A stretch of 64,000 bases of DNA from an uncultured virus (IMG/VR IMGVR_UViG_3300001605_000002) (IMGVR_UViG_3300001605_000002:1-64000); one strand, 5' to 3'. Shown: positions 1-64,000, counted from the first letter of the stretch. A program made the numbers and translations. The notes: generated by a model not told the origin, from the sequence alone.

Positions 1-2
1 GG

Positions 3-266
3 ATGAACGACCGGCCGCTGACCGGCGACGAGCAGACGGTCCGCCCGACGATGGCGATGGCCTGTTGCATGCGCCGCCTTCGGTTAACCGGCGGGTACCT
101 CGTCCGGACGCGCGGGATGGGCTGGAAGGTCGAGACCGAGGCGGGCGGGCCGCTCTACTGGTTCGCGCCGACGACGGTCAACGGGCTCAAGAATCGAGGA
201 TGGGTCGACGACGACGGTCGGCTCACGAGGCAAGGAATCGCGGCGATGGAGCGTTACCGAACATGA
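3..266 (+). CDS. hypothetical phage protein (may be 5'-partial)
   Basis: 87-aa ORF; its TGA overlaps the ATG of the next gene (ATGA). Confidence 0.6.
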   Translation: MNDRPLTGDEQTVRPTMAMACCMRRLRLTGGYLVRTRGMGWKVETEAGGPLYWFAPTTVNGLKNRGWVDDDGRLTRQGIAAMERYRT

Positions 267-1078
267 GCGTAGAGGCGTGGGCCTGGGCCCTAAAACGAAA
301 GACCGGAAGCCAGGGGCGGAAGCTCGTCCTCCTCTGCCTCGCAAACTACGCGAGCAAGAACGGCCTCTGCTGGCCGGCGCAATCGTCCATCGCGCTGCAA
401 ACCGAGCAATCCATAGACACGCTCCAGCGTCGGCTCGACGAGCTCGAGGAAGCCGGGTTTTTGACGCGGGTCGAGCGCCCGGAGCAGAACGGAAAGAAGG
501 GCGGGAAGTACCTCTACCAGCTCCAGATGAAGGCCGAGACCCCGACGATCAACGACGAGGAAGACGACCTCGAGGCTCCGAAAACGACACCGCAACCTGC
601 GGCCAGGTCCGGGCCGACCACGCCGCAACTCGCCCTCGACCACACCGCAAACGAAGCCGAACCACACCGCACTCCTGCGGTGCTAACCGTAACCTTAGAA
701 CCGTCAAGGCTAGAACCGTCAAAGAACTCCGGGCTCGCGCCCGTCGACGACTGGCCGGATGACTTTTTCGAGCTATTCTGGGCGAAGTACCCTCCAGGTC
801 GGAAGACCTCGAAGAAGGAGGTCCGGCTCAAGCTCGAGAAGATTCGGAAGGTCGGCGACCATAAGAAGCGGCCGGTCTCCTTCGTAAAAATCATGTTGGC
901 CGTCCGGAGCTACGCCCATTCGGGAATCAAGCCCGAGTTCACGAAGGCTCCGGAGGTCTGGTTGAACAAGGAATGTTGGGAGGGCGAGACGCCCGTCTCG
1001 AGCTCGCCGACGGCGAAGGGCGACGAAGAGTTCTCGATGTTCGACATCGCGAGCGGTGCACACAGGAGGACACCTTGA
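263..1078 (+). CDS. phage replication initiator, N-terminal helix-turn-helix (HTH_36-like)
   Basis: MSVEAWAWAL...KLVLLCLANYASKNGLCWPAQSSIA N-terminus and a C-terminal FELFWAKYP...KAPEVWLNKECW domain, both typical of lambdoid-type replisome organisers; internal repeats present. Confidence 0.8.
   Translation: MSVEAWAWALKRKTGSQGRKLVLLCLANYASKNGLCWPAQSSIALQTEQSIDTLQRRLDELEEAGFLTRVERPEQNGKKGGKYLYQLQMKAETPTINDEEDDLEAPKTTPQPAARSGPTTPQLALDHTANEAEPHRTPAVLTVTLEPSRLEPSKNSGLAPVDDWPDDFFELFWAKYPPGRKTSKKEVRLKLEKIRKVGDHKKRPVSFVKIMLAVRSYAHSGIKPEFTKAPEVWLNKECWEGETPVSSSPTAKGDEEFSMFDIASGAHRRTP
585..722. repeat. putative replication origin iterons inside the initiator gene
   Basis: C(C/G)AC(A/G)CCGCA at 585, 618, 640 and 662 (33, 22, 22 bp spacing), then TAGAACCGTCAA at 696 and 711. 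Confidence 0.6.
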
Positions 1079-1920
1079 CCAGACAGGTAACGACCTACGA
1101 GCCGACCCTTCCGGGCTTGCTCCCGAACGTCGAGGCGGCGCGGCTCGCGGACAGCTTCCGGTTTATCATCGAGAGCCACGAGGCGCTCATCGACCGGATG
1201 CCGACCGTCGTCGAGCGGCAGATGCTCGCGTCGCGCTCGGCGTCGATCGACGCGGCGCTCGCGCCGCTCGGCCGCAATCGCGAAACTCACGACGCGGCGG
1301 CCGAGGCGCTCGCCGACTTGTTCGTCGCCTACGGCATCGGCCGGGCCGACAAAAAATCGGGGCAGACCGTGACCGTCTACCTCAAGCATCTCGAGGGCGT
1401 CCCGCTCTTCGCGCTCATCGCGGCCGTCGACGACGTCAAATACAATCGGGTGTACGACGTTCACCCGAGGACCGGCGACCGGATTCCGCTCGACAAGGAC
1501 TTCCCGCCGTCGTCGATAAGGCTCCGGTCGGTCGCCGAGAAGCACGTCTCGAAGCTCTACGAGGAGAAGCTCAAGTTCGACCGGGTCTTGAAGGCGAAGC
1601 GCCTGTTCGCTCCGCCGATCAACGAGGCCGAGCGCGCGAAGGTCCTCGCCGGTCTCCAGGAGTTGAGCCGCCAGCTCGGCGGTCCGGACCCGGCCGAGCA
1701 GCACGCCGCGCACGTCGCCTCGTGGCGACTTCATCTTGGGATGCTTCGCCGGAGCGAGGACATTCTCGGCGAGTACGCCGCGCGCGGCCTCGCGCCGGTT
1801 CGCGCCGGCCGCTACGCGGTCTCGCCGGAGCTCGCCCGAAAGCTCGGACCGCTTCGCCCTCTTCCCGCGCCGGAGTTCGACGACGCGCCCGGCGGTTGGA
1901 ATCGCGACGATGAGCGTTGA
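1075..1920 (+). CDS. hypothetical protein, helicase-loader position
   Basis: TTG start overlapping the initiator stop, preceded by AGGAGG; follows the initiator as lambda P follows O. Confidence 0.6.
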   Translation: MTRQVTTYEPTLPGLLPNVEAARLADSFRFIIESHEALIDRMPTVVERQMLASRSASIDAALAPLGRNRETHDAAAEALADLFVAYGIGRADKKSGQTVTVYLKHLEGVPLFALIAAVDDVKYNRVYDVHPRTGDRIPLDKDFPPSSIRLRSVAEKHVSKLYEEKLKFDRVLKAKRLFAPPINEAERAKVLAGLQELSRQLGGPDPAEQHAAHVASWRLHLGMLRRSEDILGEYAARGLAPVRAGRYAVSPELARKLGPLRPLPAPEFDDAPGGWNRDDER

Positions 1921-2040
1921 GGTCGCGCGCTCGCAATGCTATCGACTCGGGACCGGCGAGTGGTTCTTCCCGCTGGATTGGCCCCGGCTTGGTAACCCCG
2001 GATCGAGGGGCCGGGGCGGAAACGCTCCGGCCTTCGACCC

Positions 2041-2829
2041 GTGAGTGGCAAGGGCATAGGCGGGCATCAGTCGCCGGCCGCCGGCACCGTCGAGTGGCTC
2101 GTCGACCCGACGATCATCGAGAAGACCGGGCCCTACGACCTCGACCCCTGCGCGCCGATTGAGCAGCCCTACCGAACGGCGGCGCGGACCTTCACCATCG
2201 TCGACGACGGGCTCTCTCGCGCTTGGCCGAAGCGCGACCGCGTCTGGTTGAACGCGCCCTACGACGCGGTCGAGGCGTGGCTCCGCCGGCTCGCCGACCA
2301 CGGCCGAGGAACAGCGATCATCTTCGCGCGGACCGACACGGCGGCGTTCCACCGGCAGGTCTTCGAGCGGGCGACCGCCCTCTTGTGGATGGAAGGGCGG
2401 ACGTTCTTCCGGGTCGGTGAGGCGTTCTCGGTCGTCAAGACGCGGAAGACCTACCTCGCGGGCGACCGCGCGGCGGGCAACGCCGGCGGTCCGACGGTCC
2501 TCTGCGCCTACGGGATGGCCGACGCCGACGTCCTCGCCGGCTGCGGAATCCCCGGCCGGTTCGACGCGCTGCGCGTCCCGCGCTCGGTCCTCGTGTCGTT
2601 TTTTGCCACCGACAAGTCGGGCGGAAAAATCGACATGACCTGGCGAGAGGCACTCGACGCGTTCTTCGGCGACCGCGCCGACGACGTCGGGCTCGACGAG
2701 CTCTATCGCTACGCGCGCGGCCTGCCGATGGCCGCGACCAACCGGAACCCCGAGGCGAAGATCAGGCAGACGCTCGCGCGCGCCGGCTATGACCGGGTCG
2801 GCGGCGGAAAATGGAGGCGGCCGAAGTGA
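2041..2829 (+). CDS. phage Dam-like DNA N6-adenine methyltransferase with C-terminal winged-helix extension
   Basis: GIGGHQS..EWL, DLDPCA, VWLNAPY (NPPY-like), IFARTDT and GRTFF motifs; tail NRNPEAKIRQTL. Confidence 0.8.
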   Translation: MSGKGIGGHQSPAAGTVEWLVDPTIIEKTGPYDLDPCAPIEQPYRTAARTFTIVDDGLSRAWPKRDRVWLNAPYDAVEAWLRRLADHGRGTAIIFARTDTAAFHRQVFERATALLWMEGRTFFRVGEAFSVVKTRKTYLAGDRAAGNAGGPTVLCAYGMADADVLAGCGIPGRFDALRVPRSVLVSFFATDKSGGKIDMTWREALDAFFGDRADDVGLDELYRYARGLPMAATNRNPEAKIRQTLARAGYDRVGGGKWRRPK

Positions 2830-3137
2830 GCCCGAAGGACCCTCCGGTCGTCACATGGATCGAACGAATCGACAGCCACATGCTCGCGGGCGTCGCGAGC
2901 TGTTACGTCGTTCGCCACGGGTGCGTCTATGGGCTCTCGGTATTCGTCCTCGAGAAGGGCGGCCCCGCCGAGGGCGAGGGCTGGACTGGCGTCGACTACT
3001 GGCAGGCGAAGCGGAACGCGAAGGACCGGGCGGCCGCCCGGCTTGCCGAGGTCGTCGCGAAGGAATGCTTCGGGCGCCTTCCGCTCGTCGGCTCGCTCCG
3101 CGACGTCGGGGCAGACGGGGTCAACCTTCGATGGTGA
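2826..3137 (+). CDS. hypothetical protein
   Basis: GTG start overlapping the upstream TGA; in operon. Confidence 0.5.
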   Translation: MSPKDPPVVTWIERIDSHMLAGVASCYVVRHGCVYGLSVFVLEKGGPAEGEGWTGVDYWQAKRNAKDRAAARLAEVVAKECFGRLPLVGSLRDVGADGVNLRW

Positions 3138-3851
3138 TGAGCTTTCCACGGTCGGCGAAGGGAACGCCGGCGAACACGTCGCCGTCCGAGCAGGCGCGTC
3201 CGGGTCGTCGTCGACGCCGTGGGCCTCGGGCCCGCGTTCGGCGCCGACGTCCGGATCATTCATGAGCTCGCGCTCGGCGACCGCCGAATCGACATGCTGG
3301 TCGTCGGCGTCTCCGACCTGGTCGGCGTCGAGGTCAAGGGCCCGAAGGACAAGCTCGACGAGCGCCTGCGCGGGCAGATGTCGACGTTCTCGCTCTACCT
3401 GCCGGAAGTGTGGCTCGCGGTCGACAAGAAGTGGCGGGACTCGAACGCCTACCGATGGTGCCACGTCAACCGCCTCGCCATCGTCGACGGGGTCGCGGTC
3501 GAGGAGCCGCCGCGCGAGCGCCGCGACGCCATCCGCGACGACCTCTGCTGCTCGCGGCTTCTCGAGCTTCTGTGGAACGAGGAGACCATGCGGGTGGCGA
3601 AGCGCCGGCAGGTCCCGGCCGAGTACGCGCCGGGCAAATCGTTCCCGGTCCCACGCGTCAAGTCGATGCTCGCCCGGATGCTGACCGGCCACGAGATAGT
3701 CAAGGAAGTTTGCCTCGAGCTCCGGTCGCGGCCGCTGACCGGCATGGCGTCCGACGCGCCGCTCGACCGCGGCGCGAGCATCGCAGACGAAGGCCGGTTG
3801 CCCCCGGGCCCGCGTCAGACTATCAAAGCGGGGCCGAGGAAGAACCAATGA
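3131..3851 (+). CDS. PD-(D/E)XK nuclease-fold protein (sce7726/MmcB-like), 5' end apparently frameshifted
   Basis: IIHEL...RIDML...VEVKGPKDKLDERL motif in the 3219-3851 frame; probable start at 3131 or 3137 in another frame. Confidence 0.6.
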
Positions 3852-4657
3852 GCCTCCGACCCGTCAAGCCCGTCGAGTTGCCGCCCGGCGCGAAGCGCGC
3901 CTCGTTGACCGACTTCGGCGAGCCGCCGGAGCGCGTGTGGGTCGACCCGACCGAGCTCCTCATCGACGACGTCTACCAGCGCGACCTCAATCGCCGGTCG
4001 ATGGCGCTCATCGCGACGATGGTCGAGGGCTGGAAGTGGCGCCGGATGAAGACCCCCGATTGCGTTCGGGTCGGCGGGAAGCTCCACGTCATCGACGGCC
4101 AGCACACGGCGATTGCCGCCGCGACGCTCGGCATCAAGAAGATTCCGGTCGACGTCGTCGACGCGAAGACCGAGCTCGAGCGGGCCGACTCGTTCGTCTC
4201 CTACAACAAGAACCGGCTCACGATGTCGGCTCTCGACATTTACCGGGCGCAGGTCGGCGGCCGCGACCCGCTCGCGCTTAAAATCGACCGGGTCTGCAAG
4301 GCGGCGGGCGTCCGGCTCAAGGTCATTCACTTTCTTATTCAGCCGAAGGTCGGCGACACCGCCGCGATTTCGGCCATCAGGAAGCTCGTCGTTAAACGCG
4401 GCGACGAGCTCGCGACGAAGGTCCTCGGCGCGCTCGTCAAGGCGGGGCGCGCGCCGGTCTCGGCGGCCGAGATAACGGCGGCCGAGGAGTTCTACTTCGC
4501 CGGCGAGGGCGTCTCGGCGACGTCGCTCGCGGCCATCGCGCGGGAGCTCGGCCAAGAGGGTCTCCTCAAGTGCCAGGCCCGGGCGACGACCGAGCGAATC
4601 TCGACGAAGACCGCCATCGTCGACAAATATCGCGAGCTCGCGAAGAAGAGGAAGTGA
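3848..4657 (+). CDS. ParB/Srx-like N-terminal domain protein (DUF6551-like)
   Basis: LLIDDVYQRDL and VIDGQHT motifs; RBS GAGGAAGAACCAATG. Confidence 0.7.
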   Translation: MSLRPVKPVELPPGAKRASLTDFGEPPERVWVDPTELLIDDVYQRDLNRRSMALIATMVEGWKWRRMKTPDCVRVGGKLHVIDGQHTAIAAATLGIKKIPVDVVDAKTELERADSFVSYNKNRLTMSALDIYRAQVGGRDPLALKIDRVCKAAGVRLKVIHFLIQPKVGDTAAISAIRKLVVKRGDELATKVLGALVKAGRAPVSAAEITAAEEFYFAGEGVSATSLAAIARELGQEGLLKCQARATTERISTKTAIVDKYRELAKKRK

Positions 4658-5250
4658 TGACGAAGCCCAAGCCGAAGACCGATCAATGGGGCATCGTCCG
4701 CGGCGAACGCTGGCCGCTCGAGAAGATCCGGCCCTACCCGCGAAACTCGAAGACCCACCCGCCGGCGCAGGTCACGCTCCTCGCGCAAATCTTCAAGAAG
4801 TACGGGCCCGACCAAGACATCGTCGTCGACGAGGACCGGGTCATCCTCAAGGGCCACGGCCGATTGCTCGCCGCCTACGAGGCGAAGATGGGCGAGTACC
4901 CGGTCACACAACGGTTCGGGATGAGCGACGCGGACAAGCGCGCTATGCGAATCGCCGACAACCAGCTCCCGCTCCTCGGGGCCTGGGACAACGCGCTCGT
5001 CCAGGCGGAGATTTCGGAGCTCAAGCTCTCCGGGTACGACATTCAACTCCTCGGCTTCGGAGAGGCGCAGCTCGTCAACTTCGAGACGACGCCCGGACCG
5101 CCGGCGCAGTTTCCGACGTTCGACGAGAACATTCCGACCGCCCATCAATGCCCGCAGTGCGGCTACAAGTGGTCGGGCTCGTCGGCTCCGGCGGCCGAGC
5201 CGGAGGCCAAGCCGGCCAAGGCGAAGACCGCGTCGAAGAAACAGAAGTGA
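4657..5250 (+). CDS. ParB-like nuclease-domain protein with C-terminal zinc ribbon
   Basis: IRPYPRNSKTH, IVVDEDRVILKGHGRLLAA, RIADNQL and CPQCGYKW. Confidence 0.8.
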   Translation: MTKPKPKTDQWGIVRGERWPLEKIRPYPRNSKTHPPAQVTLLAQIFKKYGPDQDIVVDEDRVILKGHGRLLAAYEAKMGEYPVTQRFGMSDADKRAMRIADNQLPLLGAWDNALVQAEISELKLSGYDIQLLGFGEAQLVNFETTPGPPAQFPTFDENIPTAHQCPQCGYKWSGSSAPAAEPEAKPAKAKTASKKQK

Positions 5251-6806
5251 CCCTGTGGCTGTCCGTCCGTGACCCGAACTTCTACCGGAGCGACCGGGTC
5301 ACGCGCGATCGCCACGAGCGCCCGACGACGAACGAGCCGCTCCGGCGTTTCAATCTCGACGTCGAGCCGTCCCCGGTCATCATGGCGAACGGAATCCGGG
5401 CGGCATCGATCAAGGAACACTTCCTCGAGCTAGACGAGAACCCCTACGTGCCGGACCTCCAGAAGCCGCCCTACCGCGTCCCGTCGATGGCCGAGATAGC
5501 CAAGATCAAGCCGAACGGGCTCAAGGTCATCTCGACGTTCGCCGGCTGCGGCGGCTCGTCGCTCGGCTACCGGATGGCGGGCTTCAAGGTCTTGTGGGCG
5601 TCGGAGTTCATCGACGCGGCGCGCGAGGTCTACGAGCTTAACGCCGCGCGCGGGACCGTCGTCGACGGCCGCGACATCAGGGCGGTCACGCCGGCGGAGG
5701 TCCTCGCGGCGACCGGGCTCGAGCCAGGCGAGCTCGACGTCCTCGACGGGTCGCCCCCCTGCTCCTCGTTCTCGACGGCGGGCAAGCGGCAGGCCGGATG
5801 GGGAAAGACGAAGAAGTATTCTGACAAGGAGCAGCGGACCGATGACCTGTTCTTCGAGTACATCAGGATGGTCGACGGTCTTCGGCCGAAGGTCTTCGTC
5901 GCCGAGAACGTCTCCGGCCTCGTGAAGGGCTCGGCGAAGGGCTACTTCCTCCAAATCCTCGCGGCGATGAAGATCGCCGGCTCGGGCTACGACGTCGAGG
6001 CCCGGCTCCTCGACGCGCAGTGGCTCGGCGTCCCCCAGGCCCGCCAGCGGATCATCTTCGTCGGCGTCCGGAAGGACCTCGGCCTCAAGCCGGCGTTCCC
6101 GACGCCGCTCTCGTACCGCTACAGCGTGCGCGATGCGCTCCCGGACCTCGGCGGCGAACTCGTCCAGGGACCGGAGGTCGACCAGCGGAACGAAGGCCGC
6201 GTACTCTCGGGGAGCCCCGCGCCGACCGTCGTCGCCGGCGACGCGAAGAAGCGAACGCCGAGACAGTTCGAGGTCCGGATAGTCCCTGGCGATCGCGGCA
6301 ACCGGCGCCGGCGCGAAGAGGGAAAGCCGCACAGCCTCGAGGAGCCGCTCTCGTCGGTTCTCGCGGACGGCGGCCGCAACACGAACCGCGCTCAATTCAT
6401 GATCGAGACCGAGACCGACATCTCGCGCCAGGCCATCGGCCGGGAATACGACAAGCTCAATCCAGGGCAGGCGAGCGAGAAGTATTTCAGCCTCGTGCGG
6501 GCCGACGCCGCCGAGCCGTGCCCGACGGTGACGGCCGCCGGCGGGATGAACTCCGGCATCGCGTGCGTCGTTCACCCGACCGAGAAGCGGAAGTTTGCCA
6601 TCGCAGAGCTCAAGCGCATCTGCGCGTTTCCCGACGACTTCGCCTTGACCGGGACCTACGCGCAGCAATGGGAGCGGCTCGGTCGAGCCGTCCCCCCGGT
6701 AATGATGAGGGCTATCGCGACTACGGTCGCCGGGATTCTAGCGCGAGCTCCCGCCAAAACGTCCGAGCCCGCTCGACGTTCTTCGGGTCGTTCCACCAAA
6801 GGCTAA
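5247..6806 (+). CDS. DNA cytosine-C5 methyltransferase family, probable carboxymethyltransferase
   Basis: Motif I FAGCGG, IV GSPPCSSFS, VI ENV, VIII QARQR, IX ELKRICAFPD; motif X reads GRAVPP instead of the usual GNAVPP. Confidence 0.9.
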   Translation: MTLWLSVRDPNFYRSDRVTRDRHERPTTNEPLRRFNLDVEPSPVIMANGIRAASIKEHFLELDENPYVPDLQKPPYRVPSMAEIAKIKPNGLKVISTFAGCGGSSLGYRMAGFKVLWASEFIDAAREVYELNAARGTVVDGRDIRAVTPAEVLAATGLEPGELDVLDGSPPCSSFSTAGKRQAGWGKTKKYSDKEQRTDDLFFEYIRMVDGLRPKVFVAENVSGLVKGSAKGYFLQILAAMKIAGSGYDVEARLLDAQWLGVPQARQRIIFVGVRKDLGLKPAFPTPLSYRYSVRDALPDLGGELVQGPEVDQRNEGRVLSGSPAPTVVAGDAKKRTPRQFEVRIVPGDRGNRRRREEGKPHSLEEPLSSVLADGGRNTNRAQFMIETETDISRQAIGREYDKLNPGQASEKYFSLVRADAAEPCPTVTAAGGMNSGIACVVHPTEKRKFAIAELKRICAFPDDFALTGTYAQQWERLGRAVPPVMMRAIATTVAGILARAPAKTSEPARRSSGRSTKG

Positions 6807-7176
6807 CGCTCGACGGGTGAGGAGCGACGGCAACAAGCGCGCCGTCGCCGATTTCGTCCATCCATTCAAACAGTGGCCGCCGGTGGACGTAGAACGCCCG
6901 GGCCACGCCTAACCCGAGCAGGACCGTCCGGCGTTGCCGAAGTCGGCCCGTTAAGTTGCAAGCGCAAAGTCGAGCGACGATTCGCGGGAGGTCGTCGCCC
7001 TTCCCGGCTTTGCCAGGATAGTAGTCGAGCAGGTTCACGCGGTCGAACGCCGACAGGAACGCGGGCATCTCGAGGCCGCAAAGGGTCGCGAGCCGCGCCC
7101 CGGATTTACCGGAGAGCGGCTTGCGAGGGTCCGACCGACGAGAGGGAGCCTGGCCTATGATCAGCGGAAGGTTCAC
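6721..7176 (-). CDS. uracil-DNA glycosylase superfamily protein (short, family-4-like)
   Basis: IIGQAP...PLSGKSGARL motif 1, VLLG and PHPS motif 2; overlaps the MTase 3' end by 86 bp on the opposite strand. Confidence 0.75.
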   Translation of the reverse strand: MNLPLIIGQAPSRRSDPRKPLSGKSGARLATLCGLEMPAFLSAFDRVNLLDYYPGKAGKGDDLPRIVARLCACNLTGRLRQRRTVLLGLGVARAFYVHRRPLFEWMDEIGDGALVAVAPHPSSVSLWWNDPKNVERARTFWRELALESRRP

Positions 7177-7361
7177 AGGAACTCGAGCTCACCTTCGACA
7201 TCGCAGGTCCCCTCGACCTTCTCCTCGTTGTCGGCGTCTTCGGTTACGACGACCTTTCCGCCCTCGAGTATCGGTCGGAGGATTCGCTCGGCCTCTTCAC
7301 GGCTCGCGGCTTCGACCTCGAACGTGGCGAGGAGCGTCGCGTTAATCTTGTAGGTTTTCAT
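7173..7361 (-). CDS. small acidic hypothetical protein
   Basis: MKTYKINATLLATFEVEAASREEAER...; RBS GGAGAAGAGCCGATG. Confidence 0.65.
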   Translation of the reverse strand: MKTYKINATLLATFEVEAASREEAERILRPILEGGKVVVTEDADNEEKVEGTCDVEGELEFL

Positions 7362-7434
7362 CGGCTCTTCTCCGGAGCTTGATCGCTCCCCACGCGAGCC
7401 CCGGACGACCCGGGCGCTCGCGGACGGGAGCGGT

Positions 7435-7725
7435 CTAGTCGACGACCTCGACGTTCTCCTCCTGGAGCTCCGGCTTCGTGTTTGGGACCGGCTCGCAAAT
7501 CGACATCGCCGGCGAGAAGCTGACGTCGGGGAGGTCCGGGTTGTCGAGTGCGAGCCCCGAGACCTCGACGTCGCCGTCCGAATCATGGATGGCGGGCGAA
7601 CGATCCTTGAGCTCCCGGACGATTTGCGCGGCCTCGTCCTTGCTGCTCGCCTTAACGTAGACGGTCGCGCAGATCATAACGTCCTGGGAATAGACGTTGG
7701 TGAGCCTCGTTTTTTGCTCGGTCAC
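7435..7725 (-). CDS. acidic hypothetical protein
   Basis: GTG start, VTEQKTRL...ATVYVKASSKDEAAQIV; shares a V-x-A-x-S-x-(D/E)-E-A pattern with the downstream gene. Confidence 0.55.
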   Translation of the reverse strand: MTEQKTRLTNVYSQDVMICATVYVKASSKDEAAQIVRELKDRSPAIHDSDGDVEVSGLALDNPDLPDVSFSPAMSICEPVPNTKPELQEENVEVVD

Positions 7726-8028
7726 ATTAGCCCCCAATCGCCGTAGAACATCTCGACCCCCGTNGGGNCCCTTGCAAACGACGAGCTCGTTCGCCGTCGG
7801 TGCCGGACCCGGTCCCCATCGCATGGTGAGCGCGTTGTCGTCCCACTCCTCCCATCCGGTTAGGCGCTTCGCCTCCTCCTTTGCGGCCGCGTCGACGAAG
7901 AAGACGTTCGCCGGGTTGCCGTAGGTCTGATGGATTCCCTTAACGCCCTTCAACCGGGGCCCTTGCGGACCCCAGTTGTCGAGCTTCTCGTCGGGCGACT
8001 TCCGACCGTGGTGAATGTAGAGGTCCAT
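7722..8028 (-). CDS. hypothetical protein (contains Ns and an indel)
   Basis: MDLYIHHGRKSPDEKLDNWGPQGP...; ends FYGDWGLM-stop after a frame change at the N bases near 7764-7768. Confidence 0.55.
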
Positions 8029-8029
8029 C

Positions 8030-8500
8030 TCACGCGGCCTTCTTCGGCATCGTCGCGAACCAGACGACGTCGCCGGCGACGTTCTTGCTCGAGGTGAGCG
8101 TCGCTCCGACCTTCGCGGCGACCCGGCCGAGCGTCGACTTGCACTTCTTCCAGCCAAGCTTCTTGCAAATCGCCTTCTCGGTCGCGCCCTCGCCGCGTAG
8201 AGCCATGTCGATCATGATTGCCTGCTTCGAGCCCTCGCGGAGCCCGTCCGCGCGCGCCCCGGCCGGGGCCTTCGCCTTCTTCTTCGCCGCCGGCTTGCGC
8301 TTCGTGGCGGCCTTCTTCGTCGGTTTCTTCACGGTGTTCTCCTGGGTTGCCGCGGGCGGCGCCGGCGGCGGGGTTAGGGTCGGTTCCGCGGTCGAGCGCG
8401 GACGCTCGACCCGGTTCGTGCCGGAGGCTCTTCCGGGGACGGCGAGCGCCTCGCGGAAGGCGCGGCGTTGGAGCTCCTTCGGTCCGAGGGGCTTCGCCAT
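8030..8500 (-). CDS. DUF3489-like basic DNA-binding protein
   Basis: Lys/Ala-rich linker, then REGSKQAIMIDMALRGEGATEKAICKKLGW; alternative GTG start at 8332. Confidence 0.6.
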   Translation of the reverse strand: MAKPLGPKELQRRAFREALAVPGRASGTNRVERPRSTAEPTLTPPPAPPAATQENTVKKPTKKAATKRKPAAKKKAKAPAGARADGLREGSKQAIMIDMALRGEGATEKAICKKLGWKKCKSTLGRVAAKVGATLTSSKNVAGDVVWFATMPKKAA

Positions 8501-8503
8501 CGG

Positions 8504-8908
8504 CTATTCCCCGGCCAACTGCGCGGCGAGCTCGACGAACTTCCGGCGGGTCTTCGCGCTCTTGATGCCGGAGAACGACCGGACGATCGAGAGCCCGTCG
8601 CTCGTCGCGAGGAAGTCGGCGACGATGGACGGCGAGACGGCGACGTCGTCGACGATCATCTGCTTCGAGCGTTCGCCGACCACCGGGGCGTTCTCGAAGA
8701 AGAACGCGACCGGGACCTGGAGGATGGTCGAGATGTGCTGGAGCCGGGACGCGCCGATTCGGTTCGTGCCCTTCTCGTACTTCTGGACCTGCTGGAACGT
8801 CAGGCCGAGGGCGTCGCCGAGCTTCTCCTGCGACATCGAGAGCATCATCCGGCGCATCCGGACGCGGGCGCCGACGTGCTTGTCGACCGGGTTGGGAGTT
8901 TTCTTCAT
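8504..8908 (-). CDS. XRE-family HTH regulator, rhizobial PraR/PhrR-like
   Basis: PNPVDKHVGARVRMRRMMLSMSQEKLGDALGLTFQQVQKYEKGTNRIGASRL. Confidence 0.9.
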   Translation of the reverse strand: MKKTPNPVDKHVGARVRMRRMMLSMSQEKLGDALGLTFQQVQKYEKGTNRIGASRLQHISTILQVPVAFFFENAPVVGERSKQMIVDDVAVSPSIVADFLATSDGLSIVRSFSGIKSAKTRRKFVELAAQLAGE

Positions 8909-8984
8909 CGTGGTTCTTCCTTTCAATCGGCGGGACGACCCCACCCCGTCGCCGGCGGCCGAAGCCACCGGCGCTAGGCTGCGG

Positions 8985-9224
8985 TCATCGAAGCCAGAGG
9001 CACTCGAAATCGGGGTTCTGGTAGAGGTCGGCCGACGTGCTCGCGAGGATGACGCCGTCGGAATGACGGCGGCCGATTGACCAAATCCAAGCGGTCTTCT
9101 CGAGGTCGCAGTAGTCGACGTCGTCGACGAACCGCTCGAGGACGTAGTAGTCGCCCTCTCGTTTGTTCTTGCTTAGGTCGACCGCGTCGGTGGCGGCGAC
9201 CTTCCGATGCATCGCGTTAGTCAT
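8985..9224 (-). CDS. hypothetical protein
   Basis: 79 aa; strong RBS GGAGGAAGAACCAATG. Confidence 0.7.
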   Translation of the reverse strand: MTNAMHRKVAATDAVDLSKNKREGDYYVLERFVDDVDYCDLEKTAWIWSIGRRHSDGVILASTSADLYQNPDFECLWLR

Positions 9225-9301
9225 TGGTTCTTCCTCCTTCGACGCGGTGCTGCGCCCCGTCGGGGAGAGCTCGCGCCCTCCCCGCTAGGTCGCGGTCCTG
9301 A

Positions 9302-10453
9302 CTAGGCGGCTTCGGCGAGCCGCGCGAAGTCTTGACGCGGGAGCTCGATAACACGGCCGCCGATGTACTCGAGGTCGGTTGCCCGGTCGTAGTCTTCGAG
9401 GTCCTGGGCGGCCCTGGTGATTGCCGCGTGCAATCCGTACTGGCTTAGGGAGCGCCCCTGAATCAAGTGCTTGAGGACGGACTCGCGCTCGACGTCGGAG
9501 AGGTCGAAGTGTTTCGCCGTGACCTCGACGACCTTCTCGACCTTGCCGGTGATTTGGACGCCGGCAGTCGCCGCGATTTGATCGAGGCGCTTGCCGATGA
9601 CCTTCTCGTCGAAGGCCGACGCGACGACGTCGCGGACCTGGAGCCAGAGCGCCTCCATCGTCTTCCGCTTCGTGAGCGACGACATGATCGAATCGAGGTC
9701 GGCGACGTCCATTCCTTCGGTAAGACGATGGCGGGCGCCGACGTGGGTCCGCTTCATCCCGCCCTTGGCGAAGAGCGCCAAGTTCGTACAGGCCTTGGTA
9801 TAGACGCCGGTCTCGACGACGAGACGGCCGAAGCCGACCTCAGAGTTCGACAGGATGATCGCCGGCGCGCAGGTATCGAAGAACGTGTGCGTGCCGTCCC
9901 CCATCTTGTGGCCGACGGGCACGTCGCGGAAGAGCCGGGTGTCGATCGCCTTGATATAGAGGCGCTTCTCGGTAATTTCGCAGCTAACGATTTCGAGCTT
10001 CCGGTCATTCAAGAGCGGGAGGGTCGCGTTCGCAAAGTCATGGTTGTCGAGCGGCTGGAACTTGTCGGAGAGGAACGCCCGGGCGCGATTGTCGAGCGTC
10101 CGAACCATCCGGGCCTCGGGCTTCTTCTTGAACCAAGTCCGGACGTTGTCGACGAGCAGCTCGGGGGCCTCGAGCAGCATCCGGTCGTAATACTTCTTCG
10201 GGATGCCGACGGTCTCGGCGACCTGCTCGTGTGCGATTGGCGAGAGCGGGAAGCGGCCGGTGTTCTCGAGGACGATGGCCGGTTTTCCGAAGTTCGGATT
10301 GTAGCGGTCGGCGCCGTCGTCCTTGTGGGGGCGGCCGGTCAAGTCGAGCGTGAAGTCGACGCCCTTGCCGGTCGTCGCGACGTAGTCCTTCTTCGTCTCA
10401 CTCTGCCGCTCGATTTCGGCTGCGAGCTGCGAAAGGGTCTTTCCGGTTTTCAT
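9302..10453 (-). CDS. DUF932/DUF945-family protein
   Basis: MKTGKTLSQLAAEIERQ, MVRTLD..ARAFLSDKF, IILSNSEVG, ACTN, DYDRATDLE. Confidence 0.75.
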   Translation of the reverse strand: MKTGKTLSQLAAEIERQSETKKDYVATTGKGVDFTLDLTGRPHKDDGADRYNPNFGKPAIVLENTGRFPLSPIAHEQVAETVGIPKKYYDRMLLEAPELLVDNVRTWFKKKPEARMVRTLDNRARAFLSDKFQPLDNHDFANATLPLLNDRKLEIVSCEITEKRLYIKAIDTRLFRDVPVGHKMGDGTHTFFDTCAPAIILSNSEVGFGRLVVETGVYTKACTNLALFAKGGMKRTHVGARHRLTEGMDVADLDSIMSSLTKRKTMEALWLQVRDVVASAFDEKVIGKRLDQIAATAGVQITGKVEKVVEVTAKHFDLSDVERESVLKHLIQGRSLSQYGLHAAITRAAQDLEDYDRATDLEYIGGRVIELPRQDFARLAEAA

Positions 10454-10522
10454 TGGTTCTTCTCCTTGGCGCGGGACTGCACCCCGGAGCGTCCGGCCGA
10501 GGCCGGGCGCTCGAGGCTGCGG

Positions 10523-10672
10523 TTAGGCCGGGAGGCCGACGGCAACGAGGCGACCGTCTTTCAGGAAGTAGACGCGGTCGGTGAACTCCGGCGTCTCGAC
10601 GACGAGCTTCTTGAACGGCGTCGCGAAGAACTCGGGAGTGGTGATGATGAGCTTGAGGCGAGGAGCGGTCAT
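10523..10672 (-). CDS. small hypothetical protein, 49 aa (not in ORF track)
   Basis: MTAPRLKLIITTPEFFATPFKKLVVETPEFTDRVYFLKDGRLVAVGLPA; RBS AGGAAGAACCAATG. Confidence 0.65.
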   Translation of the reverse strand: MTAPRLKLIITTPEFFATPFKKLVVETPEFTDRVYFLKDGRLVAVGLPA

Positions 10673-10693
10673 TGGTTCTTCCTGTTCGTTCGT

Positions 10694-11212
10694 TTAGACG
10701 GCGGCCGGGCGCTGGTTGTGCATCCCGTAGGTCGAGTGAGCGGGCGCGGNGTACTCGAGCTCGGCGGCGAACCACCGCGAGAGTTCGTTCACCCGATGAT
10801 TCGAGACGCCGGCGTCGCGCCACTCGCGACGGTCGTTATCAGAGAAAATTCCGTCGAGGGTGTCGCGGTAGTAAATTCCGAGGACCGGGGCGAGGAGAGC
10901 GAACGCGAGCTCGAGGTCGTCGACCTCAATCGCGCGGCGAAGAAGGCCCGTCTCGGGAAGACCGGCGAGCGAACCGAGGCGCGAGTCGATAATACGGCGA
11001 GCGATGCCAAGGTCGGGAACGTGGGTGACCGAACCGTCGTCCCACTGAACTCCGAACGGGCCGACGTAGCGGTCGGCGACCTCGAAGCCGACGTCGAACA
11101 TCGCAATCGAGACGTCGCGATATTTGATCGCGGAATAGTGGTGTTCGTGTTCGACGGTCATGTCGTCGAAGAGGTCGACGCGGCGGCCGTCGATCATAAG
11201 CTCGGTCTTCAT
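10694..11212 (-). CDS. hypothetical protein, first gene of the leftward operon
   Basis: MKTELMIDGRRV...; RBS AGGAGAAGAACCGATG. Confidence 0.7.
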   Translation of the reverse strand: MKTELMIDGRRVDLFDDMTVEHEHHYSAIKYRDVSIAMFDVGFEVADRYVGPFGVQWDDGSVTHVPDLGIARRIIDSRLGSLAGLPETGLLRRAIEVDDLELAFALLAPVLGIYYRDTLDGIFSDNDRREWRDAGVSNHRVNELSRWFAAELEYXAPAHSTYGMHNQRPAAV

Positions 11213-11239
11213 CGGTTCTTCTCCTGTTGCCGGGAAATA

Positions 11240-11300
11240 TCCCGCGTGCAATATAGAGGGTGCGGCGCGGCGAATGTACAATGCGAAATTGCACGAAAAA
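11240..11300. promoter_or_regulatory. divergent promoter region with inverted repeat
   Basis: AT-rich; minus strand TTGTACA...CTATAT resembles the alphaproteobacterial sigma70 consensus; CGTGCAAT (11245) and ATTGCACG (11288) are inverted copies. Confidence 0.5.
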
Positions 11301-11315
11301 CGCGAGGAACATCAG

Positions 11316-11987
11316 GTGGCTAAGAGCACCAAAACCCTAGCCGTTCCGAAGGAATGGACCTTCCGCAGCCGGGAGGTTGCCGAGGGCTTCGACTCGCACG
11401 TTCGCGAGCAACTCCCCTGGTACGACATTGCGACGGGAATCGTCTCGCATCTCGCCCGCTCCTATGTTCCGAAGGGCGGCGTCGTCGTCGACGTCGGCGC
11501 GTCGACCGGCAACGTCGGTCGCGCCATCGAGGAGACGCTCAAGGCGCGCGACGCCGAGCTCGTGTCGATCGACGCGTCGCCGGCGATGGTCGACGTTTAT
11601 CGGGGGCCGGGTCAGCTCATCGTCGTCGAGGCGGAGAAGTTCGACTTCGCGTCGAAGAAGCCCGACCTCATCGTCTGCTTCCTCTCGCTGATGTTCGTTC
11701 CGGTCTCGCAACGCCTGGCGCTCGTCGAACGGATGAAGGCCGCGCTTTCGCCGGGCGGCGCCGTCGTCGTCTTCGACAAGATGATTCCGAACCCGGGTTA
11801 TCTCGGGACCGTCGCCTTCCGGCTCACGCTCGCGGCCAAATACGAGAACGGCGCGCTACCGGCGGAAATCATCGCGAAGGAGCTCTCCATCGCCGGGCTC
11901 CAGCGGCCTATGAGCACGGCCGAGCTCCCGGGCTTCGTCGAGGTCTTCCGGTTTGGCGACTTCGCCGGGTTCGTCTTCGAGAACTAG
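11316..11987 (+). CDS. cmoA: CmoA-like carboxy-S-adenosylmethionine synthase / class I SAM-fold protein
   Basis: WTF..EVAEGFDSHVREQLPWY, VDVGASTG, IDASPAM, LMFVP..R, LSPGGAVVVFDK, KYENG...EIIAK and FGDFAG are collinear with E. coli CmoA motifs. Confidence 0.75.
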   Translation: MAKSTKTLAVPKEWTFRSREVAEGFDSHVREQLPWYDIATGIVSHLARSYVPKGGVVVDVGASTGNVGRAIEETLKARDAELVSIDASPAMVDVYRGPGQLIVVEAEKFDFASKKPDLIVCFLSLMFVPVSQRLALVERMKAALSPGGAVVVFDKMIPNPGYLGTVAFRLTLAAKYENGALPAEIIAKELSIAGLQRPMSTAELPGFVEVFRFGDFAGFVFEN

Positions 11988-12193
11988 ACGGCGAAGATCG
12001 CGGCCCATCCCAGGACGACCGCGACGAAGAAGGCGACGGCGACGAGCCGGACGCTCTCCTCGCAAGCGAACCTGATCCAGGACGGGGCGGCGAAGGCCTC
12101 GCCGCTCTGCTCGAGCGAGATCCGGAGGGCGACGGCGGCCTCGGCCTCTCGCGTCCAGCGCGACACTTCGACGGCGGAATGTTCGGGGGACAT
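11984..12193 (-). CDS. small membrane protein
   Basis: C-terminal hydrophobic segment; GAGGAG RBS. Confidence 0.5.
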   Translation of the reverse strand: MSPEHSAVEVSRWTREAEAAVALRISLEQSGEAFAAPSWIRFACEESVRLVAVAFFVAVVLGWAAIFAV

Positions 12194-12249
12194 GCTCAGC
12201 TCCTCGTTTGTCGGGAGCTCGAGCGTAGGTCCGGTCGGTTAACGAACCG

Positions 12250-12606
12250 TCAAGCGGGCTCGTCCTCGTAGGTCTCGTCGCGAATGGGGTCGACGGCGTC
12301 AACCGGTTGGAGCGGCGCGGTGCCGAGCGGCGACGCCACGCCGACGAAACCCGCGCGGACGAGCGCGTCTGCGTACTCGCCGAGGATGATCGCGAGGACC
12401 ATCCGGCCGTCGTCGGTCATGAAGGTCTTCGAGGCGAATTGCTTGCGGTTGGGGCGAAGGAGGCCGAGCCTTATGAGGACCGCGCGGGCTCCCTTCTCCT
12501 CGGAGATGAAGACCGGGACCGGAATCTCGCGGCCACCGTCGATGTGCTTTATCAAGAAGTTGCGCTGCTGCGGTGACAGCACCCCGACGACGCGCTGATG
12601 GTTCAT
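12250..12606 (-). CDS. hypothetical protein
   Basis: 118-aa ORF with GAGGGG RBS. Confidence 0.6.
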   Translation of the reverse strand: MNHQRVVGVLSPQQRNFLIKHIDGGREIPVPVFISEEKGARAVLIRLGLLRPNRKQFASKTFMTDDGRMVLAIILGEYADALVRAGFVGVASPLGTAPLQPVDAVDPIRDETYEDEPA

Positions 12607-12764
12607 TTGTCTTGCCCCTCGAAGTTATCCCCAGGAATCGAAGGAGTACCCTAGCGGGTTTTTTCCCGCCGCGTCCACCGAAGGGGATGGCGGCGAATCG
12701 CTCGCCTGAGCTATACCGGGGAGCCCGTTACCAGCACCCCACCTGAACAATTCTAGGCCGCCAA

Positions 12765-13400
12765 ATGAGCGACTTCGACCCATACGCCGTCCTCGGCCTC
12801 GAGCGGACGGCGACGCCCGCCGAGATTCGGGCGGCCTACCGGCGGCTCTCGAAGGAGAAGCACCCCGACGCCGGCGGCTCGGCCGAGGCCTTCGCCGAAA
12901 TCGGCCTCGCCCACAACATCCTGATGGACGAGTCGCGCCGGGCGACCTTCGACCGCGAAGGGAAGGTCACCGAGGACAAGCCGGACAACGCCAGGGCGGG
13001 GGCCATTCAGCTCATCGACGCGTTCATCGGCGGGGTGGTCGCCGCCTACGCGACGAACTTCGACCCGTACCTCGACCCGCGCCGGCGCGACCTGGTCGCC
13101 GAGTTTCGTCAGCAGATGAACGAGCAGATCAGCGCGCAGACGGCCGAGATTTTTCAGACCGAGAAGGCGATCAAGTTCGTCATCGATTTCAAGGGCCGGT
13201 TCTCGGGGAAGGACCCCGCGAACCCCATCGAGCGGAGCCTCGAGCGGCAAATCGCGAAGGCCCGCAGCGTTCTCGATTCGATGAAGGAGCAAATCGAGCA
13301 CCGGCGGCGCGCCCTCGAAATCATCGACGGCTACACGTTCCGGGCCGACTCCGCCGACGCGTCTCACGAGTTCTTCCTCCTGACGGGCCTCCGCCGATGA
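12765..13400 (+). CDS. J-domain (DnaJ-like) protein
   Basis: DPYAVLGL...EIRAAYRRLSKEKHPD...AF.EI..AH.IL.D.SRR..FD; coiled-coil C-terminus. Confidence 0.9.
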   Translation: MSDFDPYAVLGLERTATPAEIRAAYRRLSKEKHPDAGGSAEAFAEIGLAHNILMDESRRATFDREGKVTEDKPDNARAGAIQLIDAFIGGVVAAYATNFDPYLDPRRRDLVAEFRQQMNEQISAQTAEIFQTEKAIKFVIDFKGRFSGKDPANPIERSLERQIAKARSVLDSMKEQIEHRRRALEIIDGYTFRADSADASHEFFLLTGLRR

Positions 13401-13912
13401 TCCTTCCAATCCTCCAGCTTCCGGACCCGCGCCTCATCGCCGTCTGCGAGGAGGTCTCGGGCATCGGCGGTCTCCTGCCGCCGGCGCCGGGCTTCGTCGT
13501 GTTGATAAACGACATGCGCGAGACGATGCTCCAGGCGAAGGCCCTCGGGCTCGCGGCACCGCAGGTCGGGTACACGAGCCGGATCATAGTTTTGTCGGTC
13601 AAACTGACCGGCTCGCCGCACTTCGCGATGATCAACCCGGTCGTCGTCGAGAAGTCGGAGAGAACCGAGAAGGGCGTCGAGGAGTGCCTCTCGTCGCCGG
13701 GCGCGCGCATGATGATCACGCGGCCGCACAGCGTCCGGGTCAAGTTCTGGAATCGCGACGGCGACCTTCGCTTCTACGACGCGCACGGTCTTCCGGCCCG
13801 GGTCATCCAGCATGAAATCGACCACCTGAACGGAGTCATCCTCGGTCATCGGTGGAAGAGCGCGGCCGAGATAGCCGCGAGCGGCGAAAAACAAAGGGGG
13901 GAAATATCCTAA
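13397..13912 (+). CDS. def: peptide deformylase
   Basis: GLAAPQVG, EECLS (EGCLS variant) and QHEIDHLNG. Confidence 0.92.
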   Translation: MILPILQLPDPRLIAVCEEVSGIGGLLPPAPGFVVLINDMRETMLQAKALGLAAPQVGYTSRIIVLSVKLTGSPHFAMINPVVVEKSERTEKGVEECLSSPGARMMITRPHSVRVKFWNRDGDLRFYDAHGLPARVIQHEIDHLNGVILGHRWKSAAEIAASGEKQRGEIS

Positions 13913-13913
13913 A

Positions 13914-14069
13914 ATGTCGACATCGAGAATTGCGGCCGTGATTCTTGCCTTCATCGCCGTGTGGCAGACCTATCAAGTATTTCGGCTAGAAAAGCTCGTC
14001 CACCGACCCATGATAACGACGGGGGATTGCGTCCGGGCGAGCGTGGACTTCAACCCGAATCGCCCCTAG
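13914..14069 (+). CDS. small membrane-anchored protein, 51 aa
   Basis: MSTSRIAAVILAFIAVWQTY...; starts directly after the def stop. Confidence 0.4.
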   Translation: MSTSRIAAVILAFIAVWQTYQVFRLEKLVHRPMITTGDCVRASVDFNPNRP

Positions 14070-14078
14070 TTTCCTCGT

Positions 14079-14155
14079 CGCGGGGTAGAGCAGCCCGGTA
14101 GCTCGTTAGGCTCATAACCTGAAGGTCGTCGGTTCAAATCCGACCCTCGCAACCA
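14079..14155 (+). tRNA. tRNA-fMet (CAT), initiator
   Basis: CGCGGGG acceptor with C1xA72 mismatch, loop CTCATAA, AGG/CCT anticodon stem (alphaproteobacterial form), TTCAAAT T-loop, encoded CCA. Confidence 0.95.
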
Positions 14156-14305
14156 AGTTTCCGGCCGTAGCCGGAATGTCGCCCGGGAGTTGAGTTTGTA
14201 TCGCGTCCGGGCGGCGAGTTCATACACCCCCGAGCAGAGAAGGACCTCCGGAGCGCGCCACGTCGGGCGCTCCGGAGGGGCCGCTCGAACCGAGAGCCGC
14301 GAGCT

Positions 14306-14756
14306 ATGAAGGGCGAGGTCATCAAGTTTCCCGACCGGCTCGACACGCCGTTCTCGCCCCGGCCCGAGCCCGCGACGGTCATCATCCTTCCGGTCATTTT
14401 CATTCCCGAGATGAAGGCCGCCGCGCGATCGCGACGAGGCCAGCGGATCAAGTCGACGCCGGAGCAGGTCGAGCTCCGCCGGCAAAGACCGCCTGCAGAA
14501 GCTCGACGAGAAGAAGACCCTCTACGCCGAGGCGAGCGTTCACGCGGCGGTCGTCTACCTTTCGAAGATCGAGCTCGAGCCGGCGGCCGTCGTCGCCCAC
14601 GTCCTCGACGGGAAGGTCCCGAGCGAGTTCATCGCCAATCAAATCGACGTAGAGCTCGACCTCGCCCTCGCGTGGCTCCAGGCCTTCGCCGTCTCGTGGC
14701 GGGCGCAGCGCGGCGTCTCGAGCCTAGAGCCGTTCACCGGGCCCTCGCCGGCGTGA
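14306..14756 (+). CDS. hypothetical protein (probable frameshift near 14490)
   Basis: MKGEVIKFP...; the coding-like frame continues as LQKLDEKKTLYAEASVH...PSPA-stop. Confidence 0.45.
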
Positions 14757-15061
14757 GCGTCCTTCGCTTCCACCGGCCCGCGATAACGCGGCAGGCGAAG
14801 GTCGCCGTCGACCAGGTCGTCTACTTTTGGGGCCGGGCGCTCCGCGTCGCGAAGATCCACGGCGACGACCCGGCGGCCCCCGTCATCCTCGAGGAGCTCG
14901 GCGAGAGCGCCGTCGCTCTCAAGGGCCAGCTATCGCTTTGGAGCTTAGATAGTCTTCGACGCGTTGGCTCCGGCGCGTTAAAGTCGCCGCTCAAGGAAGA
15001 ACCAAATGCCAAAGCGCAAACCCGAAAGCCCGCAAGAGAGAATCCGTCGGCTCGTCGCTAG
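14753..15061 (+). CDS. hypothetical protein
   Basis: GTG start overlapping the upstream TGA. Confidence 0.45.
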   Translation: MSVLRFHRPAITRQAKVAVDQVVYFWGRALRVAKIHGDDPAAPVILEELGESAVALKGQLSLWSLDSLRRVGSGALKSPLKEEPNAKAQTRKPARENPSARR

Positions 15062-15227
15062 GGCCAAGCAGGACGCGGCCGCCGCCGCGCTCGAGCTCGC
15101 CTCGGTGTGGGTCGACGAGCCGTTCTTCCGCGACGTCCTGCGGGCGTTCGCCTTCCCTCAAGACACCCAGGCGCTGACGGTCGCCGGCGTTCCCGTCCGG
15201 AAGCTCGAGTTCGTATCAACCGTCTGA
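15006..15227 (+). CDS. hypothetical protein
   Basis: RBS AAGGAAGAACCAAATG. Confidence 0.6.
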   Translation: MPKRKPESPQERIRRLVARAKQDAAAAALELASVWVDEPFFRDVLRAFAFPQDTQALTVAGVPVRKLEFVSTV

Positions 15228-15238
15228 AAGGAAGTCCT

Positions 15239-15424
15239 ATGTCTCACTCGTCCCTGCTTACCGAGCAGGAAGCCGTCGACCTCTACGTCGCGGAGGTCAT
15301 CCGCGTTTGCGAAGTCTCGGGCGCGCCAGCTCCAGGCAAAACCGATTTGATGCTCGTCGCCCACGCAAGCGCCGTGGTCAAGTTGCTCAAGGAACTCGAC
15401 GCCCGCCGGCTCGCCGCCCGGTAA
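15239..15424 (+). CDS. hypothetical protein
   Basis: MSHSSLLTEQEAVDLY...; AAGGA RBS. Confidence 0.55.
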   Translation: MSHSSLLTEQEAVDLYVAEVIRVCEVSGAPAPGKTDLMLVAHASAVVKLLKELDARRLAAR

Positions 15425-15440
15425 CAGAAGGACCAAGACG

Positions 15441-15665
15441 ATGACCCCAGGTAAATCGACGCCCGAGCAACGCGCAATCGAGCCCATCCTCCAGTTCTTC
15501 GCCTACGGCCACTTGCCCGCCGCGCTCCAGGAAATATCAAAGCCGTTCGGCGACCTCGCCGAGTCGATGGTTGGCTCGCTCCCGCGCAATCCCGAGCGGA
15601 CCGTCGCGCTGCGCAAGCTGCTCGAGGCGAAGGACGCGGCCGTCCGCGCGTCGATTTTCAAGTAA
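15441..15665 (+). CDS. conserved small helical-hairpin phage protein
   Basis: ILQFFAYGHLP..LQEISKPF..LA...LP.NPERTVALRKLLEAKDAAVRA, a sequence I recognise as a widespread phage family. Confidence 0.75.
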   Translation: MTPGKSTPEQRAIEPILQFFAYGHLPAALQEISKPFGDLAESMVGSLPRNPERTVALRKLLEAKDAAVRASIFK

Positions 15666-15683
15666 GGGCCGGAGGAAGAACCA

Positions 15684-16217
15684 ATGACCGACACCAAGGA
15701 CGTCCCGCTCTACGCGAACCTCGAGGACCGGATGCTCGGCCGCGCGCAGCGCCCCATGACCGCGACCGAGGCGAGGGATGCGCAGGACTTCAACGAGCGG
15801 CTCGAGCAGTTTCGCGGACAGGTCGTCGGCGGCCTCGAGACCGACGCGTCCTTCCGCCTTCGCCTGCTCGACGCCACCGGCCTGAACGAGCTCCAGCGAT
15901 ACGCGGCCGAGCGCGGGACCGGCCGCGAGCTCGACGAGGTCGGCTTCATGGTCGACAAGGTTCGGATAGGCCTCGGAGCGGGCCGCGTCACGTCGATGCC
16001 GTTCTTCGCTATCGCCCGCGACTTCTATCTCCCTTATGCGGTCGTCCTCTACGCCGCCAACCTCCTCGAGCGCGGAGAACCGTTCAAGGGCCTCCATCCC
16101 ATCCAGGTGAGCCACATAAGGGCCGCCATCATCACCGAGGGACTAAGGCGTAGGGGAATACCCCGCCCGTCGTTCGTCGACACACCCGCTTATTGGATTT
16201 CCCCGGAGAAGGCCTGA
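15684..16217 (+). CDS. hypothetical protein
   Basis: RBS GGAGGAAGAACCAATG. Confidence 0.65.
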   Translation: MTDTKDVPLYANLEDRMLGRAQRPMTATEARDAQDFNERLEQFRGQVVGGLETDASFRLRLLDATGLNELQRYAAERGTGRELDEVGFMVDKVRIGLGAGRVTSMPFFAIARDFYLPYAVVLYAANLLERGEPFKGLHPIQVSHIRAAIITEGLRRRGIPRPSFVDTPAYWISPEKA

Positions 16218-16452
16218 TGGCAACAGAGCCCGACTACGCCGGCCTTTCCGACGCCGCGCTTCTCGCCCTCGAAGAACGCATGTACGACGACGAAGTAGAG
16301 GGAAACGGCGATTGGTTCGAGAGAGACAAAGTCCTGTGGGAGATAAACGCCCGCAAGAACCGCTCGAGCCCTCCATCCCCGGACCCTGGAACGGGCTCCC
16401 CTCGCCACTCCGGCGTTTGATTTTCCCTGAAAAATAAACAAAGCTCCGACCG

Positions 16453-16941
16453 ATGACGAAACCGACCGGCAAAGGCAACAGGGGCGGCGCCGGTCGAGGA
16501 CAAGGCCGGAAGCCCGGCATCCCGAACAAGGCGACGGTCGAGCGCGCGCTCGAGGCCGCGAAACAGAACGCCGAGGCGAAGGCGAACGGCAAGAAGCTCG
16601 CGAAGGAAGTCCTCGAGGAGTTCATGCTGCTGTTCGCCGGCATGGCGGCCGCCTATCAGCCGCTTCCGCCGGGCACACCCGTTCCGCCGGGCCGCGAGCC
16701 GAACGAGGCGAAGTTCATCACCTATGCGAAGCTCGCGACGGACACGGCGGCGGACCTCGCCCCCTATCAGTCGCCGACCTTCCGCGCGATCGGCGTCATG
16801 GCACCGAACCCGGACCTTCGCCCGGGTGATGGCGCGAAGACCATCGGGAGCAGCTCGAAGAAGATGAACGCAGTCGAGGCGGCGCGCGCCTATCGGCTCT
16901 TGATGCTCTCGCCGGCGGGTGCGGCCGTCGACGACGAATGA
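16453..16941 (+). CDS. terminase small subunit
   Basis: GGAGRGQGRKPGIPNKAT and LAPY motifs; directly upstream of TerL. Confidence 0.75.
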   Translation: MTKPTGKGNRGGAGRGQGRKPGIPNKATVERALEAAKQNAEAKANGKKLAKEVLEEFMLLFAGMAAAYQPLPPGTPVPPGREPNEAKFITYAKLATDTAADLAPYQSPTFRAIGVMAPNPDLRPGDGAKTIGSSSKKMNAVEAARAYRLLMLSPAGAAVDDE

Positions 16942-18616
16942 AAATCAACTATAAGAACCCGGACTATGCGGCGATCTACAAGCACCGCACGAAGACGCTC
17001 AAGCGCCTGCGCGAAAAGCCCGAGCTCCTCCCGGGGGTGAAGGACTACTACCGGGCGAACCCGGCCGACTTCATCTCCGATTGGGGCGTGACGAGCGACC
17101 CCCGCCTGGTCGAGCGCGGTCTCCCGTCGATGGTCCCGTTCGTCCTGTGGGCGAAGCAACGCGCCTGGGTCCAGTGGGTCATAAGGCGATGGCACGCGCA
17201 GAAGCCCGGTCTTTCGGAGAAGAGCCGCGATTGGGGCTTGTCCTGGCTCTCGGTCGCTCTCGGCGCGACGCTCTGCCTGTTCTACGAGGGCCTGAACATA
17301 AGCTACGGCTCGCGCAAGGAGGAGTACGTCGACAAGATAGGCCACCCGAAGGCGCTCTTCCCGAAGGCCCGTCAGTTCGTCGACAATCTCCCGGCCGAGT
17401 TTCGCGGGACGTTCGAGTCCTGGCGCGACGCGCCCCACATGCGACTGACCTTCCCCGACACCGGCTCGACGATGACCGGCGAGGCGGGCGATCAAATCGG
17501 CCGCGGCGACCGCGCGTCCATCGCGTTCGTCGACGAGAGCGCCTACCTCGCCCGGCCGATGCTCGTCGAGCATTCGCTCTCGCAGACGACGAACTGCCGC
17601 ATGGACATCTCGTCGGTCAACCGGGATGAACAACCCGTTCGCGCAGAAGCGCCACAACAAGAAGCTCGTCGCCGACCCCGAGTTCGTCTTCATCTGCGAT
17701 TGGCGGGACGACCCGCGCAAGGACGACGCCTGGTACGCGAAGCAGGTCGACGAGCTCGACCCGGTCACGGTCGCCCAGGAAATCGACCGCGACTATTCGG
17801 GCGTCGGTCGAGGGCATCGTCATCCCGGGCGCGTGGGTCCGCTCGTCGATCGATGCGGCGGAGCTCCTCGGCATCGCGGTGTCCGGCCGCTTCGCGCTCG
17901 CGCTCGACGTCGCCGATGAGGGCGTCGACAAGAACGCGATGTGCGGCGGTCAGGGCGTCGAGATAAGCGTCGCCGAGGAATGGTCCGGCCGAGGCTCGGA
18001 CACGTTCTACACCGTCCAGCGGGCGTTCGATATTTGCGATGAGTACGGCATTGAGCGGTTCCGGTACGATAGCGACGGCGTCGGCGCCTTGGTCCGGGGC
18101 GACGCCCGGGTCATCAACGAGCAGCGGACGAAGGCCGGCCGCAAGACGATAGCCGTCGAGGCCTATCGCGGTTCGGCCGCCGTCTTCGAGCCGCAGGGCG
18201 AGGACGTCAAGGGCCGCAAGAACGAGGACTACTTCGAGAACCGGAAGGCCCAGGATTGGTGGGTGCTCCGCCGCGCGTTCCAGCGGACCTATCGGTGGGT
18301 CGAGGCACTCAAGGCCTCGGTCAAGACCGGACAGCCCATCGACCCGGCGAAGGTCTGCTCGCCCGACGAGATAATCTCCATCTCCTCGAAGATGCCGAAC
18401 TACCTGCAGCTCGTCGCCGAGCTCAGTCAGCCGACCTACAAGATCAACGGCGCGGGCAAAATCGTGGTAGACAAATCGCCGGACGGGATGCGAAGCCCGA
18501 ACCTGGCCGACGGCGTCATGATGCGGCGGGCGCGCGGCGAGGCCGGGCTTCACATCAGCGACGAGCTCCTCAAAAGGTCGGCGATGGGCGTCATGCGGAA
18601 AAGGAGACGGCGGTGA
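16938..18616 (+). CDS. terminase large subunit (two apparent indels near 17625 and 17805)
   Basis: EKSRDWGLSW Walker A variant, FVDESA Walker B, DWRDDPRK, QEID, LDVADEGVD nuclease and RSPNLAD, spread over three frames. Confidence 0.92.
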
Positions 18617-20319
18617 AAAATCGAGAGAAGCGCAAGGCGAAGAAGAAGGCCGCCCGCCAGGAGCAAGAGGTCTTCGACCGTCTGTTCGCGCAGTTCGAGG
18701 AGAAGCGGAAGGCCCTCGCTCCGCCGAAGGACCAGCGCATCAAGATCAGCGACGGGATCATCGCCCGGTCGCGCCGGAAGCGCCGCAAGTCGTTCCAGAA
18801 CTGGTTCGAGGCCGCCAAGCCGAAGCCCGGGGTCCTGCCCGAGGGCGACGAGGACGCGCTCCTCGCGATGGACGAGCAAATCGTCGACTCCATCGCGTGG
18901 GCGTCGCAGGCGCTCTATAACGGCGCGTTTTGGGAGGGGACGACCTTCCTCGGCTACGCCTACCTCTCGGAGCTCGCGCAGCGGACCGAGTTCCGGCGGG
19001 TCTCCGAGGTCATCGCGACCGAAATGACCCGGAAGTGGATCACGCTCCAGGCGACGGGCAAGACCGACAAGACCGAGAAGATCAAGCTGCTCAACGAGGC
19101 GATTGAGAAGTTCAAGGTCCAGGACCGCTTCCGGGAAATCGCCGAGCACGACGGGTTCTTCGGCCGGTCGCACCTTTACCTCGACGTCGGGCCCGAGGGC
19201 GTCGTCGACGACCGGGACGAGCTCAAGCAATCCATCGGCTCGGGCCGGGCCGACGACGAGCGAACGAAGCTCAAGGTCGGGAAGGGCTCGCTCCGCTATC
19301 TCAAGGTCGTCGAGCCGGTCTGGTGCTACCCGTCGACCTACAACTCGAACGATCCGCTCAAGACGACCTGGTACAATCCGGAGACGTGGTTCGTTCAGGG
19401 GAAGGAGGTCCACGTCTCGCGCCTGCTGACGTTCGTCGGCCGCGAGGTCCCCGACCTGCTCAAGCCGGCCTATGCGTTCGGCGGCCTCTCGCTCTCGCAG
19501 ATGGTCAAGCCCTACGTCGACAATTGGCTCGAGACCCGCCAGTCGGTCTCGAATCTCATCTCGTCGTTCTCGGTCCCCATCCTCTCGACCGACATGAGCG
19601 CATGGCTCGAGAATCAGGGCCTCGAGCTCTTCAAGCGCGCAGAGTTGTTCAACAACATGCGCGACAACGAGAACATGATGCTCCTCGACAAGAACAAGGA
19701 GGACTTCAAGAACGTAACGACCCCGCTCACGTCGCTCGACCTCCTCCAAGCTCAGTCGCAAGAGCACATGGCGTCGGCTTGCGGCATTCCGCTCGTCAAG
19801 CTCCTCGGCATCTCGCCGGCGGGCCTTAACGCGACGGCCGAGCCCGAGATCCGGGTCTTCTACGACAACATCGCGGCGTTCCAGCAGAAGCTCTTCAAGG
19901 ACAAGCTCACGCGGGTCATCAACTTCATCCAGCTATCGGAGTTCGGGGTCATCGACCCGGAAATCGGCTTCGTGTTCGAGCCGCTCTGGTCGCTCGACGA
20001 GAAGGGCGAGGCCGAGGTCGAGAAAATCCGCGCCGAGACCGACGCGATCTACGTCGACGCGGCGGCCATCGGGCCCGAGGACGTCCGTCGGCGGCTCGCC
20101 GGGACGCCGAGCTCGCCCTATCACGGGCTCGACCCGACCGACCTTCCCGAGCAGACCGACGAGACGGCCGACCTCGGCGGCGAGGCCGACGACTTCTCGG
20201 ACCTCGAGCCCGGTCCGGGCCCGGGCGGAAAGCCGCCGCCGAAGCCCGCACTCGAGAAGCCGGCCGCGCGCGTTCGGCCCCCGGCCGCAAAGAGTAAACC
20301 GCCGAGGATGGCCGCATGA
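18613..20319 (+). CDS. portal protein (DUF1073 / HI1409 family)
   Basis: FLGYAYLSELAQR, EMTRKW, HDGFFG, LKPAYAFGGLSLSQ, IPLVKLLGISPAGLNAT; follows TerL. Confidence 0.9.
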   Translation: MKNREKRKAKKKAARQEQEVFDRLFAQFEEKRKALAPPKDQRIKISDGIIARSRRKRRKSFQNWFEAAKPKPGVLPEGDEDALLAMDEQIVDSIAWASQALYNGAFWEGTTFLGYAYLSELAQRTEFRRVSEVIATEMTRKWITLQATGKTDKTEKIKLLNEAIEKFKVQDRFREIAEHDGFFGRSHLYLDVGPEGVVDDRDELKQSIGSGRADDERTKLKVGKGSLRYLKVVEPVWCYPSTYNSNDPLKTTWYNPETWFVQGKEVHVSRLLTFVGREVPDLLKPAYAFGGLSLSQMVKPYVDNWLETRQSVSNLISSFSVPILSTDMSAWLENQGLELFKRAELFNNMRDNENMMLLDKNKEDFKNVTTPLTSLDLLQAQSQEHMASACGIPLVKLLGISPAGLNATAEPEIRVFYDNIAAFQQKLFKDKLTRVINFIQLSEFGVIDPEIGFVFEPLWSLDEKGEAEVEKIRAETDAIYVDAAAIGPEDVRRRLAGTPSSPYHGLDPTDLPEQTDETADLGGEADDFSDLEPGPGPGGKPPPKPALEKPAARVRPPAAKSKPPRMAA

Positions 20320-21287
20320 TGAGGCGGCGGCCCCGCGAGAAGACGCTTCGCGCGGTGCATCCGAACGCCGGCATCGAGGCGGCGTACCGCGCGCGCATCG
20401 AGAAGCTCGTCAACGAGATGGCCCGCTCGGTCGAGTATTGGGTCGGGGCGGCCTACCGCGCGAACCTCCCGGCGATCGCGCAGGACGCCATCGCGCCGAC
20501 CATCGAGATTGAGGTCCGCGAGCAGATCAACGCCGCCGGCAAGACCGAGTGGATTGCCTACGTCGACGGCGACCCGCTCCGGACGAACACGGGGCGGCCT
20601 CGCAAGTTCAAGACCCAGGCGGCGGCCCTCCGCAACGCGAAGATCGAGCTCGGCCAACACGTCCCGGTCGAGGACCTCCAAGAGGCGGTCAACGAGCTCG
20701 CGGTCCGATGGCAGGCGAAGTTCGACGCGATGGCGCCGGCGCTCGCCGAATACTTCTCGACCCAGGTCTACGAGCGGACCGACGCCGCGCTGCGCAAGGC
20801 GCTCAAGGACGGGGGCATCTCGGTTCAATTCCAGATGACCCCCGCGATGGAGAACGTCCTCGGCTCGACCATCGAGGCGAACGTCGGGCTCATCAGGTCC
20901 ATCCCGCAGCAATACCTCACGAACGTCCAGGGCGCGGTCATGCGCTCGATTCAGTCGGGCCGCGACCTGGGCCCGCTCGTCGAGTACCTCGAGAACCAGC
21001 ACGGGGTCACGAAGCGCCGGGCGGCGTTCATCGCGCTCGACCAGAACAACAAGGCGACGTCGGCGATGACCCGCGCGCGCCAGGACGAAATCGGAGTGAC
21101 CGAGGCCTATTGGCGACACTCGGGCGGCGGCAAGCACCCGCGGCCGAAGCACGTCGCGGCGAACGGGACGAAGTACGACGTAAAGAAGGGCCTTCCCATC
21201 GGCGACAAGGGGCAATGGGTCTTCCCGGGCGAGGAGCCGAACTGCCGGTGCATCTCTGTGTCGATCATTCCGGGATTCCCGTCGTGA
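20316..21287 (+). CDS. minor head morphogenesis protein (MuF / SPP1 gp7)
   Basis: NVGLIRSIP, RAAFIALDQNNKA, W.HS.GGKHPRPKH, PGEEPNCRC. Confidence 0.9.
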   Translation: MMRRRPREKTLRAVHPNAGIEAAYRARIEKLVNEMARSVEYWVGAAYRANLPAIAQDAIAPTIEIEVREQINAAGKTEWIAYVDGDPLRTNTGRPRKFKTQAAALRNAKIELGQHVPVEDLQEAVNELAVRWQAKFDAMAPALAEYFSTQVYERTDAALRKALKDGGISVQFQMTPAMENVLGSTIEANVGLIRSIPQQYLTNVQGAVMRSIQSGRDLGPLVEYLENQHGVTKRRAAFIALDQNNKATSAMTRARQDEIGVTEAYWRHSGGGKHPRPKHVAANGTKYDVKKGLPIGDKGQWVFPGEEPNCRCISVSIIPGFPS

Positions 21288-21484
21288 CCATCACCCACGC
21301 CGAGGTCGTCATCGCGCCGAACGGGTATTTCAAGGCCCGGGCCGAGGCCGTCGGCGCCAACCTCGAGGAGCTCGTCGCCTACGGCGAGGGAACGCTCGAG
21401 CCGGAGCGCGCGAAGCAAATCCAGGAGGCGCTCTTCGCGGCGGCGAACCGCCTCACGCTCACGCCCTGTTATCATTCCTGCTGA
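21284..21484 (+). CDS. small hypothetical protein
   Basis: GTG start overlapping the MuF stop. Confidence 0.45.
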   Translation: MTITHAEVVIAPNGYFKARAEAVGANLEELVAYGEGTLEPERAKQIQEALFAAANRLTLTPCYHSC

Positions 21485-21559
21485 ACGACAGGTGACGGCG
21501 TCCGGATTCGGTGTTATGCGGAGTCAACAGGGGTAAGAACCAGGACGAGGACCGCCACC

Positions 21560-22270
21560 ATGCTCAACGCCGACCAGAAGCCTACCGACCAAGCCACCAC
21601 CGCACCCGCCGTCGACGAGAGCCTTCACGACGCGCCGCTCGACCAGAAGCTAGCCGCAACCGACGAGAAGGCCGCCGAGGCCTCCGAACAGCCGACCGCC
21701 GAGCAGCTCCAAGCTCCGGACGCGGCCGCCGCCTCCGCGACCGACGCCAACCCGAACCCGGCGCAACCCGAGCTCGACCACGCCGCGCTCGTCGAGGACG
21801 GCAAGCAGCCCGACCCGAACGCGAAGGTCACGGCGGTCGACGACGATGGTGGCCCGAAGGCCCCGTTCGTTCCGCCGGCGCAAGCCGCCTCTCCCGACCA
21901 GGTCGTCGGCAAGGGCGCGCCCGAGGCGACCTCTGGCGCGGCCGCCGCAACGGCCGACCAGCCGGGCTCGCTCGAAGAGCGGATGGCTACCCTCGAGAAG
22001 CGGGTCGCGACCGCCCTCGACGAAAACCAGCAGACGCTTCACGACCTGCGCAACTGGCTCCAGAACGAGATGACGGATTTGCGCGGCACGCTCCAGGAGC
22101 GCCACGAGAACTATCTCAGCGAGTTCGGCCGCGACCAGGAGAGCATCGAGGCGGAGGCCGACGCCGCCGAGACCGCCGAGCGGCCGCACGTCGAAGACCG
22201 GCTCGCCAAGCTCGAGGAGACGCTCGCGCGAATCGAGCCGCTCCTCGGCAAGCTCAAGCACTTCGCCTAA
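21560..22270 (+). CDS. acidic low-complexity / coiled-coil protein
   Basis: 236 aa, Ala/Asp/Glu/Pro-rich; GAGGA RBS. Confidence 0.7.
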   Translation: MLNADQKPTDQATTAPAVDESLHDAPLDQKLAATDEKAAEASEQPTAEQLQAPDAAAASATDANPNPAQPELDHAALVEDGKQPDPNAKVTAVDDDGGPKAPFVPPAQAASPDQVVGKGAPEATSGAAAATADQPGSLEERMATLEKRVATALDENQQTLHDLRNWLQNEMTDLRGTLQERHENYLSEFGRDQESIEAEADAAETAERPHVEDRLAKLEETLARIEPLLGKLKHFA

Positions 22271-22290
22271 ACCAAAAGAGGACGTCGACG

Positions 22291-22734
22291 ATGAACCGAA
22301 CCCGCGCTTCGCTCCTCGCCGGCGTCCTCGCCTTCGCTCTCGCCTTCCCGACCGGCGGCCGCGCGCAGCCGGTCTCGGCCGCGCAATACTTCGGGGCGAC
22401 GCCCGTCACCGCGTCGGCGACCGGGACGACCGCCGCGACGACCGCGACCATCGCGGCGGTACCGGGCAAGACCGCGTTCCTCTGCGGGTTCTCAATCAGG
22501 TCGAACGCGACCGCCGCCGCCACCGGCGACGCGACGGTCACCGGGGTCGTCACCGGGACGCTCCACTTCAATCATTTCACCGCGCCGGTCGCCTCGGGCG
22601 TCGGCGTGACCGAGCCGCCGGTCGGTGCCGATTGCATCCCGGCATCCGCGCAGAACGTCGCCATCGCGGTCGTCTCGCCGGCTCCAGGCTCGGGCGGCGT
22701 CGTCTCGGTCTCGGCCTGGGGTTACTACCGCTAA
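22291..22734 (+). CDS. putative exported beta-rich protein
   Basis: Signal-like MNRTRASLLAGVLAFALAFPTGGRA-Q; Thr/Ala/Gly-rich mature part ending in WGYYR. Confidence 0.7.
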   Translation: MNRTRASLLAGVLAFALAFPTGGRAQPVSAAQYFGATPVTASATGTTAATTATIAAVPGKTAFLCGFSIRSNATAAATGDATVTGVVTGTLHFNHFTAPVASGVGVTEPPVGADCIPASAQNVAIAVVSPAPGSGGVVSVSAWGYYR

Positions 22735-22744
22735 AGGTCTCCGG

Positions 22745-23035
22745 ATGGCCCAAGTCAGCGCAAAGCTTCGACGCGCCGAGGGCCGGTTCTTTCATTGGTG
22801 CCCGGGCTGCGCGAACATGCACCCGCTTCCCGACGCCGGCTGGACGTTCAACAGCGACCTCGAGAAGCCGACGTTCGAGCCGAGCTTCAAGCAAATCCTC
22901 GACAGCCGCGGCCGGGTTTGCCATTACATCATCACCGATGGCGTCCTGAACTTCTGCGGCGACTCGTGGCACGACCTAAAGGGCAAGGCCGTTCCACTTC
23001 CCGACCTTCCTCTGCCAGCGCGAGACGTCTCGTGA
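22745..23035 (+). CDS. DUF6527-like Cys/His protein
   Basis: WCPGC..H, WTFN.DLEKPTF.PS, CHY.ITDG...FCGDS.H.L.GK.VPLPD. Confidence 0.7.
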   Translation: MAQVSAKLRRAEGRFFHWCPGCANMHPLPDAGWTFNSDLEKPTFEPSFKQILDSRGRVCHYIITDGVLNFCGDSWHDLKGKAVPLPDLPLPARDVS

Positions 23036-23382
23036 GCGTTGCCAACGTCGAGTTTCTGAACATCGCCGGCGCGCCGGTCGCCGAGGGCGAGAAACCCGCC
23101 CGGTTCTCTTTCCGTTGCGTCGGACACAATCGCGGCAAGGACGTCCGGCTCCCGGGCACGAAGTGCGAGAACCTCCTCCTCGCCGAGGGCCCGCACACGG
23201 CCGCTCACGGAATCAAGCGCGACCCTCAAGGCCAGAACGGCGGCCGCCCTCAATGGGATTGGGACGGCAACCGCGAGAACCCGACGCTCTCTCCGTCGAT
23301 CAATTGCGAGGGCCATTGCGGCTGGCACGGCTACGTTCGCGGGGGACGATGCGTCGAGGTCAACGGGACGGACTCGCGATGA
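23032..23382 (+). CDS. second DUF6527-like protein
   Basis: WDWDGNRENPTLSPSINC..CGWHGYVRGG. Confidence 0.65.
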   Translation: MSVANVEFLNIAGAPVAEGEKPARFSFRCVGHNRGKDVRLPGTKCENLLLAEGPHTAAHGIKRDPQGQNGGRPQWDWDGNRENPTLSPSINCEGHCGWHGYVRGGRCVEVNGTDSR

Positions 23383-25394
23383 CCGTCCAGGCCGCCGGCA
23401 TCGCGCTCAAGGCCCCCGACGGCCGGATCCTGTTCTTGCGTCGCTCGGGGACGGGCGACCACGCCGGCGAGTGGTGCTTCCCCGGTGGCGGCGTCGAGCC
23501 GACCGACCAGAACTCGCGCCAGGCCGCGCGCCGCGAACTCTTTGAGGAGACCGGCCTCCAGAGCTTGGGGTCCTTGCATCTACTCGACCGCTCGACCTCG
23601 AGCGAGGGCGTCGACTTCTCGACGTTCGTCGAGGCGACCGACGAGGCGCGCGACCCGAAGTTGAACGACGAGCACGACGCGTTCGTATGGGCCGACGCAA
23701 AAAATCTGCCGAAACCTCTACACCCCGGCGTCGAAGCCGTGCTATCGAACGAAAAGATGCAGACCCAGGTCGCCATCCTCGCCCAAGACCGCGCCGGCCG
23801 CGTGCCGGGAGTGACGCTTCTCGGCGGCTATGAGAAGGTCGCGCTCGCCCTCGACGAAAAGGTCATCAAGCTCGCGTTCGACCGGGCCCCCGAGGATTCG
23901 GTCCGGGACAAGAGCAAGGACGGCCACCTTCACATCAGCAAGGCGCACATCAGCAAGGCGGACGTGAACCCCTACGTCGGCCGCGAGATTCCGCGCTGGA
24001 AGCAACTCGGGCTCGACCCCGACAAGGTCTACATGCTCCTCCGCGACCCGGAGGAGATGGCGAAGGCCGTCGACACGTTCAACCGCCTACCGATTCTCAA
24101 GAAGCACGTCCCGGTGACGTCGAAGAAGCACCCGCACGAACTCGTGGTCGGCGCGACCGGCTCCGACGCGGCCTTCGACGGCGGCTATCTCGACAACAGC
24201 TTGGCGGTTTGGGAAGAGGGAGCCATCGGCGACGTCGAGGCCGACCGGAAGCGTCAGCTCTCGTCCGCGTACCATTACGATGCGGAGATGACTCCCGGAG
24301 AATTTAATGGTACGCGTTTTGACGGCAGAATGCGCAACATCGTCGGCAACCACGTTGCCTTAGTTAGCGAAGGACGAGCCGGTGATGACGTCATCGTCGG
24401 CGACAGCAAGGGAAACCTCAAAATGGCCACCAAGAAAATCGTTCTCAGCCGCCTCGCTGCCGTTGCGGTCGGCGCGCTCGCCGCTCACCTGGCACCGAAG
24501 CTCGCGCAGGACGCGAAGTTCGGAATCGCCGAGTTGACCCCGCTCTTCAAGGGCATCACTCCCAAGAATTTCAAGACCAAGAGCGCCGGCATAATCGCCG
24601 AGCTCACGAAGGCGACCGAAGACCTCTTGGCGCAGGACGCGTCGATTGAGGACCTGGGCGCGCTCCTCGATACGCTCGGCTCGGCCGAGGTCGCCGAGGC
24701 CAAGGACGCCGACCCGGCGGCCGCCACCGCCACCACCGCTCCGGTCGTCGAGACCGACGACACGGCCATCGACGCGGACCCCGTCGCGAAGATCATGGAG
24801 TTCTGCAAGGGCAAGCTCTCGCCCGAGGACATGGCCGCGCTCGAGACCCTGACCTCCGCCGGCATCGCGGGCGACGAGGAAGACGACGACGCCGCGAAGG
24901 CCGCCAAGGAGAAGGCGGCGAAGGAAAAAATCGCCAAGGACGAGAAGGACAAGGAAAACATGATCACGAAGCCGGCGATGGACGCGGCCCTCAAAAAGAC
25001 CCGCGAAGACGTCAAGGCCGAGATGCGCGCCGAGAACGCCGCGCTTAACGAGGCCCTCAAAATCGCGAAGCCCTACGTCGGCGACATCGCGATCGCGATG
25101 GACAGCGCGCAGGCGGTCTACGAGCACACGCTCAAGGCGATCAAGCCCGACCTCGACCTGACCGACGTTCACCCGTCGGCCTACAAGGCCATTCTCACGG
25201 CCATCCCGGTCCCCGGCGCCGAGAAGGGCCGGAGCAAGTCGCCGCGCATCGCGATGGACGCGAAGGCCGGTCAAGGGCTTCGCCGAACGCTTCCCGGGCA
25301 CCGAGAACATCAGCATCGGCTAACGGCCCCAGGCGCGTCGCAACGAAACGGTTCAACAGGAGACGATCATGAGCAACTTTCAGAGCCAGGTTAA
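23379..25394 (+). CDS. NUDIX hydrolase fused to DUF2213 prohead protease/scaffold (true stop probably 25323 after an indel)
   Basis: Nudix box GGGVEPTDQNSRQAARRELFEETGL; DUF2213 motifs ISKADVNPY.G.EIP, QLSSAY, RNIVGNHVALV.EGRAG; charged scaffold C-terminus. Confidence 0.85.
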   Translation: MTVQAAGIALKAPDGRILFLRRSGTGDHAGEWCFPGGGVEPTDQNSRQAARRELFEETGLQSLGSLHLLDRSTSSEGVDFSTFVEATDEARDPKLNDEHDAFVWADAKNLPKPLHPGVEAVLSNEKMQTQVAILAQDRAGRVPGVTLLGGYEKVALALDEKVIKLAFDRAPEDSVRDKSKDGHLHISKAHISKADVNPYVGREIPRWKQLGLDPDKVYMLLRDPEEMAKAVDTFNRLPILKKHVPVTSKKHPHELVVGATGSDAAFDGGYLDNSLAVWEEGAIGDVEADRKRQLSSAYHYDAEMTPGEFNGTRFDGRMRNIVGNHVALVSEGRAGDDVIVGDSKGNLKMATKKIVLSRLAAVAVGALAAHLAPKLAQDAKFGIAELTPLFKGITPKNFKTKSAGIIAELTKATEDLLAQDASIEDLGALLDTLGSAEVAEAKDADPAAATATTAPVVETDDTAIDADPVAKIMEFCKGKLSPEDMAALETLTSAGIAGDEEDDDAAKAAKEKAAKEKIAKDEKDKENMITKPAMDAALKKTREDVKAEMRAENAALNEALKIAKPYVGDIAIAMDSAQAVYEHTLKAIKPDLDLTDVHPSAYKAILTAIPVPGAEKGRSKSPRIAMDAKAGQGLRRTLPGHREHQHRLTAPGASQRNGSTGDDHEQLSEPG

Positions 25395-26307
25395 CGTCCA
25401 GCCTGCGCGCGGCGTAGCCGGCGACTTCTGCGACGCCAACCCGCGCGCCACCGTCAACGCGGGCCCCGGCGGTCTCGTCTCCGGTACCGCGCTCTACGCC
25501 GGCCGCTTCGCCTGGCTCTCGGCCTCTCAGGTCGACGGCGACGGCGCGCCCGCCGTAGCCAACTCGTTCGGCTCGGGCCCGGTCGTCGGCTTCCTGCACC
25601 GCGACCAGCAGGCGCTCATCACCGGCTTCCTCGAGGCCTCGACCATGAAGATGCTGCCGGGCACCGGCATCACGCTCTTCGAGGCGGGCGGCTTCTGGGT
25701 CGTCAACGACGGCGCGGCCGCCGCCGTCCCGGGCATGAAGGCCTACGCGAACTTCGCCGACGGCAAGATCACGTTCGCCGCGACCGGCTCTCCGGCCGCC
25801 GGCGGCGCGGCCACCGGCTCCATCGCGGCCGGTGCCGGCTCGCTCACCGGCTCCATCGCCGGCGACGTCCTCACCATCACCGCCGTCGGCTCCGGCACGC
25901 TCCCGGTCGGCGCGACCATCTCGGGCTCGGGCGTCGTCTCGGGCACGACCATCCTCGCGCAGCTCTCCGGCACGGCCGAGGGCGTCGGCACCTACCGGGT
26001 CAGCATCCCGCAGACGGTCGCCTCGACGACCATCACCGCGGCGTTCGGCATCTTTACCGCCGCCTCGGCGCTCACCGGCACGTTCGTCGTCGGCGACGTC
26101 CTGGCGGGTTCGGGCGTCGACGCCGGGACCTACATCACGGCCTTCCGGACCGGCACCGGCGGCCTCGGTACCTACATCGTCAACAGCGCGACCGTCGTGA
26201 ACAGCACGGCGATCACGTCCTCGAGCAACGTCGAGACCAAGTGGGTCTGCCGGTCGCCCGGCCTCAATGGCGAGCTCGTCAAGATGTCGTCCTGGCTGCA
26301 GGGCTAA
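25369..26307 (+). CDS. head decoration/cement protein
   Basis: FQSQVN.QPA.GVAGDF..ANPR N-terminus and VETKW...GELVKMSSW C-terminus; lies between protease and MCP. Confidence 0.8.
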   Translation: MSNFQSQVNVQPARGVAGDFCDANPRATVNAGPGGLVSGTALYAGRFAWLSASQVDGDGAPAVANSFGSGPVVGFLHRDQQALITGFLEASTMKMLPGTGITLFEAGGFWVVNDGAAAAVPGMKAYANFADGKITFAATGSPAAGGAATGSIAAGAGSLTGSIAGDVLTITAVGSGTLPVGATISGSGVVSGTTILAQLSGTAEGVGTYRVSIPQTVASTTITAAFGIFTAASALTGTFVVGDVLAGSGVDAGTYITAFRTGTGGLGTYIVNSATVVNSTAITSSSNVETKWVCRSPGLNGELVKMSSWLQG

Positions 26308-26354
26308 TCGGAACCGCGCGCAGCGCCGCACAAAAAGGGTAAGGAGCTACGATC

Positions 26355-27469
26355 ATGAAGAGCTATCAGGAAGCGGTTCGCGACTTCGAGCAGGACCGCA
26401 ATCAGCTCGTGNCCCTCGGCATCGTCCTGCCGTCGGTGCGGTCCTACACCCCGCAGCACTTCAAGCGGGACTTCGAGGGCGCGATGGACGAGATGGGCAT
26501 GGCGATCGGACGCCCTGCCGACGCTCACCACCGACCCGAACGCGGGCGTACCCCGCGATCCTGACCACCATGATCGACCCCACGATCATCCGGGTCCTGT
26601 TCTCCCCGAACAAGGCCGCGATGATCGTCGGCGAGCAGAAGAAGGGGACCTGGGTCGACGACACGATCCTCTTCCCCATCGTCGAGAACACGGGCGAGGT
26701 CTCGAGCTACGGCGACTACTCGAACAACGGCTCGACGAACGCGAACACGAACTGGCCCGCTCGCCAGAACTACATCTACCAGACCATCAAGCAGTACGGC
26801 GAGCGCGAGCTCGAGCGTGCGGGCCTCGCCAAGATCAATTGGGTCGGCGAGCTCGACATGTCGGCCGCCACCGTCATGCACAAGTACGAGAACCTGACCT
26901 ACTTCTTCGGGGTGGCCGGGCTCCAGAACTACGGCCTGTTGAACGACCCAGGCCTCTCGGCGGCGCTCACGCCGGCGCTCAAGGGCTACGGCGGCGTCAA
27001 GTGGATCAACAACGGCGTCATCGTCGCGACGGCGAACGAAATCTATCTCGACATCGAGTCGCTCTTCCTCCAGCTCGTCAATCAGTCGGGCGGCCTCATC
27101 GAGGCGACCGACAAGATCGTCTTGGCTATGTCGCCGGGCTCGGCCGTCGCCCTGACCGCGACGAACTCGTTCAACGTCAACGTCAACGACCTGCTCAAGA
27201 AGAACTTCCCGAACATCGAGATCATCACCGCCGTCCAGTACGGCGCGCTCTCGAGCTCGAACCCGCAGGGCGTCGCCGCCGGCAACTTCATTCAGATGAT
27301 CGCGCCGACGGTCGAAGGCCAGCAGACGGCGTTCGCCGCGTACTCCGAGAAGATGCGCGCTCACGCCATCGTCAAGGAGCTCTCGGCCTTCAAGCAGAAG
27401 GTCTCGGGCGGCTCCTGGGGCACGGTCATCCGCCAGCCGTTTGCCATCTCGGCGATGGTCGGCGTATAA
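26355..27469 (+). CDS. major capsid protein (DUF2184 family; N and indels near the 5' end)
   Basis: GEQKKGTW, GEVSSYGDY, YFFGVAGLQNYGLLNDP, EKMRAH, FAISAMVGV. Confidence 0.9.
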
Positions 27470-27478
27470 GCAAGGAAT

Positions 27479-27558
27479 CGAGACCCTGTAGCCAGGCGAA
27501 CGTCCAGGTTCCTACCTGGAATGCCGGCAACGGCTAGCGTCTACGGGGTCTCGTTCTT
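27479..27558 (+). terminator. branched hairpin / terminator-like element after the MCP
   Basis: 13-bp closing stem CGAGACCCTGTAG/CTACGGGGTCTCG followed by TTCTTTC, enclosing two smaller hairpins. Confidence 0.5.
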
Positions 27559-27583
27559 TCATCTCGAACCGGAGCGTCCGACC

Positions 27584-28126
27584 ATGACGAAGAAGAAGAA
27601 CCAGACCGCTACTCCCCCGGCCGCCGAGCCGAAGGTCTTCCCGGCCGGCTCCGCGAAGGCCCGCGAGGTCGTCACCGTCGGGCTCAAGTCGCCGAACGGC
27701 CTATTGCTCCGCCTCTTCGATCAGGTCGACAATCCGGTCCCGGTTCTCGGCGGCGGCACCCGCATGGAGAAGCGCGCCGTCCAGGTCGGTGACATGGTCC
27801 GCCTTCACGGCGCGGCCGTTCCCGTCGGCGTCGCGCCGGTCGCGCTCATCGTCGGCGGCTACGCGCTCACGCCGAACGTCGATAAGGCGTTCATCGAGCG
27901 GTGGCTCGAGCAGAACAAGGACCACGACGTCGTCCGCAACAACCTCATCTTCGTCTCGAAGTCGCGTGACAGCGCGATGGACCAGGCGAAGGAGCAGGCC
28001 GGCGTCCGGTCGGGCCTCGAGGCGCTCGCCCAGGATCCAAAGCAGGACCCGCGCACGCCGAAGGGCCCCATGCCGAAGAACGTCACCGGCATCGAGAAGT
28101 CGGACCTCATCCCCGCGGAGGCGTAA
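27584..28126 (+). CDS. conserved virion-associated hypothetical protein
   Basis: VTVGLKSPNGLLL, GGYALTPNVDKAF..WLEQN, SGLE.L; post-MCP position. Confidence 0.7.
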   Translation: MTKKKNQTATPPAAEPKVFPAGSAKAREVVTVGLKSPNGLLLRLFDQVDNPVPVLGGGTRMEKRAVQVGDMVRLHGAAVPVGVAPVALIVGGYALTPNVDKAFIERWLEQNKDHDVVRNNLIFVSKSRDSAMDQAKEQAGVRSGLEALAQDPKQDPRTPKGPMPKNVTGIEKSDLIPAEA

Positions 28127-28133
28127 GCCCTCG

Positions 28134-28580
28134 ATGGCCGGCGTCATCGTCACGTTCGACCCGGCCGCCTTCAAGGCTCGCTACCCCGAATTTGCCGGGG
28201 TAGAAAACGGCACCCTCGAGCTCTACTTCGCCGAGGCGACGATTTATCACCGCAACGACGGGACCGGGCCCGTCAGCACGGCGGCGGTCCAGAGCTCGCT
28301 CCTCAACATGCTGACGGCCCACATCGCGGCGCGCTACGCGACCGTCGCCGGCGTCGCGCCCTCGAACCTGGTCGGCCGCATCTCGCAGGCGACCCAGGGC
28401 AGTGTGACGGTCGCGGCCGACTACGGGACGACGCAATCCGAGAACGAGGCCTGGTACAATCAAACGAAGTACGGCGCCGACTATTGGCGGGCGACCGCCA
28501 TCTTCCGGGGCTTCCACTACGTCACGGGCGGCCGCTTTCCTCGAGGCGGGCGCGGCTTCGGCTTCTACGGCCGCAGGTGA
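28134..28580 (+). CDS. head-tail connector (DUF4054)
   Basis: FDPAAFKARYPEF, LTAHIA, VGRISQATQGSV, WYNQTKYG..YW. Confidence 0.85.
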   Translation: MAGVIVTFDPAAFKARYPEFAGVENGTLELYFAEATIYHRNDGTGPVSTAAVQSSLLNMLTAHIAARYATVAGVAPSNLVGRISQATQGSVTVAADYGTTQSENEAWYNQTKYGADYWRATAIFRGFHYVTGGRFPRGGRGFGFYGRR

Positions 28581-28584
28581 CCGC

Positions 28585-29025
28585 ATGGCCACGCTCAGGG
28601 GCGGCGACAAGCTGGCGGCCTATCTCGCGAACCTCTCTCAAAAGGTAGCGACCGGCGGCGTCGTCCAGGTCGGCTTCCTCGAGAACGCGACCTACCCCGA
28701 CGGGACCTCGGTCGCGATGGTCGCGGCGGTCAACGATTGGGGCCACGGTGACACGCCCTCGAGGCCGTTCTTCCGCAACATGATCGCGGAGAAGGAGGAC
28801 GGGTGGGGACCGGCCATGGGCAAGATGCTCAAGACGACCGACTACAACGTCGTCGCGACGCTTCGCTACATGGGCGACGGGATCAAGGGCCAGCTCCAGA
28901 CGTCAATCCTAGATTTGTGGGCTCCGCCGCTCGCGGCCTCTACCGTGAAGAAGAAGGGCTTTGACAAACCGCTCATCGACACGTCACACATGATCAACAG
29001 CGCCGACTACCGCGTGAAGACCTAA
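28585..29025 (+). CDS. neck / tail completion protein
   Basis: VGFLENATYPDG, PSRPFFR, PPLAASTVKKKGFDKPLIDT. Confidence 0.8.
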   Translation: MATLRGGDKLAAYLANLSQKVATGGVVQVGFLENATYPDGTSVAMVAAVNDWGHGDTPSRPFFRNMIAEKEDGWGPAMGKMLKTTDYNVVATLRYMGDGIKGQLQTSILDLWAPPLAASTVKKKGFDKPLIDTSHMINSADYRVKT

Positions 29026-29039
29026 CCCAGGAGCGACCC

Positions 29040-29534
29040 ATGCGAACCTCGATGAAGACCGTCCTAGTTGCTGCGGCCGTCGCCGCCGTGCTCTCGCTTC
29101 CGGCCCTCGCCGCGAACACGTCGCTGTTCTCGAGCCGCATCGGTGACATAGTTTTTCCGTTCGGAGCCCCGTCGTCGGCCGGAGCCAACGGCACGATTGG
29201 CGATCCGACGCGCGGCGGCATGGCCCCGGTCAACGGCAACCTCTCTTACGTGAAGTCGGTCCCTTCGACCGGGTTCTCTTTGACCTTCGACACCTACCAG
29301 CGCCAACTTCTTTTGAAGCCCGCCGGGACTCTCGCCGCCGGCTACGTGACGATGGCGCCGAACCCGATTGACGGGACCGAGGCCTGCATCTTCTCGACGC
29401 AAATCATCACCGCTCTGTACGTCAGCGCGAACACCGGGCAGACGATCAACGACGCGGTGACCACGCTCGCCGCGAATGCCAAGGTTTGCTACACCTACAG
29501 CCTCTCGAACACGACCTGGGATCGGTCGAAGTAA
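29040..29534 (+). CDS. putative exported protein with virion-like beta domain
   Basis: Signal MKTVLVAAAVAAVLSLPALA; LLLKPAGTLAAG.VT..P.P.DG...IFSTQ.ITAL. Confidence 0.7.
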   Translation: MRTSMKTVLVAAAVAAVLSLPALAANTSLFSSRIGDIVFPFGAPSSAGANGTIGDPTRGGMAPVNGNLSYVKSVPSTGFSLTFDTYQRQLLLKPAGTLAAGYVTMAPNPIDGTEACIFSTQIITALYVSANTGQTINDAVTTLAANAKVCYTYSLSNTTWDRSK

Positions 29535-29542
29535 AGTCGGCG

Positions 29543-30754
29543 ATGTGGGGCTTCGTTCTCCGCAATCGAATGGCGGCCGCGGCGTTCTGCGTCGCGGCCG
29601 CATATTGCCCCGGCATCTTCGCCGGCGGCTCGTCGCCCCGATGGTGGGTCATCGCCGTCGGGGTTCCGCTCGCGTCCGACGTCGACCCCCGCAAGATGTC
29701 CCCGCCGATTGCTCTCCTCCTTCTCGCCGGGCTCCTCGCGGCGGCGGCCTCCGCGTGGACGTCGCCGGACCCTAGAGCGGCCGGTCTCGAGCTTTTCTTC
29801 TTGTCGCTCCTCGCCCTAACCATGGTCGCGGCCGCAGGCCTCGAGGACCTCGACCCGGTCATTGCGGCGTTCGGTTGGGGCGTCGCGGTCTCGTCGCCCA
29901 TCGTCATCATGCAGGCGATGGGGTGGTCGCCCGTTTACCAGCTCGGCGCGCCGGCCGGCACGTTCATGAACTCGGAGGTCTTGGCCGAGACCGCCGCCCC
30001 GGTCTTGGCCTGGGCCGCTTGGAAGCATCGATGGGCGCTCGCGTCGGCGACGTCGGTCCCGCTTCTCCTTTGCCACTCTCGAATCGGTATCGTCGCGGTC
30101 GTCGTCGGGCTGGTCGCGGGGTGGCGCCCGGTCGTCCGCTGGCTTCGGCCGGCCGCGCTCGGCTGCGCGCTCCTCGCCGGCGTCGTCGCCCTGGGGGCCT
30201 TCGGCATAGACAAGGCGGCCTCGGGTTTAACCCGAGTGGTTCTGTGGCTCACGGCGGTTGCCCTGGTCGAGCCGGCGGGGCGCGGGCTCGGATGGTGGGC
30301 GGCAGCTCACCCCGGGTCACTCGAAGAGTTCGCTCATAGCGACGCGCTGCAGTTCATGGTAGAGCTCGGCGTCGGCGTCATGTTCTTCGTCGCCATCGTC
30401 GCCATGCTGATTGCGCGGCGATTCTTCGCAAGTCGAGGGGAGATAGCCGCCGGTGCCGCCATCTTGTTTGAGACCGCCGTCAGCTTTCCGCTTCATTTTC
30501 CGGCGACCGGATTTTTGGCTGCGGTTTTGGCGGGCTTCTTGGCTCGTCGTCGGCTTGACGTTTGCCTCGTCGAACCTCTACGCCGAGCGGGCCCTGGCCC
30601 GGCTCTTCGATGGGGTCGAGCACCCGTCGACGCAGTGGGCGGCTTCGGCGAGGGCGGTCCTGGTGATTTTCCCCTACGATCGGCATTTGCGGGCGACGGC
30701 GCGCGCCATCTTGAACCGGGCCGAGCCGGCGAATTAAAGGGAACGGCGGCGTGA
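29543..30754 (+). CDS. O-antigen ligase/polymerase-like (Wzy_C) polytopic membrane protein
   Basis: About 11-12 hydrophobic segments; GTF.N, SR.G, R..LW, G.GLG, AHSD.LQ..VELG.G and SFPLH motifs. Confidence 0.75.
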   Translation: MWGFVLRNRMAAAAFCVAAAYCPGIFAGGSSPRWWVIAVGVPLASDVDPRKMSPPIALLLLAGLLAAAASAWTSPDPRAAGLELFFLSLLALTMVAAAGLEDLDPVIAAFGWGVAVSSPIVIMQAMGWSPVYQLGAPAGTFMNSEVLAETAAPVLAWAAWKHRWALASATSVPLLLCHSRIGIVAVVVGLVAGWRPVVRWLRPAALGCALLAGVVALGAFGIDKAASGLTRVVLWLTAVALVEPAGRGLGWWAAAHPGSLEEFAHSDALQFMVELGVGVMFFVAIVAMLIARRFFASRGEIAAGAAILFETAVSFPLHFPATGFLAAVLAGFLARRRLDVCLVEPLRRAGPGPALRWGRAPVDAVGGFGEGGPGDFPLRSAFAGDGARHLEPGRAGELKGTAA

Positions 30755-31326
30755 ACCTCAACAGCATCGCGGGAGCCGCGGTCCAGGCCATCAGGCCTTC
30801 GGTTCTCGGCTCCGTGCGGGTGAGTACCGGCTACACGACGAACGACGACTTCTCGAGGACGCCGACCTATCGCGACGTCGCCGGCGTTCCCATGTGGGTC
30901 GACGCCCTGACATACAAGGACATCATCCAGGTCGACGGCCTGAACTTGAACGGCACCCGCCGGGCGATCTACATAAACGGGAAGGTCGACGGCCTGGTCC
31001 GGCCCGAGAACAAAGGCGGCGACCTGATCACGCTCCCGACGGCGGTCTTCGTCGGTGCCATCGCGGCGGACGTCTTGACCGTCACGTCGATTGCCCGGGG
31101 CGTCCTCTCGGTCGGCGACCTGGTCTCGGGCGACGACGTCGCCGACGCGACGCACGTCTCGGCCGTCTTGACCGGCATCGGCGGGGTCGGAACCTACCGG
31201 CTCGACGTCGCCCAGGACCTCGCCTCGCAGGACCTCGCCACCGGCCAAGTGTGGCTCGTCGCAATGGTCCTCGAGCAGTGGGGCGAGTGGTGCAAGGTCG
31301 CGGCAACGCTCCAGAACGGATCTTGA
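30751..31326 (+). CDS. head closure / head-tail adaptor protein with inserted beta module
   Basis: NLNSIA...STGY, GLVRPE.KGGDLI, WLV..VLEQW.EWCKV..TLQ. Confidence 0.75.
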   Translation: MNLNSIAGAAVQAIRPSVLGSVRVSTGYTTNDDFSRTPTYRDVAGVPMWVDALTYKDIIQVDGLNLNGTRRAIYINGKVDGLVRPENKGGDLITLPTAVFVGAIAADVLTVTSIARGVLSVGDLVSGDDVADATHVSAVLTGIGGVGTYRLDVAQDLASQDLATGQVWLVAMVLEQWGEWCKVAATLQNGS

Positions 31327-31378
31327 GAGCGGCGGCCTTTGCATTGTGCTGAGGCCGTTCTCGGTGTAGTGGATATTC

Positions 31379-32114
31379 ATGGCGCTCGCGGTCTCTCCCA
31401 CCGAGTCTTTGATGTTCAAGGTCGCTTGGCAACGTCTTGACGACGCTCGTCGGGATTCCGAGTCGTCCAGGGCCAGCAGAACCGCGTCGCCGAGCCGAAG
31501 CCGGTCGACTTCCGTGACGATCGACCGCCATGCGCAAGCCCCGCCTCGGGACCAACCTCGACGAGCTCGCCGACGTTCTCTTCACCGGCTCGGTCGCCGC
31601 CACGACCATGACCGTGACCGACGTCGTTCGGGGAACGATCATCGTCGGGGCGACGGTCTTCGGCGTCGCCGTAACCGACGACACGAAGGTCCTCGCGCAG
31701 CTCACGTCAACCGGCGACCCCGGCGGCCTCGGGACCTACAAGCTCTCGAAGAGTCAGACGGTCGCGAGCCGCAAGCTTTCTGCCGGCGGCAAGAACATGA
31801 CCCAGCCGTCGATGGTCGTCGTTCAGGTCGACGTGCACGGGCCCGAATCCGGCGACAACTCGTCGATCATCTCGACGGCGTTCCGCGACGAGTACGCGGT
31901 CCGCCTCTTCGAGGAGCAGGGCATCGTCGGCATCACGCCGCTCTACGCGGACGACCCGCGCCAGTCGCCGTTCTCAAACGACCAGAACCAGACCGAAAAC
32001 CGATGGATCATCGAGGCGGCCCTCCAGGTCGAGTCGATGGTCCGCGTTCCGCAGCAATTCGCCGACGCGGTCGTCGTCGGGCTAATCGACGTCGACGCCA
32101 CCTATCCACCGTGA
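31379..32114 (+). CDS. neck / tail terminator protein (5' part frameshifted)
   Basis: QGQQNRVAEP in a shifted frame; RLGTN, QVDVHGP, PLYADDPRQ.PF.N..Q.E.RW. Confidence 0.75.
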
Positions 32115-32124
32115 GGGTCCGAAC

Positions 32125-33630
32125 ATGAGCACGATTCCCGCAAATAAAATCGTCGACGTCGTTCCGAACGTCTTGCCCGCCGGCGGCAACGCGCTCGTTT
32201 TGAACGGCCTCTTCCTCTCGACGGCCGCCCGCGTCCCGATTGGAAGCGTCGCGTCCTTCGGCTCGGCGACGGCGGTCAAGGCCTACTTCGGCTCTAGCTC
32301 GGACGAGGCCAACGCCTCCGATATTTACTTCCGGGGCTACAACAACTCGCGGCGCAAGCCCGGCGCGATGCTTTTCGCGCAGTACCCGGCCTCGGCCGCG
32401 TCCGGCTTCGTTCGGGGCGGCCGCTCGGGCCTGACCTTGGCGCAACTCCAGGCGATCACGCCGGGCACGCTCACGGTCGTCGTCGGCGGCGTGAGCAAGA
32501 CCTCGAGTTCGGTCGACCTTTCGGCCGCGACCTCGTTCTCGAACGCGGCGACGATCATCACGGCGGCCTTTACCGCTCCGGGCTTCGCCGTGACCTACGA
32601 CAGCGTCTCGGGCGCGTTTTTGATCACGTCGACGGCGACCGGCGTCGCCGCGACAATCGCCCTGCCGACCGTCAACGCGTTCGCAACCGCGCTCTTCCTG
32701 ACCGCCGCGACCGGCGCCGTCGCCTCGCAGGGAGCCGACGCGGCCGTCCCGGGCACGTTCATGGACGCGCTCGTCCTGGTAAATCAGAATTGGGCGTCGT
32801 TCACGACCATCTTTAATCCGGACACGAGCGGGGTTATCACCAACAAGCTCGCGTTCGCCGCCTGGAACAACGCCCAAGACGATTCCTTCCTCTACGCCGG
32901 GTGGGACCCCGACTCGACCGGGACGGGCACGTTCCCGCAGACGGCCTCGTTCGGCTACGCGGTCACCATCACCAACGAGTATTCGGGTACGATGCCGATT
33001 TACTCGCCGGACAACAGCAAGGCGGTCTTCGCCTGCGCGATTGCCGCGTCGATCGACTTCACGGCGACCAACGGTCGAACGACCTTCGCCTTCCGCGGGC
33101 AATCGGGCCTGGTCGCCGACGTCACCGACGAGACGACGGGCGATAACCTCATCGCGAACGGCTATAACTTCTATGGCGCCTACGCGACGCGGAACGACCA
33201 GTTCGTGTTGTTCTACCCGGGATCGATCTCGGGACCGTTCCAATGGGCTGACAGCTACGTCAACCAAATCTGGATGAACAACGAGTTTCAGCTCGCGTTG
33301 ATGGTTCTCCTCCAGAATTCGCCGTCGGTCCCGTACAATTACGCGGGCCGCGCCCTCATCCAGGCGGCGTGCGCCGACCCGATCAACGCGGCGGCAAACT
33401 TCGGCGCCTTCCGCCCGGGCGTGACGCTCTCCGAGCTGCAGAAGGCCGAGGTCAACGCGGCCGCCGGCGTCGACATCTCGTCGGTCCTCCAGACGGTCGG
33501 TTGCTTCCTCCAGGTCAAGGACTCGTCGCCGTCGACCAGAGCCGCCCGCGAATCGCCGCCGTGCACGTTCTGGTACATGGACGGCGGCAGCGTTCAAAAA
33601 ATCGTGCTCGTCAGCACCGAAGTTCAGTAA
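32125..33630 (+). CDS. tail sheath protein (DUF3383)
   Basis: STIPA.KIVDV.P.VL, QNWASF, ASIDF, NGYNFYGAYAT, WYMDGGSVQ.I. Confidence 0.9.
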   Translation: MSTIPANKIVDVVPNVLPAGGNALVLNGLFLSTAARVPIGSVASFGSATAVKAYFGSSSDEANASDIYFRGYNNSRRKPGAMLFAQYPASAASGFVRGGRSGLTLAQLQAITPGTLTVVVGGVSKTSSSVDLSAATSFSNAATIITAAFTAPGFAVTYDSVSGAFLITSTATGVAATIALPTVNAFATALFLTAATGAVASQGADAAVPGTFMDALVLVNQNWASFTTIFNPDTSGVITNKLAFAAWNNAQDDSFLYAGWDPDSTGTGTFPQTASFGYAVTITNEYSGTMPIYSPDNSKAVFACAIAASIDFTATNGRTTFAFRGQSGLVADVTDETTGDNLIANGYNFYGAYATRNDQFVLFYPGSISGPFQWADSYVNQIWMNNEFQLALMVLLQNSPSVPYNYAGRALIQAACADPINAAANFGAFRPGVTLSELQKAEVNAAAGVDISSVLQTVGCFLQVKDSSPSTRAARESPPCTFWYMDGGSVQKIVLVSTEVQ

Positions 33631-33642
33631 CGGGAGCGCCGC

Positions 33643-34071
33643 ATGTCCATCACCTCCGCAAATATCACCTTCTTGCTGGCCATCCCCGGCGTGTTCGACA
33701 CGCCGCAGCAAATCCAGAAGTTCTACACCGACGACATCTTCTCGACCGAGCCCATCCCGTCGGCCGAGGCGATAATGGGCGTCGACGGGAAGAAGGCCGC
33801 CGGCTTCATCTACGCGCTCGTCCCGATGAGCGTTCAGTTGATGGCCGACTCGCCGTCGAACGACGTCTTCGATGCCTGGATTGCCTCGCAGAAGGCCATC
33901 CAAGACAGCATCGACGCGAACGGCATCGTCATCTACCCGAGCCTCGGCAAGAAGTGGACGATGACGAACGGAACGCTCACGCTCTATCCGCCGACGCCGA
34001 ATGCGGGCAAGGTCCTCGCCGGTCGGAAGTACACGATCACTTGGGAATCGATGGACCCGTCGCCGATTTAA
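33643..34071 (+). CDS. tail tube protein (DUF3277-like)
   Basis: SITSAN, MGVDG, LMADSPS..FD.W, ITWE; follows the sheath. Confidence 0.85.
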   Translation: MSITSANITFLLAIPGVFDTPQQIQKFYTDDIFSTEPIPSAEAIMGVDGKKAAGFIYALVPMSVQLMADSPSNDVFDAWIASQKAIQDSIDANGIVIYPSLGKKWTMTNGTLTLYPPTPNAGKVLAGRKYTITWESMDPSPI

Positions 34072-34083
34072 GGAACGCCGCAA

Positions 34084-34524
34084 ATGTCCCGTCGCGAGAA
34101 GCTCGTTCCGATCACCGACGAGGGCCGGGACAAGGGCAAGCTCTTCGTCATCGTCGAGATGCCAGCGTCGCAGGGCGAATGGTGGGCCATCCGCGCGCTC
34201 CTCGCGCTCACGCGAGCCGGCGTCGAGATTCCGGAGAACCTCAAGGGCGCGGGTTGGGCCGGTCTCGCGACGCTCGGCTTCCGAGGCCTGCTTGGGCTCA
34301 AGGACGAAGACGTCAAGCCGCTCCTCGACGAAATGTGGACGAGTTGCGTCGGTCTCATCCCAAACCCGCAAGACCACCGGATTCGACGCGGCGCCGGCGA
34401 GATGAGCGTCGGACCGCTCGTCGAAGACGACGTTCAGGAAGTCATGACCCGGCTCCAACTTCGGGCGGAGGCCTTCACGCTCCACACGGGTTTTTCGATG
34501 GCCGACTTGAAGTCCAAGGACTGA
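34084..34524 (+). CDS. tail assembly chaperone (lambda G analogue)
   Basis: I..EGRDKGK.F.I.EM, PLLDEM..C, L.HTGF; between tube and tape measure. Confidence 0.8.
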   Translation: MSRREKLVPITDEGRDKGKLFVIVEMPASQGEWWAIRALLALTRAGVEIPENLKGAGWAGLATLGFRGLLGLKDEDVKPLLDEMWTSCVGLIPNPQDHRIRRGAGEMSVGPLVEDDVQEVMTRLQLRAEAFTLHTGFSMADLKSKD

Positions 34525-34730
34525 GCGACTTCGACGTCGGCCCAAACGTGCGGCTCGCCTCCTACGCGAACGTCGCGCCCAACATTGGAACGGTCGTCGC
34601 CTCGGGTAAGGCGACCCTCCTCGAGCTCGACACGGTCTACGGCGTCAAGGACCTCTACGACCTTTTGGAGATAATCGCGGTGAGCGGTAACAACCAAAGG
34701 GCCGTCAACAAGAAGCCGGGGACCGCCTGA
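34488..34730 (+). CDS. tail assembly chaperone -1 frameshift extension (lambda T analogue)
   Basis: Slippery G GGT TTT at 34488-34494; the -1 frame reads GFFDG...ATLLELDTVYGVKDLYDLLEI and stops at the tape-measure ATG. Confidence 0.75.
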   Translation, partial: GFFDGRLEVQGLSDFDVGPNVRLASYANVAPNIGTVVASGKATLLELDTVYGVKDLYDLLEIIAVSGNNQRAVNKKPGTA

Positions 34731-36301
34731 TGCCGACCGTCATCGATTCCCTCGTCGTCGAACTCGGGCTGGACCCGAAGAAGCTGAGCGTCGGCCAACG
34801 CGCGGCGCTCGACGAGTTCAAGAAGACCCAAGAGGCCGCGCTCAAGGGCGGCAAGGAAATGGAGGAGGCCGCCCGCAAGCAGGGCGCGGCGCTCTCGACG
34901 CTTAAGGGCCAGGCGCTCGGGGCCTTCGCGGTCTTCGCCGGCGGGCGCGGCCTCAAGGAGTTCGCCGCCTACCTCACGGCCTCGACGGTCGCGGTCGACC
35001 GCTTCTCGCGGCTCTACGGGCAAAGCCTCCAGACGGTCACGAAGTGGGGGAACGCCGCCGTCGTCACCGGCGGCTCGGCCGAGGGGATGCAGGGCTCCAT
35101 CCGGGGGCTCGTCCAGCAATTCCAGCAGTTCTCCATGACCGGCGAGAGCGCGGTCATCCCGTACTTCCGCGCGCTCGGCGTCGCGATCGCGGACGACACC
35201 GGCAAGATGAGGTCGATGGACGACATCCTCCTCGACCTCGCCGACAAATTCCACGGAATGGACCCGGCGAAGGCCGCCGCCTTCGGCAAGGCGCTCGGCC
35301 TCGACGAGGCGACCATCGACCTGCTCATCCGTGGGCGGGCCGCGCTCAAGCCGCTCCTCGACGAGATGGCGAAGATCGGCGGCGTGACCAAGAAGGACGC
35401 CGAGGCGAGCCGCGACCTCTACGAGCGGTGGGGCCTCCTGATCACGCGGGCCGAGCGCATGGGCCGCACGTTCATGACCTGGCTCGGACCCGGCATAGGG
35501 GCGGTCGCCGACTTCTTGAACCGCGACATCATGGAGCTGCTCGGGGCGAAGGACCGGGGCGTCGAGAAGCTCAAGGAGGCGTTCAAGGACAAGGGCATCG
35601 TCGGCGACCTCTCGCCGAGCGCGGCGCGCTACCACCCCGGTGCGGGCGCCGACACGAGCAACCGGCCGGCCATCGGGCAGGTCGGCAACTCGAAGAGCGG
35701 GAGCGACGTCGACAAGCTCGTCGCGATGGGATGGACCCGCGACCAGGCCATCGGCATCGCGGCGAACATTCAGCGGGAGAGCGCCGGAAACCATCAGGCG
35801 GTCGGCGACGGCGGCCGAGCGTTCGGCCTCGCGCAGTGGCACCCGGACCGGCAGGCGCGGTTCGCCCAATGGGCCGGCAAGGACATCAGGCAGTCGACCC
35901 GCGACGAGCAGCTCGCGTTCATAAACCACGAGCTCCGGAACGGCACCGAGAGGAAGGCCGGCGCCGCCCTGATGGGAGCGCGCTCGGCGGCCGAGGCCGC
36001 CTCCATCGTCTCGGAGAAGTACGAGCGCCCGGCCAATACGGCGGGCGAGAGCGCGTCGCGCGCCGCCCTCGCGACCGCGATGGCCTCGAAGCTCGCGAAC
36101 GTCCCGGCGGCCCCCGCGGCGGCCGGCGCGGCGGTGAGCAACGCGGACAATCGGAGCTCGTCGAGCTCGAGCTCGTCGATGTCGGTCGGCCAGGTCGTCG
36201 TGAACACCCAGGCGACCGACGGCCCGGGCGTCGCGCGTGACTTCAAAGCGGCGCTAGAGCATGATTCCTTCGCGACGCAAGCGAACAACGGGCAGCAGTA
36301 A
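34730..36301 (+). CDS. tape measure protein with phage tail lysozyme domain
   Basis: PTVIDSLVVELGLD N-terminus, Ala-rich helices, QAIGIAANIQRES...GDGG.AFGLAQW...YERP. Confidence 0.88.
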   Translation: MPTVIDSLVVELGLDPKKLSVGQRAALDEFKKTQEAALKGGKEMEEAARKQGAALSTLKGQALGAFAVFAGGRGLKEFAAYLTASTVAVDRFSRLYGQSLQTVTKWGNAAVVTGGSAEGMQGSIRGLVQQFQQFSMTGESAVIPYFRALGVAIADDTGKMRSMDDILLDLADKFHGMDPAKAAAFGKALGLDEATIDLLIRGRAALKPLLDEMAKIGGVTKKDAEASRDLYERWGLLITRAERMGRTFMTWLGPGIGAVADFLNRDIMELLGAKDRGVEKLKEAFKDKGIVGDLSPSAARYHPGAGADTSNRPAIGQVGNSKSGSDVDKLVAMGWTRDQAIGIAANIQRESAGNHQAVGDGGRAFGLAQWHPDRQARFAQWAGKDIRQSTRDEQLAFINHELRNGTERKAGAALMGARSAAEAASIVSEKYERPANTAGESASRAALATAMASKLANVPAAPAAAGAAVSNADNRSSSSSSSSMSVGQVVVNTQATDGPGVARDFKAALEHDSFATQANNGQQ

Positions 36302-36306
36302 AGCCG

Positions 36307-36870
36307 ATGGCCGACACCGAGCTCATGACCCAGGACGACTTCGGGCTCTTCGGCGCTCTCCCGCCGCCGTGGGGAATCTATCTCAACAACAACATCGTCG
36401 TTGAGCCCGACACGTTCTTGTCGTTCGGCTACGGCCGCGAGTGGGACCTCTCGACCTACCCGCTCGAGAAGGGCGCGTTCGAGACCTTCAACAAGGTCGA
36501 GACGCCGTTTCGGACGCTGATCCGGATGGCCGCCGGCGGCGCGCTCGCGAACCGTCAGGCGTTCCTCGCGTCGGTCGACGCCATCGCCGGGACGCTCGAG
36601 CTCTACGACGTCGTCACGCCGGAGAAGACCTACACGAGCGTCAACGTCCAGAAGCTCGAGGTCTTGAACCGGACGAACTCGCACGGCGCGGCGATGCTCG
36701 TCGTCGAGCTCCGGCTTTTGGAAATCCGGGTCACCGGCGCGACGACCTTCGCCTCGACGAAGACGCCCGGCGGCGCGAGCGCGGTCAACGGCGGGACCGT
36801 CCAAACGCAGGCGCCCGACTCGGCGGCGGCCGCGACGTTCAACGACCGCTTCTCGGCGGCGGGGAGCTGA
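36307..36870 (+). CDS. baseplate / distal tail protein
   Basis: WGIY, YPLEKGAF.TFNKV.TP, YDVVTPE.TY. Confidence 0.75.
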   Translation: MADTELMTQDDFGLFGALPPPWGIYLNNNIVVEPDTFLSFGYGREWDLSTYPLEKGAFETFNKVETPFRTLIRMAAGGALANRQAFLASVDAIAGTLELYDVVTPEKTYTSVNVQKLEVLNRTNSHGAAMLVVELRLLEIRVTGATTFASTKTPGGASAVNGGTVQTQAPDSAAAATFNDRFSAAGS

Positions 36871-36873
36871 CCG

Positions 36874-37191
36874 ATGGCCCTCATCATCCCGCTCCGGCCG
36901 CTCCCCTCGCAGGTCGTCACGGTCTCGCTCGCCAACCAGACGAGCAAGATCGAGGTCGCCCAAAAGTCGACCGGCATGTTCTTGAACCTCTACGTCAACG
37001 ACGAGTTGATCATCGGCGGGGTCATCTGCCAGAACCTCAATCGCATCGTTCGCAACACGTACCTCGGCTTCGTCGGTGACCTGTGCTTCTACGACAGCCA
37101 GGGCGACACCGACCCGGTCTACACCGGCCTCGGCACTCGCTACAGCCTGGTCTACCTCGAGCTAGTCGACATCGTGGGAGACGCCGCGTGA
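36874..37191 (+). CDS. baseplate plug-like protein
   Basis: IPL.P.PSQ...V.L, YLGF.GDL.F.D.QG..DP.Y.GLG.RY.L.Y. Confidence 0.75.
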   Translation: MALIIPLRPLPSQVVTVSLANQTSKIEVAQKSTGMFLNLYVNDELIIGGVICQNLNRIVRNTYLGFVGDLCFYDSQGDTDPVYTGLGTRYSLVYLELVDIVGDAA

Positions 37192-38060
37192 CGTTCGTCC
37201 AGCGCGACATCGACGTCACGTTCAAGCTCGGCGAGGGCGCGTTCGGCGATTCGGGCGTCGAGCGAGGTCACGCTCTCGGGCCTGCGGGTCATCGGCGCGC
37301 ATCGTCAAGGCGGGCGGCCCCTCGATGGGAACGGCGCTCCTCCAGGTCTACGGCATGACCTTGGACAAGATGAATCAGCTCTCGACCCTCGGCCTGATGC
37401 CGACGTTGATTCGCAGGAACGTCGTCACGGTCACGGCCGGCGACAAGACCGACGGCATGGGGACGGTCTTCGTCGGGACGATCACGAACGCCTGGGGCGA
37501 CTTCCGGGGCGCGCCCGAGGTCCCGTTCATCGTCGAGGCCCACACCGGGCGTCATCGAGGCGGTCGCGCCGGCGACCCCGAGCAGGCTAGTGCGGGCGCG
37601 GCGAAGGTCGACGGTCATCATGTCGTCGCTCGCGACGAAGATGGGGCTCTCGTTCGAGAACAGCGGCGTCGATTCGGTTCTCGCGAGCCCATACTTCTCG
37701 GGGTCCTATCGCGACCAGGCCTATGCTGCGGCGAAGGCCGCCGGCTGCGAAATCATAATCGACAACGGCAAGCTCGCCATCTGGAAGAGGGGCGGCGCGC
37801 GCGGCGACGCGGCGGTCGCCGTCCAGCCGCCGCTCCTCGACGGTTACCCGTCCTACACGTCGAAGGGCATCTCGGTTCGGACGCTGTTCATCCCGTCGCT
37901 CACCTATGGCGGAAAGATCAAGGTGACGAGCGACCTCACGCCGGCGAACGGCGAGTGGATCGTGTTCAGCCTCGACCTCGACCTCGAATCGCAGAACCCG
38001 GGCGGCCGCTGGCACGCGACGATGGGCGCGGCCCGTCCCGGTTTGGTGGTCATCCGATGA
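37188..38060 (+). CDS. baseplate hub protein (frameshifted in this sequence)
   Basis: TFVQRDIDVTF, VYGM....NQL, AGD, VF.G.I..A, FENSGV, GYP, NGEW, across several frames. Confidence 0.75.
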
Positions 38061-38764
38061 GCAAGACCGGCACCAACGCGTCGGGCTACGCGGGCCAGCA
38101 GCAGTCGAACGCGGCGGCCTCGCGCTTTAACTCGACGGTCTTCCTCTTCGAGCAGCTGATGGCCGGTACCGCGACCGCGACCGTCGTCGTGGTCAAGGCC
38201 GTCCGCGCGCAGGGCGCGTTCCCGGCGCCGTGCTTCGTCGACGTCCAGCCGCTCGTCAAGCAAATCGACGGGCAAGGGAACGTGACCTCTCACGGGATCA
38301 TCAGCAACGTGCCGGCGGCCCGCGCTCAGGGCGGCTCGATGGCGGTCGTTCTCGACCCGCAGCCAGGCGACATAGGCATCGCGGTCTTCGCCAGCCGCGA
38401 CATCTCGTCGGTCAAGTCGTCGAAGGCCGAGGCCCCGCCGGGCTCGCGGCGGCAGTACGACTACGCCGACGCGCTCTACGTCGGCGGAATCTTAAACGGC
38501 GTCCCGACCTGCTACCTCGCGTTCCTCGACGCCGACAACGGCGGCCCCGGCATGACCATGACGCCAGACGAGGGCGTCACCGCGATCACGATCACGGCCG
38601 GGAAGATCCGGCTCCAGGCGGCCGAAATAGAGAACCACGCGACGACCGTCCTCAAGTTCGACGCGAACGGAAACGGGACCGAAATCACGACGAACGCGCG
38701 GGTCGACTATGTTATAGGTTCGTCGAACTCGACCGCGCCGCTCCATCCGCCCGAGGTCCCATGA
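38057..38764 (+). CDS. baseplate spike / gpV-like (Gp138 N-terminal) protein
   Basis: VDVQPLVKQIDG, QGG..AV.LDP..GDIG, RDIS.VK, PGS.R.Y...DALY.GG.LN. Confidence 0.8.
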   Translation: MSKTGTNASGYAGQQQSNAAASRFNSTVFLFEQLMAGTATATVVVVKAVRAQGAFPAPCFVDVQPLVKQIDGQGNVTSHGIISNVPAARAQGGSMAVVLDPQPGDIGIAVFASRDISSVKSSKAEAPPGSRRQYDYADALYVGGILNGVPTCYLAFLDADNGGPGMTMTPDEGVTAITITAGKIRLQAAEIENHATTVLKFDANGNGTEITTNARVDYVIGSSNSTAPLHPPEVP

Positions 38765-39114
38765 AGACCCTTTTGCTTGACACGACGACCTGGGACCTCT
38801 CGATCGACGCCGCCGGCAACATCGCGACGGTCGACGGCGGCTATGCCCTCGCCCAGGACGCGGCGAGCGCCATCCGGACGTTCAAAGGCGAGTGCTGGTA
38901 CAACACGACGCTCGGCGTGCCCTATTGGGAGCAGGTCTTGGGAAAGACCCCGCCGCTCGCCCTCTTAAAGCAGAGGTTCATCGAGGCCGCGATGACCGTC
39001 CCCGGCGTCGTCTCGGCGAAGTGCTTCTTGACCTACGACCGCGTCAACCGCACGGTCGGCGGACAGGTCCAGGTGACCGACTCCTCGGGGCAAACGACAG
39101 CGGCGGCATTCTGA
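38761..39114 (+). CDS. baseplate wedge (W/gp25-like) protein
   Basis: TLLLD..WDL.ID.AGNIA, AQD.ASAI.TF.GECWY....GVPY, VPGV. Confidence 0.8.
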
Positions 39115-39115
39115 C

Positions 39116-40543
39116 ATGGCAACGACGAACGTCCCCAAACCGACCTTCGGCCCGCGCGGCTTCGTCGCGCCGTCGGAGCCCGACGTCCTCGTCGGCCGGA
39201 CCGCCGACATCAACCAGGCGTTCGGCGGCGGCCTAAACCCGGCGCTCAACACGCCGCAAGGCCAGCTTGCCTCGAGCGACACGGCGATCATCGGTCAGAC
39301 GAACGACGAGTTCGTCGCGCTCGCGAACGGAGTCGACCCGGCCTTCGCCTCGGGACGCATGCAAGACGCCGTCGCGCGCATCTACTTCCTGACCCGTAAG
39401 CCGTCCGAGCCGACGAGCGTCTCGGCGACGTGCACGGGCCTCGCCGGCGTCGTCATCCCGGCCGGCTCGAAGGCCCAGGCCGAAGACGGCAACATCTACA
39501 TCAGCATCGAGGACGCGGTCATCGGCGCCGGCGGAACGGTCGTGACCACGTTCGAGAACGTCATCCCGGGGCCCATCCCGTGCGCGGCGACGACCCTCAA
39601 TCAGATTTATCAAGTCATCCCCGGGTGGGACACGATCACGAACCTGGCCGATGGCGTCATCGGTCGCGACGTCGAGAGCCGACAGGCCTTCGAGGCTCGC
39701 CGGGCGGCGACCGTCGCGAAGAACTCCCGCAACACGCTCGAGTCGGTCTTGGGCGCGGTCTTCGACATCATCACGGTGAGCGACGCGTTCGCTTATCAGA
39801 ACGACACGGCCGCGCCGGTAACCTTCCGCGGCTTCTCGGTCGCGGCGAGGTCTCTTTACGTCGCGGCCGTCGGCGGCACCGACCAAGAGGTCGCCGACGC
39901 GATCTTCAGCAAAAAACCACCCGGGTGCGGCTACAATGGGAATACGCCGGTCGTCGTCTACGATCAGAACCCGCTCTACACCGAGCCGTTCCCCGACTAC
40001 ACGGTCACGTTCGAGCGGCCGGCATCGCTCCCGATTCTCTACTCGGTCCAGCTCGCGACGAACGGGCAGGTCCCGGCGAACGCGACGGTCCTCGTCCAGA
40101 ACGCCATCGTCGCGGCCTTCGCCGGAAGCGACGGCGGCCCGGCCGCGCGCATCGGCTCGACGGTCTACGCGAGCCGGTACTATGCGCCGGTCGCCGCGCT
40201 CGGCGCGTGGGTCGAAATCAAGATCATCCAGGTCGGCTCGGCGAACTCGGCCGCCGCCAGGTTCACGGCGGCCATCGCCGGGGCGACCATGACCGTGAGT
40301 GCCGTCGCCTCCGGCACAATCGCGGTCGGGCAGACGGTCGGCGGCGCGGGGGTCGCGCCCGGGACCGTTATCACCGCGCTCGGCACCGGAGCCGGCGGGA
40401 CGGGCACCTACACGGTCGCGCCCTCGCAGACGGTCGGCTCCGAGGCGATGACCGGGGCGCTCGCGAACTCGAACTTCCAAGAGGTCCAAATCGACCAGGT
40501 CCCGACCATCTCGCCCGAGAACATCGCGGTGGTCGTATCGTGA
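39116..40543 (+). CDS. baseplate J-like protein
   Basis: [37 protein letters not shown]...GG. Confidence 0.9.
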
Positions 40544-41208
40544 CCGGGCCGCTTTACCCACCGGGGCCCGCTCCCGGGTCGAACGCCATCGGAAGTTTCC
40601 AGATTGGCGTCAGCCCCATCGGCGACATTCCGCTGCTCGACCCGCTCGACACGGTCATAAGTCAGTACGCGAATAGCCCGCGCACCGACGCGGTCATCGA
40701 GACATTCGGTCAGGCGGTCGACCAGACCGAGAACATCGACGCGTTCTACGACCTCATCTGGAACATCGAGAGCGCGGTCGGTTACGGCCTCGACGTGTGG
40801 GGTCGCATCGTCGGGGTCACCCGCACGCTCACGGTCGCCTCGAGCGTCTTCTTCGGCTTCGAGCAACAGTCTCCGACCGTCGACGTCTTCGGGCCCGGTG
40901 GCGTCTCGCCGTTCTACGTCGGCGTCCCGGCGACGTCGAACTACCAACTGACCGACTCGGCGTTCCGGACGCTCATCTTCGCGAAGGCCCTCGCCAACAT
41001 CTGCGACGGGTCAATCCCGGCGATCAACCAGGTCCTAATGAGCTTGTTTCCGAACCGGGGAAACTGTTATGTGACTGACGGCGAAGACATGACGATGACC
41101 TACACCTTCCGGTTCTTCCTGACGCCGGTCGAGCAGGCCATCGTCTCTCAGTCCGGAGTTCTCCCGAAGCCCGCCGGCGTGGAAGCGAGCGTCGTTCAAA
41201 TCATCTGA
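40540..41208 (+). CDS. baseplate protein (DUF2612)
   Basis: [37 protein letters not shown]. Confidence 0.85.
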
Positions 41209-41215
41209 GGGTTCG

Positions 41216-42355
41216 ATGCAGGACACCGACGTCCCCGTAAAATTCCCGCTTCCGTTCGGAGAGAACGCCGTCAGCGGTACCATCCGGGCGGTCCCCGTCA
41301 CGACGACCGACCCGAACGCGGCCTCGCTCGACCTCGGCTTCCCCGAGAACACGTTCACGCCCATCGGCGCCGGCGGTTCGCCGCCGAACGGCGAAGACTT
41401 CAACGGAATCCTCAATCAGGAGACGGCCTGGGCCCGATGGCTCTCCGCCGGCGGCCCGATCAAGTACGACGCGACCTTCGCCGCCGACGCGAACGTCGGC
41501 GGCTATCCGAAGGGCTCCATCGTCCAATCGGCGGCGACTTTCGGCCTGTTTTTCTACTGCTTGACCAACGACAACGTGACCGACCCCGACGCTGGCGGTG
41601 CCGGGTGGCAGGCCTTCAACATCTTCACGGTCCCGGCGACCGGCGGTCAATTCCGCAACATCAACGGCGGTACCTGCGGGCTCTTCCCGTACAATGGCGG
41701 CTATCTTTGGATCGACGGCCTGAACTACCAAATCCCCGCCGGATTGACCGTCATCAACTCGGGGCTTTCGTTCAACACGCTCTATTATTGCTACGCGTAC
41801 ATGAACGCAGGCGTTATGACGCTCGAGGCCTCGCTGACCGGAAAGACCTTCGCCGCTAACGGAATCCCGCAAAAGGCCGGCGACCCGACCCGGACCCTCG
41901 TCGGGTCGATGTACACCGACCCGGCCGGGGCCTTCATCGACACGCAGGTAAAGCGGAACGTCAACACATGGTTCAACCGGCGGAGCCGGCAGCTCTACGG
42001 TCAGTTCACGAACATCACCATCGCGAACACGTCGCCCACGCTTTTGAGCGCGGTCGCGAACGTCGAGGCGATTGTTTGGGACGACGAGGCGACGTTGGCC
42101 GTCGTGACCGGCACGACGACGCTCGGAACGTCGATCGACATCGCGCAGACCTACGTAGGTCTCGACGGCGCCCAGGTCTCGGGCGGCTCGAGCTCGGCGC
42201 TCAACGCGTCGACGATCAGCAAGCAGGGCGCGCAGGCGGCCTACTCGGGGCAGGTCGCCGAGGGTCATCACGTCTGGACGCCATTCGGCAACACGCAGGG
42301 CGGCAACAACACGAATTGGGCCGTCAACATGTCAGTTCTCATCGGGGGCTCGTGA
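41216..42355 (+). CDS. tail fiber protein
   Basis: AS...GFP..T.TP..AGG.PP.G.DFNGIL and GGYPKG baseplate-attachment domain. Confidence 0.8.
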   Translation: MQDTDVPVKFPLPFGENAVSGTIRAVPVTTTDPNAASLDLGFPENTFTPIGAGGSPPNGEDFNGILNQETAWARWLSAGGPIKYDATFAADANVGGYPKGSIVQSAATFGLFFYCLTNDNVTDPDAGGAGWQAFNIFTVPATGGQFRNINGGTCGLFPYNGGYLWIDGLNYQIPAGLTVINSGLSFNTLYYCYAYMNAGVMTLEASLTGKTFAANGIPQKAGDPTRTLVGSMYTDPAGAFIDTQVKRNVNTWFNRRSRQLYGQFTNITIANTSPTLLSAVANVEAIVWDDEATLAVVTGTTTLGTSIDIAQTYVGLDGAQVSGGSSSALNASTISKQGAQAAYSGQVAEGHHVWTPFGNTQGGNNTNWAVNMSVLIGGS

Positions 42356-45285
42356 TGATCAAGAAGCTAATCGCGTCCGCGTTTGCCGCGGTCCTTTGGT
42401 CGAGCGCCGCCGTCGCCCAATCGGGATGCCCGACCATCGTCTACGGCGCGGTGCTGACCGCCGGCCAGTGGAACGCGTGCTTTGCCGCTAAGCAAAACAC
42501 GCTCGGCTACACGCCGCTCCCAATCACGGGCGGGGTCATGACCGGCCCCCTCGGGACGGCCGCGTCGACCACGCTGAAATCCGGCTTGAACATTCCGACC
42601 GGCGTCGCGCCGACATCGCCGGTCAACGGCGACGTCTGGACGACCGCTGCCGGCATATACGTGCGGATCAACGGCGTCACCATCGGGCCGCTCTCGGGCG
42701 CGACTTCTTCGAGCTTCGCGGCGACGCTTCCGCTCGCGGTGACGTTCCCGTCCGGGGTGGTGACCTTCGCGCTGAACTACGATTCGAACTTCGTTCTCTC
42801 TGGCTCTAACCTGGCGCTCGCGTCCATCGCGGCTGGCAGCTTGATCGCGAACTCGACCTCCGGCTCGGCCGAGCCGACGGGGACGACGCTCACCGCGCTC
42901 ATCGACCGGGCCGTCGGATCGACGCGCGGCTCGATCATCGAGCGGGGAGCCTCCGCCTGGGGACCCATCGTTCCAGGAACGACCGCCTATCCGTTCGTCT
43001 CGAACGGCTCGGGGTCAGACCCGGCCTATCAGCAGCTCACCGGCGCGGGCATCGCCGCAAATACGGTCGCAAACTCGAACTTCCGGCAGAGCGCCGCGCT
43101 CTCGCTCGTCGGCAACGCGACGGCCGCGCCCGCGAACGTCGCCGACATAACGGCGAGCGGCGCCTATCAGGCCTTCCGGGTCGACGCCACCGGGTCGACC
43201 ATCGGCTTCGGCGCGCTCGACGTCTCGCAGGCAAACGCGGTCACGGGCCTGTTGCGGGCCGGGTCGTTCCCGATTCTGACCGGGGCCATCTCGACGGTCG
43301 GCGGTTCGCTCACCACGACGCTCGTCACCGCACAACCCGATGCCCACACTTGGGCGGCTACGCAGACGTTCACGGTCGCGCCGGTGTTCACCGACCAAAG
43401 CGGCTCGAGGACGGCCCTCGGCCTCGGCACGATGGCGACGCAAAACGCGGCCTCGGTCGCGATCACGGGCGGCACCGTCGCCGGCCTAACCGGGCTTGGA
43501 ATCCGCGATACGAGCGCGGCCTTCGACCTGACCATCGCGGCAACCTCGTCGACTCCGCTATCGGCCGGCCGGACGCTCACCTTCGACGTCGTCAATGCGG
43601 CGCGCACGGTCAAGCTCGGTGCCAACCTGACCATCGCGAGCGACCCGGGCGCGGTGACCGGCGCGATCAAGTCGAACGGGACCGGGACCTTCGCGCAGGC
43701 GGCCTCGACCGACCTCTCGAACACCGCGAACATTCCGCTGCTGAACGCCGCTAACGCGTGGTCGAACACCAACACGCTCCAGACGCTCCTCGCCGGAACG
43801 ACCAACACCTACCGACGTCGGGACGAGCGCGACCGTGTCGGCGTTCCGGACCATCTACGCCGGGACGTCGTTCGTCGGCCCCACCCACACGGCGACGACC
43901 GCCGTCGGCACGCCGATTCTCGCGCCGCTGACCGACAGCACGACCGCGCTCCAGATCACGAAGGCCGACAAGTCGACCCGGATCATGGACTTCGACACGA
44001 CGAACGCGCGCGTCGGCATCAACAAGACGCCGGGGGCCTTCGACCTGGACGTCAACGGGGCGGTCAACGTCGGCGGCGCGATCACGCTGGCGGTCACGGG
44101 CTCGACCCAGTGCCTCCAGGTCAACTCGGCGGGTCTCGTCGCCGGGACCGGCTCGTCTTGCGGCGCGGCCGGCGCCGCGCTTCTGAGCGGCTCGGTCTTG
44201 AGCAAGACCGCCGGCTACACGCTCCTGACCGGCGATTGCGGAAGCTCCATAAACCTCTCGGGCGGGATCTTCACGATCACGCTCGGGGCCGCGTCCGGCT
44301 ACGCGTCGAACTGCGGCTTCTTGCTCACGAACGCCGCGACCGAGACCCGGGCGAAGTACATCTCGCCGAACGGCCTGACGTCGTTCTACCTCTACCCGGG
44401 ACAATCGGTCATCGTCTCGAACCAGAGCAACGTGTGGGTCGTCGGTCCGCAACTCGGACGATGGCGCGTCGCGGGGACCGTCAACTTCTACGTTCGGCCT
44501 GATGGTGCGGACGGCGGCGCGACGAACGATGGCCTCGACAACTCGGCGGCCGGTGCGTTCCTGACGGCGAGCTATGCGGCCGAGCGGGTCGCGCTCGACG
44601 TCGACCTGAACGGGCAAACGGTCAACATCAACCATACCTGCAGTACGCCGGGCTCGTGCACGATCACGGCGGCCTCGCAACTGATGAACGTCGTGACCGG
44701 CCATCAGTTCGTCGGCGGCTATCCGCACTACCGCGGCGACGGCTGCGCGAGCTTGGCGAGCGCGACGATCCTTGCGCCGTCGACCGCCGTCCAGGCCGAC
44801 ATCCAGTTCACGTTCGACTCGAAGATTGGCATCTGCGGCTTCAAGCTCGCCGGCGGACGCGAAGTACGAGCTACGGAATGTATGTCAGCGGGCAAGCCCG
44901 GGTCATCCTCGACGGGTTGATGGAGTTCGGCAACAGCACGAACGGCATCCTGCTTAACTCGCAGGCGCAGATGGACCTCGCCGCGAACTTCACCGTCAGC
45001 TCGAGCCTCGGCTACGTTTTGTCGGCGCAGCATCTCGCTTTCATCGAGAACAGCGGCTCCATGACGATCACGGTCACGGGTACGCCCGCGTGGGGGAACG
45101 CGTTCGTCTACGCCTACGGTCAAGGAACGGTTCAAATCAACCCGTTCATCGTGACCATCACCGGCGCGGCGACTGGCGGGAAGGCCAACATTCAGTACAA
45201 TGGCTTCGTCGACACCGCGTCGAACGCCTGCGCGGTCTTCCCCGGAACCGGGGTCGTCACCGCGACCGGCGGTCAGTGCTACTAG
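42355..45285 (+). CDS. large fiber/spike-like protein with N-terminal signal-like peptide (indels near 43812 and 44860)
   Basis: MIKKLIASAFAAVLWSSAAVA-Q; Gly/Thr/Ser/Ala-rich fiber repeats, ALGLGTMATQNA, FYVRPDG.D...NDGL, beta-helix-like C-terminus; coding continues through three frames. Confidence 0.7.
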
Positions 45286-45300
45286 AAAAGGAAGAACCCC

Positions 45301-45705
45301 GTGAAGATCCTTCTCGCCCTCGCTCTTGTCCTCATCTCGAGTGCGGCGGCCTTCGCCGAGCGCATAAAAATCCCGGCGGAGGTCGTCGTCGACACGCCGC
45401 CGGTTCCGCAATCTCCTCCGGTCAAGCCGTGCGCGGCGAACGAGAGCCCCTGCGTTCGGCCGGCTCCGCCTGAGCCCTGGACGATGATGAGGCACCCCGC
45501 CGACCTGACCTTGACGAAGAACGACATTTGCCTCGTCGACGCGACGCCCGGGAAAACCCTTCTGTGCACGGACTCCGCTCCGCGCTATTGCAACCTGACC
45601 GGAGAATACCAGCCGAGCACGATATGGATTTGCCGGACCGCCGACCGGAAGCGAAAGTGGCTCGTCCACAGCAACGTCATCTCCCGGACGGTTTGGGATA
45701 AGTAA
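45301..45705 (+). CDS. exported Cys-rich hypothetical protein
   Basis: Signal MKILLALALVLISSAAAFA; six Cys. Confidence 0.65.
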   Translation: MKILLALALVLISSAAAFAERIKIPAEVVVDTPPVPQSPPVKPCAANESPCVRPAPPEPWTMMRHPADLTLTKNDICLVDATPGKTLLCTDSAPRYCNLTGEYQPSTIWICRTADRKRKWLVHSNVISRTVWDK

Positions 45706-45786
45706 CCCAAGCCCGTGCAGAATTGGACGGCGGCGGCGGGGTTCCGATAAGGTCCCCGCCGTCTCGATTCAACAATGGGAGTTACC

Positions 45787-46221
45787 ATGAAGAAGACCAT
45801 CACCGCGGCGCTCGTCGCCCTCGCGCTTTTGTCGGCTCCGGCCGGCGCCCAGGTCCGGGGCGGGTTCTTGTCGGGCGGCACGAGCGTTCCTTGCGACGGG
45901 GCCGACCACATCGTTTGGCAATATCCGGGCGGCATCCTCGGCGGTGGCGCGTTTCCGACCGGGCCGTTCACGATCATAGGTGCGGCGGTCACCGCTCAGA
46001 CGAACGACCCGGCGGCGCAAACCTTGGCCGGCCAGCTCGACCCGCTCGTCGATGCGCTCGCCCCGGTAGTCCCCGGGCAGGGCGTCTCGTACATGCCGCC
46101 CGGCGTCACGATCAAGAACGACAACGTCACGAACGCAATTCACCTTCACGGGCTATGCGGGCGCTTCGGACCGGGCTACAACATGATGGTCTGGTTGACG
46201 GTCTGGTACACGGTCCCCTAG
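45787..46221 (+). CDS. exported hypothetical protein
   Basis: Signal MKKTITAALVALALLSAPAGA-Q. Confidence 0.65.
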   Translation: MKKTITAALVALALLSAPAGAQVRGGFLSGGTSVPCDGADHIVWQYPGGILGGGAFPTGPFTIIGAAVTAQTNDPAAQTLAGQLDPLVDALAPVVPGQGVSYMPPGVTIKNDNVTNAIHLHGLCGRFGPGYNMMVWLTVWYTVP

Positions 46222-46270
46222 CGCGCGACCCGGGCCTCGTCGACCTCGTCTCAAGGGAAGGAGCTCGACG

Positions 46271-46957
46271 ATGGCCTGGAGAGTCGCAGAATCGCTCGAC
46301 GTGCTGCTCGAGCAAATCAACAAGCTTTCACCGAATCGAAGCAAGGCAAGCGACGGTTCAATCGGCGACCCGCGTCATCAGGCCGAGGCCTCGTCGGACC
46401 ACAACCCGCACGTCGTCTACAAGGGTGTCGGCGTCGTCACGGCGCGCGACTTCACGAACGACCCCGACCACGGCATCGACTCGGAGAAGCTCGCGAACGC
46501 GCTCCTGGCGAGCAAAGACCCGCGCATCAAGTACATCATCTCGAACAAAAAGATCGCGTCGGGCACCGGCCAAGGTCATCCGGCCTGGGCGTGGCGGCCC
46601 TACACCGGGGCGAACCCGCACAACCATCACTGCCATATCTCGGTCAAACCAGACCCGAAGCTCTTCGACGATACCGCCCCGTGGAAGTTCGACCTTGACG
46701 TCGCCGCGCCGGCGGCCGCCGCGCCCGCGCTCAAGGACGTCCGCCCGGTCTTGCGGAAGGGCGACAAGGACAAGGACGGCAAGGGTCCGGTCCGCGACCT
46801 TCAAACGAAGCTCAACGACAAGGGCGCGAAGGTCAAGGTAGACGGCGACTTCGGTCAGAAGACCGACGAGGCGGTTGTCGCCTTTCAGAAGGCCACCGGC
46901 TTGGTCGCCGACGGCGTCGCCGGGTCGTACACTTGGAAGGCGCTCGACAACGGTTAA
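46271..46957 (+). CDS. endolysin: M15-like zinc peptidase plus peptidoglycan-binding domain
   Basis: GSIGD..H...SDHNP...ARD, NPH.HH.HIS; C-terminal L..G....VRDLQ..L....DGDFG.KT..AV..FQ...GL.ADGV.G..TW. Confidence 0.85.
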   Translation: MAWRVAESLDVLLEQINKLSPNRSKASDGSIGDPRHQAEASSDHNPHVVYKGVGVVTARDFTNDPDHGIDSEKLANALLASKDPRIKYIISNKKIASGTGQGHPAWAWRPYTGANPHNHHCHISVKPDPKLFDDTAPWKFDLDVAAPAAAAPALKDVRPVLRKGDKDKDGKGPVRDLQTKLNDKGAKVKVDGDFGQKTDEAVVAFQKATGLVADGVAGSYTWKALDNG

Positions 46958-47040
46958 TCAGCGCCTCGTCATCCTTGCGGACTGGCCCTCGGCTCACGTA
47001 AACAGAGCGTGACCAAGGCCAGCCCGGAGGAACCCACCCC

Positions 47041-47656
47041 GTGAACGATCATCCGCCTCGTCGCCGTAGCCTTCATCGCGCTCGCACCCTTCGGCGCCTT
47101 CGCCCAAACCTCAACGCCGGCGACGTCGTCGACTTGCGGAAATCCCGGACAGCCGGCGTGCGTCGGCTCGCCCGCTCCGGCCGCGACCCAAAACACCATC
47201 ACGACGACCGGCCCCGTCTCGAGCACGACGAAGATTGAGACCGGCACGCTCGCCGGCGAGGTCCTGACGTGGGTCGCCGCGACCTTCGGCTCGAGCATCG
47301 GGTTGGCGGTCACCGCCCTGCTCCTTCGCTTGCTCAAGAACGCGGGCTTCGCCGGCAACGAAATCCTTCGCCAGCGGCTCCAGGACATGATCGTCAACGG
47401 GTTAAACGCCGGCGCGGCGGCGGCCGCTGACAAGCTCAAGGACAAGGGCCAAATCGAGGTCAAGAACGAGGTCGTTGCGAAGGCGGTCGACTACGTCCAG
47501 GCGCATGGCGCCGACACGCTCAAGCAGCTCGGCATCGACCCGGCAAGTTCCTCGGCCGTCGAGGCAATCAAGGCCCGCATCGAGACCGCGATCAACGACC
47601 CGGCGACGCCGACCCCGCCGGCACTCGACCCGGTCGACGCGCCGAAGGCCGCCTGA
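47041..47656 (+). CDS. holin-like membrane protein with exported N-terminus (indel just after the start)
   Basis: GGAGG RBS plus GTG; the frame from 47048 reads IIRLVAVAFIALAPFGAFA-QTS..., a transmembrane segment, then AVDYVQAHGADTLKQLGI. Confidence 0.6.
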
Positions 47657-47694
47657 CCCCCTTTCGCCCCGAAACGTCTCAAAAGGAGTTTCAC

Positions 47695-48012
47695 GTGAAA
47701 CACGTTCGCCTCTTCCTCCTGGCCGCCGCCTCGCTCGCGGTCGTCGCCTGCACCGAAGCTCAGAAGGACGATGGATTCGCCATCGCTTGCGCCGGGGTCT
47801 CGGCGGCCGACACCGGGTTCAACATTTACGCCTCGAGCGGGAAGGTCTCGCAGAGCGTCATCGACGTCGAGACGAAGGCCGTCACCGGCGCGCAGGCCGT
47901 TTGCTCCGGGCCGCGTCCGGTCGACGTCGCGGGCGCGCTCGCCGCGGTCAACGCCGCGCTCCGGGCCATCGCCAACGCGACCGCCCAGGCTCGAGTCCAG
48001 GCGACGAAGTGA
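47695..48012 (+). CDS. lipoprotein (possible spanin component)
   Basis: MKHVRLFLLAAASLAVVA-C lipobox; in the lysis cluster. Confidence 0.7.
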   Translation: MKHVRLFLLAAASLAVVACTEAQKDDGFAIACAGVSAADTGFNIYASSGKVSQSVIDVETKAVTGAQAVCSGPRPVDVAGALAAVNAALRAIANATAQARVQATK

Positions 48013-48458
48013 CCGACGCCTCCGACCATCTCGCCGACCGCGCGATCACGGTCACGGACCTGGTCGGACACGTCGCGTCGTTCGGCGCGCAGGCGCTCCC
48101 GGTTGCTCAATTCCTGGCGGGCTTCTTCCCGGGGATGGCCCCCGTCCTTCAGGCGATCACCATCGCGCAGCCGATTCTCGCGCGCATCGCGGCGGGTGCC
48201 CCGCAAGCCGCCGCCGCCATCGCGGCGGGCCGCCCGGTCTTCGACGCCATCGAGCGGACGTCGACCGCAGTCGTCCCGCATCTCAAGGAGCTCTACGCCA
48301 TCGCGGTCAATCACGACCCGGCTCGTCCGGAGACGAAGATGACCGGAACGCAGGTCTCCGACGTCGAGGTCAAGACCTTCGCGTCGCTGGTGTTCACGCC
48401 TGGGTGGACCAACGAAGAGCAACAGCGCGCGTGGGACCGCGCCTCCATAAGTTCTTGA
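48009..48458 (+). CDS. hypothetical protein in lysis cluster
   Basis: GTG start overlapping the upstream stop. Confidence 0.55.
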   Translation: MTDASDHLADRAITVTDLVGHVASFGAQALPVAQFLAGFFPGMAPVLQAITIAQPILARIAAGAPQAAAAIAAGRPVFDAIERTSTAVVPHLKELYAIAVNHDPARPETKMTGTQVSDVEVKTFASLVFTPGWTNEEQQRAWDRASISS

Positions 48459-48470
48459 GGAACGACCGTC

Positions 48471-48767
48471 ATGGGTCTCGACGACTTCGGCCTTCGTGTT
48501 CCCGACTTGGTCGGCGGAGCCTCGGGCGGCATCGTGAGCTCCATCGTTATGCAGCGGGCGGGACCGCTCGCGATGGTGGGCTCGGTGGTCGCCGGGGCGC
48601 TCACGGCGAACTACCTCGGGGAACCCGCCGGAAAGATCATCGGAACGCCGATGGGGGCCACGACGTTCATCCTGGGCCTGGGGGCGATGGTCGTCTGCCA
48701 AAAGATCATCGACATGCTAAAACGCTATGGGACGGCACCCGGAGGAAAGCCCGATGAACTGGCTTGA
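48471..48767 (+). CDS. putative holin
   Basis: 98 aa with about three Gly-rich hydrophobic segments and a charged tail. Confidence 0.6.
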   Translation: MGLDDFGLRVPDLVGGASGGIVSSIVMQRAGPLAMVGSVVAGALTANYLGEPAGKIIGTPMGATTFILGLGAMVVCQKIIDMLKRYGTAPGGKPDELA

Positions 48768-49113
48768 CCGCTTCGACTGGACGACCGCGCACGTCATCGC
48801 GGCGCTCGTCGGCATCGTCATCTCGCTCTATGCCGCCCAGGCCATGTGGCACGACCAAGAATCGAACCGCGACTGTTGGGTCGTCCGCTACGGCCGGAAG
48901 GTCGGCTACCCGCTCTTGGCCCTGGCCTTCTTGTGGTCGCTCGACTTCGCTCATGTAAAAGGGTGGGCCCCGTGGCCGCCTCACGTCGGGCTCGAGCTCG
49001 CGATTGACCTCATCATCATCATGCGGATCATCGCCTTGCGGCAGCGCCAACTCGAAATCGCGCGACGCGGCTGGTCGAGGCCGCTCGGCGTTGATCACCC
49101 GCTCTCGAGCTAA
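48754..49113 (+). CDS. three-TM membrane protein
   Basis: Three hydrophobic segments; overlaps the holin end. Confidence 0.6.
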   Translation: MNWLDRFDWTTAHVIAALVGIVISLYAAQAMWHDQESNRDCWVVRYGRKVGYPLLALAFLWSLDFAHVKGWAPWPPHVGLELAIDLIIIMRIIALRQRQLEIARRGWSRPLGVDHPLSS

Positions 49114-49277
49114 AACTTTCCGCGCAAGAGCATCGCGAGGACGACGACGCTCGTCACGGCGAGCGCGACGAGCGCCTCGTTGCCAAGGCCATAAGCCCGC
49201 CCGCCCGGCGCCCGCCGGCTGAATCCGACGACGAGCGCGATGACCAAAACAATCAGGATGATAGCTGACAAAGGCAT
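49110..49277 (-). CDS. small two-TM protein, DUF3309-like (not in ORF track)
   Basis: MPLSAIILIVLVIALVVGFSRRAPGGRAYGLGNEALVALAVTSVVVLAMLLRGKF; GGGGGAG RBS. Confidence 0.65.
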   Translation of the reverse strand: MPLSAIILIVLVIALVVGFSRRAPGGRAYGLGNEALVALAVTSVVVLAMLLRGKF

Positions 49278-49312
49278 CGGCGTAGCTCCCCCTCGAGTTC
49301 GTCGCGTTGGCC

Positions 49313-49338
49313 AACGCCGAGTCGGGTGCGGCGGTTCC
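49313..49338 (-). promoter_or_regulatory. sigma-EcfG (sigmaT/RpoE2)-type promoter
   Basis: GGAAC-N17-CGTT ending 36 nt upstream of the start at 49277. Confidence 0.6.
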
Positions 49339-49407
49339 TCGGCGGTTCTTGTCGGCGAACGAGTTTAGGTTCACAGTAGCGGTTCGCGGCTGGCGGGAAA
49401 TCCCCGA

Positions 49408-49900
49408 ATGCTACGGCTCATCGTCGTCCTGATATTGTGCGCGGCGGCTTGGCCGTGCGTCGCTCAAGTCGACCGCGACGAAAAACGTCCTCGACCTCGT
49501 TCAGGCGGCCATCCAGAGGCAAGACGACCTCCGCACGATGGAAGCGAAATTCCAGAACACTATGAGGGAGAAGGACGCGCTGTTGTCGGCCGCGCTGCGC
49601 GACGCCGAGGCACGGCGCCGCGACGACCTCGCTGCGCAGAAGCAGACGTTCGATACGGCGCTCGCCGGGATCTTGCAAAAGAACTCGGAGGAGAAGTCGG
49701 CCCTCCTGGCGACGGCCGTCAAGGAGGTCCGGGCGGACTTCGATTCGAGAATGTCGAAGCAAGAACAATTCCGGTTCGAGGCCGGCGCTCGAGGCGCGGG
49801 CCAGAGCGACCTCATCGGATGGATCGTGGCGTTCGTCATGGGCTCGGTCGCGCTCGCGTCGCTCGCGCTCAATTTCCGCAGATTGCGCGCGCCGGCCTGA
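49408..49900 (+). CDS. coiled-coil membrane protein (frameshift near 49470)
   Basis: Signal-like start, then TKNVLDLVQAAIQRQDDLR... coiled coil and a C-terminal TM segment. Confidence 0.55.
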
Positions 49901-50113
49901 CGACCGTGACCGCAAAACACCTACGTGTGAAGTTCACCGCGCGGTGCGACCACGTTCGCGGCAACAACGGCATCGTCGACTACCTCCTCACCCATCGCGG
50001 GGGACATCAGGACGAGCCGATCCTCGCTAACCTCCTGCGCGATCGCGGTGTTGGCATTCATGGTCGGTTCTATTGGGTCGAGATTTACCCGGCGTTTCCG
50101 ACCGAGGCGCGTC

Positions 50114-50139
50114 GGAACAATTCGAGGGGCTCGCGACTT
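50114..50139 (+). promoter_or_regulatory. second sigma-EcfG-like promoter
   Basis: GGAAC-N17-ACTT upstream of the gene at 50195. Confidence 0.45.
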
Positions 50140-50194
50140 AAGCCACTGAGACGAAAGGTCTCGAAACTCATCAAACTGAAATCGAGGAAACGCT

Positions 50195-50386
50195 ATGAAT
50201 CAGGAACGTCAAGCTGACCGCGCGACTGCGAAGAACGCTACCTACCAAAACAAGCCGGTGACCATCGTTCGGGACGCGACCCAGGGCGACCACGGCTTCA
50301 ACCCGCAGGGCGGCGACCAGGTCCTCGTCGAGGTCGACGGCACCCAAAAGGTCGTCCCGCGCGCCGACATCGTCAACGGCCGATAG
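50195..50386 (+). CDS. small hypothetical protein
   Basis: GAGGA RBS; ATYQNKPVTIVRDATQGDHGF...QVLV. Confidence 0.65.
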   Translation: MNQERQADRATAKNATYQNKPVTIVRDATQGDHGFNPQGGDQVLVEVDGTQKVVPRADIVNGR

Positions 50387-50412
50387 CGCGCGCGAGCGCG
50401 AGCGTGTAAGAC

Positions 50413-50455
50413 AAAGCCCGGCGGGGACGCGGTCCTCGGCCGGGCTTTCCATTTC
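50413..50455 (+). terminator. hairpin / terminator
   Basis: AAAGCCCGGC...GCCGGGCTTT followed by CCATTT. Confidence 0.55.
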
Positions 50456-50469
50456 AACAGAGGCGGACA

Positions 50470-50634
50470 ATGTCTCTTGGCACCATCATCCTGATCATCC
50501 TCGTCATCGCGCTTCTTGGCGGCTTCTCGGGGCTCGGCGGTGGCCCCTTCTATGGGACCGGCTACTACGGCGGCGGGGGTCTCGGGCTCGTCATCGTCAT
50601 CATTTTGATATTGCTCGTGCTCGGCCGGATTTGA
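50470..50634 (+). CDS. DUF3309 family small membrane protein (not in ORF track)
   Basis: MSLGTIILIILVIALLGGFSGLGGGPFYGTGYYGGGGLGLVIVIILILLVLGRI. Confidence 0.85.
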   Translation: MSLGTIILIILVIALLGGFSGLGGGPFYGTGYYGGGGLGLVIVIILILLVLGRI

Positions 50635-50660
50635 CGACCTAACCATCTCCGGCTTATAGA
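50631..50660 (+). promoter_or_regulatory. putative sigma70 promoter of the tRNA cluster
   Basis: TTGACG-N18-TATAGA, 38 nt before tRNA-Gln. Confidence 0.45.
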
Positions 50661-50698
50661 GCCGTCATGACTTCTTCGGACCAGCAGCAACGCTTCGC

Positions 50699-50772
50699 GG
50701 CCCTGTCGTTCAACGGCAGGACCTCGGAGTTTGATTCCGAAGATCGCGGTTCGAATCCGCGCAGGGCCGCCA
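50699..50772 (+). tRNA. tRNA-Gln (TTG)
   Basis: GGCCCTG/CAGGGCC acceptor, TCGGA-GTTTGAT-TCCGA anticodon arm, TTCGAAT T-loop, GCCA end. Confidence 0.85.
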
Positions 50773-50827
50773 CCCTCACAACGACCTCGACTACGAGCCG
50801 CCCAACCGTCGCGCGTTAAGCGCGCAT

Positions 50828-50904
50828 CTGGGCGTAGCTCAGCTCGGTAGAGCACCTGCCTCGGGCGCAGGGGGTCGTCGGTTCGAATCCGGCCGCCCAG
50901 ACCA
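50828..50904 (+). tRNA. tRNA-Pro (CGG)
   Basis: CTGGGCG/CGCCCAG acceptor, CCTGC-CTCGGGC-GCAGG anticodon arm, ACCA end. Confidence 0.92.
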
Positions 50905-50916
50905 GCCCTCTTCTTC

Positions 50917-50992
50917 GCCGGCGTAGCTCAGTGGTAGAGCAGCCCCCTCGTAACGGGCAGGTCGGGGGTTCGAGTCCGCCCCGCTGGCACCA
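50917..50992 (+). tRNA. tRNA-Thr (CGT), slightly irregular
   Basis: GCCGGCG/CGCTGGC acceptor, loop CTCGTAA, ACCA end; C31:C39 mismatch and one extra base in the T-stem. Confidence 0.8.
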
Positions 50993-51166
50993 CCCTTCGG
51001 CCCGCCTAGTCAGGGCGGCTCGAATCCCTTAAGGTCTGGCTTCCCCAACAGAACAGGAGACCACGAGTTCACGTCCGGCGCTCGCCGCCGCCCCGCAACC
51101 CGCGCTTCCGTTCTTCGGCCGACAAATCGACGGCGAAAAGGAAGCGCCCGCTCTACGAGGTACGAC

Positions 51167-51829
51167 ATGACCCGCGCTCTCCTCCTGGCCTCCGCCCTGG
51201 CCGTCCTTCCATTCCTGAGTTCCGCCGACGCCCGCCCGGTCCGCTCCGGCGCGGCCATCGACGTGGCGGCCGTCCCCGCTTATCCGGGCGGCGAGACGGC
51301 TAAAGTCACCCGCCGCGCCAGCCGGGCGGCGAGCGCGCGCGTAGAACGCCTCCGGGCGGACCGACGCGCCCGGACCGCGAGTTCCGGCTCTCTACGGGCT
51401 TCCTACGGCGAATCCGGGTCCGGCGTCGTCCGGTCGAAAAAGACCGGGGCAACCGCGCGGGTCTCGCCGCGCTACGCCGCCAAGTTCCAAGCCTACATCG
51501 ACGACCTCGAGGCGCGAGGTGCAGCCGTCTATTATATGGGCGGCTACCGGAAGGGGCCTTGCTGGATTGGCGGCCTTCATCCATGCGGGAAGGCGCTAGA
51601 CGTCTGTCAGGATAGCCGCGACCGCGTCAGCGGCTTGAAGAATTGCCGGCTTCCGGGCCGGTCGGAGCTCGCGCGCATCGCCGCCGCGCATGGTCTGTTC
51701 GAGGGTGGCCAATGGTGCAACGGCGACATGGGGCACGTTCAAGTCGGCGAGACGGCGGCACCGTGTCGCTCGACGCTCTACAGCGCCGTTCGGAAATTTA
51801 AAAAACAAAAAATGGCCGTTGCTCGATGA
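51167..51829 (+). CDS. exported M15-like peptidase / cell-wall enzyme
   Basis: Signal MTRALLLASALAVLPFLSSADA; FQAYIDDLE..G...GGYR...LHPCGKALD...DMGHVQ. Confidence 0.65.
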   Translation: MTRALLLASALAVLPFLSSADARPVRSGAAIDVAAVPAYPGGETAKVTRRASRAASARVERLRADRRARTASSGSLRASYGESGSGVVRSKKTGATARVSPRYAAKFQAYIDDLEARGAAVYYMGGYRKGPCWIGGLHPCGKALDVCQDSRDRVSGLKNCRLPGRSELARIAAAHGLFEGGQWCNGDMGHVQVGETAAPCRSTLYSAVRKFKKQKMAVAR

Positions 51830-51939
51830 CTCCGAAAGGCTGGGTGCTCATCATCGGGGCGGTGGTCTTCGTCCTGGCGCTCCTGATGGCGCCGCAGCTT
51901 CCGGACGACCCGCCGCCGGCCTCGCGTCCGGACCTTTAG
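51826..51939 (+). CDS. small membrane peptide, 37 aa
   Basis: MTPKGWVLIIGAVVFVLALLMAPQLPDDPPP...; ATGA overlap with the upstream gene. Confidence 0.45.
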   Translation: MTPKGWVLIIGAVVFVLALLMAPQLPDDPPPASRPDL

Positions 51940-52199
51940 AAAGAGGGGGCCAGCCCAAGAACGCGGCTGGCCCCTATCTCGGCGAGGCCCTGCTCAGTTA
52001 TGGTCGAGCGCCGAATCATAGACCCGGTTCCCTGCTCTCTGTGCAGGCTTACAAACCGGAGAAGGCCCCGGCCCTCGAGCGCGCGCATCCGGTTTATCTC
52101 TTCGGGCCACGGTTCGGCGTAGGCCCGCTTTATCCAGGTGCAGGCGTCGTGAGACGAGACGCAATCGACGAGCATCGAGTCCGCGCCGTCTTTGATCAC
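51936..52199 (-). CDS. hypothetical protein
   Basis: 87 aa; winged-helix-like ending LE.RGL....ITEQG. Confidence 0.45.
   Translation of the reverse strand: MIKDGADSMLVDCVSSHDACTWIKRAYAEPWPEEINRMRALEGRGLLRFVSLHREQGTGSMIRRSTITEQGLAEIGASRVLGLAPSF
51946..51974. terminator. hairpin at the convergence of + and - transcription
   Basis: GGGGCCAGCC-N9-GGCTGGCCCC. Confidence 0.45.
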
Positions 52200-52564
52200 C
52201 GGCAGATGACCTTCGATGGTCGGTCAGCGTCGTCCGCGAGCGGGTCGACCTCGACCCGACTCTTCGGCGGGATGCACTCGACAATCCTGTTGCCGTTCGC
52301 GTCGGGTCCGCGAACGAACGCGCGGGTCTCTTGGGTACAGGCGTTGCCGGGCCGCGCGCAAATCTCCCGGACCTTCGCTCTGTAGGCGGGCCAGCCGGTC
52401 CACCTATAGGCCCGATAATCGGCGGCGCGCGCTCGGCCGGGCGCGACCGGGTAAAGGTCGCCGTTCCTGACGTTGATGTAGTCGGGCGGGTACGGGCTGC
52501 GCGGTCGAGCGTCGGCCGACGACGCGGTGAGCGCGAGCGCGGCGAGGATAACGAGCAGCTTCAT
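52196..52564 (-). CDS. exported hypothetical protein
   Basis: Signal MKLLVILAALALTASSADA; RBS AAGGAGAGAACTGATG. Confidence 0.65.
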   Translation of the reverse strand: MKLLVILAALALTASSADARPRSPYPPDYINVRNGDLYPVAPGRARAADYRAYRWTGWPAYRAKVREICARPGNACTQETRAFVRGPDANGNRIVECIPPKSRVEVDPLADDADRPSKVICR

Positions 52565-52660
52565 CAGTTCTCTCCTTGTGTCGTTCCGCCGCGCCGTGCG
52601 ACCTTAGCGTCATGCGGTAGCGATACCGTTGCCCTCCTTGGGCGTTTCCTCCCTAGACTT

Positions 52661-52689
52661 GGGCCGCCGTCGCTGGCGGCCCGTTTTTT
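52661..52689 (+). terminator. rho-independent terminator
   Basis: GGGCCGCC-N6-GGCGGCCC-GTTTTTT. Confidence 0.7.
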
Positions 52690-53227
52690 ATTGCCCCCGG
52701 TCGACGATTGGAAGTATGGCGGCGAGCAGCGACGGCGGAATGTCGTTCTTGACCGTGCAGGGCGCGACCGGCGGGAGCTTCGTGCAGAGTTCGGATTCCT
52801 TGACCCGCGCCAGGAGCGCGCCGGCGGGCCGATTAATCATCCGAATCGCGGCCTCGGACGTCGCGACCGCCTGCTTCTTCTGCGCGACCTCCTCGGGTTT
52901 CAACGCCGAAACGTCACCGAGTTCTTGCGCCTCGAACTTCGTATAGGCCTCCCGGTACGCGCGCTCGGCGTCGTCGGCCGCCCTGATGTTGATTGCAAAC
53001 GTCATCAGCGTGGTCCCGTCGAACTTAAACGGCACCTTGACGGCCTCGCCTTGGGGCGTCCGGTAGTCTCCGAATTGGCGCAGCGCCTGACCGACGCCGA
53101 GGACCTCGAGCGTCGAGAGCCTCGAGAGGTCAAGCGGCTCGAGCGGCTTGGGCGGCGTGCTAGCCTGGGCGAACGCGGCCGTCGAGACGGCGGCGGAAAG
53201 GAGCGCGGCGAAAACGGTCTTCATCAT
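52688..53227 (-). CDS. exported hypothetical protein
   Basis: Signal MKTVFAALLSAAVSTAAFA-Q; ends NDIPPSLLAAILPIV. Confidence 0.65.
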   Translation of the reverse strand: MMKTVFAALLSAAVSTAAFAQASTPPKPLEPLDLSRLSTLEVLGVGQALRQFGDYRTPQGEAVKVPFKFDGTTLMTFAINIRAADDAERAYREAYTKFEAQELGDVSALKPEEVAQKKQAVATSEAAIRMINRPAGALLARVKESELCTKLPPVAPCTVKNDIPPSLLAAILPIVDRGQ

Positions 53228-53281
53228 GGTCGGGTCTCTCTCTTCGTTGCGCCGGGTAGTCCCGCCCGGCCGGGGGTCGGC

Positions 53282-54091
53282 CTAGCGGTGCTGTTGAACG
53301 CGAAGCGGGTTGTCGTAGCCGGTCGGCAAGAACTTTTGAAGATCCTTCTTGATGTAGTGGCGCGCGCCAAGCGACTGGCAGAGGTCGACGACCCGGAGCG
53401 TGTAGTCGCGCCAATCGGTCGTCGTCGAGATTTCCTTTAGGTAGTTCGCCTTGCCGACTTTGTAGAGGTCGACGAACCCGTGGGTCGCCCTGATGATCGC
53501 GAGACTCGAGGCCGCGTCGAGCGTCGGCTCGAGCGAGACCCAGGTGAACACGCCGCGATCGTGGAACGCGCGCAGCGCCGCCAGGCGCTCACCGGGGAGG
53601 TCGGCGTTCGGTTCCCACTTCGTCGAGAAGCGGTCGTCGAGCGACGTAAGCGTCGAGGCGAACGCGTCCCGGTCGGGGCGGAAGAGCTCGAGGTCGCGGA
53701 GCGCCCGCGAGCCGCCCTTCGTGAGCGTACAGAACCCGAAGCCGCGCCCGGCCAGGGCGAGGAGCGTCCATCGTGTCAAATCGGAGACGCCCGGGTGATA
53801 GGGGTCGGTCATAAACGAGAGCATAACCTGATGGTTGGTTTCTCCGGCGCGTTCGTAGCGGGCGACGTCGCGGAGAAGCCGCTCGCGGTAGCCCGGCCGC
53901 TCTTCGGCGCCGGCGTTGAACTCGGCGCGCGGCTGCTTCGAGACGAGCGGTACGTAGCAATATTTGCAGGCGTGCCCGCACCCCGTGTAGGGGTTCGTCG
54001 CGAGCGGCGCGTATTCGCCCGCGAGCCCGGTCGGCGGATAGATCACGTCGGCACCCGGGACGATGGGCTGGTCGGGGGAATACTTCGACAT
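53282..54091 (-). CDS. radical SAM protein, SplB/Rv2578c-like
   Basis: NPYTGCGHACKYCY (CxxxCxxC), TDPY, LTK, WEP.A....ER..AL, VSLEP. Confidence 0.88.
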   Translation of the reverse strand: MSKYSPDQPIVPGADVIYPPTGLAGEYAPLATNPYTGCGHACKYCYVPLVSKQPRAEFNAGAEERPGYRERLLRDVARYERAGETNHQVMLSFMTDPYHPGVSDLTRWTLLALAGRGFGFCTLTKGGSRALRDLELFRPDRDAFASTLTSLDDRFSTKWEPNADLPGERLAALRAFHDRGVFTWVSLEPTLDAASSLAIIRATHGFVDLYKVGKANYLKEISTTTDWRDYTLRVVDLCQSLGARHYIKKDLQKFLPTGYDNPLRVQQHR

Positions 54092-54094
54092 AGG

Positions 54095-54310
54095 TCACTC
54101 CATCATCGCGAGGCAGTTGAGCGTCCGGCAGGCCATGTGAAAATGGCCCTTCCGACCGACGAGCGCGGCATCGAGCCGGTTTCCGCACTTCGGGCATATA
54201 GACTGAGCGACGGTCAAACTACGATCCTTCATTCGCTGCTTAAACTTCAGGCCAGTTACGAGCGTAAGGCGGGCCTGCTCCATGAAATCGTCGGGGTGCT
54301 CGACCATCAG
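54095..54310 (-). CDS. small zinc-finger protein
   Basis: CPKC...GHFHMAC.T.NC..MME. Confidence 0.6.
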   Translation of the reverse strand: MMVEHPDDFMEQARLTLVTGLKFKQRMKDRSLTVAQSICPKCGNRLDAALVGRKGHFHMACRTLNCLAMME

Positions 54311-54507
54311 GCGGGCTCCAGCTTATTGCGGACGACCGGCTCGCGCTCGACGAACTTCGCGCCGACCCCACCGCCGGCGAGCCGGACCGCGACCTGGTCG
54401 CGGAAGAAGAACCGCCCGTCATGTTCGATAACGAGCGTCGCGTCGGGCACCCGGGCGACCCCGAGCTTCCGGTCGCGCTCGTCGTAGAGAACGGCGGCCC
54501 GCATCAT
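54307..54507 (-). CDS. hypothetical protein
   Basis: MMRAAVLYDERDRK...; AAGGAGG RBS. Confidence 0.55.
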   Translation of the reverse strand: MMRAAVLYDERDRKLGVARVPDATLVIEHDGRFFFRDQVAVRLAGGGVGAKFVEREPVVRNKLEPA

Positions 54508-55101
54508 GTCGACCTCCTTGTGCCAAACCCTCGACCGGCCGGGAACGGCCTCGAGGGCCACTTCCGTTTCGGCGTCGATTTATTGACGGGGAAAGTGAAG
54601 CTGCGCCTCGGCCCGGCGACGACCGCGAACGCGTCGACCGCCGGCCCGGCGACGGTCTCGAGCAGCTCGCGGCGCTCGCGTCGGCGCTCGCGCTTCGCCA
54701 GGACGACGTCCGAATACTGGCCGTGCTCGCCGCGGACGTTCGTCTTGACGTGGTGGCTCCCGGCGAACTCGGGCGGCTGCGGCCGGTAGCGAAGGCAATC
54801 GGGGTCGTGGGCGTGCGGCGCGTAGCGGTCGGCGACCCGCTTGACGGCGGGGTCGTAGCCCCGCGTCCGGAGCATCGGGGTCGTGGTCGAGCCGGAGGTC
54901 GGACCGCTCGCAGCCGATATAGAGCGCCAGGCCCTCGAGGAGCCGCTCGAGAAACGCCGCCAGCAGTTCGTCGGCACCCCGAGCCGTGAGCGCGGTCGAC
55001 GCGCCAAAGGCCTCGAGTTGGCGCAGCGCGACGACGACGGCGACACCGTCCGGCGGCATCGGGGGGCGCGCTCGCTTCGGTGCGCGCGGTCGTCGGGTCA
55101 T
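54504..55101 (-). CDS. degenerate HNH-like protein (frameshift near 54878)
   Basis: LDHDP(M)LR...Y.P.A.DP..L...H.VKT...D...KR.RR...KWPSRPF across two frames. Confidence 0.5.
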
Positions 55102-55388
55102 GGCTTCTTCTCGGGCCAGTGGGCCTCGACCATACCGGGCTTAAACGCGTGGACGGCGTCGACCATCTCCCGGCGGTCGGCCTCGGTCGCGAAGTAGAGG
55201 ACGAGCGGGAGCTTATCGGCGAGCTCGGGGACCTGGCGGGCGGCCTCCTCGCCGCCGTCGACCGCGTGGTCGAAACCGAGTTTGAAGCCCTTCTGCAGCG
55301 CGGCCGCAATCGCCGTGTCGATGGCGGAGACGATTCCGGTCTCGACGACGACGCGGTCGCCTACACTTTCGGTCCTAGTTTCGGTCAT
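55098..55388 (-). CDS. hypothetical protein
   Basis: AAGGAGGAG RBS; PLVLYFATEADRREM. Confidence 0.65.
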   Translation of the reverse strand: MTETRTESVGDRVVVETGIVSAIDTAIAAALQKGFKLGFDHAVDGGEEAARQVPELADKLPLVLYFATEADRREMVDAVHAFKPGMVEAHWPEKKP

Positions 55389-55401
55389 GGGGACTCCTCC
55401 T

Positions 55402-56205
55402 TCAGAGCAGGGTCAATTGTACGGGCGGCTCCGGATTCGGGCCAGCGACGAGCGGCGGTTCGACCGGGTTCTCCGCAGGCGGTTCGACGACGAGCTCCGG
55501 CGCCGGGTCACGCTTTGGGTAGAAGAGCGCCGCCGGCGTCCGCGTCCCGGTCCAGGTCGACGCCGGCGCGAGCGAGTTCCCCCGGTAGACGTCCGCCGAC
55601 GCGTCGGTGAGCGCGAGTTGCAGGTAGCAGGCGAAGACCGCCCGCTGGTCGACGTCGACGGCCGTCCAGTGGGCCTCGCGGGCGACGTCGAGCCCGGCCT
55701 CGCGCAGGACGACGTTCGCCGTGAGGATCATGCCGCCGACGCCGCAAGCGGGCTCCATCAGCGTCAGGTAGCCCTTCTCGCCGAGCATCGCCCGGGGGTC
55801 GCCGACGATCATCTTTGCCATCGAGTAGGACAGGTGGTGCGGGGTAAAGAACTGGCCCATCCCCGAATCGGCGGAGAGCTCCGAGAAGACCGGGCCGATA
55901 AAGTCGACCGGCTCGGTTAGGAGCGCGCGGGTCGTCGCCGCGAGCATCAGGGCGAGCGCGCCCATCGTCTCGTTCGGCTTCCGGCACGATTCGACAATCC
56001 GCATGTACTCGGCCTCGTTCGCCCGCCAGGCATCGCCCAGGAGGAGGCGGCCACGAATCGAGTAGAAGGCCGCCTCGAGGAAGTGCCGGAGGACCTCCGA
56101 CGACCGCCAGCCCTCGTTCGACTCCGCCGCGCGCATGGCGTCGGCGAAGTCGTTAAAGGCCGGACGGTGGGCTTCGGTCGTCAGGACGACGTCGCGCTTC
56201 TTCAC
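55402..56205 (-). CDS. N-6 DNA methylase-like protein lacking catalytic motif IV
   Basis: DF.G..F, GQFFTP, EPACGVGGM, VDVD, QL.L, GNSL; no NPPF/DPPY follows. Confidence 0.75.
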   Translation of the reverse strand: MKKRDVVLTTEAHRPAFNDFADAMRAAESNEGWRSSEVLRHFLEAAFYSIRGRLLLGDAWRANEAEYMRIVESCRKPNETMGALALMLAATTRALLTEPVDFIGPVFSELSADSGMGQFFTPHHLSYSMAKMIVGDPRAMLGEKGYLTLMEPACGVGGMILTANVVLREAGLDVAREAHWTAVDVDQRAVFACYLQLALTDASADVYRGNSLAPASTWTGTRTPAALFYPKRDPAPELVVEPPAENPVEPPLVAGPNPEPPVQLTLL

Positions 56206-57941
56206 GCGCGCTTCTTCCGGCTCGAGGCCTTCCCCTTGGCCTTCTTCGGCGCCGGCTTGGCCTTCGGCCCGGCGTAGCCCTTCGTCCGGAGTTGCGGCGG
56301 GAGCCACCCGCGCTTCTTCGCGTGGTCGGCCGCCATCTTGGCCTGGGCGGCCTTCTTGACGTTCTTGAGCGGGGTCAACCCCATGTCGGCGATGGCCGCG
56401 AGCGCGAGCGCGCCCGGAGCGTTCTCGAAGTAGTCGTCGACGTTGAACGTCGCGAGGAGGGCCTTCTGCAGCTCCTTTTGCGGGACGAAGTTGACGAGCG
56501 CGGTCGGCGCTCCCTCTTCGCCGTCATCGTCCGAGCCGTCGAGGCGACGGTCGACGTGGTGACTTTGAAGGTCGACCGACATTCCGACGAGCGCCGCGAA
56601 CTGCTTGAGCAGCGCCGGGCGGCCGACCTTCGCGAGCTTGGCGAGCTCCTTCGCGAAGTCGTACTCGTTCTCGTCGTCCTCCTTCGACCGCGAGAGCATC
56701 CCGCCGTGCTTGAGGCAAATCGGCGAGCTCGAGAAGCTCGACGAGCAGAGGAGCCCCGCGATGGCGAGGCGCAAGACCATGTCGGGGTCGGCCGCCGTGA
56801 CGACGGTCGACGTCGCGGTGGTCAGGGCCTCGGACATGCGCGAGGTCAGCGCCGCCGAGATGAGCCCCGGGTTCTTCGGACCGGCCGTGCGGGCGGCCGC
56901 CTTCTCGGCCTTCGTCTTCTCGATTTTGACGCTCACGCCGGGTTTCAGGTAGCCGCGCTCGACCTCGAGCGTCCCGTTGTAGTCAATCTTGACCGTGCAG
57001 CCGGCGAGCGCCTTCGTCTCCTTCACCGGGTTGCCCGCCGGGAGTCGGCGCCACGCGTGAATGTCGCGCGGGGCCTCGTCCTTCGGAACGGCCCAACCCC
57101 AACCGTCGGCCTTGAGCCGGACGCACTCGGCCTCGACGAGCTTCGCGGCCATAGCCTTGAGCGCCGGGACGTTATTGACCATGACCGGCTGGCGGTCGTC
57201 GTCGGCGAAGAGCGACGCGTTGACCTGATGACCGGCCGCCTCGTATTCCTTCTGCCCGACGAACTTGAGCAGCACGCCGATTTTATGCTCGTTCTCGCCG
57301 CGAATCTCTTGGTTGACCCGCCACTCGTCGCCGGCCTGCCCCTTGAGCTTCTTGAAGATGCGGACCTGATGCTCGAGGTCCTGGGTCTGCGCGTAGGCCT
57401 CGGCCGCGTCGCCGTCGATTTTGCCCTCGCGCCACGCGGCGCGAATCTCGGGGGCGAGAGACGCGAGCGAGAGCGCCTGCCGAACCTCGGCCGGCTTCCG
57501 ATTATATTCGTCGGCGATGTCCTCGAGGGTCGCGCCGTCCTTTACCATCGCGGCGAAGGCCTCGAACTCGTCGACCGGGTGCATGTCGGACCGGATGAGG
57601 TTGAGCGCAAGGCTCGTCGACCGGGCGTCGGCGTCGGAACGGTCCTCGACCTCGACCTTGACCTCGAACGCGTCGGTCACCAGAACGCCGCGGGCGGTCT
57701 TCTTGTTCTTCCGCAGGTATTGGAGAGCGTCGAGGCGCTCGCCGCCGTCGGTAACGAGCAGGAAGCCCGACTTGACGTCGCGGCGGACGGTGAGCGGCTG
57801 GATGACGCCGCGCTTCGCGATGGACCGGGCGAATCGCGGTTCACCTCCTCGGTTGGTCTTCCGGACGTTGACCGGGTCGATGATGAGTTGCGAGAGCTTG
57901 ACGACCTCGCTCGAGGTCGGGGACGTGGTAGCGGTCTTCAT
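56202..57941 (-). CDS. ParB/RepB/Spo0J-domain protein, long plasmid-type
   Basis: NVRK, SI..RGVIQPL.V, DGGERL.AL, N..R.DMHPVDEFEAF, HTH, GWLP..LR. Confidence 0.8.
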   Translation of the reverse strand: MKTATTSPTSSEVVKLSQLIIDPVNVRKTNRGGEPRFARSIAKRGVIQPLTVRRDVKSGFLLVTDGGERLDALQYLRKNKKTARGVLVTDAFEVKVEVEDRSDADARSTSLALNLIRSDMHPVDEFEAFAAMVKDGATLEDIADEYNRKPAEVRQALSLASLAPEIRAAWREGKIDGDAAEAYAQTQDLEHQVRIFKKLKGQAGDEWRVNQEIRGENEHKIGVLLKFVGQKEYEAAGHQVNASLFADDDRQPVMVNNVPALKAMAAKLVEAECVRLKADGWGWAVPKDEAPRDIHAWRRLPAGNPVKETKALAGCTVKIDYNGTLEVERGYLKPGVSVKIEKTKAEKAAARTAGPKNPGLISAALTSRMSEALTTATSTVVTAADPDMVLRLAIAGLLCSSSFSSSPICLKHGGMLSRSKEDDENEYDFAKELAKLAKVGRPALLKQFAALVGMSVDLQSHHVDRRLDGSDDDGEEGAPTALVNFVPQKELQKALLATFNVDDYFENAPGALALAAIADMGLTPLKNVKKAAQAKMAADHAKKRGWLPPQLRTKGYAGPKAKPAPKKAKGKASSRKKRA

Positions 57942-57963
57942 GGTTCTTCTCCGGTGGTCGGTT

Positions 57964-59673
57964 TCAGGTTGGTGTGAATAGGTCGGTCAGGGTAGCGTCG
58001 CCGTTCGAGACGACGACTATCTCGTTGTCGCGCAGTTCTTTCCAGGCTTTGTTCCAGGAGCCTCCTTTCGGTTGAATGTTCAGGTCGTTGGCTATGTCGA
58101 TTTGCGTCGAGCGGCCGCCGAGCTCGAAGAGCCGCCGCAGGATTTTGGGGGCTCCGCCCGAGAGCCGAGTCGCCCACATCTCGACGAGCTCCGCCGGCGG
58201 CAGGTTGCCGTCGACGGCCGTCGCGGTCGGCTCCCGGATTTGAACGAGGTTGCCGACCTCGACGATGAGCCCGCTCTCCTGGAGGGCGCGCTTCGCCTTG
58301 TTGAAGGACCCTCCCCGGGCCTTCCGGCCGGAGAGCGCGGCGATTTGGCTCCAACTCCGCTTGACCGGCGGGTTCGTGTCGAGGACCGCCAACATCTCGC
58401 GCGAGGCCGTCGGAAGATCAACCGGATTAAACGTCACCGTAAGACGGTCATCTCGCGGGTTAATAGCGGCCTTAACCGGGCTGATGGTTACGGCCGGTTT
58501 AGCGGCGGGGGCTCGAGGCGCCGGCATCTTCGGCGTCTTTTCATCCCACGCCTTCTCGGCTAGGCGCTCGGCTTCGGCGAAGTGACGTTCGACGTCCTTC
58601 CGGAGGTCGCTCATTACCCCGACGATGTGGCGGCGTCCCGACGCAATGCCGCTGAGATAGCCGCGCTGCTCGGCCTCGGCGATGGCCTTCGGGTCGCTCA
58701 GGGGGGCGCGCGCGAAGTCTTGACGCAATTGATGAAGGTCTCGGTTGACGCGGGCGAGCTCGGCGCGCAGCGCCTTCGGGTCGTCGGCCTTTTCCTTCTT
58801 GACCGCCTCTCCGATGATGGCCTTAAGCTCGCCGACGTCGACGGGGGCCGTCGCGATTTTGCTCAGGTCGTCGTCGTTCTCGGGGGTCTTCGTGTTGTCG
58901 AAGGTCTTGAACTTCGGGAACGTGACCCGCTCGAACATCTTGACCGGAACGCCGGCGGCGACGAAGCCCTCGCCGTCCTGGAGGTTGGCGATGTCGCGCT
59001 CGACGAGCGCGGCGTTCTCCTTGCCGATCTTCGACTTCATCCACTTGATGACCGGGTCCTGGTCGTCCTTGAACCCGATGCGGTGCGTGATGATCGTCTC
59101 GCAGCTCGAGAGAACCGCGTTGTGAAGCGACTGGACGCGTTGCGTCGCGACGATCAACCGGATGCCCTTCGTCCGGCTCCCGGTCGCGAGCTTCTTCGCC
59201 CAATGGATGGCCATGTTCTCGGCGCCGAAGCCCGCGCGCTCCTTCGGCGCGACCTCGTGGGCCTCCTCGATGACGAGGTAGACGACGCCCTTCGTGTTCT
59301 TCCACATCGACGCGGCGAAGTCGGCGAAGAACCGTTGAAGGCCACCGGGGCCGAAGTCGGCCATGTCGATTATCGAAAGCGGGAGCTTTCCCGAACCGAC
59401 GAGCTGGCCGATGATCTTGCCGTCCTTCTCCCCGATGTTGACGTGTCCGCGCGGCCCGCCGAGGATCTTGAACGGGAGCCCGGCCGACTTCCCGTTCCTG
59501 CTCGAGGTTATGCCCCACCAATCCGACTTGACCGTGTCGAGGACGCAAACGCGCGCGCCCTGGGCGACGACCAGTTCGACGATGAGGCGCTCGGTCGACG
59601 ACTTTCCCGAGCCGGTCATCCCGACGATGGCCGTGTGGCGCTTCGTTATCGAGTCCGGAATCTCGTAGGTCAT
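57964..59673 (-). CDS. HerA/FtsK-like (DUF87) ATPase with C-terminal winged-helix repeats
   Basis: HTAIVGMTGSGKS Walker A, LVIEEAH Walker B, ATQR; two (R/K)GGS(F/W)NKA repeats. Confidence 0.85.
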   Translation of the reverse strand: MTYEIPDSITKRHTAIVGMTGSGKSSTERLIVELVVAQGARVCVLDTVKSDWWGITSSRNGKSAGLPFKILGGPRGHVNIGEKDGKIIGQLVGSGKLPLSIIDMADFGPGGLQRFFADFAASMWKNTKGVVYLVIEEAHEVAPKERAGFGAENMAIHWAKKLATGSRTKGIRLIVATQRVQSLHNAVLSSCETIITHRIGFKDDQDPVIKWMKSKIGKENAALVERDIANLQDGEGFVAAGVPVKMFERVTFPKFKTFDNTKTPENDDDLSKIATAPVDVGELKAIIGEAVKKEKADDPKALRAELARVNRDLHQLRQDFARAPLSDPKAIAEAEQRGYLSGIASGRRHIVGVMSDLRKDVERHFAEAERLAEKAWDEKTPKMPAPRAPAAKPAVTISPVKAAINPRDDRLTVTFNPVDLPTASREMLAVLDTNPPVKRSWSQIAALSGRKARGGSFNKAKRALQESGLIVEVGNLVQIREPTATAVDGNLPPAELVEMWATRLSGGAPKILRRLFELGGRSTQIDIANDLNIQPKGGSWNKAWKELRDNEIVVVSNGDATLTDLFTPT

Positions 59674-59864
59674 TGGGTTTCCCTTCGGGTCATCTGTTCG
59701 CGAAGCAGGCGAGCGTCCGCCTTGAGCATTTCGATTCGCCGCTCGACGTGAGGCGGTGCCTTCATTCCGTGCTGGCCGTAGTTCTTCGCGCGTCGCTTCC
59801 ATTCGACGAGCTGCTGCTCTACGGCCTCGAGCTCGGCCTTCTGCGGGTCGATGGCCTTCGTCAT
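59670..59864 (-). CDS. small hypothetical protein
   Basis: MTKAIDPQKAELEAVEQQL...; ATGA-type overlaps on both sides. Confidence 0.55.
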   Translation of the reverse strand: MTKAIDPQKAELEAVEQQLVEWKRRAKNYGQHGMKAPPHVERRIEMLKADARLLREQMTRRETQ

Positions 59865-60181
59865 CGGTTCGGGCTTTCCCGGAGCTCGAAGAACTCCGCC
59901 ATGTGAAGATGCTTCGCGGCAATCCACCGGGCCATCGCCGGCGTCCAGTTGTTGTTGCACTTGAACTCTCGGTTACCCTTCTCGATGGTCTCGTGCCACC
60001 TGATGCGGTGGATAATCGCGCGGGCCGAGTACCGCTCGAAGCCGAGCGCCCGGACCTCGAGCGCGAGCTTCTCGAACAGAAGGCAGACCTCGACCGGGAC
60101 GCCCTCCGGCATCTCGGCGACCATCTCCTCGACGGCCGCGAACGAGAAGAGGTCGTCCGGTTCTTTGGTCGCGGCGATCAC
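59861..60181 (-). CDS. conserved phage hypothetical protein
   Basis: RYSARAIIHRIRW...FKCNNN....AR......FFELR. Confidence 0.7.
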   Translation of the reverse strand: MIAATKEPDDLFSFAAVEEMVAEMPEGVPVEVCLLFEKLALEVRALGFERYSARAIIHRIRWHETIEKGNREFKCNNNWTPAMARWIAAKHLHMAEFFELRESPNR

Positions 60182-60513
60182 TTCGGCACCGGATGGCTGG
60201 CGAAGTAGTCGAGGAACGCGGCGGTGATGACGGCGACGTGTTGCTCGCCGGTCGCCCGGCAATACTCGTCGAGGCGCGCGGACATTTGAGGACCGAGCGC
60301 GTGCTGGCGCTCGAGCAGCTCGATGGACCGGGCGCGGTTGCGAAGGCGCCGAATTTTGCCGCGCTCCTCGAGGGCGGTCAGCAGACGATGGATTCCGCTT
60401 TTGCTTCGGATCCCGAGATGGTCCTTCATCATGTTGAAAGTCGGGGCTTCGCCGGCATGGTCGCCGATGTACTTGGTCAGATACTCCAGAAGCTTACATT
60501 GGGTCGGGGTCAT
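60178..60513 (-). CDS. LexA-type DNA-binding domain protein without peptidase domain
   Basis: TPTQ..LL.YL, PTF..MK.HLG.RSKSGIHRLLTALEERG.IRRL.NRARSIE. Confidence 0.85.
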   Translation of the reverse strand: MTPTQCKLLEYLTKYIGDHAGEAPTFNMMKDHLGIRSKSGIHRLLTALEERGKIRRLRNRARSIELLERQHALGPQMSARLDEYCRATGEQHVAVITAAFLDYFASHPVPK

Positions 60514-60773
60514 GGCTTCCTCTTTATCTCGGCCCGGAGGCCGTCGGCGATCGCGCCGAAGTCTTCCTCGAGGAAGACCGGCGGCTCCTTGAGTCGGTTG
60601 GCGACGGCGTTCTGCGAAATCATCCCGGCGACCTCGGCCCAGGCGGCGACGGCCGTTGCGAACAGCTCGACCGCGCGCTCCTCGTAGGGATTGGCCGCCG
60701 GCGCGCAAACGCCATCGGCGCGTCGCGGGCATCCCTCCCAATAGAAGCCGCCGCAGGTCCCGCAGTAGCTCAT
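60510..60773 (-). CDS. hypothetical protein with N-terminal Cys cluster
   Basis: MSYCGTCGGFYWEGC... Confidence 0.5.
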   Translation of the reverse strand: MSYCGTCGGFYWEGCPRRADGVCAPAANPYEERAVELFATAVAAWAEVAGMISQNAVANRLKEPPVFLEEDFGAIADGLRAEIKRKP

Positions 60774-61243
60774 AAGGGCTCCCATCGGATGAGGACACCC
60801 GACCACTTGTCGCTGTCGCGCGACCCGTTCTCCTTCCGCCAGAACGCGGCCATCTCGCCGACGCTCTTGAATCCGTCGGCGAGCGCAAAGGTCTTCATCC
60901 GGCGCGGGCCGTAGAGTTCGCCGTCGACCGTCGCGACGACGCTCCCGTCGACGAACCAAAGCAGGACCGGCTTGACCTCGACGCACCGCGAGCGACCGAT
61001 GAGCAGGACGCTCTTCGTCCTCATCCCATAGTAAAGCTGCAACTCTTCGCCCGGCCGGGCGTGGCGCCGACCCTTCGTCGGCTTGCTCCAGGCGTCGCCG
61101 CTCCGACGAAAGACCCCCGCGCGAATCGTCTGCCGCTTCGGGCGAACGTCGGGTGGCGTCACGCCGAACGAGTTCTTCCAGGGAAGGCCGAGGCCGACCG
61201 AGATTGGTCCGACGAACGGGAGCTTGAAGGAATAGGCGACCAT
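60770..61243 (-). CDS. ASCH/PUA-like protein
   Basis: VAYSF...F, KRQTIR, RHARPGEELQLYYGMRTK, FA.ADGF. Confidence 0.7.
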   Translation of the reverse strand: MVAYSFKLPFVGPISVGLGLPWKNSFGVTPPDVRPKRQTIRAGVFRRSGDAWSKPTKGRRHARPGEELQLYYGMRTKSVLLIGRSRCVEVKPVLLWFVDGSVVATVDGELYGPRRMKTFALADGFKSVGEMAAFWRKENGSRDSDKWSGVLIRWEPL

Positions 61244-61461
61244 CACCGGCACCTTTCCATGCGCGCGACCCGGTACTCGAGGAAGTCGGCCGAGGCGTCG
61301 GATTGCCGGACGAAGACCGACTGGAAGGTCTCGTAGTAATAACCCTGCCAATGGGCGGACGTCCCGGGCGAATAGAACCTGGCATAGAACGACCGGAAGT
61401 CGAGCACAGGTTCGCTGCAGAACGTCGACGAGGCGATCAGGGCGGCGACGAGCGCGTTCAT
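61243..61461 (-). CDS. hypothetical protein
   Basis: 72-aa ORF; AGGAG RBS. Confidence 0.4.
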   Translation of the reverse strand: MNALVAALIASSTFCSEPVLDFRSFYARFYSPGTSAHWQGYYYETFQSVFVRQSDASADFLEYRVARMERCR

Positions 61462-61655
61462 CGTTCGCTCCTAGGAGGCGGTCCAATCTTCTCGTCATCG
61501 GTAAAGCTGATGATGCCCAAGACCTCGAGCGCGCGGACTAGCTCCTCGGCGTCAATCATGTTGATGCTGTAATTGGCGACCCTCCCGCGCTGGCGGCGGT
61601 CGTCGGCGACCCGGCGGGCGGCCTCGATTCTGGTCGATTTTATTAACACGGTCAT
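61458..61655 (-). CDS. hypothetical protein
   Basis: AAAGGAGG RBS. Confidence 0.55.
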   Translation of the reverse strand: MTVLIKSTRIEAARRVADDRRQRGRVANYSINMIDAEELVRALEVLGIISFTDDEKIGPPPRSER

Positions 61656-62462
61656 GCGTCCTCCTTTGGGAATGCTCGGTCGATCATCCCCTCTAGTTGC
61701 TTGCGGTTCGGAATAGAGACTCGGAGCGAGTCGCGCATCTCACGCTCGCCCTCCCATCGAGCCCAGGCGTCGTCGCGGCCGCGCTTCGGGTCGGCCTCGT
61801 AAGATCCTATCCAGGCGCGGGCATAGGCGAAGTAGGCGGCGGCCGAGGTCGGGAGTGGTGCTGCCGCCGACCGGGTCGTCGTCGGCAGGCTATCGCGCGC
61901 GGTCGCCGGCGCGGCGACCGTGGCTCGGCTTCGGCTCGGGGCCCGCGTGCCTGCTAGCGGCCTTCGCGAGCTCTCGCTGGTCTAGCCCGGGGATGAGCGC
62001 CGACGCGTAGTCGAGGACGGCCTTCTTCGATTCCTCGAATTTCTCCTTGCCCATCGCGGCGACCGATTGCGATACAGGATCGAAAATCTTGACGACCTTA
62101 CCGCTTACTTTGATGACGGCGTATTCGGCATAGGGCCGAATAATCGCGCCGAGCGCCATCGCCTTATCGTGAGTGTCGCAGACGTAGTTTCTCTCGGTGC
62201 AGAAACCAGTCTCGACGAGCGCCTTCGCCCGGAGGGCCTCCTCGGTCGGAAACTTGGCCGCGTGCTCCTCCGGCAGGTTCATCCATATCTCATGAAGCCG
62301 CGCGAAGTAGTGGTTGTGCGACTTCATGTTCCGCATCTCGACCGGCGCCATCGGATAGAGCTCGTCGACGGCAAACTGACGTCGGCACAATTCGGCGAAG
62401 CGCGGCTCGACGGCGAACGTGCCATCGGCGGTCCATCGAAGCATGACCGGGCGGATTTTCAT
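61652..62462 (-). CDS. NinB/DUF1367-like protein (C-terminal extension beyond 61890 after a probable indel)
   Basis: R..KSHNHYFA.L...W.NLPE, E.LR..AL..TG, SQS..AMGK..FEESK; a second frame continues AYFAYARAWI...FPKEDA. Confidence 0.6.
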
Positions 62463-62743
62463 TTAATCTTCCCCAGGAGAGCCGACTCGGCATCGGCTCG
62501 GGCTTTATTGGCCGCGTCGATTATAGGTTGGGCTTTGGCCATCGCGGCCTGATGAGCGCAATCTATGCGGAAGAGTTCGTTTGCTACCGTTTCGAGGAGC
62601 GCGTCGTCTCGCATGACCCTGCGCAGTGCCTCGGCATCCCCACCTGTGTCGCAGCCGTAACAATCGAGTTTCCGGTATTTCCTGCGCAAGAAAGACAGGA
62701 GGCGGTCCCACCGAACGATCATCAGGGCGACGTCGGCGCTCAC
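62459..62743 (-). CDS. hypothetical protein
   Basis: GTG start, VSADVALMIVRWDRL... Confidence 0.45.
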   Translation of the reverse strand: MSADVALMIVRWDRLLSFLRRKYRKLDCYGCDTGGDAEALRRVMRDDALLETVANELFRIDCAHQAAMAKAQPIIDAANKARADAESALLGKIK

Positions 62744-63417
62744 GCTCCGCCCCCCATCGACTTCATCTTCTCGACGAGCTTCTTGACGTCGTAGGAGAAG
62801 ACCTCGACCGCCCGCTGGAGCTCGGCGATGTAAGTCTCGTCCCGGTAGACCGTAAACTCGCACTTCGGCATTCCCGGATAGAAAATCTTGAGCGTCCACC
62901 AACGCCGCTCGCAGACCCACATGCAGCCTTGCACCTGGGCGCGATATTTTCCCGGGAACGTCCCGCGCTCGAGGACCTCGATGAGGAGCTCGGGCTTCAT
63001 CGACTTGCACTCGAGGCCGCCATCGTCGCCGACGAGCGCGTCGGGCGACGCGCCGACGGTCGCATAGCGCATCAGCCCGGCGTTCCGGACGAAGCCGACG
63101 CGGGTCACGTCGAACCGCGGCTTCGCGTACTCCTCGAAGGCCATCCTCTCGTGCTCGTGACCGCGCTCCATCGCCTTGCTCGTGAAGCTCTCGGCCGGAA
63201 TCCCGGTGAGTTTCTCGCCGGCGAGCTCGCGCAGGTACGTGTCGCGGCTCTTGCCTTCGCCCTCGGCCAAGATGTCGGAGAACCGCGACGCGGTCGGAAT
63301 CCCGAGGCGAGCCGCGAACCACTCGGGGCTCCCCTGCGGGACGTTGACGATCTCGAACGTCGCCTTGCGGACGGCGGCCGACGTAACGGCCTTCTTCGTT
63401 CCGGCCTTCGCCATCAC
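62740..63417 (-). CDS. YqaJ / lambda-exonuclease family recombination nuclease
   Basis: QGSPEW...RLGIPTAS, MERG..HE, GASPDAL, LECK, QVQG.MW. Confidence 0.92.
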   Translation of the reverse strand: MMAKAGTKKAVTSAAVRKATFEIVNVPQGSPEWFAARLGIPTASRFSDILAEGEGKSRDTYLRELAGEKLTGIPAESFTSKAMERGHEHERMAFEEYAKPRFDVTRVGFVRNAGLMRYATVGASPDALVGDDGGLECKSMKPELLIEVLERGTFPGKYRAQVQGCMWVCERRWWTLKIFYPGMPKCEFTVYRDETYIAELQRAVEVFSYDVKKLVEKMKSMGGGA

Positions 63418-64000
63418 TTTTTCTTCGCCTCGTTCTTGAGACGAACGTGGTTCTCGATGGCCGCGACGGCATCGTCGTACTTCGCCGGCGGGAGGTCGCC
63501 GACGTCCTGGAGTCCGTACTTCTCGCAGAACTGCGCGGCGGTTATCCCGGCGGCCCTCATTTTTTCCTTAAGGTTCTTGACGTCGTCGGCCGGGAGCTTC
63601 TTAGGTGCGTCGAGCTCCTTGACGTCGCCGCCGCCCTCTACCTGGGCGACGACCGTCCCGTCTGTGTCGGCGTCCTCCGGCGCGCTGGTGATGATGTTCA
63701 GGAGGGCGCGCGTGCCGTAGCGCATCCCGTAGGCTTGAGCCGAGCCCCAGCCTTGGTTATTGTTCTTGCTCCCTGTGGTGTCGGCCGGAAGTGGAAAAAT
63801 CGTCTTTCGCTGATGGCCGCGAATGTGGTCGAGGTAGACGATGACGTTCATTCGACCGTCGGCGCCTGGCTCGGTCGAGTACGAAAGCGAGAAGCCGTGG
63901 GTTTTGAGCGGTTTCTTGAGGACTCGCATCATCGCGTTGAACGTCGCGTAGGGCGTCGACTGTTCGACGGCCCCGGTTCGCTCGCCGGTCCTCGGGTCCT
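63414..64000 (-). CDS. erf: ERF-family ssDNA annealing protein (5'-partial)
   Basis: YA.F......PL..HG, L.H..GH, LP.D..GSKN..QG.GS...YG.RY; adjacent to the exonuclease. Confidence 0.85.
   Translation of the reverse strand, partial: DPRTGERTGAVEQSTPYATFNAMMRVLKKPLKTHGFSLSYSTEPGADGRMNVIVYLDHIRGHQRKTIFPLPADTTGSKNNNQGWGSAQAYGMRYGTRALLNIITSAPEDADTDGTVVAQVEGGGDVKELDAPKKLPADDVKNLKEKMRAAGITAAQFCEKYGLQDVGDLPPAKYDDAVAAIENHVRLKNEAKKK

Follow-up and report, generated by a model that had tools for sequence, protein, structure and literature searches.

A predicted CmoA-CmoX cytosine carboxymethylation pathway in a complete phage genome without a CmoY ligase gene

Synechococcus phage S-B43 is the cyanophage in which a CmoA-CmoX-CmoY system was first shown experimentally, in December 2025 (Yang et al., Nat Commun 2025, PMC12783734); a natural cyanophage CmoA/CmoX pair was also mentioned in the original prediction for the locus described here. 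In the crystal structure of its transferase, SpCmoX (PDB 8YF3), Arg350 touches the carboxymethyl group of carboxy-SAM (Cx-SAM), and it is this arginine, in place of the motif X asparagine, that the published work identifies as determining the use of Cx-SAM. Wild-type SpCmoX accepts Cx-SAM as its sole cofactor and refuses SAM, and the R350N variant takes neither (PMC12783734). The virion DNA of S-B43 contained the glycine amide only, with no free 5-carboxymethylcytosine (5cxmC). The same study listed 5,615 candidate CmoX and 4,257 CmoA sequences and found ParB-domain genes beside CmoX in 1,660 sequences.

Within the named-phage collection, the closest CmoX is found in Streptomyces phage TurkishDelight, where gp121 to gp125 are ParB, ParB, a methyltransferase, a glutamine-amidotransferase/Asn-synthase-like protein, and a second methyltransferase. 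The closest CmoA-like protein belongs to an unannotated pair (AKI27362/AKI27361) of Moraxella phage Mcat8. Outside phages, E. coli CmoA (4GEK, 4IWN) is the Cx-SAM synthase of tRNA cmo5U synthesis. M.MpeI N374K is, as described in the Discussion of a paper citing it, an engineered carboxymethyltransferase with a basic residue where motif X otherwise has asparagine.

The window analyzed here is a stretch of 64,000 nucleotides from the genome of an uncultured virus (IMGVR_UViG_3300001605_000002), whose complete record spans 72,593 bp. The following features, all on the plus strand, are central to the comparison.

3848..4657, plus strand: ParB-like gene 1, 269 aa, the first of two ParB-like genes upstream of the transferase gene
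4657..5250, plus strand: ParB-like gene 2, 197 aa, overlapping ParB-like gene 1 (TGATG) and the transferase gene (GTGA)
5247..6806, plus strand: CmoX-type DNA cytosine C5-carboxymethyltransferase, 519 aa, predicted by family, motifs, and nearest structure
6684..6686, plus strand: CGA codon of Arg480, in the context ggt-CGA-gcc-gtc-ccc, replacing the motif X asparagine of ordinary C5-methyltransferases
11316..11987, plus strand: divergent CmoA-like gene, predicted carboxy-SAM synthase, 223 aa, a lone plus-strand gene between minus-strand genes

This phage probably (roughly 0.8) has the genes for a DNA modification pathway of two enzymes, like the CmoA-CmoX pathway already in print. The pair is a case of a known, published system and not a new one, and it adds one complete, high-GC, probably alphaproteobacterial phage to that system. 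The observations made here concern the integrity and family placement of the genes, their diagnostic residues, their co-occurrence in other loci, and the absence of a ligase gene.

The transferase frame runs uninterrupted from the GTG at 5247 to the stop at 6804-6806. Its product matches Pfam DNA_methylase (PF00145) with an E value of 4e-52 over profile positions 1 to 321 of 324, NCBIfam dcm with an E value of 8e-45, and TIGR00675 with 153.9 bits (cut-off, 100.65), confirming the intact enzyme with a C5-cytosine methyltransferase domain that had been predicted. The four N bases of the window (7764, 7768, 10750, and 26412; a fifth, at 69880, is outside it) all fall outside this gene and the CmoA-like gene. 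The first 70 residues are kept in relatives, with tblastn matches beginning at residue 1 in loci L007, L087, and L013, and 5247 is therefore preferred as the start over an internal ATG at 5382.

The nearest solved relative of the transferase is SpCmoX (8yf3_A, E value of 1e-68), with HaeIII as the runner-up (E value of 1e-22). The protein contains motif I (FAGCGG), motif IV (GSPPC), ENV, QARQR, and motif X (GRAVPP). GSPPCSSFS at residues 168 to 176 corresponds to GSPPCSAFS of 8YF3, including the catalytic cysteine (S95-C98 of SpCmoX). In HMMER alignments, the arginine of ERLGRAVPP coincides with Arg350 of SpCmoX (ERVGRMVPP) and with the asparagine of M.HaeIII (IGNAVP), which is the position of N304 in M.HhaI; both this motif and its CGA codon were read back from the sequence as originally given. 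The transferase thus has both features by which CmoX was searched for in the published work, SPPC and the R350 equivalent. It also shares ENV and QxRxR with the S-B43 enzyme, and the residues of SPPC, ENV, and QxRxR are invariant across alignment A4, in which the TurkishDelight CmoX is 55% identical (52% over 83% of the query by tblastn). Unlike SpCmoX, the window enzyme has a 70-residue N-terminal extension and a variable region longer by approximately 130 residues, and for the latter reason the GC specificity of SpCmoX is not transferable to it. It resembles M.MpeI N374K in its basic motif X residue but is a natural enzyme, has arginine and not lysine, and belongs to a different C5-methyltransferase lineage.

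The CmoA-like frame is open throughout and starts with a GTG that has GAGGAA seven bases upstream. As the original prediction had proposed, CmoA is both its best family (NCBIfam NF011995, E value of 1.4e-18), with the next family some 10 orders of magnitude behind in E value, and, as E. coli CmoA (4GEK, E value of 5.5e-19), its best solved relative. PHROG 4752 matches with an E value of 2e-52. The protein does not reach the curated CmoA cut-offs, with 67.3 bits versus 285 for NF011995 and 61.2 versus 193.3 for TIGR00740, and the 60.2 bits that the gene obtained in a genome-wide CmoA search are likewise under the cut-off. It is 25% identical to the E. coli protein and only 23% identical to SpCmoA, from which it is separated as a distinct clade, and 45% identical to the Mcat8 protein, with which it shares the signature KELS...QRP; the Mcat8 CmoX likewise has GR in motif X.

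The AF2 model of the CmoA-like protein (pLDDT of 82.4 overall) has a class I methyltransferase core and a CmoA-type lid, the latter modeled at low confidence (54 to 66 for residues 161 to 200). Foldseek places CmoA structures (4IWN, 4GEK, and 1IM8) at ranks 1 to 5, with an E value of 2e-15 and a TM score of 0.71, a narrow margin over the CysG/BelI methyltransferases at 8e-14. The tabulated columns of the E. coli SAM contacts Tyr39, Asp62, Gly64, and Asp89 are retained. Asp154-Lys155 aligns with E. coli Glu164-Lys165, and aspartate is the sole alternative to glutamate reported at position 164 of CmoA (PMC3663124).

Relatives of the CmoA-like protein were examined in 132 loci, comprising 80 IMG/VR viral contigs and 52 genome loci. 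The viral contigs were retrieved with an alignment of 36 CmoA-like relatives; the same contig search with the single protein as query returned no relative. A transferase like that of the window (P0001-like) occurs in 73 of the 80 viral loci, and its motif X reads G-R-[A/S]-VPP in every one of the 73; a further 10 of the 52 genome loci have such a transferase with the arginine. Co-occurrence of GR-type transferases with CmoA homologues, a check named in advance, is thus borne out. In a small control of nine phage methyltransferases, the arginine is present in all four from phages with CmoA (S-B43, TurkishDelight, Mcat8, and PaBG) and in none of the five from phages without a CmoA match in the whole record, where methionine (four) or asparagine (one) is found. 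An asparagine-synthetase-like amide ligase lies beside the pair in 32 of the 80 viral loci, an arrangement that points to a carboxylate on the transferred group. CmoX is not the only partner of the clade: 38 of the 132 loci lack CmoX, and in these the CmoA-like gene is combined with a class I methyltransferase fused to ParB. The clade would feed either CmoX or, in other prophages, this second enzyme, and a synthase of such divergence bears on how far the CmoA annotation extends. Four genomes holding relatives of the (pro)phage module were searched for host CmoA and CmoB, and neither was found above the curated cut-offs in any of them (0/4 each), so that a phage-borne synthase makes sense.

The nearest structure of the transferase, its Arg350 equivalent, the co-occurrence, and the best family of the synthase together support the carboxymethylation system originally proposed. 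The activities, cofactor, product, and role that we infer for the pair would be as follows. The CmoA-like protein would convert SAM to carboxy-SAM, with prephenate as the CO2 donor by analogy. In the CmoX-type transferase, the cysteine of SPPC would attack C6 of cytosine, and the carboxymethyl group would be moved to C5, with Arg480 holding the cofactor carboxylate. The product would be 5cxmC in the phage DNA, whose likely role would be to shield that DNA from host restriction.

The end product predicted for this phage differs from that of S-B43, as the window phage has no CmoY ligase. The complete 72.6-kb genome gave no match to Asn_synthase (PF00733) at E values up to 0.1, tblastn of SpCmoY and TurkishDelight gp124 against it retrieved no ligase (best E value of 0.044), and Pfam scans of 88 distinct reading frames showed no ATP-dependent ligase domain. 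The absence of an amide ligase, first suggested from the window, therefore extends to the whole genome, and the system consists of CmoA and CmoX only. TurkishDelight differs in having an amidotransferase-type ligase between CmoX and CmoA, whereas Mcat8 is like the window phage in having no ligase in the stretch read. Loci L009 and L087 also have none, nor do 42 of the 73 CmoX-bearing viral loci, many of which are short contigs. Because the complete genome has no CmoY, free 5cxmC is the predicted end product, and the carboxymethyl group probably stays free in this phage. This makes the genome a clean candidate for natural DNA in which free 5cxmC is the final base.

It is unlikely, though quite conceivable, that 5cxmC is only an intermediate, which an unrecognized phage or host enzyme would modify further to give a hypermodified base in virion DNA. 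The amide-only virion DNA of S-B43 is consistent with this, as is the ligase gene directly 3' of CmoX in the closest relatives, L007 and L013. About half of the genes in the genome belong to no family, and a radical SAM gene is located at 53282-54091, which would leave room for such an enzyme. The ligase searches of the whole genome and the ligase-less relatives argue against this and for free 5cxmC.

A second alternative arises from the synthase, since its clade (122 clusters at E values up to 1e-30) departs from the CmoA proteins of E. coli, S-B43, and TurkishDelight at lid positions that include Arg199. According to PMC4482062 and PMC3663124, Arg199 is the only side chain of E. coli CmoA that contacts the Cx-SAM carboxylate, through a salt bridge. 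The alignment confirms the caveat, raised at the outset, that this residue is a glutamate here (Glu189), and the column holds glutamate in 92 and aspartate in 8 of the 105 clade representatives. The biochemically proven SpCmoA likewise has glutamate at this column and is fully active without Arg199 (PMC12783734). Arg199 is therefore a mark of the bacterial tRNA-pathway CmoA and not of activity, and glutamate at this position does not disqualify the window gene. Where the HHDFK motif has H-D, which the E. coli, S-B43, and TurkishDelight proteins keep, the clade has T-L-A. It also has arginine at the column of E. coli Asn179 in 84 and at that of Leu207 in 72 of the 105 representatives.

There is accordingly a rather small chance that the clade, with this arginine pair of its own, makes a cofactor different from Cx-SAM or derives Cx-SAM from some donor besides prephenate; in this ligase-less phage the final base of the virion DNA would then be a free acidic C5 adduct, which is not known from any natural genome. 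That this divergent enzyme makes another SAM derivative, or draws on another donor, so that the modified base is not 5cxmC, is improbable. The missing Arg199 and H-D motif, the conserved arginines of the clade's own, the scores well under the curated cut-offs, and the second, unrelated transferase type served in 38 loci would all fit such a divergence. The partner transferase, however, keeps the carboxylate-binding arginine in all 73 loci and is 52% identical to the TurkishDelight CmoX, which pairs with an H-D-type CmoA. Moreover, the ligases that adjoin the clade in 32 of the 80 viral loci require a carboxylate, and SpCmoA makes do without Arg199.

It is very improbable that the two genes encode an ordinary SAM-dependent 5mC enzyme and, in the CmoA-like case, an unrelated RNA or small-molecule methyltransferase: both proteins carry generic methyltransferase domains, the two genes are not in one operon, and JGI labels the CmoA-like relatives "tRNA (cmo5U34)-methyltransferase", but published work ties Cx-SAM use to the motif X arginine, this arginine occurs in all of the 73 viral loci (of 80) that have the transferase and is missing from the control phages without CmoA, and Pfam scans of the genome revealed no CmoB-like tRNA partner of the kind found with E. 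coli CmoA.

The CmoA-CmoX pathway favored here also differs from those of other phages in its gene arrangement. In S-B43 the genes form one operon, and in Mcat8 CmoX overlaps CmoA within an operon that closely precedes the terminase genes. The window CmoA-like gene lies 4.5 kb downstream of CmoX on the same strand and would form its own transcription unit. Every gene between the two (6721-11281) lies on the minus strand, in agreement with the opposite-strand block originally described. In most relatives the genes are contiguous on one strand, as CmoX-(CmoY)-CmoA or CmoA-CmoX, and those of TurkishDelight are also all on one strand. A single small minus-strand gene separates CmoX from CmoA in L012, and a minus-strand insert of 4.5 to 5.3 kb is limited to the closest relatives of about 70 kb, which fits the earlier idea that the two genes were once adjacent. 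Scans of positions 1900 to 13000 gave one promoter-like site (shuffled mean, 0.6) and six terminator-like sites (shuffled, 8.5), nothing above expectation in either case, and the transcription units are therefore drawn only from gene orientation and overlaps. A UDG-like gene was considered as a functional partner and rejected; its link to CmoX is confined to close relatives, 8 of the 132 loci, and therefore reflects lineage synteny and is not functional evidence.

As in S-B43, ParB-domain genes adjoin CmoX, and the order ParB-ParB-CmoX with overlapping starts and stops is that of TurkishDelight. The ATG of ParB-like gene 1 at 3848 overlaps the preceding stop. Its product matches PHROG 1033, "ParB-like partition protein" (E value of 4.8e-10), and Pfam DUF6551 under the cut-off (E value of 1.8e-5), and L087 is the only locus in which a homologue was seen. 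ParB-like gene 2, to judge from the overlap, is translationally coupled to CmoX. It matches the ParB-like PHROG 620 with an E value of 2.7e-36, and a homologue accompanies CmoX in 68 of the 73 viral loci that have the transferase.

The C5-methyltransferase and the CmoA-like gene of this phage are identified by sequence as a putative example of the already published CmoA-CmoX pathway, comprising a carboxy-SAM (Cx-SAM) synthase, CmoA, and a C5-carboxymethyltransferase of cytosine in DNA, CmoX. The observation behind the original prediction is thus confirmed, and its interpretation as cytosine carboxymethylation is supported. The virus record totals 72,593 bp, the window covering its initial 64 kb, with a GC content of approximately 65%. 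The record carries the IMG/VR label of direct terminal repeats and a CheckV completeness of 100%; bases 1 to 40 are found again at position 70,495 of the genome, which indicates a terminal repeat of about 2.1 kb. The C5-methyltransferase belongs to a tightly coupled plus-strand operon of four genes, and the CmoA-like gene is a lone plus-strand gene with minus-strand genes on both flanks, as follows:

3219-3851, plus strand, gene without assigned function, first of the coupled operon
3848-4657, plus strand, ParB-like 1, with an ATGA overlap with the preceding gene
4657-5250, plus strand, ParB-like 2, with a TGATG overlap with ParB-like 1
5247-6806, plus strand, C5-methyltransferase (putative CmoX), with a GTGA overlap with ParB-like 2
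6721-11281, minus strand, eight genes between the C5-methyltransferase and the CmoA-like gene, including UDG-superfamily-like, DUF3489 and XRE-type HTH genes
11316-11987, plus strand, CmoA-like gene, with a GTG start and GAGGAA seven bases upstream

The C5-methyltransferase is intact at 519 amino acids, matches PF00145 with an E value of 4e-52 and scores over the cut-off of the dcm family TIGR00675. Its motifs read FAGCGG, GSPPCSSFS, ENV, QARQR and ERLGRAVPP. In motif X, Arg is encoded by CGA at 6684-6686, exactly where it had been placed originally. The top match among all solved structures is 8yf3_A (E value of 1e-68, 235 bits), followed by M.HaeIII at 1e-22. According to Yang et al. (Nat Commun 2025, PMC12783734), 8YF3 is SpCmoX from Synechococcus phage S-B43, a demonstrated Cx-SAM-dependent DNA cytosine C5-carboxymethyltransferase, in the structure of which Arg350 takes the place of M.HhaI Asn304 and touches the carboxymethyl group. 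The same study reports that wild-type SpCmoX uses Cx-SAM alone whereas the R350N variant uses neither cofactor, and that the SPPC motif and R350 served as search criteria, yielding 5,615 candidate CmoX, 4,257 CmoA and 1,660 ParB-domain neighbors from IMG/VR and other sources (PMC12783734). The methyltransferase of the window carries both SPPC and the R350 equivalent; in the HMMER alignment its ERLGRAVPP lies under ERVGRMVPP of SpCmoX, with HaeIII presenting IGNAVP over the same stretch. The enzyme is therefore predicted to be a CmoX. In contrast to SpCmoX, it presents an N-terminal extension of approximately 70 residues, which is kept in loci L007, L087 and L013 (where matches begin at residue 1), and approximately 130 additional residues after motif VIII and ahead of the C-terminal motifs, so that the GC specificity of SpCmoX cannot be taken for granted in it.

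The best NCBIfam family of the CmoA-like protein is CmoA (E value of 1.4e-18), at 67 bits versus a cut-off of 285, and its best solved relative is CmoA 4GEK (5.5e-19), with unrelated methyltransferases next at approximately 1e-7. With an AF2 model based on 36 relatives (pLDDT of 82.4) as the query, the top five Foldseek matches were CmoA structures (E value of 2e-15, TM of 0.71), with CysG/BelI methyltransferases close behind (8e-14 versus 2e-15). The original prediction carried the caveat that Glu stands at the position of Arg199 of E. coli CmoA (EcCmoA), and HMMER, MAFFT and a larger alignment all bear this out, placing Glu189 there. Arg199 is described as the sole side chain of EcCmoA touching the Cx-SAM carboxylate (PMC4482062, PMC3663124). 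The S-B43 protein, SpCmoA, has proven Cx-SAM synthase activity, its kcat being tenfold that of EcCmoA (PMC12783734), and its alignment with EcCmoA from the conserved "EI" anchor to the "AGF" anchor contains no gap. SpCmoA likewise has Glu in the Arg199 column, with an Arg four residues further on, and Arg199 is therefore not required for Cx-SAM synthase activity.

An exhaustive representative search gave 1,410 clusters at an E value of ≤1e-3 and 122 at ≤1e-30. The clade was aligned from 105 full-length representatives (205 to 262 amino acids, from 150 listed) together with the proteins of E. coli, S-B43, TurkishDelight and Mcat8. Among the matches listed, column 199 (Arg in E. coli) is Glu in 92 and Asp in 8 of the 105, column 179 (Asn in E. 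coli) is Arg in 84/105, column 207 (Leu in E. coli) is Arg in 72/105, and T-L-A stands where HHDFK of E. coli has H-D (HYDYK in S-B43, SHDWK in TurkishDelight). By this clade signature, the protein of the window is no damaged copy; it is typical of a separate clade of phage proteins. The confidence of the AF2 model is low in the same lid region (residues 161 to 200, pLDDT of 54 to 66).

The original prediction had staked itself on the co-occurrence of C5-methyltransferases with Arg at motif X (GR type) and CmoA homologues, and this pairing was found in 73 of 80 IMG/VR loci, which were retrieved by an alignment of 36 CmoA-like relatives (identity of 49 to 71%) and searched for neighbors by tblastn. 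Motif X is G-R-[A/S]-VPP in all 73 methyltransferase relatives and SPPC is seen in 72, the contig end cutting the gene in the remaining one. No methyltransferase relative was found by tblastn in the other seven loci (L008, L019, L021, L032, L033, L034 and L065); L019, L021 and L034 have hardly any sequence upstream of CmoA. In a control of named phages, a small sample approached from the CmoX side, the residue is Arg in the four with CmoA (S-B43, TurkishDelight, Mcat8 and PaBG). It is Met in Flavobacterium phage FpV9, Bacteroides LoVEphage, Cellulophaga phi18:3 and a Rhodobacteraceae phage, and Asn in Aphanizomenon phage CL131; the whole records of these five gave no CmoA match at an E value of ≤0.01 (0/5). 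The four phages with Met (L139 to L142) present an SPPC-type C5-methyltransferase clade with G-M-S-VPP at motif X in genomes without CmoA.

Not every part of the synthase clade is associated with CmoX. Among 52 loci from species-representative genomes, a GR-type CmoX lies ≤8 kb from the CmoA-like relative in just 10, with degenerate copies in two more and a distant canonical enzyme with Asn at motif X in one. Thirty-four CmoX-less loci share one neighborhood, composed of ParB, a ParB-fused methyltransferase, a 148-amino-acid protein (PHROG 32036) and the CmoA-like gene, followed in order by small terminase, large terminase and portal. The fusion protein, of approximately 500 amino acids, joins an N-terminal ParB domain to a methyltransferase domain of class I (PHROG 5475), with examples among genome loci L090 to L131 and others:

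L093, 6071-7585, ParB-fused class I methyltransferase
L090, 6035-7537, ParB-fused class I methyltransferase

The methyltransferase part occurs in 38 of all 132 loci, never alongside a GR-type CmoX, which suggests that the synthase clade serves two alternative transferases. The fusion might represent a further type of DNA transferase that uses Cx-SAM; Yang et al. 2025 (PMC12783734) report that no non-C5 candidates were found. The fusion was not found in the window, and since the window has a CmoX instead, these loci do not weaken the CmoX reading.

Most relatives carry these genes next to one another and on one strand, in the order CmoX-(CmoY)-CmoA, where CmoY is the ATP-dependent amide ligase acting on 5-carboxymethylcytosine, or CmoA-CmoX; in Mcat8, CmoX and CmoA overlap. 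The closest relatives (L087, L007, L009 and L013) have the layout of the window, with ParB2-CmoX, a convergent UDG-like gene, DUF3489, and CmoA 3.6 to 5.3 kb on. L087 lies on a 68-kb contig from the bin of a Rhizobiales MAG, and its CmoA is 79% identical. In L007 and L013 the ligase directly follows CmoX, and in L012 DUF3489 alone separates CmoX from CmoA. The earlier idea that the two genes were once adjacent agrees with the contiguous module of most relatives and with L012, and the arrangement fits a once contiguous module split by a minus-strand cassette.

The UDG-superfamily-like gene (6721-7176, minus strand, 151 amino acids) converges on CmoX, the two genes overlapping at the 3' end of CmoX. 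Its product matches PF03167 slightly below the cut-off (E value of 5e-5), PDB 3IKB (5e-4) and PHROG 12275, with motifs GQAPS and HPS. The gene is present in 8/132 loci and lies convergent right after CmoX or CmoY in seven (L007, L009, L010, L013, L014, L015 and L087); in the eighth, L019, the contig stops short of CmoX. This linkage may be mere lineage synteny.

That no amide ligase is evident holds for the complete genome: PF00733 gave zero matches at an E value of ≤0.1 (14/14 control genomes matched), tblastn with both ligase types gave a best E value of just 0.044, and a Pfam scan of 88 distinct reading frames revealed no ATP-dependent ligase domain. Among the IMG/VR loci, a ligase resembling asparagine synthetase, of either S-B43 or TurkishDelight type, is found in 32/80.

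A gene for a GcrA-like cell-cycle regulator (genome 68220-68675, plus strand, outside the window; PF07750, E value of 4e-19) suggests an alphaproteobacterial host, GcrA being an alphaproteobacterial regulator. The phage also encodes DUF3489, and its nearest relatives are in Rhizobiales, Azospirillum and Brucella/Ochrobactrum sequences. In four genomes that are hosts of relatives, two of them MAGs, neither CmoA nor CmoB was found above the curated cut-off (0/4 each), a hint that Cx-SAM might not be supplied by the host.

DNA modification is a heavy investment of this genome, which contains three further methyltransferase-like genes:

window 2041-2829, plus strand, Dam-like (PF05869, E value of 6e-6; PHROG 111)
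window 55402-56307, minus strand, N6_Mtase, directly after a 579-amino-acid ParB-HTH protein
genome 69775-70500, plus strand, N6_N4_Mtase (PF01555, E value of 4e-14)

Other genes of the window include the following:

12765-13400, plus strand, DnaJ-domain protein, shortly downstream of the CmoA region
13397-13912, plus strand, peptide deformylase (PF01327, E value of 5e-41), in the same region
23115-25394, plus strand, 759-amino-acid protein with a NUDIX domain fused to DUF2213, within the head-morphogenesis block
53282-54091, minus strand, radical SAM gene (PF04055, E value of 3e-8)
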